From: Raillietiella orientalis
Taxonomy: Eukaryota
Direction: 5' to 3'
Length of the DNA: 64,000 nucleotides
Assembly (NCBI GenBank): GCA_036172245.1
Contig: JAYWIR010000004.1
Coordinates: forward strand, 1,984,001 to 2,048,000
How positions within the stretch are numbered: position 1 is the first letter of the stretch; every line of letters begins with the position of its first letter. Made by a program: the position numbers and the translations under genes. Positions 1 to 64,000 of this stretch are shown here, piece by piece. The notes under the pieces were generated by a model. That model was not told the DNA's origin. It saw only the letters and a list, made by a program, of their open reading frames with translations, and searched no databases.

Positions 1-2129
1 AGACGTAACTGCTGATATTAAAAAATGGAGGGAAAAAAAAAAAAAAAACAGGAATAAACTTCGAATTAGATCTCTTAAGTCACCACGCCTCGGTTGAGTT
101 TTCCAATTCACAGCGTAGCTTTTAATTAGGCAGTCCGGCAGCTACGTGCCACATCAGCAAGACTCTATGGTTCCAACGTTCGCCCACATTTGATGCGTGT
201 GCATATCCGTTCGGATCTCTAATGGGTTTCCCTCTGTGAAATTCGAGTGCCAAGAAGGAAGAGCAGGTTGACTTAATTCATTTCGTCTTCGCGGAGCGCG
301 AAAATGTTGGATGTTCAGCCATCCTTGCCTGTGAAGAGAACAGCACAGATTTAAGCTTTGAGGCGAATTTCATCTGCAAGTTTTGATGGCCATCATGTGA
401 AGGATTGCTTCTTGCTCAACCAGTCTCCACAACCCACAGCTCGTGTCAATAGCGCGAAGATTTCTTGAAAAAAACAAGTGCCATCGTATTACGTGTAGGG
501 GATGTGCTCACAGACTACATGGTCAGCAGGAGAGGAGACACTTCGAACTGAGTGGAAATCGCACCGAATGCTTTCAGAGGGGAAAAACTAAGATTCAAAG
601 TTGTCGATTATTCGAAGTCATCTTTTGAGAACCTCCCAGGGAAGTAGTACTACCCTAGTTGCCCAGATAGTACCTTTGCAGCATCTGAGAATACGGTTCA
701 TAAAATCTGGGGTGGGAAATTGAAAACTACTCCTCAGATCAGCACAGTGAAAACACAGCATCTGGAAGAATACATACCACCTCAGAACATCTACAAACAG
801 CGTTTATTGTTCATTTTTCTCTCGCAACACCAACAGTAACATCCCAAGCTGAACAAAGATTAAATGCAATAGATGTGACAAAATGGATGATCTTGTCTGT
901 TGTTTAAAATCGTTATAAAGCAAGACAATATGAGGAATATTATTCGCACTTCAAGAAATGGTTGGAAAGATGCAAATGTAGACCAGACTAATTGCAAAGG
1001 AGCCATTAAGCGATGGAGCAGCAGACATGCCAGCATGGCATGAAGAGTGGTCAAGAAAATGTAGTTGATTATAACACCAGTAGCAGTTGATTATAACACC
1101 GCTTGGAAGTGTGTTCTATGGACACGATGCTTTGGTACCCAAGGATGTTTGGATACCTTTCTGGCTGCATGGGGTCTTGTGAATCATGACTCCACTCTCA
1201 AGGCTTCCGTATGAACACAGCGTGAAATTGGCACTTAAGTGCATAATCAGTAAGGAGCTTGCTTCTTCAACTTTTTTTCTAAGAGATAGGGACGAATCCC
1301 AAGGAATAATGCATTTACAGCTCACTCTAAAGTCCGATGAATTTCTCAGAACAGGAACCAACAGGAGTGTACGAGTGAGATTCCTATTTGGGAATGACGA
1401 TTTTTGTCAACTGCGCCTGTAATGAGCTGCAGCCGAAACACTCAGTAGAGGATTTCTGCATTCCCAAGTGGATGGATTTCAAGTTGCAAGTTGAGTTTAT
1501 TTTTCGATTTGTTTGTTAACATCGAATAGCATTTCCAACGACCTCCTACGTCTTTGTTTCTTATGACGAATCGTCGTAAAAGGATCTCCCAGGAGGATTC
1601 GTGCTCTCATCTACACTGACCCGATACATTCAAGATTTGGATGGAACGAAGCGCTTCATGTGGCTACTTCACGCTATTCTGTGCAGCATTCTGCCACTCA
1701 CTTTCGTTGTGAAGACCGAACCCCAAAGAAAACTCCTTGGATGGGAGATCATTTGCTTCAGCCTGATGCATGCATACCTACTTAGCAAGAAAATGGGCTG
1801 CTCTAAATTATTTACTTTTTTTTTTTTTTTTTTACTCCACCAACGCCGCTAGCACGAATCGTGAAGTCTCCATCATTTTCGATCCAGTTCACTATGAAAG
1901 TCCAGTTCCTTTGATAGGCAGGAGAGCTGTTTGGTCGTTGCTACAGTTCACAGCATCCTACATTTAGGCAAATTGAGGTTTTCGACTTTTATATGGTTAA
2001 AAACGAGAAAGAGCCAGCAGCACTTACGATAGATATGCTGGTAGAGGCAGAAGAAAATTCTAAAGAACAGTCAAAAACACTCTTCTCTCGAAGTAAATAA
2101 ATGGTGCGTTTGTTAATTTGTTTGTAAAC

Positions 2130-2700
2130 TCCTTCAACCTATACCTGTTACAACTACTTTGCTGCCAAGTATAGTCTATTTTCGAATTCAGAGGATTGGA
2201 TTTGAGGTATCCACTGCGTTTTATCTTGTTTTTATGAAAACTCTGCTTATACATCTCTATCTTGGAGACAATGAAAAATACACTTATGACATTGTGCCAT
2301 TGGAAAAAAAGCTCGAAAGCCCAAGTTGCACAGAATTCCTCTGCCAAACAGATTTGGGAATTGGGTCTGAGGAAATAAACTCCCACATCATTTTAACCAG
2401 AGTCAAATTAGGATTAAAGGGAGTCCTCGTTCAAGAGGAAGAGAGCTACTGCAAAATTTGTTTCGGTTAATCTCGGGAATAGTTCGTGCTGTTTTCTCAG
2501 AATTCTAAGGGGGATTCTAAGGATGAACATGCCAGAGGTACTTTGACACATGCTGGACATTCATGCAAATTCCAAGTTTGGGAAGGACTCTAAAGAGTGA
2601 AGGAACAAGATTTTCTAGAGTGGTCGTTGTTTTTCAAAGGTTCATCGAGGCTCAAGGGTTGGAAATTTCGAATCTCGCATTTAGTCTTAGAGTGTGTAAT
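2130..2700 (+). mobile_element. Heavily decayed LINE (CR1/L2-like) reverse transcriptase relic
   Basis: Degenerate RT-like motifs in the expected order across frames: QPIPVT (RPISLT-like), QRIGF..ST, DIVPLEKKLESP (D..KAFD-like), GLEISN (GL.IN-like). There are many stops and frameshifts. Confidence 0.3.
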
Positions 2701-3603
2701 CAAAAACACAAACATAGCATCAAAAGAATCAGACTTGTAGGTTTTCTTCTGGATAAGTGTCCGTCTCAACTCTAGTCATGAACTCACACAGAAATAATAG
2801 GAAATATTTTTTTCTGTACCATAGAAGCTTTCCAGAAAATTTTAGCAAAATCATATTTTCTTGTACACATTGTACCTTTGAGTACATGCAACACGGAATT
2901 TGCATGCATGATTTTAGGTTTATGTATTCATATGTATTTTGTTTTTCGATCTGCATAAGGAGTCTTAGTAAACCTGAAAACTGTCTGCTGTTTTCGTTCA
3001 GGTATCAAATAACGATAGAAACAGATGGATCTATTTGTGTTATGTTCTTAAGCTTATTTAGTCATTTTCTTAAGCTTGGTAAAGAGATTACAGAATACTG
3101 AACTTTGCCGTTTCCTTTCGGGATACTGAAAAGTTGTGTTCCTAAATCGGCTCCTTCCTCCCACATGATTCACACGCATCGCTTTGATTCTTCTGAAGAG
3201 CTGCACGAGTGGGTAACTACAAGATTTTTACTAATAAATACTGGAATTTGAAGGAGTAAACGTATGGCACCCGGACGTGATGAATACTTCCGATAGCTTC
3301 CGCCAATGGTATACGCAAGCGGTACCTCTGCAAGTGCCCGTTTACAAACCAATCTGCAATCGGTTTTGCAGGGAATTTTGATAAGCTTGAATATTCTTCA
3401 AAATAACCCATAGCATGATGATTTTTTTGCTGTGAGGATCAAGAGTGCATATCAAATATATGTGCTAGTCGTTGTGTGCTAATAAAAAGATGTACCGATT
3501 CGTAGTGAGTAGAAATAATGAATTTATTCCTTTGAAGCTGAATGTCCTTGCAGATCCTCTAGAATTTCCTTGATATATCGAGAAAACGCAAATCATAGTA
3601 ACA

Positions 3604-3676
3604 GCCGAAATAGCTCAGTTGGGAGAGCGTTAGACTGAAGATCTAAAGGTCCCTGGTTCGATCCCGGGTTTCGGCA
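3604..3676 (+). tRNA. tRNA-Phe (anticodon GAA), intronless
   Basis: GCCGAAATAGCTCAGTTGGGAGAGCGTTAGACTGAAGATCTAAAGGTCCCTGGTTCGATCCCGGGTTTCGGCA gives a full cloverleaf with A box, B box (GGTTCGATCC) and anticodon loop CTGAAGA. It matches the animal tRNA-Phe sequence as I recall it. Confidence 0.98.
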
Positions 3677-3688
3677 AATTCGCTTCCC

Positions 3689-3694
3689 TTTTTT
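3689..3694 (+). terminator. RNA polymerase III terminator (T6) of tRNA-Phe
   Basis: TTTTTT begins 12 nt after the tRNA 3' end. Confidence 0.8.
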
Positions 3695-3699
3695 CGCAC

Positions 3700-4300
3700 T
3701 CCGCAGCTGAATTGCGGCGTGAGCGCGCAGTGGTCCAGCGCGAACCGGAATTTTGCCTGTCGCTTGCATGAAAACCGACGTCCGTCAGGAGCGTGCTCTG
3801 CACTCTATCCCGACGAACGCCCCCGCAAAAGTTTGTTCGGGAAGGTTCGCATCCTGGTTCCCCTGGGGCTTCGGGAGAGTTCCCCTGCAAGAGAGTTAGT
3901 TTTTGCAGTAAGCGCAGGCTGCTCATTCATCATCCTGGAAAAGCAAACGATCATCTGGTTGGGTAGAGAATTTTTCTTAAACTCTGCGTCTGCGACTTTC
4001 GTCCGTTTTTATCTCCAGGAAGAGGGTGAGGTCTGTTTGATTATGCAAGAATAATTTTTGCGTCGCCATGTCGACGATGGTGAAGCTCTCGAGAATTCTG
4101 TAGGCGCGTTTCACCAGGCTGCACGCGTTGGCTACTTGTTGGGATGCGTTCGCGGTATTTTTCGTTTTGTCTTTTTTTCTGGCATACTTTTGAGGATGAT
4201 TAAAATTCAAACGCCACCTCCTCTCGACGCAGTGACCACTCTCCGAGCGCGCGCACATCTCTTGGTGACTGACTGCCGCACACCAACGAACTTCTCCGGT
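3700..4300 (-). mobile_element. Possible decayed LINE RT fragment
   Basis: Minus-strand translations give NFNHPQKYARKKDKTKNTANAS (LIPK..KD...NYRPIS-like) and GGVRRDRVQSTLL (GVRQG..LSP.L-like). The match is weak. Confidence 0.25.
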
Positions 4301-7300
4301 TCCCCAATGATGTCATCGCAGAAGAATTTCCGCGTGGTGGCTGCGCCGGAACTTTGGCGCCTCACCCTCTCTGCACCTCCTGAATCAGGTTCCCCCCCCC
4401 CTCCCCCCGGAGGGGAGCGATGGAGACCGTGCGTGGACGTCCTCTTGCTCCCTCTTGCTCGTTCCAGAGATGAATGGACTGCCAAAGGGGTTTTAAACGT
4501 ACGTGGAAGCACCTCGAATGGGATGCCCTGGGCACCGCGCACACGAATCCGAGAGGCTGGCTTCTGTGACGACACTTCCTTCTGAAATTCCACGATTCCC
4601 TCTGGCAGTCGGGAACGTGGCCAAAGGCCGTTCCCGCGAACAGCGGCCAAGTGACCCAACAACTTGTTGGATTCTCGTTGGAGCGCGCCTCCTTTTCTTA
4701 GCGAGCGTTTCCATGTAACAAAATTTTTCTTGCTTACGTAGAGACGATACAAGCGTGGCTGTTAGGGAGCAGTATACAGATTTGCGTACCTAACGTGACG
4801 GGTAATCCCATATTTCCAGTGCCTCAGTTTCAAGTCGGAGCTATGCGAGCGGGAAGGGGGGGGGGGGAACTTTCTAGGAAAACTCTGGTGCGAACCAGGG
4901 AAACGGGATTCGAAATTTTTGGAAATGCGCCTTCATTTTTCCGTCGAAGAAAGCCTTCGCCAAGCAACCCGACCAGAGGAGACTTGAATTCTCCAAGTGA
5001 TTTACCAGGACCACCAAGTAACGGGGATACACGGAAGCATAGAGACCTGCTCTCCCAGGTATCGACAGTCGAACAGAGTCACGTTCCCCTGCCTTCCCCC
5101 CACCCCCACCCCCTTGTTTTTTTGGCGCTCAGAACAAGCCTCTACCATGGGATTCTCCTCCCATGGTAGCGGCTTGTTACTTTCCGACGAATAACAGCAG
5201 CGTCAGTCAGCGGAAGCCACAAGGAAATTTCTTGCCGTTGATCAGTTTGAGCACCTCCGATATCTTAACCGAAAGAGCGCGGCTTCTCTTGGGTGGGAAA
5301 AGGAGAGCTGTGGAGGATGTGATTCCACGAGGGCGTTTGTTTGAAAAGAGAGCAGCCGAATTTCTTTTTTAGAAAGTAATTGGTTTTGATTCCTTAATTG
5401 GCAGAAGAGGATCCGGGAAAGTGTGCTGCAGATAAATGAGAAAAACGAGCGATTTGCGGCTTGGCGCAAAGTGGCACAACAACCACGCCATCGACTTACC
5501 GGGCTAGGGGGCACGGTCATGTCCCGACAGGGGTCCGACACATTCCTAGTTGAAAACTCGCCCAACACGAGTGCTGCCGATTCCAAGGCGATCGCGTGCG
5601 TTCTGCATTGGCAGAAGGAAAAAAAAAAAAAAAATCTCCATATCCGCAGAGTGCTGCGGGAACAGACCCCACAACAAATAAGTATAAAAGTGTGGTCGAT
5701 GCTCGCTGGTGCGACGACACGAGGTCGATTGTTAATGACATAAAAAATCAGTCATTGAGAAGTAGAGAGGTGGCAAGGTTTCTTCTAGCTTGGGTTCCGG
5801 TCCTCACGAGCGTATAGATTGGTTTCGAAATGCGGAGGCGCGCAACGCATTCAACATTCATTCAACGCATTCAAGAGCGATGGTTTCAGAGACGAGAACA
5901 TCTGGGTGATTTATCGTCTGGAGGGTGAGGAATGAGGGAGGAGTGGTTAATTATAACTTTCGCAACGTTTCTGTGCCGTCTCTTGTTAAACACTGAAAAG
6001 ACGGGGATTTTTCTCGTCACCTCGTTTCCTCTGCTGTTTATGAAGTCCCGTATACATGGAGACACATATTTTACTTAAAAGCAACAGCTTCGCTGATATT
6101 TCGAGTGAATCCCGGAATCTGGGCTGCTCCTAGACAGGAGTGCAAATCCCACTTTCTTGGGATAAAAAAGCAACCTACCGCTGCTCTTATTTACAGAAAG
6201 CCATTCGAGGTTCTTATGTAACCTCTTCTGGAGAAAGAGAAAAGTGGAATGATATGCGTCTGCAAAACATTCAGCACCTTCTTTCAATAGAAGAAAAACA
6301 AAAAAAAAAACGTGAAAATCTCTGGAAGAGTAATATTTGATAGGTATTTGATATCCGAATTAAGATATTTGATTCGCTAATTGCTTCATCCTGCAGGAAG
6401 ATGATTCTCCTTCCTGGAAAGGTCTTACTCAAATTTCCTTCATTCAGACGGTTCGGTGCCAGAACTGTTCCTCGTGATGTCCAAAAGTCTCAAGAGGACG
6501 GACTTGTGATCCTTGCACCTCTAGGGGAGTTGCCACAGTTATAACAGCAAGCTGTACCCAAAGTCTAGCCCTAGTCTAGTCTGGTCGACTCTAGATGAAG
6601 ACTCTTCTCTTCATCGTTTCGGGGACCGTGTGCCTTCAACCTTCATGTATCAGCGCATTTGCATCGCTTGTTGCTTTCCGGTCATGCAAAGTGGACCTGC
6701 ACAAAGCGAGCTTCAAACTTTCCCTGGTGCACTACTTTCGTCAATGCGGTAAACTGCCAATATGCATCCGGTCTTCTTTACTACTCCTCACGCTTCGTTA
6801 AGTATGCTCACCTTGCACCGTTACGCACACACAACCTTCAAGTATAGGAATTAAAAGATGCCTACCTTAAAAACTAAAGAAGAGCTCAAGCTTCCCTTCT
6901 TCCTCGTTTTTGCACAATCTTCGAGATTCGAGCGCAATGTCATCGCCCTCGGCCACACGCCTAACGATTTGTTAATTACGGCCTCCAAGTGGATCAGTCA
7001 AAAGCAGATTCGAACAAACAAATGCTCTTGCTGAGGGCTCACTGCAAAGTCAAGTGGCATGGGGCAGCCCTTTCCTGAAAGCATCGTTTCTTCCTTGGAA
7101 GCAGACAAGCAAAAGCGTTCCCTGATAAATGCTTGACGACCTCCCATCATGGAATGGAATTGCTGCAAACGCTGTCTTTTCTACGCATCCAAACGCGCAC
7201 TGCGATCGGGCAAGAATTCGCTGGTTCTTCTTCACATAAAGAGGAGAGGAAAAAAAGATGTCATTAATAACGGTAGCGAAAACGAAATGAAAGGGGGGAA

Positions 7301-9316
7301 TTGGCAACAACTGTAATTTCTCATTGACTGAAAGATGGAGCATGGAAGACAGCACTATGCATGGATCACTCGTTGGAATTCTTGTGGTGTTTCCAATAGA
7401 AGAAATGCCAGCACATTACCCAGCGTTCCTAGTCCCCGTCAATGGTCCAGGGTGCGATTTCTTTCTCTTCTTTTCACGCGAAAGAGTCTCATATTACGTG
7501 AACATCGCTTCCAACACGCTTGGCGGAACGGTTTGAAAAATAAGAAGTTTAAGGGAAGCATGCATCGGATCAGTCTTCCTATACGCCTAATGTGATTAAT
7601 GAGCGCGAGGACATGTGCCAATCAATCTTATCTGCAAAAACGGCTTTGGATTCTCTACGAAATGTTTCTTTCAGAGACACTTTCAGCTGCAGCGGGTATT
7701 CTCACTTCTCGAAAAGAATTCCGAGGGAATTTTATTCCGAGGCGAACTGGACACATCTGCGTTGGCCAGAGAAACCAAACAAGATGTTTTCGTGTGTTTA
7801 TTTTGATGGCAAATTGGCTCCCTATCGGAATCCCAAAGTTGAGCTTTCGTGCTGCTCCTGTGGCGGTTCCGAATGAAAGAATGCATGGAATGTGCAAAAT
7901 TTGTCTCAGATGACCAAACGGTTATGGTCTGTACGCGCAGATTCCCCAAAGAGCATCTTTTCCGTGCTATTAGAGCGTGCTTCTCCGTTTCATATTTTAT
8001 CAGTGATTGGATGAACGATGATTCATCAGCGACCATTCCGTGGAATGAGCTGACATCATTTTAAAATGGTTTCCTCGGAAAATATGTGATGGATTAAACA
8101 ATGAGATTCCTAATGGTCCATAAAACTCTCAGAGAGAGTGGTAGGATAATCACAGGATGGTATACACAAATGTCAAAGGATTTTCAGACGATATCGGTAA
8201 TGGAAGGATCGTTTTTTCACCAGATGACAAATAAAATCATTCCTCTTTCTTTCCTCTGACGGAACTGATTTGCTTGTTTGCTTTTATAGGCCGGTTTTTT
8301 TGGAGCTTTGTGAAACAGAAACAGAAACAAAGCTCTGAACGTTGTTTTATGGGGGGGAAAAAAAAAAGGTTCCGCAGACTGGTATTTGTCCATTGCTCGT
8401 CAAAATTTTTTTTTTGCATCGCCTGCTCTTTCTGTTGAGAATACTCGATCTATTCCAGCATTTGCGGTTCTGTGTGCTTAATTTCCATGCTTATGACATC
8501 AGGTGTAGTACCAGCCTTTTGTTTTTGAAGTAATCTATCGATTCGTTGAATCTTGGACCAGCACACCTGTTTGAAAAGCAGTCTCTAGTCTGGAGTCCTT
8601 GTCTACAGTCTCAAGGATATCCGTGAAATCTTAACTGGTGAAGGAAGCAAGAGAACCTCTCTCAAAATATCGATTTCAGTTTATCGACCTTGAGAGCCCT
8701 TTTCACGAAACATATGAACTTTACTGTACTCATATTGCACCATCCGTTCTTGTTCCACACGGTAAGCTTTATTCCATACGCATGCTATGCTGTATAGAGG
8801 TCGGGCCACATTTGCAAGCTCCTTATCGTTGGAATCACCTTGCGATTCACGAATCAAAAGGTGCTTCTGATAAGAAAACGAGGGCTCAGAAATTATTGCC
8901 ACTTCCCAGTTTCCTCCATCATTTCTTCACGTAAATTCTCCAGTCCCGACTTACACAGTATTCCGGAAGACTTTTCTGTAGCTCACCTGGGGAAGATGGA
9001 ATCTGGAACTCTTGATCGGATTTGAGGGCTATTTCTCTGCTAATAGTTTCGCTACTATAATTTCAATTTATTCAAGTTGAATTCTTGCTGCGCGTACGAT
9101 GTCTTCATTCAAAGAGAACGGCAATCATTTCCAGATTGTGCTTCTTGTGTTTGAGAGTTTGAAAGCTTTGCCAGATTAACTTCTAATATCCATATTCAAA
9201 TTTTCTGTTCCTTCTTATACTCTTCGTTTTTTTCTTTCTTTTTCTTTGACTTGATTTCTTTTGTACTTTTGAAGAGAAATGGAGCGTATTTCTCTACAAA
9301 AGTACACAGGAAATTG

Positions 9317-9519
9317 TTTTCTACTTTGAAAACACTTCGTTGTTCAAAAGCATTAGGTGCTTCTGTATTGTAACTGCAGTTGTAATTGTAATTGCGTCCC
9401 AAATCTCTATTATTTTCAGCAGGCCATGATAAAATCAGCTCATTTGGAAGGAAAAGTCCGATTCGTCGGCCTTATCTTCTAAACAAAATGGAAAATGGAA
9501 ACAGAACTTGAATTATCTA
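9317..9519 (+). repeat. Direct repeat copy 1 (~200 bp), upstream of RLE element A
   Basis: Aligns by hand with 13795-13989 at roughly 80% identity; shared blocks include TTGTTCAAAAG.ATTAGGTG, CATGATAAAATCAGCTCATT and CTAAACAAAATGGAA. Confidence 0.9.
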
Positions 9520-12500
9520 TATGAAAACGCGCTCTAAGGGAGAGCAGTGGCATGAAATAAGAGCGGACCGACCTTCAACAAAGTGGCGGTGGTCAGGAAC
9601 GAAATCGTGAATTCTGGGAAGAAGATAAGCCGAGAGAAGCATGTTCCTGAGATTGAGGCTGCAGGTAGCCGATGTGACGGATCGAAAATTACATTGTATT
9701 CGTACTGTTGTTGACAATGATTGTATAAGAGGGAGATGGTAGAACGAGAGAATGTCTCAGTGGCCGAGTTCCGAGATTCTCTAGGCGAGAACTAAGGGTG
9801 CCCCAATCTCTTTTAATAGCGACGTTTAAGAACTATAATTTCCAACTGTCATTTCGGCATTGCTGGAAATTTCTTTACAGGTCTTTGGGCTTTCGGCCCT
9901 GCTGTCTGCCTCGATGACCCGGACCCCGTGAAGTCTGGCCATGTCTGGAGTCTGGTGGTTTAGCGAGGCAAAAAGTTGGAAGACTAGAATTTGAGCGTGC
10001 GATTGGCACGGTCACATTTCTCCATCCTTTGGCATCTCCCGTGGACTGCAGTGCTGTTGAATGCGGTTTCCCAACGCGACCGCAATAGCACGCGCTCAAG
10101 TAAAAGCAAGAGCACGAGGAGGTCCATGCGAGCGATTCAGGATTAGGAAGATGTGAGCTGTCGATGCAGGGGTGCTTGAACTACACATTAGCTAAGAAAC
10201 CTTCAGATCACTTCTGCCCGGAAGATCCTGCACTCCCCTTCAGTTTCTGCTGCTCCGCCGGCCACTCTTGGAGTACTTTGAGATTGTGGATCCATCAAGC
10301 CGGATCGTGGGATGACCCTTGGTCCTAGGTGAGGCCTCCTCGATCACCAATCTGGCATGTTCGAATAGAGTGGCGTGTGCCCCTCTCGTCGGTAGAGGCT
10401 CCAGTGGCGGCATTGACAAAGGAAAGAGAGGAAGCCTCGTTGGCTCCCAGGTACGCTACAACGTTCTTTTGTAAGGGATGTGCAAGAGACTATGGGAAGG
10501 CCAGTCAGTCGACAAAGAAGAGGTTCAAGATTTGCCTCTTCTCGAATCCATCCGTGTCAGGATGGTCTCTTTGGAAACCTTCAAGGAATTGTTGGGATTC
10601 CCATTGAATGGAAGCATAAGGAATCTTCGGTTTTAGAGCAAGAAGAAAATGGTTTGAAAGTGCATCCTGCTTTGCCTTTGCCTTCTCTGGAACGACTCTC
10701 GCCTCTATCGGATGCTTCTTGGAACACTGTACTCCCTCCGCCTGTTGCGAAAGAGAATATCTTTGACCCGCAGTTCTCTAATAGAAGCGACGAATGCAAG
10801 ATGAAATCCTTAAATTGATAGAGGGAGGATTTTAGAAAAAAGGTGAGTTGATGTCTTTTTTGGACGCTGATGAGAAAGTGGGAGACTATGGGAAGCATTG
10901 CCAACTTTAAGTGAAGTACAGTTAACAGCTCTGGAAAAGGAGTAGGAAGAGAGGAAAAGGTACAGCGGGAGATGGAAATTTTACGTGACAATTTTTGGAA
11001 GCAGGAAATTGCTTTCAACAGCTACTAGATGACAAGAAAGTTTCGAATCCTTTTTGGAAAAAGTGCGCCCTGTTCTTAGCAGAAATCTTCTGAAACTGCG
11101 CACCAAGAAGCCGAATGCAATTTAAAAATTCTGCAGTTTAAAACTTTGCAATCTGAATCGAAGAAGGGAAGTGCGAGCAATTTGGAATCAACAAGAGCTC
11201 AGATACTCGGCTAATCAAAAGGCCATCGAGGAGCATTTCTAGCATCAACTGGAGCTCACCAAAGAAACTGATGATGACCTTCTAGAATACCTACTACTAC
11301 CAGAGAGAGGAAGCCAGCTGTCTCCCCTAGAAACGTCTCCCTTCGCGCAAGAAGAGGTTTCCATGCTCTTACGCACGGTCTAGCTGAAGGGGATTCTTCC
11401 GTATTTAGGCGGAATTACATATTCCGGATGGAGGCCGTTTGATCCGGAAGCAACCATTCTAACGCTTGTGTTCAAATTATTATTAAAATTCAGCCGAGTT
11501 CCAGAAAAGTGGAAGTGTACCCGGACAATTTTAGTCCCGAAAACCTCATTAAAAGAGATTGGCAGCTGGAGAACAATTTCCATGGCAACAGAATTTACAC
11601 GAAATGCCTATCTACAAAGTTGCAGAATGGATTCGGGAAAACAAAGTGGTCTGTAGCAGAAGGGATTTCTTTCCTCCGATGGAGTTCTTGACCAGAACAC
11701 TGTTCTGCAAACTCGACTGGATGCCAAACGTCGGCAATCTAGGAAAATTAGAATGGCTGTCGTTGCATTTACCAATGCTTCTGGCACCACCATCTTGCAT
11801 ACCATGATGCTAAGAGCATTAGCGGAACCTGGAGTTGGGCTCACTTCCCTTGAAACTGCTGAAGACGTGCATACTCAACTAAAACCCTCTGTAACGAGAT
11901 TTTTTCACCTGCGACGAGGTGTGAAACAGGGGTGTCCCTTGAGTTCACTTCTATTCATCTTAACATTGGAACCAATCCGTCGTGCAATAAGGGAGAGTTC
12001 CGGTGAGGAGTCCTTTTGATGTAGGCCGATGATCCGGTCATCCTTGTGGATCCCGACAAGGATCTAAGTATTAGGCTACGCCATTTTGAGGATCTGGTCT
12101 ATAGGGCTGGTTCAGCAAGTACTCCTTCCAACTGCTCATGCCCTTTCTTTTTGTGGCAAGACCCCTCAAGTCTGGAGACCATTGGACTTGACTTCCAGCA
12201 GTGGTTCAATTCCCAAAACAAATATATCAGGGACTCATGAGTATCTAGGAAGGCCGTTTGAGACTGAAATATTTAACACTCATCCTTCTAACCAAGAAAT
12301 CCTTGCCAAAGCTGAATTCATCCTTGATGGTGGTCCTTCAACTTGGCAAAGAATTGATGCTATGGAAGTCCTCTTTTTCTTAGCCTCGTACACTACGAAG
12401 GACAGGGAGCGCACAAAGAGGAGGACTGGAAATATATGAATAAAAAAATAAGACGAATGATGAAGACGCTGCTGCACCTCTTATCCAGGGAAACCAATGA

Positions 12501-13794
12501 ATTCTGTCTTGGTCTCGCAAAGCTATAAGATGAGACTGATGGTTTCATCATGGAAGGCTGCTTCAAGTTTTTATCCTCACCAGGTGATGCCGTCAGAACA
12601 TGAGCCCATGAAACTCTTCGTGAGGTGCTGCTGAAGAAAATTCTCTTGATACTCATGGAGAATGATCTTCGCAAATTTATGTCGGGCGGAACACTTGGGA
12701 AGTTTAACAAAATAAGTGGGATATACGAAGCTTATGGATCATCGCAAGATAAGCTTCGTTGAGACCAGGAGCAGTTTGGAACTTCAAGGAAAGGACCGGC
12801 AGTTCTGATCGGCGAAATGGGATCTCATCGTGAGGAGAACATCTTTTCAAAGAGCTGCACAACGCAAGAAAGCCCATGGCAATCCCTGGCAAAGAAGCGT
12901 CTGGATCAAGGGAAAGTCATGCGCTGCGTCGCATTGCATCTCTCTTCGAGATGTTCCTTTACAAACGAGAACCAGCTGAGATCTGAGGACTGCAGATTCA
13001 TCCACGCTGCAAGTCTGAATCTCTTTCCATACGCGAAGCTGCCGAAGAAGGGAATTCGGCTGCTCGTGTCACTGTTGTGGCTTGTGGGACAAGATGTTGC
13101 CCCAAGTGACAGATCACTGCACGACGCACTCCCGTCTGTACACGGCCAGGCACGATGCGATTGGAGACGGGATCAAAACAGCAGCATAGGAACAGCAAAT
13201 GGAAACCGGTATGTCCACGAATCAGCGCGTGCCTGGCCCTGGTTCCGCTCTCAGGCCAAATCTGGTATACAGATGGGCAACGGGATGGTGATGCTGGACG
13301 CAGCTAGCCCCTTTGAGAATGAGGAAGAAGTCTTCAGCATTGCCAGGAACGAGGAAGTACCCAAATACTAAGATGTTGACAACCAGAAATCCAAGAAAGG
13401 AGTCGATGGAAAGGCTCTGGCCATTATCACTGAACCTTGGGAACTTGGGACCCAGTCCTCCATGGACTAGGTGTTCCGCGGATGTATGCGCATAAAGCGA
13501 AGTAGCCCGTGGTTGCCTCTTGCATTCTCTACACTCACAACGTCTATTAGATGGACACATCGGCATAGACGATTGTCGGATGAACACTTGCACCAGCCTC
13601 GTGAGGAGGAGCCCTTGGACTGATGAGGAGGATATCGTCGGAATATAGCCTGCGGGACGTCCCGATGCGTGCAACCCGTTGTAATGTCCAATTTCGATGA
13701 TCAGGACGGAAAAGTGGCAAATGGCGAAGAGTCCTCTCTTTATTTGTATTCTTGTAGCTGTTAACTCTGAAAACTGGAGAGAATTAGGTTGGAT
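9520..13794 (+). mobile_element. Decayed, near full-length RLE-clade non-LTR retrotransposon (Utopia/NeSL-like), element A
   Basis: Motifs in order: zinc-finger relic FFCKGCARDY (~10464); RT motifs RVPEKWKCTRTILVPK, WRTISMA, RRGVKQGCPLSSLLFILTLEP (~11910-11975), (Y>stop)ADD at 12022-12033 and EYLG; then WQRIDA, CFKFLSS, DQGKVM..RFIHAASLNL, RHDAI (13148), RPNLV and DAASPFEN (RLE). Multiple frameshifts and stops. Outer boundaries are set by the flanking repeats. Confidence 0.85.
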
Positions 13795-13989
13795 TTTTCT
13801 ATTTTGAAAACACCTCATTGTTCAAAAGTATTAGGTGTTCCTGTATTGTGGTTGCAGCTGAGAATGTTCCCAAATCTCAAGTATTCCCAGCGTGTCATGA
13901 TAAAATCAGCTCATTCGAAAGGAAAATCCCGATTCATCGACTTTACCTGCTAAACAAAATGGAAGGTGGAGACAGGACTTGATTATCTA
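13795..13989 (+). repeat. Direct repeat copy 2 (~195 bp), downstream of RLE element A
   Basis: Diverged copy of 9317-9519. Confidence 0.9.
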
Positions 13990-15329
13990 AATCAGGCATG
14001 GAGAATCTTCTCGTCTCAGCGATCTGTGTGCCCGTTCAATAAATGTACTGCTGCCCACTGTTTCACTCAAAGCAAATTCCAGTTTTTTCAAAGTGAAGCT
14101 TCTCAATAGCCATTTTATTTGGAAATCATTTTGTTGCCTTGAGGCTGCATGAATGCTTTCCAGCTTCGTCGGTCCATCAACTCCGTTAGCTTTCTTGTTC
14201 TTTCCGAGTTGTCAACGTTAGGAACGATGCTCGTTTGGAAGAGCGAACTATCTGTAGAAACTTGAAGTATTTTGTTTGAACTTCAAAAACGAAAGAAGTC
14301 CACCAAGACGAATTCCAAGCACTCTTCTTATGCACGCCTCTAAACTTGTAGCCCTCTCCCACAGCGAAGAGCCCGTGCATTGCCAGACTCTTTTCTGTGA
14401 CTGGAAGTTAGCCATCCGCAACGAATCCTGACTGTCCACTTTTAAGTGTTGCGAGGCAGCACATTTGGTATGGACGCACCTCTCAGGGAGTTTCAATTCC
14501 AGTTCCGGAAAAGACTCGCGGATTTCACAGAAAGGCACTGCGGACCGCAGACTCCCGCAGATCCAAGTTTTCGTTTTCTTCTCCAAGTGATGAGATGCTG
14601 GTTCCTATGCATGCTCGAGAGATACAAAGTCACCATTGTTTTGTCTCCCTTTCTCGGATTTGCTCATTCGGCTGCTTTCAGCTTCCCTTAACATGAAAAT
14701 TATGGGTCACATTCGTTGGGTGGGTTGTGTAACGATCTTTCCTCCATCTGAAGCATCGGATAAACAATATTCGCATGCTATTATTGTTATCTGTTGATTA
14801 CTGCTAATGTGAGGTAGAAGTACATCTATTTAGGCTGATCATTGAATTCATTACGGTGATACCAATGTTCGATCTTGTTTTTGAGCATCTCCATGAAGAG
14901 GTAGAGCTATAGCAGTCATTCAAAAAAAGAAAGAAAAAAGATGCCGGAATGTGGTGCATTATCCACTTTGTATTTTGAGAAAGCCAAATCACCCGATTAC
15001 CAATCCAGGTTCTGTGTCTCTTATTTCGTTATGCGAAACTTCATCTGACAAGAAGATCATTTTCCTTTTTGCTGTGTTTGCATGTGTTTATCCTAGAAGG
15101 AGGCAGTGATTCGATCATCTCCGGTTTCGAATCCAAATCATCAGAACCGGATAATTCGTGTTACAGATAACGGGAAGCAAGTTTATGCTCCAAATGATTT
15201 CATCACCAAGTGATGATTACTGGAAAATAGCGTGGACAGTTATCTCTGCGAATCGACCACGCTGCACAGTTTTAGAAGCGCTAATAAACGCATCTGCTTT
15301 TGCGATAAAACACTTCACGGACAGGTGCA

Positions 15330-16150
15330 AATAAGGGTTCGCTGAGACACACGTGACCTGCATGGTGCACGTACTTCTACAAACGTGAAAGCTTGCACTT
15401 TCGTGCTATCTTCTCGAGCAGAGTTTGGACTTACTAAGAAGTCACTGACACACCTGGAATCTTTGGGAATCCTATGCGAGTTGGCCCGTGAATTTTTTTG
15501 TTTACCTTTCGCTTTCGAGGCACCCAAACACCTGGGTTGTGTGCACTCGACTCCAGCTTTCTCGGAACGTAGCGTCCAAAACTCCTTGTCAGCATCGTGA
15601 AACAACGAGAGCGTCTAGTGTTGTATGCATGTACAAATGCACTCGCACGTGCAAGTACAGTAGCAGTGATTCCGCTCCTTCTTTCTCCTGAACTTGAATA
15701 TGATCCGATTCGTTTCTGATTCACGGTTTGCACCTTTGGGATTGCTCAGTCGGATTTTGATCGGTTCGACTTGTTCATATGTTGCGTTTCTCTTCCAAAG
15801 AGGAGAATGTGAGAAGCTCCTGCCTACTTGGAAGTCATTCCTTGGTTTCGAATTCTGGATTCTTGCTGATACGCTCCGCTTTGACAGAGCGTGTTCTTCG
15901 GGAAGGAGTGATTTTTTTGCCTTTCTTTCTGTCAGAGAGACTCTGGTTTTCGAAGAGAAGGCTGGAATCCTGAGATCAAGGAGACAGCTTCCTGATGCTT
16001 GATCACTTCGACCAGGAAGGTGCATCCAAATGTACACGTCCTCGTGCACCTTGTATTTGGAGTAACCGCAGTTGTAGGCTGCTAGAGTGTGGCATGGATT
16101 TCTGCCAAGGTGAAGAACAAGTGCTCATTGAGCACCTTCTCATCACCTTG
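15330..16150 (-). mobile_element. Possible decayed LINE RT relic
   Basis: Minus-strand fragments RNDFQVGRS (Q.GF..GRS-like) and AREDSTKV (ADDTK-like) lie in plausible order. Very degenerate. Confidence 0.25.
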
Positions 16151-16449
16151 GCAGAAGAGCTGAAAGCTGTTGCATGATCAGAGGTGTTTTGAGAGCACAG
16201 CCATCACATGACAAACGCAACCGCTCAGGAGATTCGTAAGAGAGAATGGCAAGCGAGTTCTCCAAATTCCAGTCTTCCAGAAACAACCGGCCACGCGCCT
16301 TTCCCTGAACACCATAGAACAGCCGTTTTGTCTTTCTTGGAACGAGACCAGCTTCCTGAGACTCAGGTCTTCTGTTTTTTTTTTTTTTTTTTTTTAAAAA
16401 AAGCCTTGATCATTTCTTGTTTTTGTCCTCCTAAAGGAACTGGGAAAAA

Positions 16450-17250
16450 CTACTTTTGACAAGTGTTAGTGGGTGTCTTTGAATAGGGAGTTCTCCCTAC
16501 GCTACGCAAATATTGGTCACGCAGCCTTCTAGGGTCCAGGAAAGTCTTCAGCGACCTGGACGATTCGATTGGACAGTTAAATTCGATTGAGCGAATAGAG
16601 GGAGTGGCAGGGAAATGCGACCCCCCTGTGACCAGAGGGTTTTCCACCAGGAACCAAGGATGGAGCCTGCGAGGCAATGGACGGGTGACTTCGGGGGGGG
16701 AGGGGGAGGCCAACTGCCGCTCGCGCTTCACAGTCCGGTCCCAAGGAAACAGCCCTGGGAACGGCAAAGGGCGGGCAAATCCCGGATCGGTTGCCTCGCC
16801 GGAGCGTGGTTGCCGGTCCGTCCAGGTTGCCGAGGCTTACCCCGAGGGCGGCCGCTTCCAGAAAGTGCCGTCGAGTTTTCCAGGAGATGCCGCTCGCGAG
16901 CCTTACCAGAAGGGAAATTTTGAAATCGGGGAAGCCTCGGGTGCTCCTACCGGAATGCTCTCCATCACGTGGCGGCGCGCGCGAGCGCAACTATCTTGCA
17001 TCCGGAGAGATGAGAGGCGAAAGAGCGGATGCAGCGGCCATCAGGAAATGGCACAACCGAACATCTCGTAAAACTTGGGATCGCTACAGGTTACGAAACG
17101 ATGGCGCCTTTCGAACCCGAATCGCTTCCTCCTTTTCGGCCTCTGCGGCGGACAACAGCAGGGTCGCTTCCTCCCCTCCTGCCTCCATTATTTTCGTCAT
17201 TAAATTTCGGATCCCCACGTTCGCTCTCCTCGCCTGGTCTGTGTAGCATC
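16450..17250 (-). mobile_element. Decayed L1/Tx1-like ORF2 (post-RT) relic at the left edge of the GC-rich block
   Basis: Minus-strand fragments RSTRGFPDF (GG.G.PD-like) and PWFLVENPL (PLF.NP-like). The match is weak. Confidence 0.3.
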
Positions 17251-20200
17251 CTCCCCTCCTCCTGCTCCCGATCGAAAGTTCTACATGCTGCGGAGAAACT
17301 CTCTTGGTCTACAAGGAATCAGCGAAGGGAAAAAACGATCCGCACGCACGCGGGCGTGCGTCCAAGAATCAGGCCGTCCTCCTCCTCCTCCTCCTCTCGT
17401 CCATTTAGCGGGCTGACGCGTCGTTTCCATTCTCGCGCACGCGACACTTGTCACGCGTCCCCCTTAGTCGGTACGCAAGGAGACGTCGTGGGATGTTTGC
17501 AAACAGCGCGCGCGAGAGAGAGATAAAGGGAGGAGGAGGAGAGGAACTGTCACCTCTTCCTCGAGTAGCGCGAAAGACGAGTTCCTTGAGGGTGGGTGCG
17601 GATTTGCCTTGGGGGATGGGTCCAGCGGCGCCTCCTTACTTTTCAGCTTTCGAGTTTTCGGAGTTTGGAGTAAGGAAAAAGAGAGCTCTCTCCTCTGGAG
17701 CCACTGAACTTCCAGGTCCTCCAGGTCGGTGCGCCACACGGAGAAAGATGCGTGGAAGAGGCGCGGTTGTCGCCAGCTCGCATTCCCCGAGGCAGTCCTC
17801 CTCGATGTCTTTCGGTCCCTGCAGGGGCAACGCGCGGGGGGCGGGGCGGCAGCGGTGGATGGAAGCGGGAGCGTGTGACCATTCCCTCCTCCTAACGACC
17901 CGTCCTGGCCGCAGATCGTCACGGAGATCGAAGGCTCCAGATCAGGGAAGGCGCACCGTGCCTCCCCCGGCTGAGTCTCTCCGTAGAAGGATGAGCTCTG
18001 CAAAGCGCGCTAGAGCTCCTTGCATCACGAAGACCGCAGCCTCTCTGGGAAACCGCTGAGAAGGCTCAGGAGGACAATCCAATCGTGGAGAACGCCTCCC
18101 CGGGGCAATCGGAACATGAGCGATCAGACTGCTAAAGAGTCCCTTCGGATCCCTGGCTCTCCCTCCTTCCACAGAGAAAGAGGCACCCGCAAGTGGGTTG
18201 GTGCGCCACCGAGAGCGCACCACTTTCGCCTCCTGTCTTCTGCTCTCCTCCTCCTCCCTCTTCCTTCCTCCCTCCTTCCTCATTTCTTCTTCCTCCTCCC
18301 TCCTTCCTTCCTTCGTCATGAGTTTCTGGAGGCACCCGGCAGGCGGCAGGATGCCGTCCTACGACGCAGCAGGCGACCCCACCGGAAGGGCTCCAGGAGG
18401 CGAGCGCGGCCCCATTCTCTCGCGCTCGCAAGGCGAGGATCGTTAGCGGAGTCTTCCCGGAACGTCGTGCCCTTATCGAACCCCCCTCACCCCCCGAAGC
18501 AGTCTACGCGCTCCAGCTGGTGGCCGGAAGGGTTTCCCGGTGGTTCTCTCTGGACGAGGAGACGAGGGGTAACGCTCGTCCGCGGTAAGAAAAGAAGCGG
18601 ATCGTCGGAGGCTGCCCTCGCAAGCTGAGAGCCAATCCTTTTTTTCTTTAAGGTTGGGAGGAAAGGAAGGGAGGAAGGGATGAGGGGGTAGGGACAGCAG
18701 GCCCAGGGCGGCAGTGAAAGCGTCCGCAGATCGGTGCGGTTGCCGTTCCGAGGAAAGGGAAAGGAAAAACCCGAATGCCCCGCCTGGAGACCCTGAAACC
18801 AAAGGTTCCGGACGGAAGAGAGGGAAAGTGGCGGGAGATGGGGAGGCGACAGGGGGGAGGAAAGCAGGACGGGGATGCACGCAGCCATTCGACGGGCGCA
18901 AGTTGCGGTTGTTGGGCGTAGAGGAAATTTGTCGCGGGAGCGTTTGCTCATTCGGGGGACTCGGTTGCGTCCATCGAAAGAGCTCCATCCAGGAGGGAAG
19001 TGGGTCAGGAGGTGTGGGGAAGGGGAGAAGGTTCCTAGAGGGGGAAGGAAGACCGCGAAATTCTGCCGCTCCGCCTTTACCTCCAGCGCTCCTCCCCCTT
19101 CTTGCTTCGCGAGTTTCTGGGGCTTCCGGGCGGCTCTGGAGACACGGGGATGCCATCCGTTAACGGGGGAGGAGGGAAAGGAATAGGTTGCGCCGAATCA
19201 GGATTCAGACGGTCCTTCGGAGGGGAGCAGGTTCAGAGGACCGGACTCGAGCCGATTCCCAGGCAGGCAAAAAAAAAAAAAGAAAGAGGCGCAAGAATCT
19301 CAAAAGGGATGAGGCAGTCATCCCCGGCATCCCCCAATTTCCCTCTTTTCTGCCCCACGGGCTGGGGCAAAGAAGGGAGGAAAGAAACTAGAAGAGTCTG
19401 CTGGACCAAGGACTGGTGGTCCCTTCACCCGCACGGTTGTGATTGCCAGCCTTGCAGACATGGGACGCTCCCCCCCGGGCCAATTTACGACTGTGGAGCA
19501 TTCCGATGGAGCGGCAGGCTCTTCCTGGGTCCCGGATCCCTTCGTTCCCGTCGGCCTATCCCTCAGGGAGTCCCATCGTCATGTTCCTCTCCCCCTACTC
19601 CCGACGGGGTCTCCCATAGCTGCTCCAGAAATCCGGTGGGAAGGGCCGGGATGGCGTCTCGGCATCGATTGACCTCCCCCTCCTCCGCATCGATGGTCGC
19701 TCTCCGGAATGAGTTGGCAGCAGCAACCTCGGGAGATTGAAGCCGCGGTAGCTTCCCTGCATGTGGACCAACCCCCATGGCGTCGGAAAGTTTTCCTCAT
19801 TCTCTCCCGGAAGCTGGCGAGGATCTGAACTCTTTTGTTCACGAGGGGGGGGGAAGAGAAACCGCTGGACCTCTCGGACGGAAGATCGAGGTGCCCAATG
19901 AAGAGTACCTGCTGGTTCCACCAGCTGCCTGCGCCGGAAGCAGCGAAGGTTCCCGGTGTCCAGGAACTCCTCTGAAGGTGACCTTAGATCCAGTGGGGCT
20001 CCTGGTGGGATGGGGGAGCTCCATCTGCCGGGATACTCAGTCAGCAGGGCACTGAAGACTCCCTCGCTCGACGGCAATGGGAAGTGACGCGTGGTGGAGC
20101 TGTCCCCGACTCAGCCGGGAGGCAGAGGAGGGGTGCGCCTCAAAGGATGGTTCCCGGGTGGAGGAGAGGGAACCTCCCTCTAGGAGAAACACGGGAAGCT

Positions 20201-22799
20201 CTGGAGGAGTCAGAGGGAGAGACAGACAGCTGGGACACAGGAGAGGTCACCTCGCTCCGAAAGGAGTCACTTCTCCATGTGCCCGCGACTAGGAGGCCGG
20301 CCGCCGGAGGGGCGCATAGGGAGGCGACCCCGAACGGATGGAGGTTTCCTCAGAGATTCCATGGACGCTTTGGAAGACCCTAGTGCAGGAGGGTGTGTGT
20401 GTGTGTGGAAGGCCTATCTCCTCGAGGATCGCCGCTGCTGGAGTCTGCGATCGCCTGAGGGGGTGCCCGCTCCGCCGGACTGCTAGTCCGGGACGAGAGT
20501 GGGGAGGACAGGTGGAAACCGCGCGCCGGCGCGCCACGACGACGGGACGGGTGATGTTCCACTCGACCGCCCTTCCCCTCTCGGGGGGAAGGAGAGGAAG
20601 GCGACTTGCCACTCGCGGCACCCTCGTCGGTCAGAGCGCGTGCCCAGAGGCGCGCCGCTGCTGCTGGTTCTGTCCTCGTCGCCAGTCGACGATACGGGCG
20701 AGCACACGCCAGCTCTCGCGCGGGATGACGACGCCCCCACCTACTCAGACACAGAGCTAGCGGGCCGTGAGGCTGAGCTCGCTGACCTTCCCGCTCCACC
20801 ACAGCCAACCCTGCCCGCCGATGCTCCGTTCGCGCTCGCGACCTCGCCACTGCTGCCGCGTAGCGGACCCGTGTGCAGAAATGGCGGGCTGGAGGGAGAG
20901 CGGCCATCAAACACACGCACGCACACGCCATCCCGTGACCTTCGCCGATGCGTGCAGGCGCTAAGAGGTCGCAAGGAGCATCGTCCCCTCGACTCCTCCC
21001 TCCCTCTTTTCCTCCCGCCCCATGAGGGCACCGCCGCTCAGCCATAGATGCTGTCAGTGCGGAACAGTCCCAGAAACGTCGCTCACGGGGGAACGAGCCG
21101 ATTGCTGCGAACGGGAGGAGAAAGGGAGACAGGAGGAAGGGGGAAGGAGGGGGGAGAGAGAGAGAGAACGACCACGACGCGGAACGATCGGATTTTTTTT
21201 TCCCCCCCTTTTTTCTTTCCCGGAGCATCCTGTGGAGCGGGCGGATCCTGCGTAGCAGGGACGGATCTGCCCCCTTATACCCACCCACCCACTTCCCTTT
21301 GTTGCTGGCGCCTGGAACGCGAGGCGGCGGTACCTCGCTGAAAAGGCGGGGGAGGAAGCGCGCAGGAAGGCGAGATGCCGAGGGACTCCGAGCGCGTGCG
21401 TAGTCTTCTCCCTCCTGTCCCGAGGAGGAGGAGGGGGAGGGGCAGGCATCGGAGCGGGAAGCTGCACCCACCCTCCTCCTCCGAATCGCTTTCTAGGAAG
21501 GCGGGACTCCCCGTCTCGCGCGGGCGACCGTGCCGCAAAACAGCAGGGAACCCGTCAACGGCCGGAAATACCGTACGGCGGCTGACTTCCGCTCCACGAA
21601 CGGGCCCGTCGCGAGGAGGAGCGCCGGTTGTGCCCCTACCGTTCCCTATTCCGAGGGAGGGCGGACGGGAACGAACGAGATGGGAGATCTTTTGGTGCCG
21701 CGGGGAAAGCTGGAAGGAACTCTGGTTGCCATGTGGGTGGTCCTGGAGCGATGACCTCCCGCCTTCGGGCTGCCTTGCTGTCTCTACCCACTTCTGCCCC
21801 CGCTTCCCTCCCTCTTCCTCCCTCTTCCGTTTTCCTGTTTCGTCGCGGAGCGTCTGGTTCCTGGACTTCTCCTTCCCCCTCCCCGGAGCTCCCCGACACC
21901 AAGGCGGCCACGCACGCTCCGCACATCCTCCCCTCTCCTGGATCGGTTTTCCCGTCCTTTTTCGGGACACCACCCGTTCGTGGGCGCGCGGTGCACCTTT
22001 GCAAGTGGAACCCAGTCGAGACGGCTCCTCGATCCACCCCACCAACCCCTTTCCTTTGGGATGGGAAGGACAGACCGACCTCCGCAGGAAAGGCCGAGGA
22101 TTCGCCACCATTTCCTCCCGTATCCCCGTCCCCTCCTTCCTTTCCCTCGGCAGAGTGAGTCTGGCTAAAGGAGGGGATGCGCGCGGACGCTACGACGCGA
22201 CCCGGACGGCAGAGGTCCTTCTGCGCCGCCGCTGCGGGCGGTGCGGAGGAAGCGCTGAAGGGGAGGAGAGGCGCGTCCTCCCTCCCCTGCTCTGCTCCGC
22301 CCTTTTCCTCGTCGCCTGGGAATGGCGGATGCGTTTCGAAAGTGCACCGCCGGAAATCACCCTCCGAGAGGCTTCCGGGTTTCCTCATCTTACTGCGTTG
22401 CCTCGGGAGGAGGCGGAGGGGAGCCGGGACGCTCTCGGTTAGTTTGGTGGTCAGGTCCCTCAGGACTCACGGGAACCCTTGTGCTTTCAAGAGCCCGAAG
22501 ACGGGTAAGCAGGAGGTTGGAAGAAAGAGGAAGGATGCCTCCTCTCCCCCCCCCCCTTCTAGGTGGCGCAGGCATCTCCCCCGAGGGGCGGCGGAACCTG
22601 CCTCAAGGGAAGATCTCCTGATGCGTCCTCCGCGGGCCAAGTGGGCTCGGGGGGAACAGGAATGCTCATGCACTTCAGGGACCACGCCCCGCGAATGCAG
22701 AGGAAAAGGCCCGCCCTTTGCCGAGAGGAGAGGAGGAGGAGGAAGCTGAGACGGGACAAGGCGTCTCCGCGGAGGGTAACTGTGATGGAACAAGTGTCA

Positions 22800-24370
22800 A
22801 GATGGCGGCAAGGGAGTCACCGGCATTCCCAGGAGAGTGGTGAAAAGAGGGAATGGAGAAGAAGGGAGGGACGAAGAGCCTGCGTGCGCATCTGCTTGTC
22901 CTGAGGGCACCCTCTGCCTCCGGCGCATGCAACTTCAAGAGGCCGCGCTTCCCGGCAGAGCACCCAAAAACCCAAGTCTCCCTCCCGCCTTTATTCCTTG
23001 GGGCGCATCCACCTTTTTTCCATCTATTCCTTCCAGACCATAGCGCCAAACTGACCAAGGGACAAAAGGGGAAAAAATAGAGGGCTTCTCCCGCTGCCAC
23101 TACGGAGAAGGTGTATGGACACAATAGGGATGGAAAGAGGGGGAATACGTCCTCCCACTCCTCCTTCCGTGACCACCATCCTCCCCCTCCCTTTCCCGAA
23201 GGCAGGGGAGGGGGGAATGGGGAGCACTTGATGCTACCTCATCAGCGTTAGGTGGATTTCGCCATACTCACCTTCTCGATCCCGACTCTTCCTCATCCTT
23301 CCCGGAACGAAGCCCTAGGTCTCCACTTCTCTCCGCCAGCAGCTCTTCCTAGCTCGACCTCGAATGCTCCTCCACTTCCTGAGGGAAGCGAACGTCAACG
23401 GAGACCGGGATATCCATTGCTAATGGAGGTGGAGTGGACGCGCGCGGGCGAAACGGCGCACACTGAGCACACAGAGTGGCTCCTCTCGCGACCCAGTTCG
23501 TCTCCTCCCCCGGAACGAGCGAGAGAACCACTTCTTGGAAGCAACTATTTCCATCTCGCCCTTCTCGCTTTCGGCTCCTGTAGGAAGTATCTACTCCCCG
23601 TCTCTCCTGCCCGACCTCCCTGCTGTGCAGAAGGCCTCCCCAAATCGGGGAACCTCCAAAGAGGGGAGAGAGGATGGGAAGAAAAGGTGGTGATGGACTC
23701 CCAGAGGGACAGATGTTCCCGAACGGCGAGAAGGAGCAGCCTCTGTCCGGTTCAAAAGACGGCGGCCGTATCTTCAAATCTCTCCCTCTTTCCCACCTTG
23801 CTGAGTCCCTGGAGTGAAGACTCTAAACAACAGGGACTCCAAAGTGAGAAGACGAAGTGAGAGAAGAGGCAAAAGAAAATTGGAGAGAATCTCCCCAGGA
23901 GAGTCCCCGTAGGTGGTCCATTGCGGGATCTGGTGGCGCACTGTTCGCTCTGCCTCTCATCTTTGATCTTCACGGATCCCCCCTCTTGACTGCTTCTACA
24001 CGGCCGATTGCTGCGGTTGCCATGGCTGCCTTTCGCACTCCCCTTCCTGAGATTGAGCTACTTCTAGTCGATGCTGGAAAAGAGCAGACTGCACCCAAGA
24101 CCGAAACGAAATAGAGACCTCAATAAGAGGACGGATGCCGCCTCAGTGGTCTTCTGTGGCCTCCGGTTTGAAGAGAATCTTCTGAATCCGGGAGTGCCCT
24201 GAGAATTATGGGCCTGAGTGCCCCTTGACTCTCAGGTCGAGAGCATCCCACAGCGTGAAAGGCGAGTGGATGACAGCAAGAATTCCTAACCACTGATCCA
24301 AAGAAATCCCTATGGAACCTGTGAGCAAGCCACCAAAGGAGAAAGCAGGAACATGAAGTAACGGGCATCC
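22800..24370 (-). mobile_element. Decayed L1/Tx1-like reverse transcriptase region
   Basis: Minus-strand motifs in the right order: LRPIIL..QKILFK (~24220-24170), LTLESLLFR (~23845-23820), FEDTAAVF (FADD-like, ~23780) and LWSG....CAPRNKGG (W.G...pk..GG thumb motif, ~23045-22985). Confidence 0.45.
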
Positions 24371-25703
24371 TTCTTCATTTTATTCCAAATTGCTTAGACC
24401 TCCTTAAAAAAAAAAAGAAAACGAAAAATGGTACAAAAGGAAATAAGGCAAAGTCACTAGGTTGCATCATCTGCTAAACTCTCCCACCTCTGTTTCCACG
24501 GGAGGAAAAAACATGAAGGAAAGGAAGGGGGTGGGTGGAGCTGAATGTAGGTCCGCTCCTGATAGAAACCATTAAAAGGCGTTCCTCAGGCATTCCCGCT
24601 TTTCGGAGGAGCTGACAGCGCCATGTGGCGCAAGTGTAGAAAATTCTCATCGCCCTTCATCCTGAAAGTTTTCTGACGATGGCACGCAGCTTGCGGCTGC
24701 AACAAAAGCCGTCAGAGCACGCATTTGGGGAAGACACAAAGGAGGAGCAAGGAAGAGGGAGAGAGTACAGAAGGGCAACGGACACTCACTACCGATAGAC
24801 TGTGATAGTGGAACCATGCACCTAGGTGCCACGAGTAGGAAGGTTTTCCTTCATCTGCTATCTCAAGGCAGGAATCTTCTCCACCTGAACCATGAGTGAT
24901 GAGACAGGTAATACCGTCTACCATTAGGGAAGAAGGGATGCGCCACCAAGGAATCCCTCGAAGAATCCTTGCTAGCATCTCAAGCACTGAATTCTAATAA
25001 GTTGGGTCCCAGTGACTTGATGGCCAAGCTGCATCTGACAAGACGGAGAGAGCAGTGGATACCCCGGTCTCCGCATGGAAGGTAGGAGGAAAAAACCGAT
25101 CCAGAACTGCAACAGCCCTAATCTTCTGGTCTCACCTTCTCGAGGTAAAGTGCTCCAGCGACCTAGACTGCCAAACATTTCGTGGGGACGGAGAACTATA
25201 CACGATGAGGTTGATGCATCTTTAAGGCAATACCAACTGATCACAGGTTGCATTTCATGCAGCGTTCATTGCATGCTCTTATCCTTCTGGAACTGTTTGT
25301 GCTACTGAATGGGTTTCGAACGGCCAAATCAGTCAAATTAAAGTCTGTTTGCTCTTACTTTGCTTGTGATATCCTGCTTGGTTAAAGCGACAGTGCTGAC
25401 TAACTAAAACATTCTTCGTAGGCGATCCTGAAATCTCATTGCCAACGATCTGCTAGCAGTATTATTTCCAGTTGACATTCCCAAAATAAACACTGAAATT
25501 CAGAACTTTGCCTCCACAGATGATTTGGAAAGATTCTGAGAAAAGCACATAGGGACAACAGCGCTGACAGATCGATGATTCGATTGATTCGGTGTATCAT
25601 AAAGATTCGATGTACTATGGAGCGTGGAAAAAGATTGCCAAGAGCACGGTTTTTAGAATGAAATGCAAATATGGGAAATCATAAAGACTTTACTGTTTCG
25701 TAC

Positions 25704-25735
25704 AAGATTTGTAATCCCACAAAACGAACAATAAA
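25704..25735 (+). repeat. 32-bp perfect direct repeat, copy 1 (AAGATTTGTAATCCCACAAAACGAACAATAAA)
   Basis: Identical to 28573-28604; extends to 36/37 if the upstream CGTA(C/A) is included. Confidence 0.97.
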
Positions 25736-25935
25736 ACCTACTTCCGAGGGCGCCGTCCAGTAGTGGTTCAAACTGTACGACGAGGTCTTACAACGGCAGT
25801 CGACCTCCGGGTCCCTTCCAGGAATCAAGGAGTGGGAGTTCCCCTCCGGTTGTGCATAGAAGCGGACTTTCCTTTAAGGGGGACCCTCCATAGAGTAGGT
25901 GTGTCGCCATGTCTCTAGAGTTCCAGAGAAGCGTG

Positions 25936-26190
25936 ACGCTTTCTTCGGGGAGACCCCTTCTGAATTTCGGAAGCGTCCCTTCGGGGTTCCCTTCAGAGGA
26001 GTAAACAGGAGAGGTTCCCTTGCGGGTTCCCTTCGGAGAAGAAAACATGGAGCGGTCCCCTTCGGGGGTCCCTCCGGAGAGAGTAAAGAAGGGGAGAATT
26101 CTCTTCCGGGTTCCCGTCGGAGACAACCAGGGCTGGAAGGTTCCCTTCGGAGATGCCTCCCCAGGGTTGAGAGGCGGTCTCCTCCCGGTA
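25936..26190 (+). repeat. Degenerate ~40-43 bp tandem array built from paired (G)TTCCCTTCGG(G/A)G motifs
   Basis: Units start near 25976, 26015, 26056, 26099 and 26141. Each has two TCCCTTCGG-like motifs followed by a purine-rich linker. Confidence 0.8.
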
Positions 26191-26379
26191 TCTTGAAGAA
26201 TTAACACACGTACCCTCGGGTGGGGTGGGGAATAGTCTCAAAGAGCTGAGTGGGAGGCTGGTTCTTGAAGTACTCAGCAAATCCTCAAAAAAAAAAAAAA
26301 AACTGAAAGCAAAGAAGGATCTCTATTGTCCTTCGGAGTATTCGGAACATGCACTCTTTTCCCCAAGGCCCACAAGGGG

Positions 26380-27300
26380 TGGGGTGAATTTATTTTCTTT
26401 TATCATTCACTCTTCATATTGATGCATTCATTTTCTTCAATCATTCCACTTATGTCACCTGGAAGTCTGTTTCGTGAGATTGACACTGAGGTTCACTACA
26501 CTTGGGTAACTGGGCGTCGTTTATGCCTGGACGTTGTCCTCAATCCTTCTCAGGATATGTCCGTAGTTCCAGGTCTGTACTCATCCACAGTTTCTTATGC
26601 CGATCTCCTTCTGGATAAGCCCTTTCAGGATTTCCATTGGAGATACGGCGGTCCTGGTGGTCTTCATCTTCCACCAGCGCACAAGGATGGCGGTGATGAA
26701 AAGGGCTATGGTCATCCTTACCATGGGATTGTAACAGGGAATGTTCCCATTTCCTTGGAACATGTCTGCTAAAATTCCCATGGTCGATGTGATGGGCAGC
26801 CCGATTACCCTTTTGAGGGTGTGCCACTCTTGTTGCATAGTGGGATAGGTGAAGACGTGGAGTCTTGTATCCTTGTCTCTGCATGCTTTGCAGGCCTCAT
26901 TTTCTCTTCTTCCCGTGAATAGCTTTATGGTTGGTTGTCCCGCACAGGGTTCCTCCATGATAAAAATCAGATCATCCTGATTTTTATCATCCATATGTAT
27001 CCGGTGACAAGTCCCTCCTCCAGAGCGTCGTTCCGATCGCCAACAGGTTTATCCCAGCACTCCCGTGGCGATCGGCGGCTTCTTGGAGGACACTGGTGTC
27101 TTTGTCCTCTTCGACTATTAGTCAGCATAGGTTTTTCTTTGTTACCCTGGACTACACGAAGTTGTTGTGGTTTTTCCACACTTCGCGGGTCCTGCGGGTG
27201 AACTTTCCAGCTATCCTATCAATGTATCGGAGTACTCGGGAGTGGTGAAGGTACTCTCTTCGTCTCCATGCTTGAGCTGCTTGCAAGGTAAGCCTGGAAC
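26380..27300 (-). mobile_element. 3' fragment of an L1/Tx1-like non-LTR element (C-terminal Cys-rich domain plus 3' UTR), inverted
   Basis: ORF 26581-26994(-) contains EACKACRDKDTRLHVF...W (C..C...T..H.F pattern of L1-clade ORF2 C-termini). A minus-strand AATAAA lies at ~26388-26393. Confidence 0.55.
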
Positions 27301-27314
27301 GCTGGTGGATCCAG

Positions 27315-28604
27315 TTATCCGTATCCGGAGGCAGCGAATGAGTACTTGTATGGAGGAAGAAGTAAAGGCTGCCTAGGACTAAGGAAGCTAGCTGGAGAAT
27401 CCAACATCTTCACCCTATGATACAGCTGCTTCAAACTCCTCACTTCACTTGACAACGCGGTAAGGAAGTTAGCATACGATACCTTGGAAGAAATAGTTCA
27501 AAAACGAACCCATGAAGTCCCGACAGATGAAAAACTCGGGGAATTCATGACGGGTACTCTACATAGGAAAACCACACAACCCGGAAATGATATAGAGAGT
27601 CTCTGGACGAAAGGAAGGCCTCTAGAAGAGTCAAAGCCCGCTGGGAATTTCAACAAGGAGAACCCCGTATAACAGTTGACAGCTTAATCTTTACCAGAGC
27701 AACAAGGAGGATCACCTCCGGCGTGAGATCATTGCAGAGGGAACACGCATGGCAATCCCAAATCCCAAACCATATAAGTCAAGGAAAGCCATGCAGTGTG
27801 TGGGCATGCATCACTCCTCGAGCTTTTTTCACACGAACGGAATCCACCTAAGATTCCAAGATTACAAGTTTATCCATGCAGCAAGACTAAACCTACTGCC
27901 AATCAACGCTGGACCAACCTAAGAAGGACATGAACGCACACGACGGTGTGGGACAGAGGACGAAACGCTATCCCACATACTAAACAGATGCAAGAAGCAC
28001 GTTCCTCTAACGATGCAACGTCATGATTCGATTGAAGAGATCATCAGGAAGGCCGCAGCGGATGAGTCAAAGTTAAGTCTTATCTCAAGCAACCGGAGAG
28101 CTCCAGGAACCACTTCCATCCTAAAACCGGACCTGGTTTTAGAAAAAGAAAATCGAATAAGTGTGCTGGATTTCTGCTGCCCATATGAAAACGGCAAGGA
28201 GACTTTCGGCACATCCACAAGGAACAAAGAAGAGAAACATAAAGATATCGAACTGCAACTCGGAAGTAGTGGGAAGCAAACAAAGGTACTTGCGATCATT
28301 GTCGGCTCTCTGGGTGCATGGGATCCTGCTAATGAACAAGCAGTCCAGTACTTAGGAATACCGAAGAGAAAGCTTGTGGAGCTGAGACACCGGATGGTGG
28401 CTACCTGCATCGGTTACTCAAGCGTCATTTATGCAACTCATGTGAACAAGAAAAACGACAACCTCCTCGATCACTTGGATAATGATCTCCTTCCGGAAGA
28501 TCTCGAGCAAGTCAGTGAAACCCCATGAGGAAAATATCAACTGCTGGAGACTGTCCAGAGCCCCTTGCGTAAAAGATTTGTAATCCCACAAAACGAACAA
28601 TAAA
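27315..28604 (+). mobile_element. 3' part of an RLE-clade non-LTR retrotransposon (Utopia/NeSL-like), element B
   Basis: ANEYLYGGRSKGCLG..CFKLLTS; KFIHAARLNLLP; zinc-knuckle relic RRCGTEDETLSHILNRC; open ORF 28013-28528 with RHD, KPDLV, DFCCPYEN, K..K and IIVGSLGAWD (PD-(D/E)xK RLE). The element ends in AATAAA. Confidence 0.9.
28573..28604 (+). repeat. 32-bp perfect direct repeat, copy 2 (3' terminus of element B)
   Basis: Identical to 25704-25735. Confidence 0.97.
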
Positions 28605-29477
28605 GTTTCTGTTCACGCATATGAATCCAAAACCTTGAACACTAGCAGGTCCACTAGCATCTAGAATCAGAAAGGTATCGTGCTAAAATGAAGGGCTACA
28701 TATTCCTGAGTTTGGCTTCTGATGCACATTTTGAGCACACCCATTTATTCACAATGCCCATATCTCTCTGCCTTTGCGGAGCTCATGACAGGTAACAATC
28801 TTCCATTTCAACATGAGCAGATGCACATTAATAACCTGGATGCGTGGCATTACTTTTGCTTTTCATATCTGATAGGACACTTCAAATGCAAGAGATAATT
28901 ATAAAATTGCTGCTGAAATGTAGGCGTTAGATTCATTTTGTTACTTCATGGGACACATTCTGTGCTCAGTTTGTCAATTGCAAAGCCCAACCTTAAGTAC
29001 AGAAGTAGCCTACAAAAAAGCTTTGATTTTGGTATCATTCCAACTTTAGTATATGTCTAGCCAAAGCATGTCCAATATTTTGAGACTTGATCTCGGTGAT
29101 CAGGTATCTATTTAAATTTAGACAGATCCAGTGTCTAGAAATACTAGCCACCCAGTTAGGGATTTAATGAAGAAAATCACACAATGACGAACAAAAAGAA
29201 AGTATGTATTTTGCTCTGGGGATTTGTCTGTCCAAAATAACTTGAATAATTGTAACCAATACAGTTTCTGTGCCATTAGTCGATATCCATTTTTCTTACA
29301 TCAAACTACAAAAACTAGTCATTCAGGACAATGAAGTACTGCATTCTGATGATGCAGATAATTGGAAACAATTACTGCGACAATGATACTCTGTGCACCC
29401 TAAAATGACAAGGTACTTGTCTGTAAGCACCAGCAGAGTGGATATGGTCACATATACAAAAGAGCCAATCTTTCTAT

Positions 29478-31141
29478 TCATACTGTGAGAAAAAAACGGA
29501 ACAACAGGATGGCACAGCCAACTACTGATGTTAGGAGCACCACTTGCACACCTCTATGCCACAACCACCTTTTTCGTTGTTGCTGATGTTCCTGTGCTCT
29601 TTGCTTCTTTTTCATTTGCTCCACCTTAGTGGCCAACTCTTCTTGTTCCTTCTGACGTCTACGTTTTCTGACTTCTGCATGTCTGAAAAAATACAACCTG
29701 TGCAGACCTTGACTGCATCTCTGAGAACTACTTACTCTTCTTTCTGCACAGGTTCAGAGGGCAAAGGCTTATTTGGTATGCTATTGAGTGAATCAGAATT
29801 TTGAGGTGACATAACACAGTCCTTGGAACTATCTGGAAAAGTGCTGTCAGATTTCAATGGACTGAGTGATTGTGAACGCAAGGGAGGAATGGGAGGTGAC
29901 TCTTCCTCATTCTCACGGATGTCTCTCCAGTGCTCCAATGTTTTTATTTGCTTCCTACCAGCTAAGATAGCCTGGTAAGAGAATTTCAATTGTTCTGCTG
30001 TCTGAATTAGACCCATTCGATAATGGCGCATATCAAGCAGCAGATCTAGCAAATTCACTTCATCCTCCTGCTCCTTTTCCATCTACAGATCAATACTGTT
30101 GTATTTACAATTGTTTCTGTGCAATCTCACAATCAAAAGTGCTGAGTCAACAAGACAGAATGTTCCAGACCGACCAATTCCAGCACTACAATGAATAACG
30201 GCAGGACTGTTTGCATTTTCCAAGACGTCCCTTAATCTTACAGCCTGAAGAAATTTAAGAAATGCCCCAGGACTTTGTGGTACTCCGAAATCTGGCCATG
30301 CAAGATAGTGGAAGTGAAGAACAGTAGTGCTTTCCTTTGTATCCATTTTCCTTAGCCTGAAATAACCAGCAAGCTAACTGAAGAACACAAAAAAATGCAA
30401 TGGGGAAGACTTAATATAGATTTGGTACAATAGAATACCTCAGTTTACGGATTTTATAAAAGCCTTCATCAATCACTTCTAAACAGCTAACTGTAAGTCG
30501 TACATTATCAAAGTGCATTTCTGCTGCATGTTCATCTAGAGGAAAATACTGATGGCACTTAACCTTAGTGTGTATGCTGAAGACAGTAATTTAACTTGCA
30601 ATCCGCCTACCATATTTGTTTCAATTACTTTATTCAACATAATAATAGCACTTGATCCTTGTTCCCAGACCATTAACCAGAAATGGGATGCTGTATCAGG
30701 AAGTGGCCCCTGGGTTAAAATGTATGACCTCTGAGCCTTTTCAACCTACCAAAAAAATTTTTACAAAAAGCAATAAAACAAAATTACATTTCTATTGAAA
30801 GAACAAGTGGAAAAAGTGAATTGACATTTATTCACAGAAACCTTGACAATATTGGCATTAATGTAATTAACTGGTCCATTCTGTAACACAATTCGTGAAT
30901 GATCGAATGGGCTCACATCAGCATATCTGTTTAATTTCTGATTTTCGAGCTTTAGTGCCTCTTCTATAGAATGTTCATAACCACTGCTGACAGCTCTTAA
31001 GTGCTGGAAGAAAATTTTAAATTAGTAAAAGATGCAATCCAAATAACATTTTGAAAGTGAAAACATGAATCATGGTACCATAAATAAGACATTCCAACTA
31101 TCTTTTTCGTTTAATAGTGTGAATTCAGTTTCCAATTTCAT
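29478..31141 (-). CDS. PTPN1: Non-receptor protein tyrosine phosphatase, PTP1B/TC-PTP (PTPN1/PTPN2, Ptp61F-like), 7 exons, C-terminal tail anchor
   Basis: Exons at about 31141-31079, 31003-30842, 30745-30611, 30563-30439, 30356-30131, 30082-29736 and 29682-29478, with GT-AG introns. Motifs: [53 protein letters not shown]; hydrophobic C-terminus [18 protein letters not shown]. Confidence 0.93.
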
Positions 31142-34100
31142 TGATGGAAATCCTATTTCTTCAAATCTTCAAATAAAATGTTCACTGCATTTCGCACAAG
31201 TTAAATCCGTTATAAATTCAAAAACTTTGTTTTGCGGTATATAATCATCATGCGTAAAGCATCATTCTTAAGTCGATAAACTCACAATTTCTTTTAAATT
31301 ATACTACTGGAAAATATTGGAGCTACTTCAACGTTCACATACTTAGACTTCAGCATGTAGAGTTCACTACTTCTCAATAAGTTTTCGAGTCCATAATACA
31401 AACTACACCATAATTTTTAAATTTTATCTTTGTTTATGTTCGAAGAAACTATAAACGATAAACGCTGCACTGCACACGCTTTTCAAACAGCTAACTCATA
31501 CTGTCAAACCTATTTCGTGTAATTCCAAGTCCGTTTGCTATAATTCAATTATTTCAAAGTTTAGCCTCTAAAAGATGTTTATAACATTATAAATGCTATG
31601 ACCAAAGAAGATAAATTTCAAAAAGTACTCCAAATTGGATTTTTTTCAAAAGAAGAGTTGGTGCATCATTAGGTAAATAAACATGACTGCAACTTGGACA
31701 AATAAGATAAATAAACCAATAAATAAGAAATTTGGCGCTTTCTATCTTTAGAAACATCAACAACTAACAAAATAGATTGGTTGAATATCAATAAAGAAAG
31801 CTATACAAATAAATAGAGATCTTATCTGTTCGAGAGGACAATGTAGTAAATAGAAGACTAACTTGTGTACTAATAGCATGAATCGTTTCAGTTGTTTTCT
31901 ATTTAATATATGCAAAGAAAACTGAAAAGAATTACTGTATAGATTTTTTCACTATTTATAAAAATTTGCGCGAATACTATCTTAGTATATCAAGTGATAG
32001 CATCGAAATTTATGGAATGCGTTTGATATCAATGATTTCCTTTGCATTCTCCAAATATTTCTTGAATAAATATACATTCTACGATAAAGTGGATCAGGTT
32101 TCGCAGATAACCTTCATTAACTGAAGTTTATGAGGTAATTGTGTTTCTTCAGCACGTATCTCATGCACCTCTGCAACGTAACTTTGTAGCGTAAATCGAC
32201 TCATAACAGCAATTCATACATTGTTTTCTTCTCTAAAAGAAGCATCAGTGGATATAATATTAGAATTGATACTATTGCTAGTCAGAAACATTCTCAGACC
32301 GAGTGATCAGATCATGTTACATATTCATATTTTCTCATTTTTGAATACAAATGAAAGTTCCCCTTTTCATCCCAATCTCTCAATGGGTCCTTGGAAATAA
32401 TCACCATTACTTCAGTTCTAATTAATATGAAGATTGTAATTTAATATGAAAATAATAATGTTGAGTCCTATTTCCAACTATGAAACGTTTGACTTTTTCC
32501 GATGGCATTCAGTAAGTGATGAACATGATGTTTTCCATCTCAGGATAACAGCAATTTTCACTGAAAAAGCAGGAAGTACTTCTCTTCAGTTAATGCACCA
32601 CACCTCAAACAAAGATAGGAGGAAATATATTTATGTTTGAAACTTAAGCTCATAGAATAAAACTGTAGAATCTTTTCCGAGAACCATAAGTAGTTTTAAA
32701 AATTCTTTTTTGGAAAACAGCATTATAGATCGAAATTCTCGCATATCTTTAGCAAAATTATTTATTGATTTCCACATTGCTTCATCCTGAACAGACCTGC
32801 TTCTTTTCTACCTTCGCATTCTCTTTGCATTAACATTCGTATGAAATGTGCCCAAGATTCCATACGTCAACCATATGAAATTAGCCTCGAATCAATCGCC
32901 AACGATAAGAACAAAAGGGAAAACCCTTTTGAGTCTCATTACATAAATTTTATGCCGTGAAACAGAAACTCAACAAAAACTCTCAAAGTGACAGAAAAAC
33001 AAAAAAGGAATATCATCGTCCCTGTCGATTTAAGAGGACAGTATTCTATTAGGCCCTATCAGACAACTCAGGACCAATATTGTTACTCAGATTGGAATGC
33101 ATGCATTTATACAAAAATACATTGCAGACTGTCTTGATCTAAAAAGAGTACTAATTGTCATCTAATCATTATATTAATTGGATACATAACTTCCACAGTT
33201 CGACTCGGTTCAAGTCGACAATAATGCCATTTTGAATCATATCAACAGACCTGATGTATTTGAGGTGTTCAATGTGATTAAAGAGCAAAACAAAAGAAAA
33301 TAATTTAAATTCTTATGGCCATAAATTTTCTGCAAAATTTCCTTTTTTACGTCTTTTTTACATCTATTTGTTAAGTTTCTTTAATTAAAACAGCTAAAGG
33401 TGGTTCAAGCTTAAGAGTGAAAATTATCTAACAGAAAGAAAATTGTTAAGTAGATTGTCTAATAAATTCCTTAGCAACTTGCTTTCTGTTGAGAATGGTT
33501 CATTCGAAGAAATTTTTTTCTCTTCAGCTTCATCGGAACTGATATGCTTAATGCTCGTTTTAGATTCATATCTCAACAAGAATTATCAAAGGCCTCTGAA
33601 ACAATCTGATTACAATTTTTGTATGCTAAAAGAATAAAGGAAAATAATAAGACTTCCAAACCTTAAAAACGAGGTAACTTTCTTGATAATATTAAAATTA
33701 GATTGAAGTGAATGCATCAATTATGCAATTGTTTAATCTAGTTTCAATATTTATGAAGAAGATTTCCAGATAGTAGTTTAACTAAATGGAATCACAGTAA
33801 TGTAAGAAAAGGCCTATATTTTTCAGAAAAAATTAAATGGAATATCAAGAAAAAAGCTCAAATGACTTCAATGCGATCTGTCAAAGCAGGAAGAAATAAA
33901 TTAAGGATGAGCCTTCTAAAGGGACTTAAGGTTTTCGGGTCAAACATTATTTTATTTGTTCTAGATGCCTTAATAAGATTTCTTTTAATGTCATCATTCC
34001 TTGTTTTATAAATGAGTTATTGAATGATAAATTGTTACGTTTCTTTAGCTCTATTGAGTCTTCAGGAAGTAAACTACTGGATTGAAACTGCTTACTGAAT

Positions 34101-36372
34101 AGGTTCTGTTTTTAGCAATTTAACGCAACGTCGCATTGAAGCGTGGATTTGTGTCCGTAGACAGAAAAACTAGAATTAGATTATGCATTGCTGCAGGAAT
34201 TTTAATTTTAGTTATCAGTAGGAGTAGTGACGAAAAGTTGTCCTGTGCCGTCCATTTAAAGAATTGAGACTGCTCTGTAATTACTGAATACAGGAAATGG
34301 TTGGCCATTAATATATTTCGTAATAAACTTCTCATTGATTCACATGGTGTGTTTCAGACTTATTCTTTGCAATAACTGAGGAAATTTTCGTACCCTAAGG
34401 ATCGAAGCCTACCTGCTAAATGTTTTGACATAACCAAGAAAAAGAACTTGAAAGCGGATACGTAAGCACAAACCTCGTACTTCCAATCAGTCGAGAGACG
34501 CAGGCAATTACCACTTTCGTTTTTCAGGATGCAAAAAATGATACTTCATTTAATTAATGAATACCTGCATAACATTGGTTTCTGTACTCGAGAAGCTGCA
34601 AGTGCTTCCATTTCCTTCTATCTAATTTCTCGAATGCATAGCTTCTAGTCGATTATTCCTTAAGAAAAGCACATGATTAAAATCACTTTAAACATCAATC
34701 AGAGTCTTTTGTGTATGAGTTTTACCAACGCTTTTCCCCTCTTTCTTTAATTAGCGAAAGGTAAAGGGAAAAATACTCGTGAGATAAATACGCATCAGCA
34801 TAAAAGCATGCACTCTTGTTTTTCGTGTTTGAAGTACTTCACGGTGTGAAACAAGTAAATTCGTTTCTATGCTTCCCTTTCTACTTCTCTATTTTTCTTT
34901 TTGTTTCCTCGTTAAGTTGATTTTGTTTGTGAATGGCAAAAACCTAAAACAAATGAACTAGATTACTTGGATCGAAAATTATTCTCTTACTGCTCTGATA
35001 TCTCACCATCGGCTGCATCTTTGCTATTTGAATGCATTAGCTCTTTTCATTTCTATCTGAACACTTTCATCTATTTTTTTCTTACGTTTATTAGTTATGT
35101 TTCCCTGCAAAACTTCCCATTCAAGGTTGTAGATCAGGAAATAACAGGAAAATAACTAACTCGTATCAAATGCTGGATGGATCAGTGGTAATGTAATCTA
35201 TAGCTACCTTGGCAAGTCATGGTGACAGAACCTTGCAGAGGCATGGGATCTTCGGTGTCGTGAAAACTCCCGTTTTTTTTCCAGTTACGTAAATACATGG
35301 CCGTGGAGCAACAGAAAAATACTTCTTCTGTAATCAAAAACTATGAAATACCTCTGTATATCTGAAATAAAATAACAAAAATAGGAAGATAGACTTTTTT
35401 TTTTTCTTATCTTACAATCATGTAGTTTCGTGGGATGACTAAGATGGCGTGACTGGAGATCGTAGTGGAACAACCAAACAAAAGTAGAGCAAATGGTTCA
35501 ATTTCACTCGGTGTAACTGAACTAAGATGCGTTCTAGGAAGAACTGTTTAGGAAGGAAACTCGAGCGAAAAATTCGAATTCCACCGCAAATTTTTTGGAA
35601 GAAATTTTTTCTACATCTAGTAGTCGTTTCAGCTTTTCTTTTCACTCACTTATACATGATCGCTTCACGCTACCATTCGCGTGAGTTTAATTCATGACTT
35701 TCATTGTGTTTCAGTATGAGGAATAAAATCTCTAATCAAGCTCCGTAAACGGAGAGTCTTCCATAAAACAGACTTCAACTGCTAGTAATGATCATCATCT
35801 GTTTTTTCTTTTAGAAATATATATGCATTTTTAAAGGTTAAACAGACATCCATGTTTTCTGGTTCTTCTACGATAATGAATGTCGTTGCTCTTCAAGACT
35901 GGAAAACACTCTTAGCTATAAAATTGAATACCTGAGACTCAAAACCATATTCTTATGTTCGTGAGTGGAGACATGATTGTTTCAAACGAAAAAAAGGTTG
36001 GCATAAATGGAGCCTTTTCTGAAAAATTGATCTAGGTTCATATCTTACGTTTTTCAAAGGGAGTTTGTCTGCTTAAAAAATTTCATTTTGTCCCTTGAAG
36101 TACTTGTGAAGGGTAAGCACGCACTATCAAACACATATTGCAATTATTATACACCATTTATATAATTAAAAAATATGGTTATTTTTGTCTTCCTTCGTGC
36201 AGAGGATTATACTAGAAAAATGCATTTACGCGTGTTCTTGCTCCACTTGAAATATATTTGAAATGAAATTCAGTAGCCATCTTCAGGGCGACGTGCTACG
36301 CAGTTGGAAGATGACTGCGCAAAACCTACTTTTGCGAATTGGTTGTTAGGTAGCACGTTCGTTCTGCTATCA

Positions 36373-36721
36373 ATGGGGAAGTCAAGAAAAGATGTTCAAG
36401 GTAATAATTCTATAGAATCCTACAGAAAACAAATAGGTAATTACTACTAAATCAGATAAATTGCTTATTCATTACATAGGAAGGCAAGATTTTAAAAAGA
36501 ATAAACTTGAACTGAAAGATATAAAACAAAAAGCCGAGATCCGGGAACACATTCCATCAACATATAAGGTACAGAAAGTCGGTATTAGAAATGTTCAAAA
36601 TACATTACTTCAGAACCTTATTCTCTTGATTGCTGTGCTATTTCTGGTTTTGTTAAGTGCATATGCTGTATTTGTTGGACTATTGTCTACTGCATCATTC
36701 ACCAGGCAGGACAAAGACTGA
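36373..36721 (+). CDS. TRIQK: Triple QxxK/R motif-containing small membrane protein, 3 exons
   Basis: Exons 36373-36436, 36480-36568 and 36614-36721 give MGKSRKD...SYRKQIGRQDFKKNK...KAE.. followed by one hydrophobic segment. This matches the YRKQIGKQDYKK signature of TRIQK as I recall it. Confidence 0.85.
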
Positions 36722-36880
36722 AAATCATTAATGAAGCTCACGCAACCGAAATTATAATGAAGTTTTCCTTTTTCAGGAGAAAAAAAAACTATGTTTAATA
36801 AGAATTAGGTTTTTCATTGTAATTGTTTTGTGAATTATGAACTAATATATTAAATGATCTTATATACGCAGATAAAGTTT

Positions 36881-37463
36881 TCAAATTCCAGAAACAATTG
36901 GTTTTGGTCTCGTTTTGAATATCAGTTTTTTTGTTATTAAAGCTTCAACAACGTAAGTTGGGTTTTTCAAAAGTGGATCTTGCAATCCTCCAACAGAGTG
37001 TATGTTGATGTTGCTTCTTTCACTAATTTGCAGATCATGGTTTGTGTTTTTTTTGATAACAGCAAAAGAACGTTCCAAAGGAATGATCTTTCCATACAAA
37101 ATATGGTGTCCCATAATCAAAATAGGTACTCCCTAGAATTAGAACTCTTAACATCCAAAAAAGTTTTTTAGTATCTTTTGAAAATAAAAATTTGCTAGAA
37201 AAAGAATCAAGACTTGCATTTATGCTCAGTGTCTATACCTCCTTAGTGTAATGTAAGTCCCCAATAAATTTCCCAGAAAAGCTTTCTTGATTTTTACACT
37301 TTATATCTCCTTGAAGCTCAATTATTGTCCATTCAGGTAATCCTCTCTCAGATGGGCAAACTTTCCTAAAAAATTAATCTAGAAGAGCGCACTTTATGAC
37401 CTTAACTATGTAAGCAGAATGCATTGTCGATATTGATTCAAAAGTGCCTTCTTACTCATACAT
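36881..37463 (-). CDS. CHTF8: Chromosome transmission fidelity protein 8 (Ctf18-RFC subunit), 3 exons
   Basis: [11 protein letters not shown]...[25 protein letters not shown]...[12 protein letters not shown]. Exons at about 37365-37239 and 37132-36881. The tiny first exon ATGTATGA|gtaag (37463-37456) is inferred from phase. Confidence 0.9.
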
Positions 37464-40441
37464 GATACTTAAGAAATAATTTTCTTGACGATATACAAAA
37501 TAATTTTGTACATGTGACCATTTGAAACATATCTATATGTAAGATACATTAAATTAAAATTAAGGGAACGATGTTCATTCAATAAGGCAATGAGAGAGAT
37601 CAAGAGGTTTTTTGTTCATTCATTTTATGAAATAAAAGAAATTTGACTTACGCAATAATAAAAATTTCCATTAAAAAAAGTAAATCTCAAGTTCCGCTTT
37701 CGCACTTGCCCCAGTGTCCAAGTGAATGCATTAAAAAGAAATACAAATGCTTGCAAAAGTGTGCTAAAATTTCAGTGCATGAGCAAATCACGGGCTGCCG
37801 GTTTGTAAAAGTGCGCCATTTTTTTGGCAAATCAAAATGCGCAATTTGTGAGAAATGAACTTTCCATTGCTTTGCCTGATTGCAACGTTTTAAATAAATT
37901 TGACTGAATTGTTTCGTGTATGTAATCTTGAAATGTATACTTATGTAAGCAACTTCCTCCTTTACAATTTTCGTAAATAAGGACAAACTAAATTCGTTTT
38001 TATTTTTCCTCTTAGATGACCATATTTGTTTAAAATTTGAATAATAGGTTTCGAGTTGTTCTTAATTTTGCAAACATTAGTTTACAAAAAATAGGCAAAC
38101 ATAACATTTTGGGTTACCCGACAAGAATTTTTTTCTTTTAAAAAACAAAAAGTACAACTCTTGCAATCATAATTTTACATGATGCTGTTTTGTGTCGATC
38201 ATTGATTGCTTGTTCCGTGGCAAGTTTTTATCATCAAACATTTGAATGGCTAGATCTCTTGCAAACTAATAGAAATTCTTTTGATGAGTGCCTTTAACGT
38301 AAAGATGAAATTGGACTAAAAGTAAACAAATCCTGTGATTATGCTTAGAAGGAGTGTTGCCAGAGTATCTCGATAATAATGATATCAGTACTTAGCATTT
38401 CCGAAAATATCCATCAGGATCTATTGAAAACAGATTTATATATTTCTTCCTCCAGGTGCAAACTATTAGTTTAAGTATTTCTTTTCTCTTGCGCATATGT
38501 TTCATTTTAGTTTTGCTAATGCCAATGTCTTGCAAATTAATAGTCAATAGTCATTTTGAGGTACTAAGAGGTTCGTTTCTTTTTTTTAGCCAAGAGTTTT
38601 TGCAAATTATAAAACTCTTTCAAGGAACCTGTGAATCATTTTTTAAAAATGCATAAAGATTATATTTAGAAAAAAAAACCTCAAGACGGTTTGTTTGTAT
38701 TTTGATACATCCATCGGAAACCAGAACGCAAAGGATATAAAGAATCAGGTTGATAAAACCTTCTCAGGTGAATATTAAATGCACGGATTCATAACTTGCA
38801 GTTATCTAATTTACTTATACATATTAACAATTCGAAGGTGATGCATGACCCATTGTACATGAAATAGTTTGCAGATTGTCATGGGACAACTTTCACAATG
38901 GCAATTTTGAAAAACGAAATTTGGCCATAAGTACCAGTGCTTCTGAAATTGTGCATGCGTTTCGATGGTCGGCTGCGTGGGCTCCTGTAAACTTTAGAAT
39001 AGTAACATGTTAGGAAAGTGAATGGAGTACACTTACTGTGCTAAAATGAAAATGAAAATTTAATGCGAAGCAAAATATCATTTGGGAAAAGTATCGTTAT
39101 ATTTTCGATGCAAGAAGACGCCACCACATTGTAATTTTTGTTTGATATTTTATCTCGAATGCTGGCTGTTGCCCGAAATGAAAGACTTGGAGCACGTTTC
39201 TGGTGCCTTAGATGCTATTGATATCACCTTATTTCATCAGAGTATTATAGCGTTTGGGTCGGGTTTCGCAGGAGAGTTGACACTTATTAGAATGCCATCG
39301 TTTAATCTACAAATGGTAATCCTTTGTGGGTGAAGTCTTATGCTCCTTTCATTCCTTTGATAAAAGCATTTGTAACAAGGCAAGCAAGACAATCTTGTGC
39401 AGTCAGTTTCAGCATAAAAACGTTCACTAAGTGATAACGATAACTTCAGTTATCATTTGAGTGGATGAAATTTCATAACTATTTTCGGAAAATTCTAAAT
39501 CACGTATAACCTTTTCTGCATACTTCTCAATACTTCTCAGACTTTTCATGCCTGTTGTCAACTGTAATTATTCTTTATTTAATCTGGAATCCCACTCATA
39601 GCGCTATGGCATAATTTAAATTTGGCGTAAACGAAGTAAAGTTTTCAGGGAGATTCGCTTTCTTCGGGGATGAAATGAAGTTATGTGAACCGTTATTTAA
39701 ATGTCTATGCGTATTCATGCATGATTCTACACACAATGCACATGATGTATACCCACAGAGCACATTCTTCTGATGTATGTAAGCTTGCATCAGAGTGTGA
39801 GGCTCGAGAAACAACGAGTAGAACTGCTTCGTAAAACTCAGTTCTGTGCAATATAGCCTGAATTGTACATTATTATTTGTAATGAAACATCATACATTTA
39901 AAATTTCGGAGCTCCACAGCCACATTTATCGAAGTGTAGAAAAAGATTAAAACACTCAGCCGGCATAATGAAGCCCCAAAACTAAAATATTTAGATAAAA
40001 TTATTTAAGGCGACTTGACTGGGCTTTACATGGTGTCGTAACCGTTGATCTCACAATTTGATGACCAAAAATAAGGACGTATATTTTTTTTCCTACCACA
40101 CTTTTGTGTAAAATCAAGACTTCGTTAATTGTGAAAGAAACTGTTGAAATGCTCTTACACCAAACAAGCTTTGGGAATTCGTTAATAGCTGTTTAATCAA
40201 ACAGCTGTTTAATGTCCCATAGGCAGAAAAAATGCAAATTCGTAATTGGCCGAAGTTTGCATTGGAAAGCATTGTGGAAATGTGATGGACAAAAAAAATG
40301 ATTCTTACTCCTTAAGTTACAGCAAATTCATTATCTACTCCTGTGCATAACCTCTGTAACAAACACAATCAGTTCAGGCAACCAAAATAATCATAAAACC
40401 TGGGAGTTTAAGTATACAATATTTATTCAAATGCACATTAA

Positions 40442-43400
40442 TTAGTTTTTAAATCTTATCAGTTGTAAATTCCAATCTCTAATACTACTCAATACATTGT
40501 TTAGTTGTTTACACCACATCATGCAGTCTTCCTTGGAATCAGCTGATAGAAGGTATCGCATTTCAGTTCGATCTCTATGGCATGTAACAATTAAACTGTT
40601 TTGTATCTGATTATTGGGTGGGTATATGAACTGTAACTGAAATGTGTTTGCACGCAAACAAACATCTCTTTCTACACATTTGACATTTTGTGTCATGCAG
40701 AATCTTAAATCAAGAGTACCACAAGGTGTATTAGATTTTTCAAATGGATACTTCCAATATGATAGTAGGAAGCCATTCAAAACACACCAGCGAAGATTCC
40801 AGGCACCAAATCCACCAACATCCTCAAAGATTGTGAGAAATCCGTTATGTAGATCTTCCTGCTCTGGGTCAATATTCAATTGTATTCTCATTGTTGCCAT
40901 ATGATACAGTGGAGAAGGAGGCACCTTAAACAAATTTGCAAAAGCAACATTGAGAAGGTCATTACTTTATCTAGTTTCCATTGTTGGTTTTTCAATTCAT
41001 CTTGGGTAATGGTAACCTTACCCACCAAACGAAATCCAGAAGACAAAGGTCTAGAGTCATTGTTTTGTTGTTTTGAAGTTCTCAAAGACTTCATGGGAGT
41101 GAGTTTAAGTTTATTTTGATCCTAAACCAAATATGTAAGCAATTTTTGTAATAGGCACATACCTTGAGATGATACTTGATTTCTGGTGCCAAAGTTTCAT
41201 GCTGGGCTTCTAATGCATATGCTTCTAAATAGACTTCAAATTTTGGTTGAAGCGCATGAATATTAATCATATTTGGAAACAATAATCGTCTATTCGTCTG
41301 ATCCTTACTAGACAGCACTTGTGTTGGGATCACATGCTCTTTATACCGTATCAGGCATAAGAAATAGTGAATACAGTTATTTGCTTTCTGTGCTGCATGA
41401 AAACAAATATCTTCCTCAAGATATAAACAAATATCAGAAAGTGCAAGGCTTATATCTATTGGTGAAATGTTGGTAATGCTTGGTTCTGTTGGCATTCCTT
41501 CCTTCAGAAGACGTTTCAACTCTTTTTCCATACATTGGTATTTTTCAGCTGAGAACAAGGGAAGAAAAAGAAAAAAAAAAAAAAATAGAACCAGACAATT
41601 CAAATGTTAATACTTTACTCGCAATCAGTAATACACGCTCTCCTTCAATTTGTTCCTGAGAACCCCTAAATTCAGGTGTATTCTTGCACCATGCCACTGC
41701 AGTACTTGTCTGTTTAATGACACTCTGCTGCATTTCCATCTTAAAACCCGAAATAAATCCATACTTTTATCTAAATACACCTCACCTCTTTTTCCAATGA
41801 TTGTATTCGTTGTTCTAATGATGAATTATTATGATCGTCGGTATAAACTGGATTAGGCTCTACATCCTTTCTGTATATAGCAGTCTCCTTATGCTACATA
41901 TATGGGAGATGGTTTGAAAGCATTACTCACCTCATCATCTTGATTGCAAATTTGAAAATTCAGCATCTCACAAAGCTCGGTATCTGTAGAGGAAGTGCTC
42001 GACTGAAATAGGAGTATTCTTTGAATATTTGCTGTGAGGTTTGAAAAGGATGAAATAGTGTACACAGGTTAGAATCAGAAAGCATACAAGTCACATGAGG
42101 TAGATAAAGAACACTACATTAGGCACTATTCAACAGAAATCACATAACACCTGTTTACCTCAACAAATAATCCATGATCTTTACAAGGTGTATCGTATAT
42201 GGACTCAATTTGTTCTACAATTCCTATAGAAATATCAGCTAGTTTCAGCTCCCCATCCTCCTCTTCCTCACTATCAAACACTATGCTACTCCTAGAAACA
42301 TACCATTTCTTACATGCTGCTATCCAGTCCATGCAAAGAGGGATACAGATTGCCAGGTTTCACCTCTGGACTCCATGGTTTAGGTGATTTAACCTTTTGA
42401 AATGCAGTCACAGGGCTAATGTTTGAGCAATAAAGTGTTGGTTCTGCAAATGAAGGAAGAGGAGGAGGAGTAGGGATGACAGACTGGGAAAAATGCTTGC
42501 TTGAATTTTCCATTATGCTTGTTCTGTTATTGGTCTTTGTCCCATATTTAGCAAGCTCTGAAATGGTTGTTTGAGATTGTAAGCGAGGCACTTTGCTAAC
42601 AGAGGTTTCTTGGATATCAGGAATATGTGAAAGAGGAAAACTGGGACCAGAAGCTTGTGCTTTAGTGGTAGGGACATAGGGAGATGCAACTGCATCAGTG
42701 TAAACAGGTTTTGTGGGCATTTGAGGTCTAACAGCACTTTTGGAGTGAATCCTGGGAGAAACTTGGTTTTTCTCTTGGCAGCCTAATTTTTCAAAAAAAG
42801 CCACTCTCTCAGCTAATGTTAAATGAGCAGGATCTCTGCTTGCTGGTGACCGTGATGCCATTGGCAAATTTTGAAATTGATTCACAATTTCCTTAGTACG
42901 CTTCTGCTGATCACAGGTTATGTCTGTTTTCTTTTTATGATCCATCTCTGATTGCTGCACTTGAAAGTTGTAAGCTAACTGAGATTTGGATCCAGAAGCA
43001 ACATAACCTTGAGCTTCCTGAGATATGTTTGCTATCGGATTTTCTAAAGAATTGCATACCAATGTGTTAACCATCTCTGAATCCCATTTGAGTTTCTTCA
43101 CAGTTTTGTGTGCCTTTGGTGTTGATGCTGCCTGTTCACCAATGGATTGCTTTGTATTGATATTATTGACAGGGCTGCTTTTTTTTGAAGGCACTGCATT
43201 TTCGCGACCATTGATATCATCAGCTAATGCAGCTAAACGTGCTTTTCGCGCCCTTTCATAATCTTCAGTACATTTGGGTGCCACATTCTCACCTTCTTTT
43301 GGCAATAATTGAAATGTTGGACTGGACCATGCTGCAAAAATGTTTTTTTTTTTAATTTCGAGTCATAACAATTGTACATCACATAATTCTAATTCAATAT

Positions 43401-43993
43401 ATGCGATGAAATAATTTCATATCTGAAAAAATATACAAATATCAGGTTAATCAGTTTTCTCTACGATATAGCATATTTCTGCTAGAAAAATGTCCGAAAT
43501 TTCCGAAAATGAAAGTCTCTTTCGTTAAAAAAGTAGGCACAAGGTTGAGAATATCTTCAAAAACATGTCTCAAAATGCACCCGTATCAAGTTCTCCTTCC
43601 CATTTTTTTTGCAAACTGCTAGCAGATGGTACATTGTCAACTTGAGGTGAATGCTGAATTTTTGGCACTTGTATCTTATCTGATGTACCGTTCTTTTTGG
43701 TAGGCGTTTCCTTTCCATCAGGTTCATTAACAGATGCAGAATCAGCACCTACTTCTCTTTCCTTTCCTACAAGCATTGATTAAATTCCATTATTTAAGTA
43801 TAAATATACCTAAACAATTTATTTCCTGAAGAGGATTCCTACCAAAGTAACTCTTGTATAAATTATTTGATGCGAAGTTTTTCTGTCTCTGCTCAACTTT
43901 CTCGAACAACTTCTATCACGCGTAATAGGGATGGGCAAAGGTAATGATAACTGCAAGAAATCTTAAATCACTTACTTCAACAAATGGTTCCAT
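40442..43993 (-). CDS. ANLN: Anillin (actin-binding cytokinesis scaffold), multi-exon
   Basis: N-terminus MEPFVE|KLFEKVEQRQ; RKARLAALADDIN; LTLAERVAFFEK; anillin-homology region EFRGSQEQIEGERVLLIA; C-terminal PH domain GFLTIFEDVGGFGAWNLRWCVL...YWKYP...YLLSADSKE..W. Stop at 40442-40444. Confidence 0.92.
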
Positions 43994-46900
43994 TTAAGGT
44001 TTATCAATTCAGCACCCTTGACGGCCCAGCATTCGATAAAATTTAACAAGATATTGTAAAGCCAAATAAAAACTGCCTTGCCTAAACCACTTTCCAAGCA
44101 ATATGGTAAAACAATCACAGTGAATGTAAAATGATAAATTGAAACTCCCACTCTCCGATTTCATTGGTTGGATTTGAACGGATCCTTCCAATGAGGACGG
44201 AACTTTCCGTTTCACTGTGCATCGATAAATGTACTGTATTAATTCCATCCTATGCAAAGGGAATTTTTTTTTTTTGGCTTGGCAATACGTCAATTCAGTG
44301 AGCACCTTGTGATGCCAATTAACTTTTTAGAAGTAATTATAATTTTCATCGCTTTAATGCGTTGCCGTATTTTTTTCCTTCCAGCCATACGTCCTTGAGT
44401 TTCGAATAAAAGCGCCATCATGTCGTATTGCTTTACTACTGAATCTGGAAAAACTTTTTGTCTGTGAAATACATATATATATATATATGCATTGATTTAT
44501 TCAGTTGAAGTTATGCTTAGTAATTCGAATGTATTCCGTAGCATTTTCTAAGCTGGAAGCCTACTTTGTGGAATGCATGGTAGACAATGTTTTCTAAATC
44601 TTCATTTAATTGAATTTCATAATTCACTTAACAATGTGCAGGGTATTTGATATTTTTTTTGTGTCAAATTTGACAGAGTATTTTGCTGAAGTCTTGTATT
44701 CAAGGAGTTGATTTGTGATAAATGTATGATATTGCGATGTTTGTAGAATTCCTAGATAAAGCTGCCATTCCGCAAAGTGCTCCGCGTGGCCATGCTGCTT
44801 TACAGATTGAGAGCACATACATCATCAGGAGAGCCAAAGGTTTGGCCTCGAATGTTTTTGAGATGTAAGAGATGAGTTCCCAAGATTCCACTATTAGAAA
44901 TACTTGTAAATGCAAATCCGATTGCTGCGAAAGGTCAGCAAACTCGAGTGGGGAGGGGGGGGATCCATTGATGTTTTTTGGTTGTTCTTTGTAAGGTGTT
45001 TTCGATAAGCTTTGCATTTTGTAGGTAGTTTTTTTTTTTTTTTTTCTAATTTATCGGTCGTCATATGCCGTATATCAGTTGCTTTTTATTGATGCTGCCA
45101 CTGTCATACGATAAAGTAAGCAAGACGAATTTCGTACCGCACTTAAATGATCTCGATGGACATACTCTGTAATAGGCGGCCTCGAAAGTATCGTCGTGAA
45201 TGTAATCAGAATGAATGAGAAATTTGAATCATACGTTAATAAACAATGCATAATTACTGTGACTGTTTGTTTGTTTGTTTTTTCATTTCATTTTGTCATT
45301 TCTAACTCTTATTTTGGATTTTCGGATTTTTTTTTTCTTTCGAAAGGTTAATGAGAGAGCAATTCTGATTTGTAAGTCTAATTTGTCCCTCAGTCATCAA
45401 AATGATTTAGTAATTTTTGAAGCAGACACTCTTAACAGGAAAAGTGTTTTGCTTTTACTATTGGTTGGAACCTATCATTGTAATAACAGACGAAAAACAT
45501 CGCACACATACAAAATTTTACTGAAAAATACATGGTGAGCGATTAATATACTCTTTCAAGGCACTTAATTGTACCCATCATTGAAATTTTGTATGTGCAT
45601 TTTTTTCATCTGCTATTACGATGGTAATGCTAAATGGTTCGCGTGGATAGAGATTTTAGGTGCTCCTAACGAAATGTTCCCATTAACCATTCGACTTCCA
45701 AAGAACATTAAAAATGAGAGTTCCTGATTTGTTAATGGCAGCAAACTAGGATGATTTGTCTTCATAAATCCCAGTGCCTTCCAGTGATCTTTTTGCTTGA
45801 AATCCTCCCTCGAGGGACTAGTCACCAAGCATGTCGTTCAGTGGTGAACCCATCGGTATAAATTTTTGCGTGTTTGCCAGAGGTTGCCTCTTGGTACACT
45901 TTTGCAAACAGGCGTACATTGTAAATTGGTGTGTAAGTAATTAGCCAATACCTTGTTTCGGAAAGTAGCCAAATAATGGGTAGCATTTCAGCACAAAAAC
46001 CTGTGTGTTTGATGGTTTAGAAAGTTTTCCATCTTTCATTTGTTTTAAACATGCCTCACAGGAGAAAACGAAATTTGAATAATACTGTCTGTGATTAGAA
46101 AGTTGATTATGGGAGTATTTTTTTTTTTTTTTTCTACCGTGTATAGCAAGTGTTACAGTTTGACTACTCATGAAAATTTGAATTTGTATGTGATGAACTA
46201 TTCGGTGTATAATTTAAGGAGATTTTTTCATTTTTTTTTATACTCCCCCCCCCCCCGTGTAGTTCAGGATTTCTATTTTGCAGTGCAGAAATTTTTTTGT
46301 TGTATAATAGAATGAAATACTGCAATTTTGCCTTATGTAAATAGTTTATTACCATTTTAGTATATTCCAATGGTTTATAACCACTGAAATGTACTGCACT
46401 TGGTACAACCATTTCAGAGGCTTTCAAAGCTTTCAATCGAAATTGCGATTCCATTTGATTTAACATCGAATTCACGTTATCGATATTGAAAAATATGAAT
46501 AACTGAAAATACTATAAGGTTGGGTATTGAGACACCATCAGTACCTAAAATTTTTCGCACAAATGGCATTTTAGACAAAGAAGGCCCCGTAAAATTCTTG
46601 GGTTTCAAATTGGTATTCTTTAGTAGGTTCATGCCGTATTTTTACCGCCATTAGCACTGCAAATATGAAGTTTTATGTTGAAAGTGATTGAGTGCCTTAT
46701 ACCGTGAATATACGGAGGTCATCGAGATTGAGGCGGTAATCAAAATCTAACTTTTTTCAGTTTCATGATGGTTGCTGATTGAAAAATGTCTTTCAGCCAC
46801 ACTCTCGGTCCAAGAGACCATCATCAAACGTTTGTGGCTGAAGTGTAAGGTGGGAGTACTGATCACACGTGTGTGTACACATCCGATTCATCCATTCTGT

Positions 46901-47489
46901 CTTAATTTTGCTCCATGGATTGCGTTATAATTCTTTGCACCATGATTTCTGTTCATCTTTGGTTGTGCAGGATTTGTTTTCAAGAGTTGTTCAGATTCGA
47001 ACAAATCAGAGCTTTTTAAATGAAGCCACCCGCGGTGCTTGAACAATTTCGAATTTGAAGATTTTCGATTATCACGTTTTAATGTTTTAAAAGTGATGCA
47101 AGCTCTTCAGTGTTACTCTGGAACACGCAGGGGTTGTTTTCATAAAGTTGTTTTGAAATTCCTCATCTATTACGCGTGCCCGTGTTTGATTAAAAATGAA
47201 AATCAAGGAAGCTTGATTGCACATGTATTAACGGTTGCAATTGATCAACAAGGTTTCAAATGAAGTCTTCCATCAGATTTCAGTTCTCGAATATTTTGTG
47301 GATTTGCTGGCTCGTTCTGATCGAATTCTATGTATTTCAGGAATTTATTTGGCGCGTATAATGCCGCAAAAAAAAAAAAAAATGCATGCGGGCAAGCAAG
47401 TGAGGCAAAGACGTGTGTGTCCCTTCCGTTGATTTTTACATGGATTTTTAATCCACCTTCATCGAACAGTGGCACCTCATAGTGGCAGT

Positions 47490-47518
47490 ATTGCCTCTCA
47501 GCCCTTTGGCTAAAATCA
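47490..47518 (+). pseudogene. 5' fragment of U2 snRNA (decayed)
   Basis: ATTGCCTCTCAGCCCTTTGGCTAAAATCA vs the animal U2 5' end ATCGCTTCTCGGCCTTTTGGCTAAGATCA (from memory): 24/29 ungapped, and all five differences are transitions. The match stops before the GTAGTA branch-recognition motif. Confidence 0.65.
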
Positions 47519-48751
47519 GAGACAGATGTTCGCTGGGTGTAATGGGCGAGCAACGAGGTGTCATGAATGAACTGCATTTCGGGTGAAGCAAAAGAAACGT
47601 CCGGGTGAAGGAAGCCGTTTTTCGACTTCAAAGTTTTACCATCTGTGCGAAGGGACGATTTTTTTTTTTTTTTTTAATGTAATCGTATACTTGATACACG
47701 AATACACCCAGGATGTATTTAATGTGCATACATCGTGGAAGCACATGATTTTCAATTGCGAGATACGCAATTATTGGGAAGAAATCGAGACTAATCAGAA
47801 CTTTGCTAACGTGAAAGTAGGAACAAGATGGAACTTTTGCCTTTGGTACTGCAAGTTTCATGGGGGAAGGAAGGCTTTTAAAGGGGGTGGGCATTGTGGT
47901 ACCTCGGTTGAATGTGTTGTTAGGTGGCAGAACCAAATTGTAATTTGCGAACCAAAGAAAGCCCGTTTTAGGCTGTACCTGTATGTATTTCCTCTCAAGT
48001 CCGAATTACATTTTTTGCAATCGTATGTATATGGCCTAATTTATTTGCGTGCGATGCTGTATAATTTAGGTAGGCACATGCGACTGTCCCCCCCCCGCCC
48101 CCAATAATTCTGCAAAATTTTGAGCGTAATTTGGTGAAAAACTTGGATTATGAAAGGGGAAATCCACCCCAAATTCTTTTTTCCTCGAAATAGTTGTGCT
48201 GTCGCAGAGGGTGTATTTTTTCTCCATGTTAATGAATGAATCCTTCTTAGTGGACTCCCCTTCGTTGTATGGAAACCATGTGTTGCCATTTTACTTTGTA
48301 TATATATCTGTGTGTGTTTATATATTTATGTAGTGTAGAATGAGTCAGATGCTAGGTTCCTGTTGCAGAATGCGAAATGAATCTCTTCGAGGATGTTGTT
48401 TTTAGCTCGTTTCCATTTGTATTTTCTCAATGTGCTGGTGTGCTCAGGATGAAACCTGCACCAATGAGAATGCAATCACGTACGGACTTTGAGAACAGTT
48501 TTGGGTAAAAAGCTTTCTCCGTTGTAATGAAGAAAGCCCTGGCGCTCAAGTAATGAAGGAATGGGTGTTTCCGAGTTTTGCAAGCAATTTTTGGTGGGTT
48601 TACCGTACCAATATGTTGTTAAAGCAAGCACATGGCAATGTACTGCTGCAAAAGCTTCTCTTATTACCGCCATCTTTCTTTAAGGTATTTCGGTAAAAGC
48701 AAAAGAGGGTATTTCTGATTTTAATTTGTTTTGAACCAATTTACTTCAAAA

Positions 48752-51700
48752 ATGCTCAAGAAGAAAGCTACTTTAGTGCTGGATGATGGATTTCAAATGG
48801 AAGGATATGCGTGCGGAGCAAATGGTTCCTCTTCTGGAGAACTAAGTATTTATTTTACTGTTTTTGTTTTGTTTTTATACTGCTTTTGTGCTTGCAGTTT
48901 TCCACACCGGTGTAGTTGGTTATGCTGAAATTCTCAGTGACCCCGCGTACACCGGGCAAATCATAATATTCACATATCCGTTGATCGGAAATTCAGGTGT
49001 GCCCGGAAAAGAAGAAAAGGACTGTTTTCACTTGAGCAAGTAACGTTTATGAAACATGCATCTGCATTTCGTTATCTTTCATCGTAGGTTTTTTGAGTCT
49101 ACGCATCTGTGGGCATCGGGTTTAGTGATGGGAGAACTTTGTGAGATTCCGAGCCATTGGAGAAGCATCCAGACGTTGCATGAGTGGATGCTTTCGGAAA
49201 ATGTACCCGGGATCTTTGACATAGACACGCGGCAGCTGACCAAGCATCTGATTAAAAGTGGTCCAAAGCTGGCAAAAATAATTTTCGAAGGTGACGATCC
49301 AGATTCGGTGCCTTTCAGGAATCCGAATGTTCGTGACCTCGTCTCCGTGGTATCGACTAAGGTCAGAATCCTCTGAAGACTCTCAGCTCCCTTGTTACAG
49401 TTGTCTTTCCGTTTCAGGGATTGAAAATATTGAACCCTTCTGGTTGTCCAGTTGTTGGCGTTCTGGACCTAGGAGTCAAAAACAGTGACATCCGCCTTTT
49501 GATTAGTTACGGTGCTTGCGTCAAACTTATGCCAGCGAATAGTAATCTACAGATATCAGATATTGATGCCCTTGTATTGAGTAGCGGACCCGGGGATCCA
49601 AGTGTCTATGAAGATATTGTACAGAAAGTCAAGCAGTTGCTCCAGAATACGGATGTTCCCATTCTCGGAATCGGTCTGGGTTGCCAGATCCTTGCATTAG
49701 CAGCTGGCTGCTCTACGTATAAGATGGAATTCGGTTGTCGTGGACTTAGTCAGCCGTTAATGTATAATGGGACTGATATATGCGTGCTGGCATCCGAGAA
49801 TCACGGGTATTCAATAGAGAAAGACTCTCTGCCTCCAGACTGGCAGACTCTGTTCGTCAATGCAGATGACCTTTCGATCGAAAGCATCATCCATGTATCC
49901 AAGCCTTACTTAGGGTAAGTGATTACTGCTCACAAATGCAGCTACATCTTCTCTCTTATACTGCAGGGTGCAGTTCCAAATCGAGCAGTGCCAAAGTGAA
50001 CGTGATATCGGGAAATTGATGAGCATATTCTTACAAGCAGCGCGAAGTGATCTGCGGTTGTCCTCCTTGAAGCAGGCCATCGAAGACAATTTGTTCAGAA
50101 AACACTTACACTTTAAACTTTCGCCGAAGTATATCAGAAAAGTTATACTGTTGGGCTCCGGAGGACTAAAAATAGGTGCACTCCTGCATATAGTAGATAC
50201 GCTCTTGTGTTATGGTTTTCGTTTGCAGATATTCAACTTAATTTCTCTTTTTCTCGATAAGGTCAAGCTGGTGAATTTGATTACTCTGGGTCTCAAGCCA
50301 TCAAGGCCATCAAGGAAGAGTGCCACGAACTGATCCTCATTAATCCTAATATTGCAACGGTTCAAACATCGAAAAATCTTGCTGATAAGGTTTATTTTTT
50401 GCCGATCACTCCGCATTACGTAGAACAAGTAAGAATGATGGAGAGTTTGGAAGGTTGTTTAAACTCCGCGAAATTCAAAGGTCATCCAGAGAGAACGTCC
50501 TGATGGGATTCTCCTAACTTTTGGAGGCCAGACTGCTCTTAATTGTGGCATCGAACTGGAGACAAAAGGAGTTCTTTCACGTTATAATGTTTCAGTGTTG
50601 GGAACACCTATAAACTGCATCATGGACACAGAAGACCGTAAGAGGTTCGCTGAGAAAATTACCAGCGTCGGCGAGAAAGTGGCACCCAGTGCGATTGTGT
50701 ATTCTCTCGAAAAGGTGTGCGTAGCTGTCAGAAATCCGCAGACAGTGAAAAGTTTTAGGCAGTAGAGGCTGCTCGGTCGTTGGGTTATCCCGTCTTGATA
50801 AGATCAGCATATGCATTAGGAGGACTCGGATCAGGGTTCGCTAACGACGAGGCGCAGCTTTTGGAACTGGCAAGGAAAACCTTTGTCAGTTCTGAACAGG
50901 TCATCATCGACAAGAGTCTGAAAGGATGGAAGGAAATCGAATTCGAAGTTGTCAGGGACTTTTTAGGCAACTGCATCACGGTGAGGATTTCGTGCCCAGT
51001 GGCCTTATGCGCGATTTGCTGTTGAAGGTGTGTAGCATGGAAAATGTGGATCCACTAGGAATCCATACAGGCGAGTCTGTGGTCGTAGCTCCCTGTCAAA
51101 CCCTGAGCTTCGAGGAGTTTAGCATGCTGAAGAAGGCGGCTCTCAAGATTGTTGATTACTTGGGAGTGGTGGGGGAGTGCAACATCCAGTACGCTCTTGA
51201 TCCGCATTCGTGCACCTATTACGTCGTCGAGGTGGGAAAAAGTTACATTCTTTCACAGGAGTTAAATCAATTGAATACTTTCAAGGTGAATGCTCGCTTG
51301 TCCCGTAGTTCAGCTTTAGCCAGCAAAGCCACAGGTTACCCTCTAGCGTACGTCGCAGCAAAGCTGGCATTGGAACTTCCTATCACATCCATCAAGAATG
51401 CAGTCACCAAGGTCACAACGGCATGTTTCGAACCCTGCATTGATTATTGCGTGATCAAAGTACCAAGATGGGATCTCACCAAGTTTAGTCGAGTTAGCAC
51501 GAAGGTTCGGGAAGTGGGAGAACGCTAGTGGCATTCACTCTACGTTCATAGATCGGCAGCTCCATGAAGAGCGTTGGCGAAGTCATGGCCATAGGTCGAA
51601 ATTTCGAAGAGGCTCTGCAGAAAGCTCTCCGAATGATGGACGAAAACGTGTCCGGGTTCGATCCATATGTAACTGACCTCTCGGAAGAGGTTCGTACTCC

Positions 51701-54700
51701 AGAGTGTTCCAGATGGATGAAGCGGTGCTTTTCAGGAGCTGGAGTACCCAACGGATAGACGAATTCTAATGCTGGCGGCAGCACTATACCAAGGATTGGA
51801 TATCGGTTACCTCTACAAATTAACCGAGATAGATGCTTGGTTCCTGCAGAAAATGAAAAACATCATCGACATGTACAAAACATTGGAAGAAAGTTCTGGA
51901 AAAGAGTGGTCTCGGGAAATTTTGCTTGCGGCAAAGAAATTGGGCTTTTCTGATAAACAGTTAGCACACTGTTTGCAGAGTACAGAACAAGCTATACGGA
52001 AAAAGAGAATCAAATTAGGTACGCATCTCTTGTGCCGTGCACTTTCAATGTTTTCTGAAGGCGTGAGCCCCTTTGTGAAGCAGATCGATACTCTTGCGGG
52101 TCAGTGTTCCACGGAAACAAATTACTTGTATACCACGTACAATGGTATCTCCCATGACGTGCAGTTCCCCGGAGGTGCCATCATGGTTTTAGGTTTGTAC
52201 AAGAGGAAGTGCTTGCAACCATCGCCGCTTGCACATCCATTCAGGTTCTGGCGTCTACCGTATAGGAAGCTCCGTTGAATTCGACTGCTGCGCGGTGGGA
52301 TGCCTGATGGAACTGAGGAAGCTGGGAAAAGAAACAATCATGCTAAATTGCAATCCAGAAACTGTTAGCACCGATTATGATATGTGCGACCGCCTGTACT
52401 TTGAGGAAATCTCATCCGAGGCAAGCCTTAACGTGTTTTCGTGAGACAACCTTGTTTTCTTTTTTTTCTTCTTCTGTGTGTGTTTGTGTTTCTTGCCTCC
52501 CCAAGGCTGTCCTGGAAATAACAGATCTCGAAAAACCAGAGGGATGTATTTTGTGTATGGGAGGTCAACTTCCAAACAACATCGCAATGACTCTTTATCG
52601 GCAGCAAGTGCACATATTAGGCACTTCACCTGTTAGCGTCGATGAAGCGGAGAACCGCTTCAAATTCTCGCGCATGCTTGACAACATTGATATATCGCAG
52701 CCGAGGTAATGTATGGTTTTTTTTGGGGGGGGGGGCTGACCGGCAGAATGTATAATGCATGTTTAGATGGAAAGAGCTCAGCAACATGGAATCTGCAATT
52801 CGCTTCTGTGAAGAAGTTGGTTATCCGTGCCTCGTGAGACCATCGTACGTGCTTAGCGGCGCCGCGATGAGCATTGCGCACTCCGAACAGGATTTGGAAA
52901 GGCTGCTGAGCAAGGCATCAACGGTTTCCAAAAAGCACCCCGTCGTAATCTCGAAATTCATCCTGGATGCCAAAGTAAAAGGATTTTCTTGACATGTCGG
53001 AGTGTCATCACCCCACCCCGCCCCCTCCCGCACATCTGCAGGAAATCGACGTGGATGCTGTGGCAAAGGAGGGCCAGATTCTTTGCATGGCCGTGAGCGA
53101 ACATATCGAAAATGCCGGCGTGCATTCTGGAGATGCCACGTTGGTCACTCCTCCTCAGGATCTAAATTCCGAAACACTGGCACAAATAACGGAAATTTGC
53201 CTCGCCATCTCTATGCAACTCCAAGTTACTGGACCCATGAACATACAGCTCATCGCGAAGGTCAGTAGAAAGCTCTGGCGTGGCCGCACTCGAATCCCAC
53301 TTTTTCGATCAGGAGAACAAGCTGCAGGTTATTGAGTGCAATCTGAGAGCCTCCAGATCTTTCCCGTTTGTTTCGAAAACTTTGGGATATGATTTCATCG
53401 CCGTGGCGACGAGAGCTATAATTCTAGATAAAGTTGAATGCGAGAACGTGATGATATCCGACTGCGGCAAAGTAGGCGTCAAAGTGCCTCAGTTCTCGTT
53501 TTCTCGACTGGGAGGTCGGTAAACGGCTACGGTGCCCATCCGACTCGTTCCCCCTCCCTCGACACCGTAGGTGCTGATGCCACGCTGGGTGTCGAAATGG
53601 CCTCCACGGGAGAAGTTGCGTGTTTCGGGGAGACCGTTTACGAGGCTTACTTGAAAGCGCTGCTCAGCGCGGACTTCCGAGTCCCTTCTTCGTCCATCTT
53701 CCTGTCCATAGGAACTTACAAGGTAAACTGCAGCCCTTCTGGGCAGAGCGAAAATCCTGCCCTCCTTTCGTCGCAGCACAAAGCGGAGCTGCTGCAGAGT
53801 GTCCGGACGTTGCAGAGGATAGGCTTTCGGCTCTACGCCAGCGTGGGCACCGCGGATTTCTATTCCGAGCACGGGATAAAGGTGTGGGATCGGCGGATGT
53901 TCCCTTCTGACCAAGTGTCGTGTTGCACTCGCCAGGTGGAAGCTGTGGAGTGGCCATTCGAAGAAATCGGAGAAAACACCACCACAGGCCAATTAAACAA
54001 CATCGCTGCCTATCTAGCCAGCAAAAAATTCGATTTGGTGATTAATTTGCCCACCAGGAACAATTTCGCCCGTCGCGTATCTTCTTTCGTCACCCAGGGC
54101 TATCGCACTCGCCTGATGGCTATCCAGCATTGCATACCTTTGGTAACGGATGTCAAGTGTGCCAAACTTTTAGTCAAGGTAAACTTGCTGTTGCTGTTTT
54201 TATCAAAGAAGAAAAAATCGATTTTGTCAGGCTTTGCACTTGATCGGCGGCGAACCAAAACTCAATCCCTATATCGACTGCCAGTCATCCAGAAAACTTA
54301 TACAACTTCCTGGTTTAATTGATATACACACTCATATACGGGAACCTGGATACGAGCACAAAGAAACGTGGAGCTCAGGAACGTGTGCTGCTTTATGTGG
54401 GGGGTTCACCATGATTTGCGTGATGCCGAACTCGAACCCACCGATGACGGATTTTGCCTCGCTGCTGTACGTTGGAGACATCGCTCGGCTGAACGCCTAC
54501 TGCGACTACGCCCTTCTCGTTGGCGCATGCAACACCAATGCTACCTATGTCCACGAATCCGCGCCGTTAACTGTCGGCTTGAAGATGTTTCTCAACTCAA
54601 CGTTCACAAGTTTGAAGATGGATTCCATGGCAGTGTGGCTCGAAGTACTTCACCTTTTTTTTTTCTTTGTGTGTGTGTCATCGAGGTCATCTCGAAACTG

Positions 54701-57338
54701 TTGCTTTTCTAGCATCTGCAGCACTGGCCTATTGATTATCCTATCTGCGTTCATGCCGAAGGGGTGACAACCGCCGCAATCTTGTTCCTCACAATGATGC
54801 TGGACCGATCCATACACATTTGCCACGTATCCACCAAGGATCAGATCGAAGTTATCCGAGCAGCCAAAAAAATGGTAAGTGAATTCCATCTTAAGGGGAT
54901 CTCGCCCTGCCACCAAATGCACCGAAAGCGCCCTCTTGTTTTGCTCAATCCTCTTGCAATTCTTGCAACGTTGAGGGCTTGTTGTGAACCGCAGTCGGTA
55001 GTAGTGCTCCAGCTATGCGTTCATTTCAGGGGCAAAAGGTTACCTGTGAAGTATGCCCGCATCATTTATTTTTGACGCCGAAGGATGCAGAAATCCTAGG
55101 AACGCGGCTCAGCAAGGTGTGCCCTCGGTTAAATACTGTGGAAGATCAACAGACCTTGTGGAACAGTATGGACATAATCGATTGCTTCGCGTCAGATCAC
55201 GGTGAGATCTAGACCCCGTCCGGATGTCGTAAGGTTTCAAACTACAGCTCCCCATCTGCGTTCCGAGAAGGAATCGAGCGACCCTCCTCCTGGGTTCCCT
55301 GGCTTAGAAACGATGCTCCCCTTACTTCTGACAGCAGTCAAGTCCGGTCGACTGACCCTAGAAGTGAGTGGTCTCTGCGTACCAAGCACAGCCCAGTGGT
55401 TTCGTTTCAGGATCTGCTTCAGAAGCTGTACCACAACCCTCGAAAAATATTCAAACTTCCAGAGCAGTCAGATACGTACATCGAAGTGGACTTGGATGAT
55501 GAATGGACGATTCCCGAGGCAATGCCGTATTCGAAAGCGCAGTGGACACCATTCTCTGGATTCCACGTGTGCGGTCGAGTGACGCGAGTGGTGTTACGAG
55601 GTGAACTCGTTTTCCTCGATGGAATGGTAAAGCAACTTTCGATGAAAACGAAACAAAAAAATAATAATGGGAACTGTAGATTCTTGGGAAACCAGGATTT
55701 GGCGTGAATGTGAAAGCGCACATTCCTTTTCCTACCGATATGGAAACAACGGTCCAGAAAATAACTGTTCCCGTTATTGACGATCGCTCTCTACACGAGA
55801 AAAGGGAAGCACACGGTAAGGTTGCCGTTTGTGTGGTCTCACGTTCTTCGAGTACTGTTCTCCACTGTCATCTTTCCGTGCTTTTTTAATGTCGCTTTCA
55901 GTTGAAGCTCTATAAGGGCGAGTTTTTGTGGGTGATAAAAAGGATCTTTATGAATGCAAGAACTGCGAAGACGGTCCTCTCGGGTAAAATTTATCAAGTC
56001 CGTATCCTTGACTCCTTTGCATTATTCAGTTTCTTGGGTTCTTGGTTCAGCTCAACTTCACCGATCCGTTCCATGCACTTGTGTGCATGGCTGTCATCTC
56101 GAGATGTTTGCATAATCGTATCCCCCTCCTCAGAAATGGACCAGAAAGTGAGCTTCGGACCCCGTATCAAAGAGCTGGATCTGCGGACGTCAGGTCTGCA
56201 TTTCCAGCACTTGCTGAGTGCCTCTCACCTGACCAAAGAGAACTTGGCGGGAATCTTCAATCTGGCTCACTACTTCGCCATCTGCGTTCAACAAGACAAA
56301 CCGATTCACGAATTCCTAAAGGTGACTTTTCGGGGTTTCCTTGCGTCTGGCCTTTTAAAACGGAAGGATTTCCTTCCAGGGAAAAGTTCTGGCCACAATC
56401 TTTTACGAACCAAGCACGCGCACCCAATGCAGTTTCGCCGCAGCGATGCAGCGGCTGGGCGGCACAACCATAAGCATGCACGGGAAGCATTCCTCAGTTG
56501 CGAAAGGGGAGACGCTAGAAGGTGAACGGTGTGGTGGAGCTGGACCACGTGTTCACGCCGGTCTTTTCAGATACTGTTGTGACCATGGCCTGCTACGGCG
56601 ACGTGCTCGTGGTTCGTCATTCCGAAGTCGATATAATTAAGGTGGGGGAGGGAAGAGGAAAGGGGTAGCATTTCATTTGCTCTGCGTAGCGTGTGGCCCA
56701 GTTCAGCCGCAAACCACTAATCAACGCGGGGGATGGTACTGGCGAACATCCTACTCAGGCCCTGCTAGACATATATACCATACGCGAGGAAATAGGTACC
56801 GTCAATGGGCTTGTGATCACCATGGTGGGAGATCTGAAACATGGCCGCACCGTCCATTCACTCGCCAAACTGCTTACCTTGTACCGAGTCTCGTTTCGGT
56901 ACGTCTGCCCCCCTGGACTGGGCATGCCCGAAGGCGTGCGTCAGTATGTGGCATCTCGTGGAATAGCTCAGGTTTGGGGAAAGGAGGATGTTTCTGCCAG
57001 CTCTCCACGGATCCGGTTTTTTTTGGGGGGCTGTTTAGGAAGAGTGCTCCAGTCTTGAGGACGTGCTGCCCCACACGGATGTTCTTTACATGACCCGCAT
57101 ACAGAAAGAACGCTTCGCGACCGAGGAAGAGTACCAGGACTGCTGCGGCCATTTTATCCTGACGCCGCATTTGATGACAAAAGCCAAGTCGAAAATGATA
57201 GTTATGCACCCTTTGCCGAGAATATTCGAGATCAGCAACGAAGTGGACAGTGATCCGCGTGCAGCTTACTTCCGGCAGGTGGAAAATGGCATGTACATCC
57301 GTATGGCACTGCTGTGTATCATCTTGGGGAAACTGTGA
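48752..57338 (+). CDS. CAD: CAD multifunctional protein (GATase-like / carbamoyl-phosphate synthetase / dihydroorotase / aspartate transcarbamylase), about 33 exons
   Basis: [22 protein letters not shown] motifs [89 protein letters not shown] and [13 protein letters not shown]; DHOase [23 protein letters not shown] and ASDHAPH; ATCase [25 protein letters not shown] and HPLPR. About 32 short introns traced by eye; exons in the DHO-ATC linker are uncertain. Confidence 0.97.
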
Positions 57339-57350
57339 TCGTGCCGGTCA

Positions 57351-57356
57351 AATAAA
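57351..57356 (+). promoter_or_regulatory. Probable polyadenylation signal of CAD
   Basis: AATAAA begins 12 nt after the stop codon. Confidence 0.55.
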
Positions 57357-58749
57357 TCGGGCCGCAATGTGAGAATGCAGTGTAAGAAGTGATCTGGAGT
57401 TATCTTGGATCAAGTGGGTGGTGGGCGAAACAGCGATGCGGAAGGGAGCGAACCCGGACAACAAGAAATGGCATTCCAGAGTGCAAGTTCCGGAAGGCTT
57501 TGTTTCGTAGGAAGCAGCTGCGATTGTTCGAGTGATAGGGAGTGACTCTTTGAAGTCTCCGTTAGTAATCCACCGTTCCTGACGTTTATCCCCTGCTACC
57601 GTGTGCTCTGCGGTTTCGAAGAATCCTTGAAATACATTCGATGTGCTCCCTCATGAACATGCATTGCATTTGTGATTTCTAATTGGCAAATTTGAAATTC
57701 CGGCTTGCCACGGCACCAGTCTCCGCTATCCAATCATCAGTGCTTCAGGCCTTTTGAGGCAAGACGTTTGGTTTCCGTTCGAGAAGAAAGATCTTTGTTC
57801 GGAGCTCTCGTTATCTGCGATCACGGCAGTTTCTGCATCACGTCTGATGGTTGCAAGATTTGGGCTTCCAGAAAAAATTTTTGTAGCTCCAAAGAGGTTC
57901 GAAAGATGCAAAGAGACGCGGAGAATATGACGAGTTCAAGTGATTCCCCACATGCTACACATAGGGCGCACACACACACACGTATGAAGGATAAAACAGC
58001 CTTTATCGAAATCACGCTTGCGCGAAGCCGTGAAGAAGCCGAGTCCGACGAAGCAAGGGCAAAGCAGGGGCAAACCGAGCAGGTCTGGCGAGCATCCGTG
58101 CCTGCTTGTCACACGCTTCATCAAAGTGCATCCACGTCGATAAAGTTCTGTAAGTGATGTGGCGTTTGTCACATCATAAGGTGTACTTTATCGCGCTTCA
58201 TGGCCAAGCCGTTTCGTCCCCGATGGCAACCATCCAAGGAAACATCCAAGACATGGAGAGAAGGGCTAGTGCATGCCTCCGACACGAGCCGCGCGCTGCC
58301 AATTCCCCTTGAAGTTTCGAGATGCCATTTTCATCTGAATGAGTTGTAGGACCTCCGCACTCTGTCTCTGATTTGATTTGATTTTCGATTCATCCGTTAA
58401 AAGTCTTTGAATGTTTTTTCATCATCTTCTGGTCAGTTGCACCTCCCAAGGGGCTCCTTGAGGACTTGCAGATGATACAGAATCAGTCTAGTCTAGGAAT
58501 TACTAGGCAGTTTACTCTGGGAATCTAACGCTTTCCTAAGATGTTACCGTACGTGGTCCGAATTTTCACGTGACTACCTTACGTATCTGATTTCATTTTT
58601 TATTGATCTTCGTGGGCTTCAGTTGCGTTTGGTAAGGGCAGATTGCAGGAGGAAGGGAAGTTCTGCGCTGTTCATCAACTGGTTCTCTTGAGTCAGGCTG
58701 CTAAGAGCGATTGGTCTCTCAGGCGCATCCATGGGAAGGACGGGCAGCG

Positions 58750-59450
58750 ACTCGTCCCGCGCTTCCAGTGTATCTACCTCTCCGGAATAGAGGATTCTGA
58801 TGCAGCCCTTCTCCTCTCTGATGCTGTCTTCTTGTCCTTTCAGAATCTTCGTCATTCTGAGCATGTTGTCGTTCTCTTGATCCCACGATCCCAGGGTCGT
58901 CTTAACCATTGCCGAGACTCCTTTAGAGGCGAAAGTTGAGTTCCCAATTCTCGACCTTCGCTCTTCTCCTGCCTTGCATCTTCTAGCGCCTAGGAGAACT
59001 GTTCATTTATCCGATCGTTTCATTCATCCTATCTGCTTAAAAATAATTACGAGTGCATCCAAATAAATAAATCTTCAACCTCGAGGCCATGGTGAATGGA
59101 CAGATACGAAACTGGAAAACCTCAGGAATCAGTTTTGCAGGAGGCTTCAGGAGACTTAGTCACCACTGAAGGCGAGGAAGCGAAAGTCGGAAGGAATTCT
59201 GAGCGCAGGAACGTTGGAGAAGAAAGAGGAGCGGAAGCCCTGCTTACTTTGCAGCAAGCAAGCACTGGCAGAGAACTCTTGCGGAGAACTCTCTCCTCCC
59301 CAGGTGATCAAATATCCTGCACACTGTTTCCACATCACTTCCATGATCCGAGACAGCAAATTAAAAGTGGTATATCCCTGTTCCTCCAGAACGATACGGG
59401 AGTTTCTATGTAAGGCGTTTTCTTTTCTAAAGAGCAATTTGTGCTTTCAA
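58750..59450 (-). mobile_element. Decayed 3' fragment of an RLE-clade element (element D)
   Basis: ORF 58619-58909(-) begins TTLGSWDQENDNMLR, matching the LG(A/S)WDPAN tail of element B. Upstream sequence is very degenerate. Confidence 0.45.
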
Positions 59451-60469
59451 TGTAGCTGGTTACTTTGCATGGAAGGTGGGCGTCGATGATCCTACGAATT
59501 CACTCAGGAACCGCTCTGTAAGCATACCAAATTAGCCATCTTCACATTGTTCTCATCCCGTTGTATCTGAAAGTAGCCTTCGCTTTGCAGCCAATTCTTT
59601 GCTGAGGAATTCATCAAGATGAAAACCATGTTGTAATATAGCAGTGGTGTGCGAACTGTGCGTTTGTTGTTGTTTTTCAGACCATGATCGAGCAGAAATT
59701 CATTGCAGGAGTCATCGCTTTTCATCTCAAAGCCACAGCTCTTTTGGTTTGAAAAGCTGGTTTACAGTCGGACCATTTCTAGTAAAAACATTTAAGAAAC
59801 CCTCTGCTCTCGAATAAAAACACTGTAGTGAATTCCTCGTCTAATTTCAATGGTCCTGCAATCCGGCAACCAAAAAAAAAAAAGATAAAGCTCATCTCCC
59901 AGAAGTTTACTCTCAATCTCGCAGAGAGCTGCAGCGTACAGCCTGCGTGCGAGTGCAATAGAGAACAGAACGATGCAACCACTTGCTGATTTCTTCCAAG
60001 GTGGACTGAAGGAGAGAGGCACTTCGAGACATTTCAGGATATAAAAAGTACTGCTACGGCGTTGCTGGTGGAAGCGTTCTGCGCTGCACCAGCTGGAGAA
60101 CCAGCATTCAGAGAAGTTTATGCAAAGACTGCCCGGAATTCTTTGTCCAGGGTCCCGCCTCAGCAAAGAGTCCAAAAGTTCAGAAGTATCATAATGGAAG
60201 TAATAGAAAAAGTAGAATTTCGGGGAGGCTGTTCAGTACTTCCGTATCCGTTAGTTTCTCCAACTGCTCGTTCACTCGAAACCTGCCATTTTAGGTGCAG
60301 GTGGGAGTCTTTGTGAAAGACGAATACAAAAACATTTTAAGACAGTAGATGGTATGGAAAACAAGATAATACCTATATGGACAACATGTGGAGTACATAA
60401 GACTACAAAAGAAACTCCAACCATGTAGGGGAACCAAGAGTGAGCTTAACACTGCTACCCCCATGGGTC

Positions 60470-62300
60470 GACTGTAATGCAAGTACAATAGGCCAGCATA
60501 TGGTTGACCTTCTCCAGCGAAAGAGCATTAACAAACCACGCTCACCGCTACATAAAGGAAAACAAGAGACCTAAGGATGATACAACCCGACCACACTCAG
60601 TGGAGTGTTCACTACGTAAGAGTTCCACCTCCCAAAGAGATAGGGAGGACTGCCCACACGATGGTGGCACAAATGACAATGAAACGAAGCAGGAAAAACT
60701 AAGAAAATGAGGATAAAGATGACAGCACATGGGAGAGCTCGGTATTTCAATTACATACCTATACTGTGAAAATGATCCCTAAGTCGCGGGAGGTATCGCA
60801 TCCCCCTCTGGACATCACTCCACAGGAAAGGAGAGAAATCAGAAAGCAATGATCGACAAGAGAGGGAGGAAAAGACCTCTCCGGATGGGATAGACAGCAC
60901 TCTCCACGAGAAAGGTCCAAAGATCTTTGACATTGGGAGCCCACTTGGCTACCGACGAAAGAACAGGAAGTGAAAGAAACCATGTGAAAGAAAGGAAAGG
61001 AGTGAAGACCAGGTGCTGAAGAAGAAGAAATCAATGAAGCCTAAATAAAGAGCGATGGTAAATGACCTCTCGGTTAAGTTTACGAGAGAGAAAGAAAAAC
61101 TAAACAGCTAAACAGCTTAGAAAACAAACAGGAAACAAACAGCTTAGAAAACGAGCTGTCCCAATCATTAGAGTTTTAGGGGTTCTGGAGTTGATTCTGC
61201 GCGTGGAATGATCGGATGGCATGCCAATAGCTTGCGGGATGTGTCCGAATCCTCCTGACCCGGCTACCGATTTTCCCACAAACAGCATGAAACTGCTGAG
61301 ATCTGTAAACTGCAAAATACTTCGGATCCGGAAGCACAGGAGTTCTCTTGAGATATACTATGGATGGTAAGAGAATAAGTTGAGTGCACCAAAGATGGAT
61401 GCAGGTTTGGTAGCATTCATTCATTCGTATTGGTGGGTAATTCAATAGGTCCAGAAACGACTGAAAGGAGGAAGGAGCGTTTGGATTGCAGGAACACGAA
61501 CATGTGCCCACCCAAACACGAGGGATCTTTGGGGAACTCGAGCCCAGAATCCTCATGATAGAGTGCGAAAGATCGCCTCCAATATATCCACGATCCAGCG
61601 CAAAGCGTGGCCTTCCTTTGTCGAGACGCCCCCAGGCCGAAGGGAGGCTGAGTCCTGCGCGGACCAACATCGTACGTCGGCACAATTCCACCTCAGGAGG
61701 GAAAATCCAAGATTGATTCACACGTGGCGCGGCACCACACACCTGTAAGAGGAATGCTCATTGGGGATGGAGTTGATCACATGTTCGGGAGGTGCAACTT
61801 CGGGGAGGAACACCTCAACCATACTCTCAATCACCTCAACTTCCTCACGATCACCGAGAAGCACGATGAACTAGTAACTCTGATCAGGAAAGCTGCGCGA
61901 GGAAAGTCTGAGAGTCTGAGCTGGTGACTTCGAACCAAAGTATTTCCTATGGGGATTGCAACCTGCGAAAGAATCTGGTGCTCAGGGTGATGCAAAGGAA
62001 ATCAATAATAGACGCTGCCTGGCCTTACGAGTGTTCCAAGAAAGCACTAGAAGAAGCCGGATTAAGGAAGAAGAACGAATGCAGAGGATTGGTTCTCCAT
62101 TTTGCTGACAAAAGAGTGAGAAACCAAGATAGTAGCAGCATCCCTCAGAACAATCATCGTAGGATCTCTAGGATCCGTCAAACAACGAAGTGCTAAGAGA
62201 ACTGAGTATCCCTAAGCGATGGGTGGAACAGGAAGGAAATGTTTGTACCCAAGCATGGCTGCTCCAGGGAGATGCATCTGGAAGCGCAGGCTGAAGGCAT
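60470..62300 (+). mobile_element. Decayed, apparently internally deleted RLE-clade element (element C)
   Basis: C2H2-like relic FSSERALTNHAH (~60510); knuckle relic GRCNFGEEHLNHTLNH; KHD (RHD-like); RKNLV (RPDLV-like); IIDAAWPYECSKKALEEAGLRKK; GSLGS..NNEVLRELSIPKR. No RT motifs were found in between. Confidence 0.65.
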
Positions 62301-64000
62301 CGCCATCGATGGAGGGACCCTCTCTAGACCACAGCCTTGGGTGGAGGATGCAGCGGTGAGGGCAGCGGAATAGCGAATGTGACGGAGAACCCCCTGGGCT
62401 TCAGTTGCACCCTCCCCTGGCACATCATTTGTAGAACGCAAGGCACGAATCCATCATTCTTTCTCATGTTGCTTTCTTTCACCATGCAGACCTCGTGTAG
62501 CCCTCCATTCGAGTGCCATCGTCAGCGAGAAAGCTGCTTTTGCCCCGCCTCAGAAAGCAGAAGGCCTGAGGCTTCTGCAAGATCGGCTGCTGATTCTTCG
62601 ATTTCGCCAAATGAATTCCTCCTAAATGGTGTTTAAGTGCTCAGAAGGAACGGAGCCACCGAGCGCACCGAATGATTGCTATTAAACGAGTGTACGCCTC
62701 TCCTTAGATCTTTAAGCAACAATCCGAGAACAGTTGGGAAGTCTCGTGTACACCCACTTGTCTGCATCAGCACACATCTCGAGAAAGGAGCACAAGAACG
62801 ATAAATGCTACCAGCAAAAATGTCAGGGCGCGATTCGCTAGACTGGGTCATAGCAAGAGACTCCTCTGCCATTCTTCGGTTACATATACGCTCCAGGATA
62901 ATTCCGAACTCTGAACTCCGTGGACAACTATTCAAACGCATTTCTTGCATGCCGTCATACACAGACTTTACTTTCACCCTCATGTATATGCATATATACT
63001 TGGTGTGTGTATGCGTGTTGTACAATTGCTGCTTATTTATGTGCTCCAACATCCGCCTCAGGTTACCAGAACGGAAATCGAAACGAAGCAAAAAGGCTTT
63101 GTGTATTGTGCTTCGCACACTGTCAATGTCAGTATCCGTACTCAGCCTCCTCTGTTAATTCTCTACTTCTTCCTCTATTCGCTTTCTGCTTTGCTATGTG
63201 ATGCAGCCGCATTTCAGCAACTCTTCCGCTGCCACAAAGAACGGATAGGTTCCAAGAGCAGGCAAAATGGTGCCTCCTGTTGCTGCAAGCTGCAAGTAAC
63301 TCAGAACAGTGATGATGCCCACACTGCTAACTGCATTGTCCCGTACCCTGCCGTTGTATGACACAGACAGATAGCTCTGACTCCAGCTCACGTTTAACCA
63401 AGATTTCATGCACAAAAAAAGAGGAGGGGGGGGGGGAATCTCCTCTTCACGCTGCTTTTTACTAAAGAGTTTCCGTGCAAGGAAATCTTCCGACAGTGTG
63501 GTTAGGTTGGCTCCCCGAACAAGACGATCACGTGCACTTCCCACCGGAGCTCACGGGCAGGGTTGCAGTCTCGATTCAACTAGTAAGTGACTCGTCTCAC
63601 ACTTTATGACAGTTGGAGGGAATGGCATTGATGTGCTCTCTCTGAACTCTTGGATAAAGAAGCTTGGTGTTTGTGATGTTCTGTCCAAGAAAACATTTGT
63701 CGAGCTTCGCATCTGTCTGTGTTGAAAGACTACTTTTGTGAGGTTCTCCACTTTTTTCCACCACTCAGAACAGTGAGAGGGAGAACATTGGGGATGCAGA
63801 ACATAGGCGTAGAGGTTTCTCGGAATCCTTAATGAGTCGGTATACCGGCATTTCCCCTAAGGACTTCGAGAGAAAGCGGGGGATTAGGTGATTCTCTGTG
63901 CTTGCTCTCTTTCCTATAAGACGACTACGGTCTTGATCTTCGTTCCCCCAATATTTGAAGCGTAAAAAAAACAAAAAAAAAACCCAAAAAAAGCAAAAGA

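Follow-up and report, generated by a model that had tools for sequence, protein, structure and literature searches.

The locus analysed here raises the question of whether a CAD protein that appears complete in its other domains can still draw its nitrogen from glutamine. CAD is a glutamine-dependent CPS II according to two papers (PMC6022934, PMC8442968), and an earlier note on this DNA had read the glutaminase domain of the encoded protein as catalytically dead. We re-examined the locus within the window, by which we mean the whole 64-kb stretch of DNA that was analysed, using gene modelling, alignments to structures and references, and homologue searches.

Gene model and domain order

The CAD gene is predicted on the plus strand at 48752-57338, with 32 exons and a 6519-nt CDS encoding 2172 aa; all features described below lie on the same strand. 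Exons were inferred from open frames and GT-AG junctions, and the 31 introns range from 42 to 318 nt (median 52). Two junctions of the model are uncertain (acceptor at 50480 or 50489; donor at GC 52421 or GT 52433), and both fall outside the GATase domain. The open frame and the two motifs claimed earlier were recovered: the spliced frame of 6519 nt runs through 2172 codons without a stop, with PITP at residue 453 and the RRxSSF motif, here RRVSSF, at residue 1405.

The N-lobe of the glutaminase moiety is carried by exon 2 (48898-49039), based on alignment to 1t36_B/1a9x_B, and the remaining N-lobe, the CPSase small-chain domain, by exon 3 (49088-49361; Pfam PF00988, 4.3e-15). Exon 4 (49418-49914) contains the class I GATase core. 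It is separated from the triad loop by a 52-nt GT-AG intron at 49915-49966 that had already been proposed and proved to be the highest-scoring junction, splicing ...PYLG to VQFQIE in frame. Exon 5 (49967-50175) includes VQFQIE and the linker and extends into the synthetase. The synthetase itself, with two ATP-grasp halves and the integrating and allosteric domains, extends over exons 5-21 (50142-54178) and is apparently intact. The DHOase domain follows in exons 22-26 (54231-55626; exon 22 against human 4c6o_A and Pfam Amidohydro_1), and the end of the next linker and the ATCase domain occupy exons 28-32 (56134-57338; exon 31 against human 5g1n_A).

Pfam and PDB matches, combined with the inferred splicing, give the order GLN, SYN, DHOase, ATCase in one predicted polypeptide, which is the order found in a single frame in animal CADs. 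The predicted protein begins at the conserved N-terminus and, in the alignment, has no presequence like that of lemur CPS1.

Catalytic positions of the glutaminase domain

Three codons had been singled out in the earlier note, and all were read where it had placed them. At the nucleophile elbow, positions 49670-49687 read ATC GGT CTG GGT TGC CAG (I-G-L-G-C-Q), so that Gly256 (GGT, 49673-49675) occupies the nucleophile position. The corresponding residue is C269 in E. coli and is numbered C252 in human CAD in PMC8442968. The window elbow aligned without gaps to PVFGICLGHQLLALASG of E. coli CarA (1a9x_B), which placed the Gly at C269, and equally without gaps to GISLGHQ of the CarA C269S mutant (1c30_B) and to PLFGISTGNLITGLAAG of human CPS1 (5dot_A). 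The elbow G-I-G-L-G lacks the nucleophile of G-x-C-x-G, a Cys that all 12 references carry.

In the triad loop, positions 49968-49985 read GTG CAG TTC CAA ATC GAG (V-Q-F-Q-I-E). Gln340 (CAA, 49977-49979) stands at the triad His, which we take to be H336 in human CAD; Ile341 (ATC, exon 5) replaces the neighbouring Pro, while the triad Glu is kept as Glu342 (GAG, 49983-49985). Local alignment with 270 retrieved homologues likewise gave Gln at the triad His position and a retained triad Glu, and 221 of these homologues have C/H/E at the triad positions. The loss of both the nucleophile Cys and the triad His, as claimed earlier, was reproduced in tool alignments to CarA, to CPS1 and to the 12 references. 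Each of the two replacements, Gly for Cys and Gln for His, is a single nucleotide step from the usual codon.

Two further sites are changed. In the N-lobe, positions 48939-48950 read GAC CCC GCG TAC (D-P-A-Y), and window SDPAY aligned with E. coli TDPSY puts an Ala (GCG, 48945-48947) at CarA Ser47 (382-residue numbering). All 12 references have Ser in this column; the window and lemur CPS1 share Ala. The equivalent Ser44 of CAD was reportedly given a role, in a 1999 paper, in coupling the glutaminase to the synthetase. The second site is GCRGLSQP (GGT TGT CGT GGA CTT AGT CAG CCG, 49733-49756), in which Ser281 stands where the references have an invariant Asn, and Leu280 is aligned to Gly293 of E. 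coli and Gln318 of CPS1, a site identified as an ammonia-tunnel position in PMC4655335. Direct reading of the sequence confirmed SDPAY, GCRGLSQP and VQFQIE as the altered motifs.

We give next to no credence to an assembly or sequencing artefact, since it would have to account for ten or more distinct residue replacements at invariant columns, in three different exons and all in frame. Sequencing error had been dismissed earlier as well, and this judgement holds with seven changes at invariant GATase columns, which is more than chance. RNA editing was considered and rejected, as it would need G>U and A>U/C changes and not A>I or C>U. A search for an alternative exon restoring FHPE, an outcome that would have overturned the earlier claim, found none: tblastn with four GATase/CarA queries detected no other GATase-like stretch in the 64 kb, and therefore no alternative exon there could restore the site.

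The altered elbow could in principle support another chemistry, with Cys259 or a different residue as the nucleophile. Cys259 (TGC, 49682-49684) lies three residues downstream of the nucleophile site, where E. coli GICLGHQ has its His. It belongs to the first turn of the helix that follows the elbow, and the Glu of the triad has been kept. However, this helix aligns gaplessly with LGHQLLALASG, so the Cys cannot slide onto the elbow; the general base His and its adjacent Pro are gone, and the Ser47-equivalent is Ala. We know of no class I amidotransferase with its nucleophile at this position and find the proposal barely credible. The earlier placement of this Cys off the elbow is borne out. 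An alignment shifted by three residues so as to seat Cys259 on the elbow was also considered and was ruled out by the gapless helix.

A dead glutaminase in the window CAD is well supported by these alignments, and the glutamine-hydrolysing activity (EC 6.3.5.5) should be absent, as predicted from the missing catalytic Cys and His.

Retained fold and distribution of the changes

The glutaminase moiety has lost catalytic residues and retained its fold, and the other domains of the protein are intact. The GATase domain is a recognisable class I member (PF00117, 7.6e-26; 91.4 bits, cut-off 22.8). In the PDB, exon 4 matched human CPS1 best (5dot_A, 8.7e-31), with E. coli CarA at about 1e-21; exon 5 alone matched no PDB chain.

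To place the changes along the protein, invariant columns were defined as those unchanged across 12 intact eukaryotic references. Seven of the 32 invariant GATase columns are lost in the window (C256G, N281S, G326S, H340Q, P341I, G346S and P347E), and the 25 that are kept include SSGPGDP, the Leu and Gln of G-L-G-x-Q, and ENHGY. With 3 of 22 columns lost in the N-lobe, changes in the whole glutaminase moiety amount to 10 of 54. The synthetase keeps 206 of its 211 invariants (122/127 in CPS_A and 84/84 in CPS_B), and the five CPS_A changes are all conservative (L>I, I>V, R>K, L>I, E>Q). The difference between 7/32 in the GATase domain and 5/211 in the synthetase gave a Fisher p=1.8e-4. Concentration of the losses in the glutaminase, with intact CPS, DHOase and ATCase parts, had been put forward in the earlier note and agrees with these counts. 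For the last two domains, comparison with structures covered exons 22 and 31: exon 22 matched the human CAD DHOase 4c6o_A (5.1e-36), with its HxH stretch aligned to human LIDVHVHLREPG and GLKMFLN of its GLK stretch to GLKLYLN, and exon 31 matched the human CAD ATCase 5g1n_A (1.6e-41).

The ratio of GATase to CPS_A identity was 0.66 +/- 0.04 for the window against the 12 references, compared with 0.86 +/- 0.07 among the references themselves (66 pairs). The apparent relaxation spans the whole glutaminase moiety, beyond the catalytic residues. The dead-glutaminase interpretation given earlier therefore stands with respect to the residue losses and their restriction to one domain, but relaxation is not limited to a few catalytic residues.

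That the N-terminal domain is free of stops and frameshifts is expected because the downstream domains require an open frame, and the open frame is therefore uninformative on selection acting on the glutaminase domain. Divergence of the whole moiety would equally suit recent neutral drift.

Homologue searches returned no close relative. A word search with the GATase exon among proteins of 290-2000 aa, a range that excluded full-length CADs of more than 2000 aa, gave at least 120 matches of 319-417 aa at 31-45% identity. A near-length search with the same exon gave 3 matches at 42-45%, a HMMER search of representatives at least 150 proteins at 34-50% identity, and a metagenome scan one locus at 43% identity on a 407-kb contig. 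Across the word, near-length, representative and metagenome searches, no orthologue of the GATase domain closer than about 45% was found. A tree of 16 sequences over residues 1-930 left 10 of 13 inner branches unsupported and the window without a supported sister. Markers other than CAD were also compared: a PTPN1/2-like exon had at least 120 matches at 40-70% identity, distributed among arthropods, molluscs, a nemertean, a cnidarian and vertebrates, and the Atlas returned rhotekin-like clusters at 0.82, short of the 0.9 taken as a lead; the source was assigned to animals.

The best representative match (1.1e-47) was Rotaria socialis CAM4984383.1 (P0121, 909 aa), an animal CAD-like protein that resembles the window CAD in having Gly at the nucleophile site and in its SENHG. 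It differs in its triad, with Asn for His and Asp for Glu, and in keeping only 79 of 118 CPS_A invariants; its identity to the window is 39%, and no support for grouping the two came from the tree. Dead-triad CAD-like proteins with the look of decaying copies exist, this one and P0250 being examples.

A second CAD paralogue would account for the locus differently. An intact glutamine-dependent CAD would be encoded elsewhere, and the window copy would be redundant, drifting or subfunctionalised, for instance in mixed hexamers. The Rotaria protein, a degenerate copy with a dead triad (G/N/D) in another animal, sets a precedent, and the excess divergence across the whole glutaminase moiety also fits. 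A redundant copy should decay throughout, as the Rotaria protein and P0250 (84/125) have done in CPS_A, whereas the window copy keeps nearly all its synthetase invariants with conservative changes only, and its DHOase and ATCase exons remain close to human. The 64 kb, in addition, hold no second GATase-like sequence. We consider a paralogue unlikely, although worth weighing.

Early pseudogenisation, with an organism living on salvaged pyrimidines and a CAD that is decaying from the glutaminase domain onwards, appears improbable. Relaxation of the glutaminase moiety as a whole would suit it, but the loss is old enough for 10/54 changes there, and yet all 2172 codons are open and the synthetase has only its 5/211 conservative changes. 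These figures argue for purifying selection acting outside the glutaminase moiety.

Nitrogen source and comparison with known systems

The reading that we favour, and regard as moderately probable, is that of a working animal CAD whose glutaminase moiety has turned into a pseudo-enzyme and whose synthetase is fed by free ammonia. Under this reading the dead moiety would hold on to its class I amidotransferase fold and still contact the synthetase. It could form no glutamyl-thioester, having Gly for the nucleophile Cys, Gln for the activating His and Ala at the Ser47-equivalent. Free ammonia entering through or beside the dead domain would supply the intact synthetase, DHOase and ATCase for the production of carbamoyl phosphate, carbamoyl aspartate and dihydroorotate. 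Expression of the gene, its position as the organism's sole CAD and the use of ammonia as its nitrogen source in vivo are inferred; the window CAD would run on free ammonia.

Ammonia might alternatively be delivered in trans, by a separate glutaminase or CarA-like protein that docks on the dead domain. The surroundings of the glutamine site are largely kept (Leu and Gln of GLGxQ, ENHGY and the triad Glu), as a docking role might require. On the other hand, the window has no GATase- or CarA-like sequence elsewhere, and no glutaminase family was detected among the 115 ORFs scanned. We know of no ammonia-delivering partner acting in trans for any CAD, and this arrangement seems decidedly improbable.

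Uptake of free ammonia, as favoured above, would be the mode used by CPS1 in the urea cycle. In human CPS1 the catalytic Cys is a Ser, glutaminase activity is absent and ammonia comes from outside, as described in PMC4655335 and PMC8442968. CPS1 (human 5DOT/5DOU) and the window CAD both retain an inactive glutaminase-like module with the nucleophile Cys replaced, and lemur CPS1 shares the Ala at the Ser47-equivalent. They differ in the replacement itself, Ser in CPS1 and Gly in the window, and in the rest of the triad, since CPS1 keeps His and Glu (A/S/H/E). CPS1 is also a stand-alone protein, about 1500 aa long, that carries a mitochondrial presequence, depends on N-acetylglutamate and acts in the urea cycle (PMC4655335 and PMC6022934), whereas the window protein lacks a presequence, is joined in one chain to DHOase and ATCase and has a CAD-type allosteric region.

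Compared with animal CADs, the window protein keeps the synthetase invariants, PITP and RRVSSF, and its DHOase and ATCase exons match human; the domain structures of human CAD are the 4C6C-type DHOase and the 5G1N ATCase. It differs from human CAD in having Gly for the catalytic C252 and Gln for H336, and from animal CADs in general also at the adjacent Pro, at the Ser47/Ser44-equivalent and at four more invariant GATase columns.

To our knowledge, CPS1 of the urea cycle is the only established ammonia-specific CPS in animals. A dead glutaminase with an intact synthetase in a CAD would be a second, independent case of the CPS1-type transition. We advance only tentatively, as somewhat short of probable, the stronger claim that the animal's sole de novo pyrimidine pathway is ammonia-fed, through an independent conversion of the CPS I type inside CAD, for pyrimidines and not urea. 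If this is true, the organism would be a natural exception to the glutamine dependence of pyrimidine CPS II and would be naturally insensitive to glutamine-analogue inhibitors at the CPS step. Such a protein would provide a natural test of the route by which external ammonia reaches the carboxyphosphate site, would show the structural role of the glutaminase moiety once glutamine hydrolysis has stopped, and would tie the organism's nitrogen economy to nucleotide synthesis. Full-text literature searches found no published report of a dead-glutaminase CAD, which is weak evidence of its absence from print, with subscription journals mostly outside their coverage.

Comparable triads occur in bacterial proteins of CarA size (P0034, named from Capillibacterium, P0097 and P0114), which, like the window CAD, combine Gly and Gln with a retained Glu. 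In P0097 and P0114 an Ala at Ser47 completes an Ala/Gly/Gln/Glu state identical to that of the window. Unlike the window domain, these are separate small subunits of 350-400 aa, with 31-45% identity to it, and the shared loss is a case of convergence and not of common ancestry.

Gene model and catalytic residues of the glutaminase

The CAD gene, at 48752-57338 on the plus strand, was modelled from open frames and scored GT-AG junctions, with six uncertain junctions judged by eye. The model, in which splicing is inferred, has 32 exons and a CDS of 6519 nt encoding 2172 aa with no internal stop. Its 31 introns (48846-57038) range from 42 to 318 nt (median 52 nt); 27 are shorter than 70 nt, and six of the 31 use AAG acceptors in this inferred structure. 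The donor at 52421 is probably GC, a GT at 52433 being an alternative that would add four residues. Both doubtful junctions fall in the synthetase, outside the dead-glutaminase finding, which is located at the 5' end of the gene. The longest intron (318 nt, 55816-56133, in the DHOase-ATCase linker) could conceal a small exon. Family matches come in the domain order expected of CAD. Pfam detected the CPSase small chain in exon 3 (4.3e-15), the class I GATase in exon 4 (7.6e-26) and an Amidohydrolase match in exon 22, all on the plus strand, and the model matched the human CAD DHOase (4c6o_A, 5.1e-36) and ATCase (5g1n_A, 1.6e-41).

Direct reading of the codons bore out the earlier note's description of the active site. 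The nucleophile Cys is replaced by the central Gly of I-G-L-G-C-Q (GGT, 49673-49675), the triad His by the Gln of V-Q-F-Q-I-E (CAA, 49977-49979) and the Ser of TDPSY by the Ala of D-P-A-Y (GCG, 48945-48947), while the GNRGHNQP-type stretch reads GCRGLSQP (49733-49756). The intron at 49915-49966 was the top-scoring junction. Judging from the genetic code, each of the three key changes would have taken one nucleotide step (TGY>GGT, CAY>CAA and TCG>GCG).

Using HMMER against solved structures, the 17-residue elbow segment aligned without gaps on E. coli CarA PVFGICLGHQLLALASG, on human CPS1 PLFGISTGNLITGLAAG and on the E. coli CarA C269S mutant GISLGHQ. SDPAY aligned on E. coli TDPSY, so that its Ala is the equivalent of Ser47. 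Ser47 of E. coli contacts the intermediate, and the equivalent residue in CAD was reportedly the subject of a study by Hewagama et al. in 1999. Leu280 of GCRGLSQP corresponds, counting along the CarA/CPS1 alignment, to E. coli Gly293 and to CPS1 Gln318, a position described for CPS1 as blocking the ancestral tunnel for ammonia (PMC4655335). In human CAD the catalytic residues are predicted to be C252 and H336, and huCPS-1, with Ser for Cys, is described as having no glutaminase activity (PMC8442968). Around the glutamine site the protein retains SSGPGDP, the Leu and Gln of G-L-G-x-Q, ENHGY and the triad Glu.

Because it has no elbow thiol, no general base and an Ala at the Ser47 equivalent, the glutaminase, on its sequence, cannot function as a class I amidotransferase. 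The Cys noticed earlier three residues downstream of the elbow Gly is indeed present (TGC, 49682-49684), and we consider it very unlikely that the glutaminase uses an alternative nucleophile.

Domain specificity of the damage

Fifteen long homologues taken from the representative search were aligned with the CAD model: 12 have an intact triad, and the others are lemur CPS1, a Rotaria protein (P0121) and a metagenome protein (P0250). Among columns invariant across the 12 intact-triad sequences, the window protein keeps 25 of 32 in the GATase (changed: C256G, N281S, G326S, H340Q, P341I, G346S and P347E), 19 of 22 in the N-lobe (F21C, S48A and R134I), 122 of 127 in CPS_A (L>I, I>V, R>K, L>I and E>Q) and all 84 in CPS_B. 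The S48 column is Ala in lemur CPS1 as well. Losses are concentrated in the GATase, at 7/32 versus 5/211 in the synthetase (Fisher p=1.8e-4). Against the 12 references, the window protein has a GATase/CPS_A identity ratio of 0.66 +/- 0.04, compared with 0.86 +/- 0.07 among the 66 reference pairs; the references are the best matches to the window protein's own GATase exon, a choice that, if anything, masks part of the identity deficit.

Together these measures argue for relaxed constraint across the whole glutaminase moiety, strongest around the active site, in agreement with the earlier proposal of relaxed selection on glutamine hydrolysis. The remainder of the protein is under ordinary purifying selection. 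Early decay of the gene in an organism that salvages pyrimidines would also begin with such losses, but with the synthetase columns kept we regard it as improbable; an artefact is hardly credible.

Relatives and proposed source of ammonia

No relative of the GATase exon above 50% identity appeared in the word, near-length, representative or metagenome searches, the word search spanning proteins of 290-2000 aa, a range outside which full-length CADs fall. The near-length search gave three matches and the metagenome scan one locus at 43% identity. The best representative among the 150 listed was P0121 (Rotaria socialis CAM4984383.1, 909 aa; 1.1e-47, 39% identity), with Gly at the nucleophile, Asn at the His and Asp at the Glu position; P0250 (2097 aa) has the triad S/N/E. 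Both are eukaryotic and CAD-like with a dead triad, as in the window, but unlike the window protein they have degenerate synthetases, keeping 79/118 and 84/125 CPS_A invariants, respectively. The tree, in which 10 of 13 inner branches were unsupported, gave no support for pairing P0121 with the window protein.

Among the 150 representatives listed, 118 have C/H/E, 20 are without one or more triad positions and 16, overlapping the 20, are non-canonical, including two mammalian CPS1 (A/S/H/E, the first letter being the Ser47 column), one euglenid protein and P0250. The 120 word-search matches listed comprise 103 with C/H/E and 16 non-canonical. Both lists were ordered by similarity to a query whose own site is dead, and so are enriched for dead sites. 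Four proteins of bacterial CarA size (369-379 aa; P0034, named as a Capillibacterium protein, P0041, P0097 and P0114) have Gly at the nucleophile and Gln at the His position and keep the Glu; in P0097 and P0114 the Ser47 position is Ala too, giving Ala/Gly/Gln/Glu, identical to the window state. Conversion of a CPS glutaminase domain into a pseudo-enzyme is already known from CPS1 and seemingly also from these bacterial CarA-size proteins. What is new here, as far as sequence can indicate, is such a pseudo-enzyme inside an otherwise intact animal CAD; a full-text literature search, with most subscription-journal papers outside its coverage, found no description of a CAD without glutaminase catalytic residues.

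CPS synthetase domains are described as accepting free ammonia, the sole route in CPS1 (PMC4655335, PMC6022934). Combined with the dead glutaminase, this makes an ammonia-fed CAD the simplest reading, and one we favor by a modest degree: the synthetase would draw ambient ammonia for carbamoyl phosphate, and the dead moiety would be kept for folding, synthetase contact and perhaps ammonia entry. Doubt about this reading lies nearly all in the content of the rest of the genome and in expression, not in the dead site. This copy may instead stand beside an intact CAD paralogue, a possibility to be taken seriously though not the one we prefer. Within the 64 kb, tblastn with fluke, fungal, bacterial and CPS1 glutaminase-moiety queries matched only at 48767-50045, leaving neither a separate carA nor the alternative exon that might have restored the triad. 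Delivery of ammonia in trans by another protein seems quite unlikely; no nitrogen-metabolism family was found among the 115 ORFs scanned with Pfam in 24000-48700 and 57300-64000 (the ORFs of 60 aa or more numbered 177, of which 62, short or overlapping, were removed by hand).

Other features of the window

A tRNA gene at 3604-3676 on the plus strand (RF00005, 69.8 bits) is the sole Rfam match at gathering score. Four exon-size ORFs at 29735-31021 on the minus strand match Pfam Y_phosphatase and form a PTPN1/2 (PTP61F)-type tyrosine phosphatase. Its catalytic exon shares 40-70% identity with proteins from many animal phyla and has no close database relative. Also on the minus strand are a Ctf8-like exon (36884-37132, Pfam 6.4e-06) and a rhotekin/anillin-PH gene (40445-43362). 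This gene comprises exons for an anillin-homology region (1.1e-15) and a PH domain (4.4e-12), plus a 350-aa exon without a family; rhotekin clusters, at 0.82, are its look-alikes in the Atlas. The 201-aa open frame at 27923-28525 on the plus strand has no Pfam family and is presumably similar to the C-terminal region of a non-LTR retrotransposon protein. The block at 16000-24000 has a GC content of 58-62%, versus 33-49% in the rest of the window, and all six of its frames hold long open frames with low-complexity strings rich in Pro, Gly, Arg and Ser.
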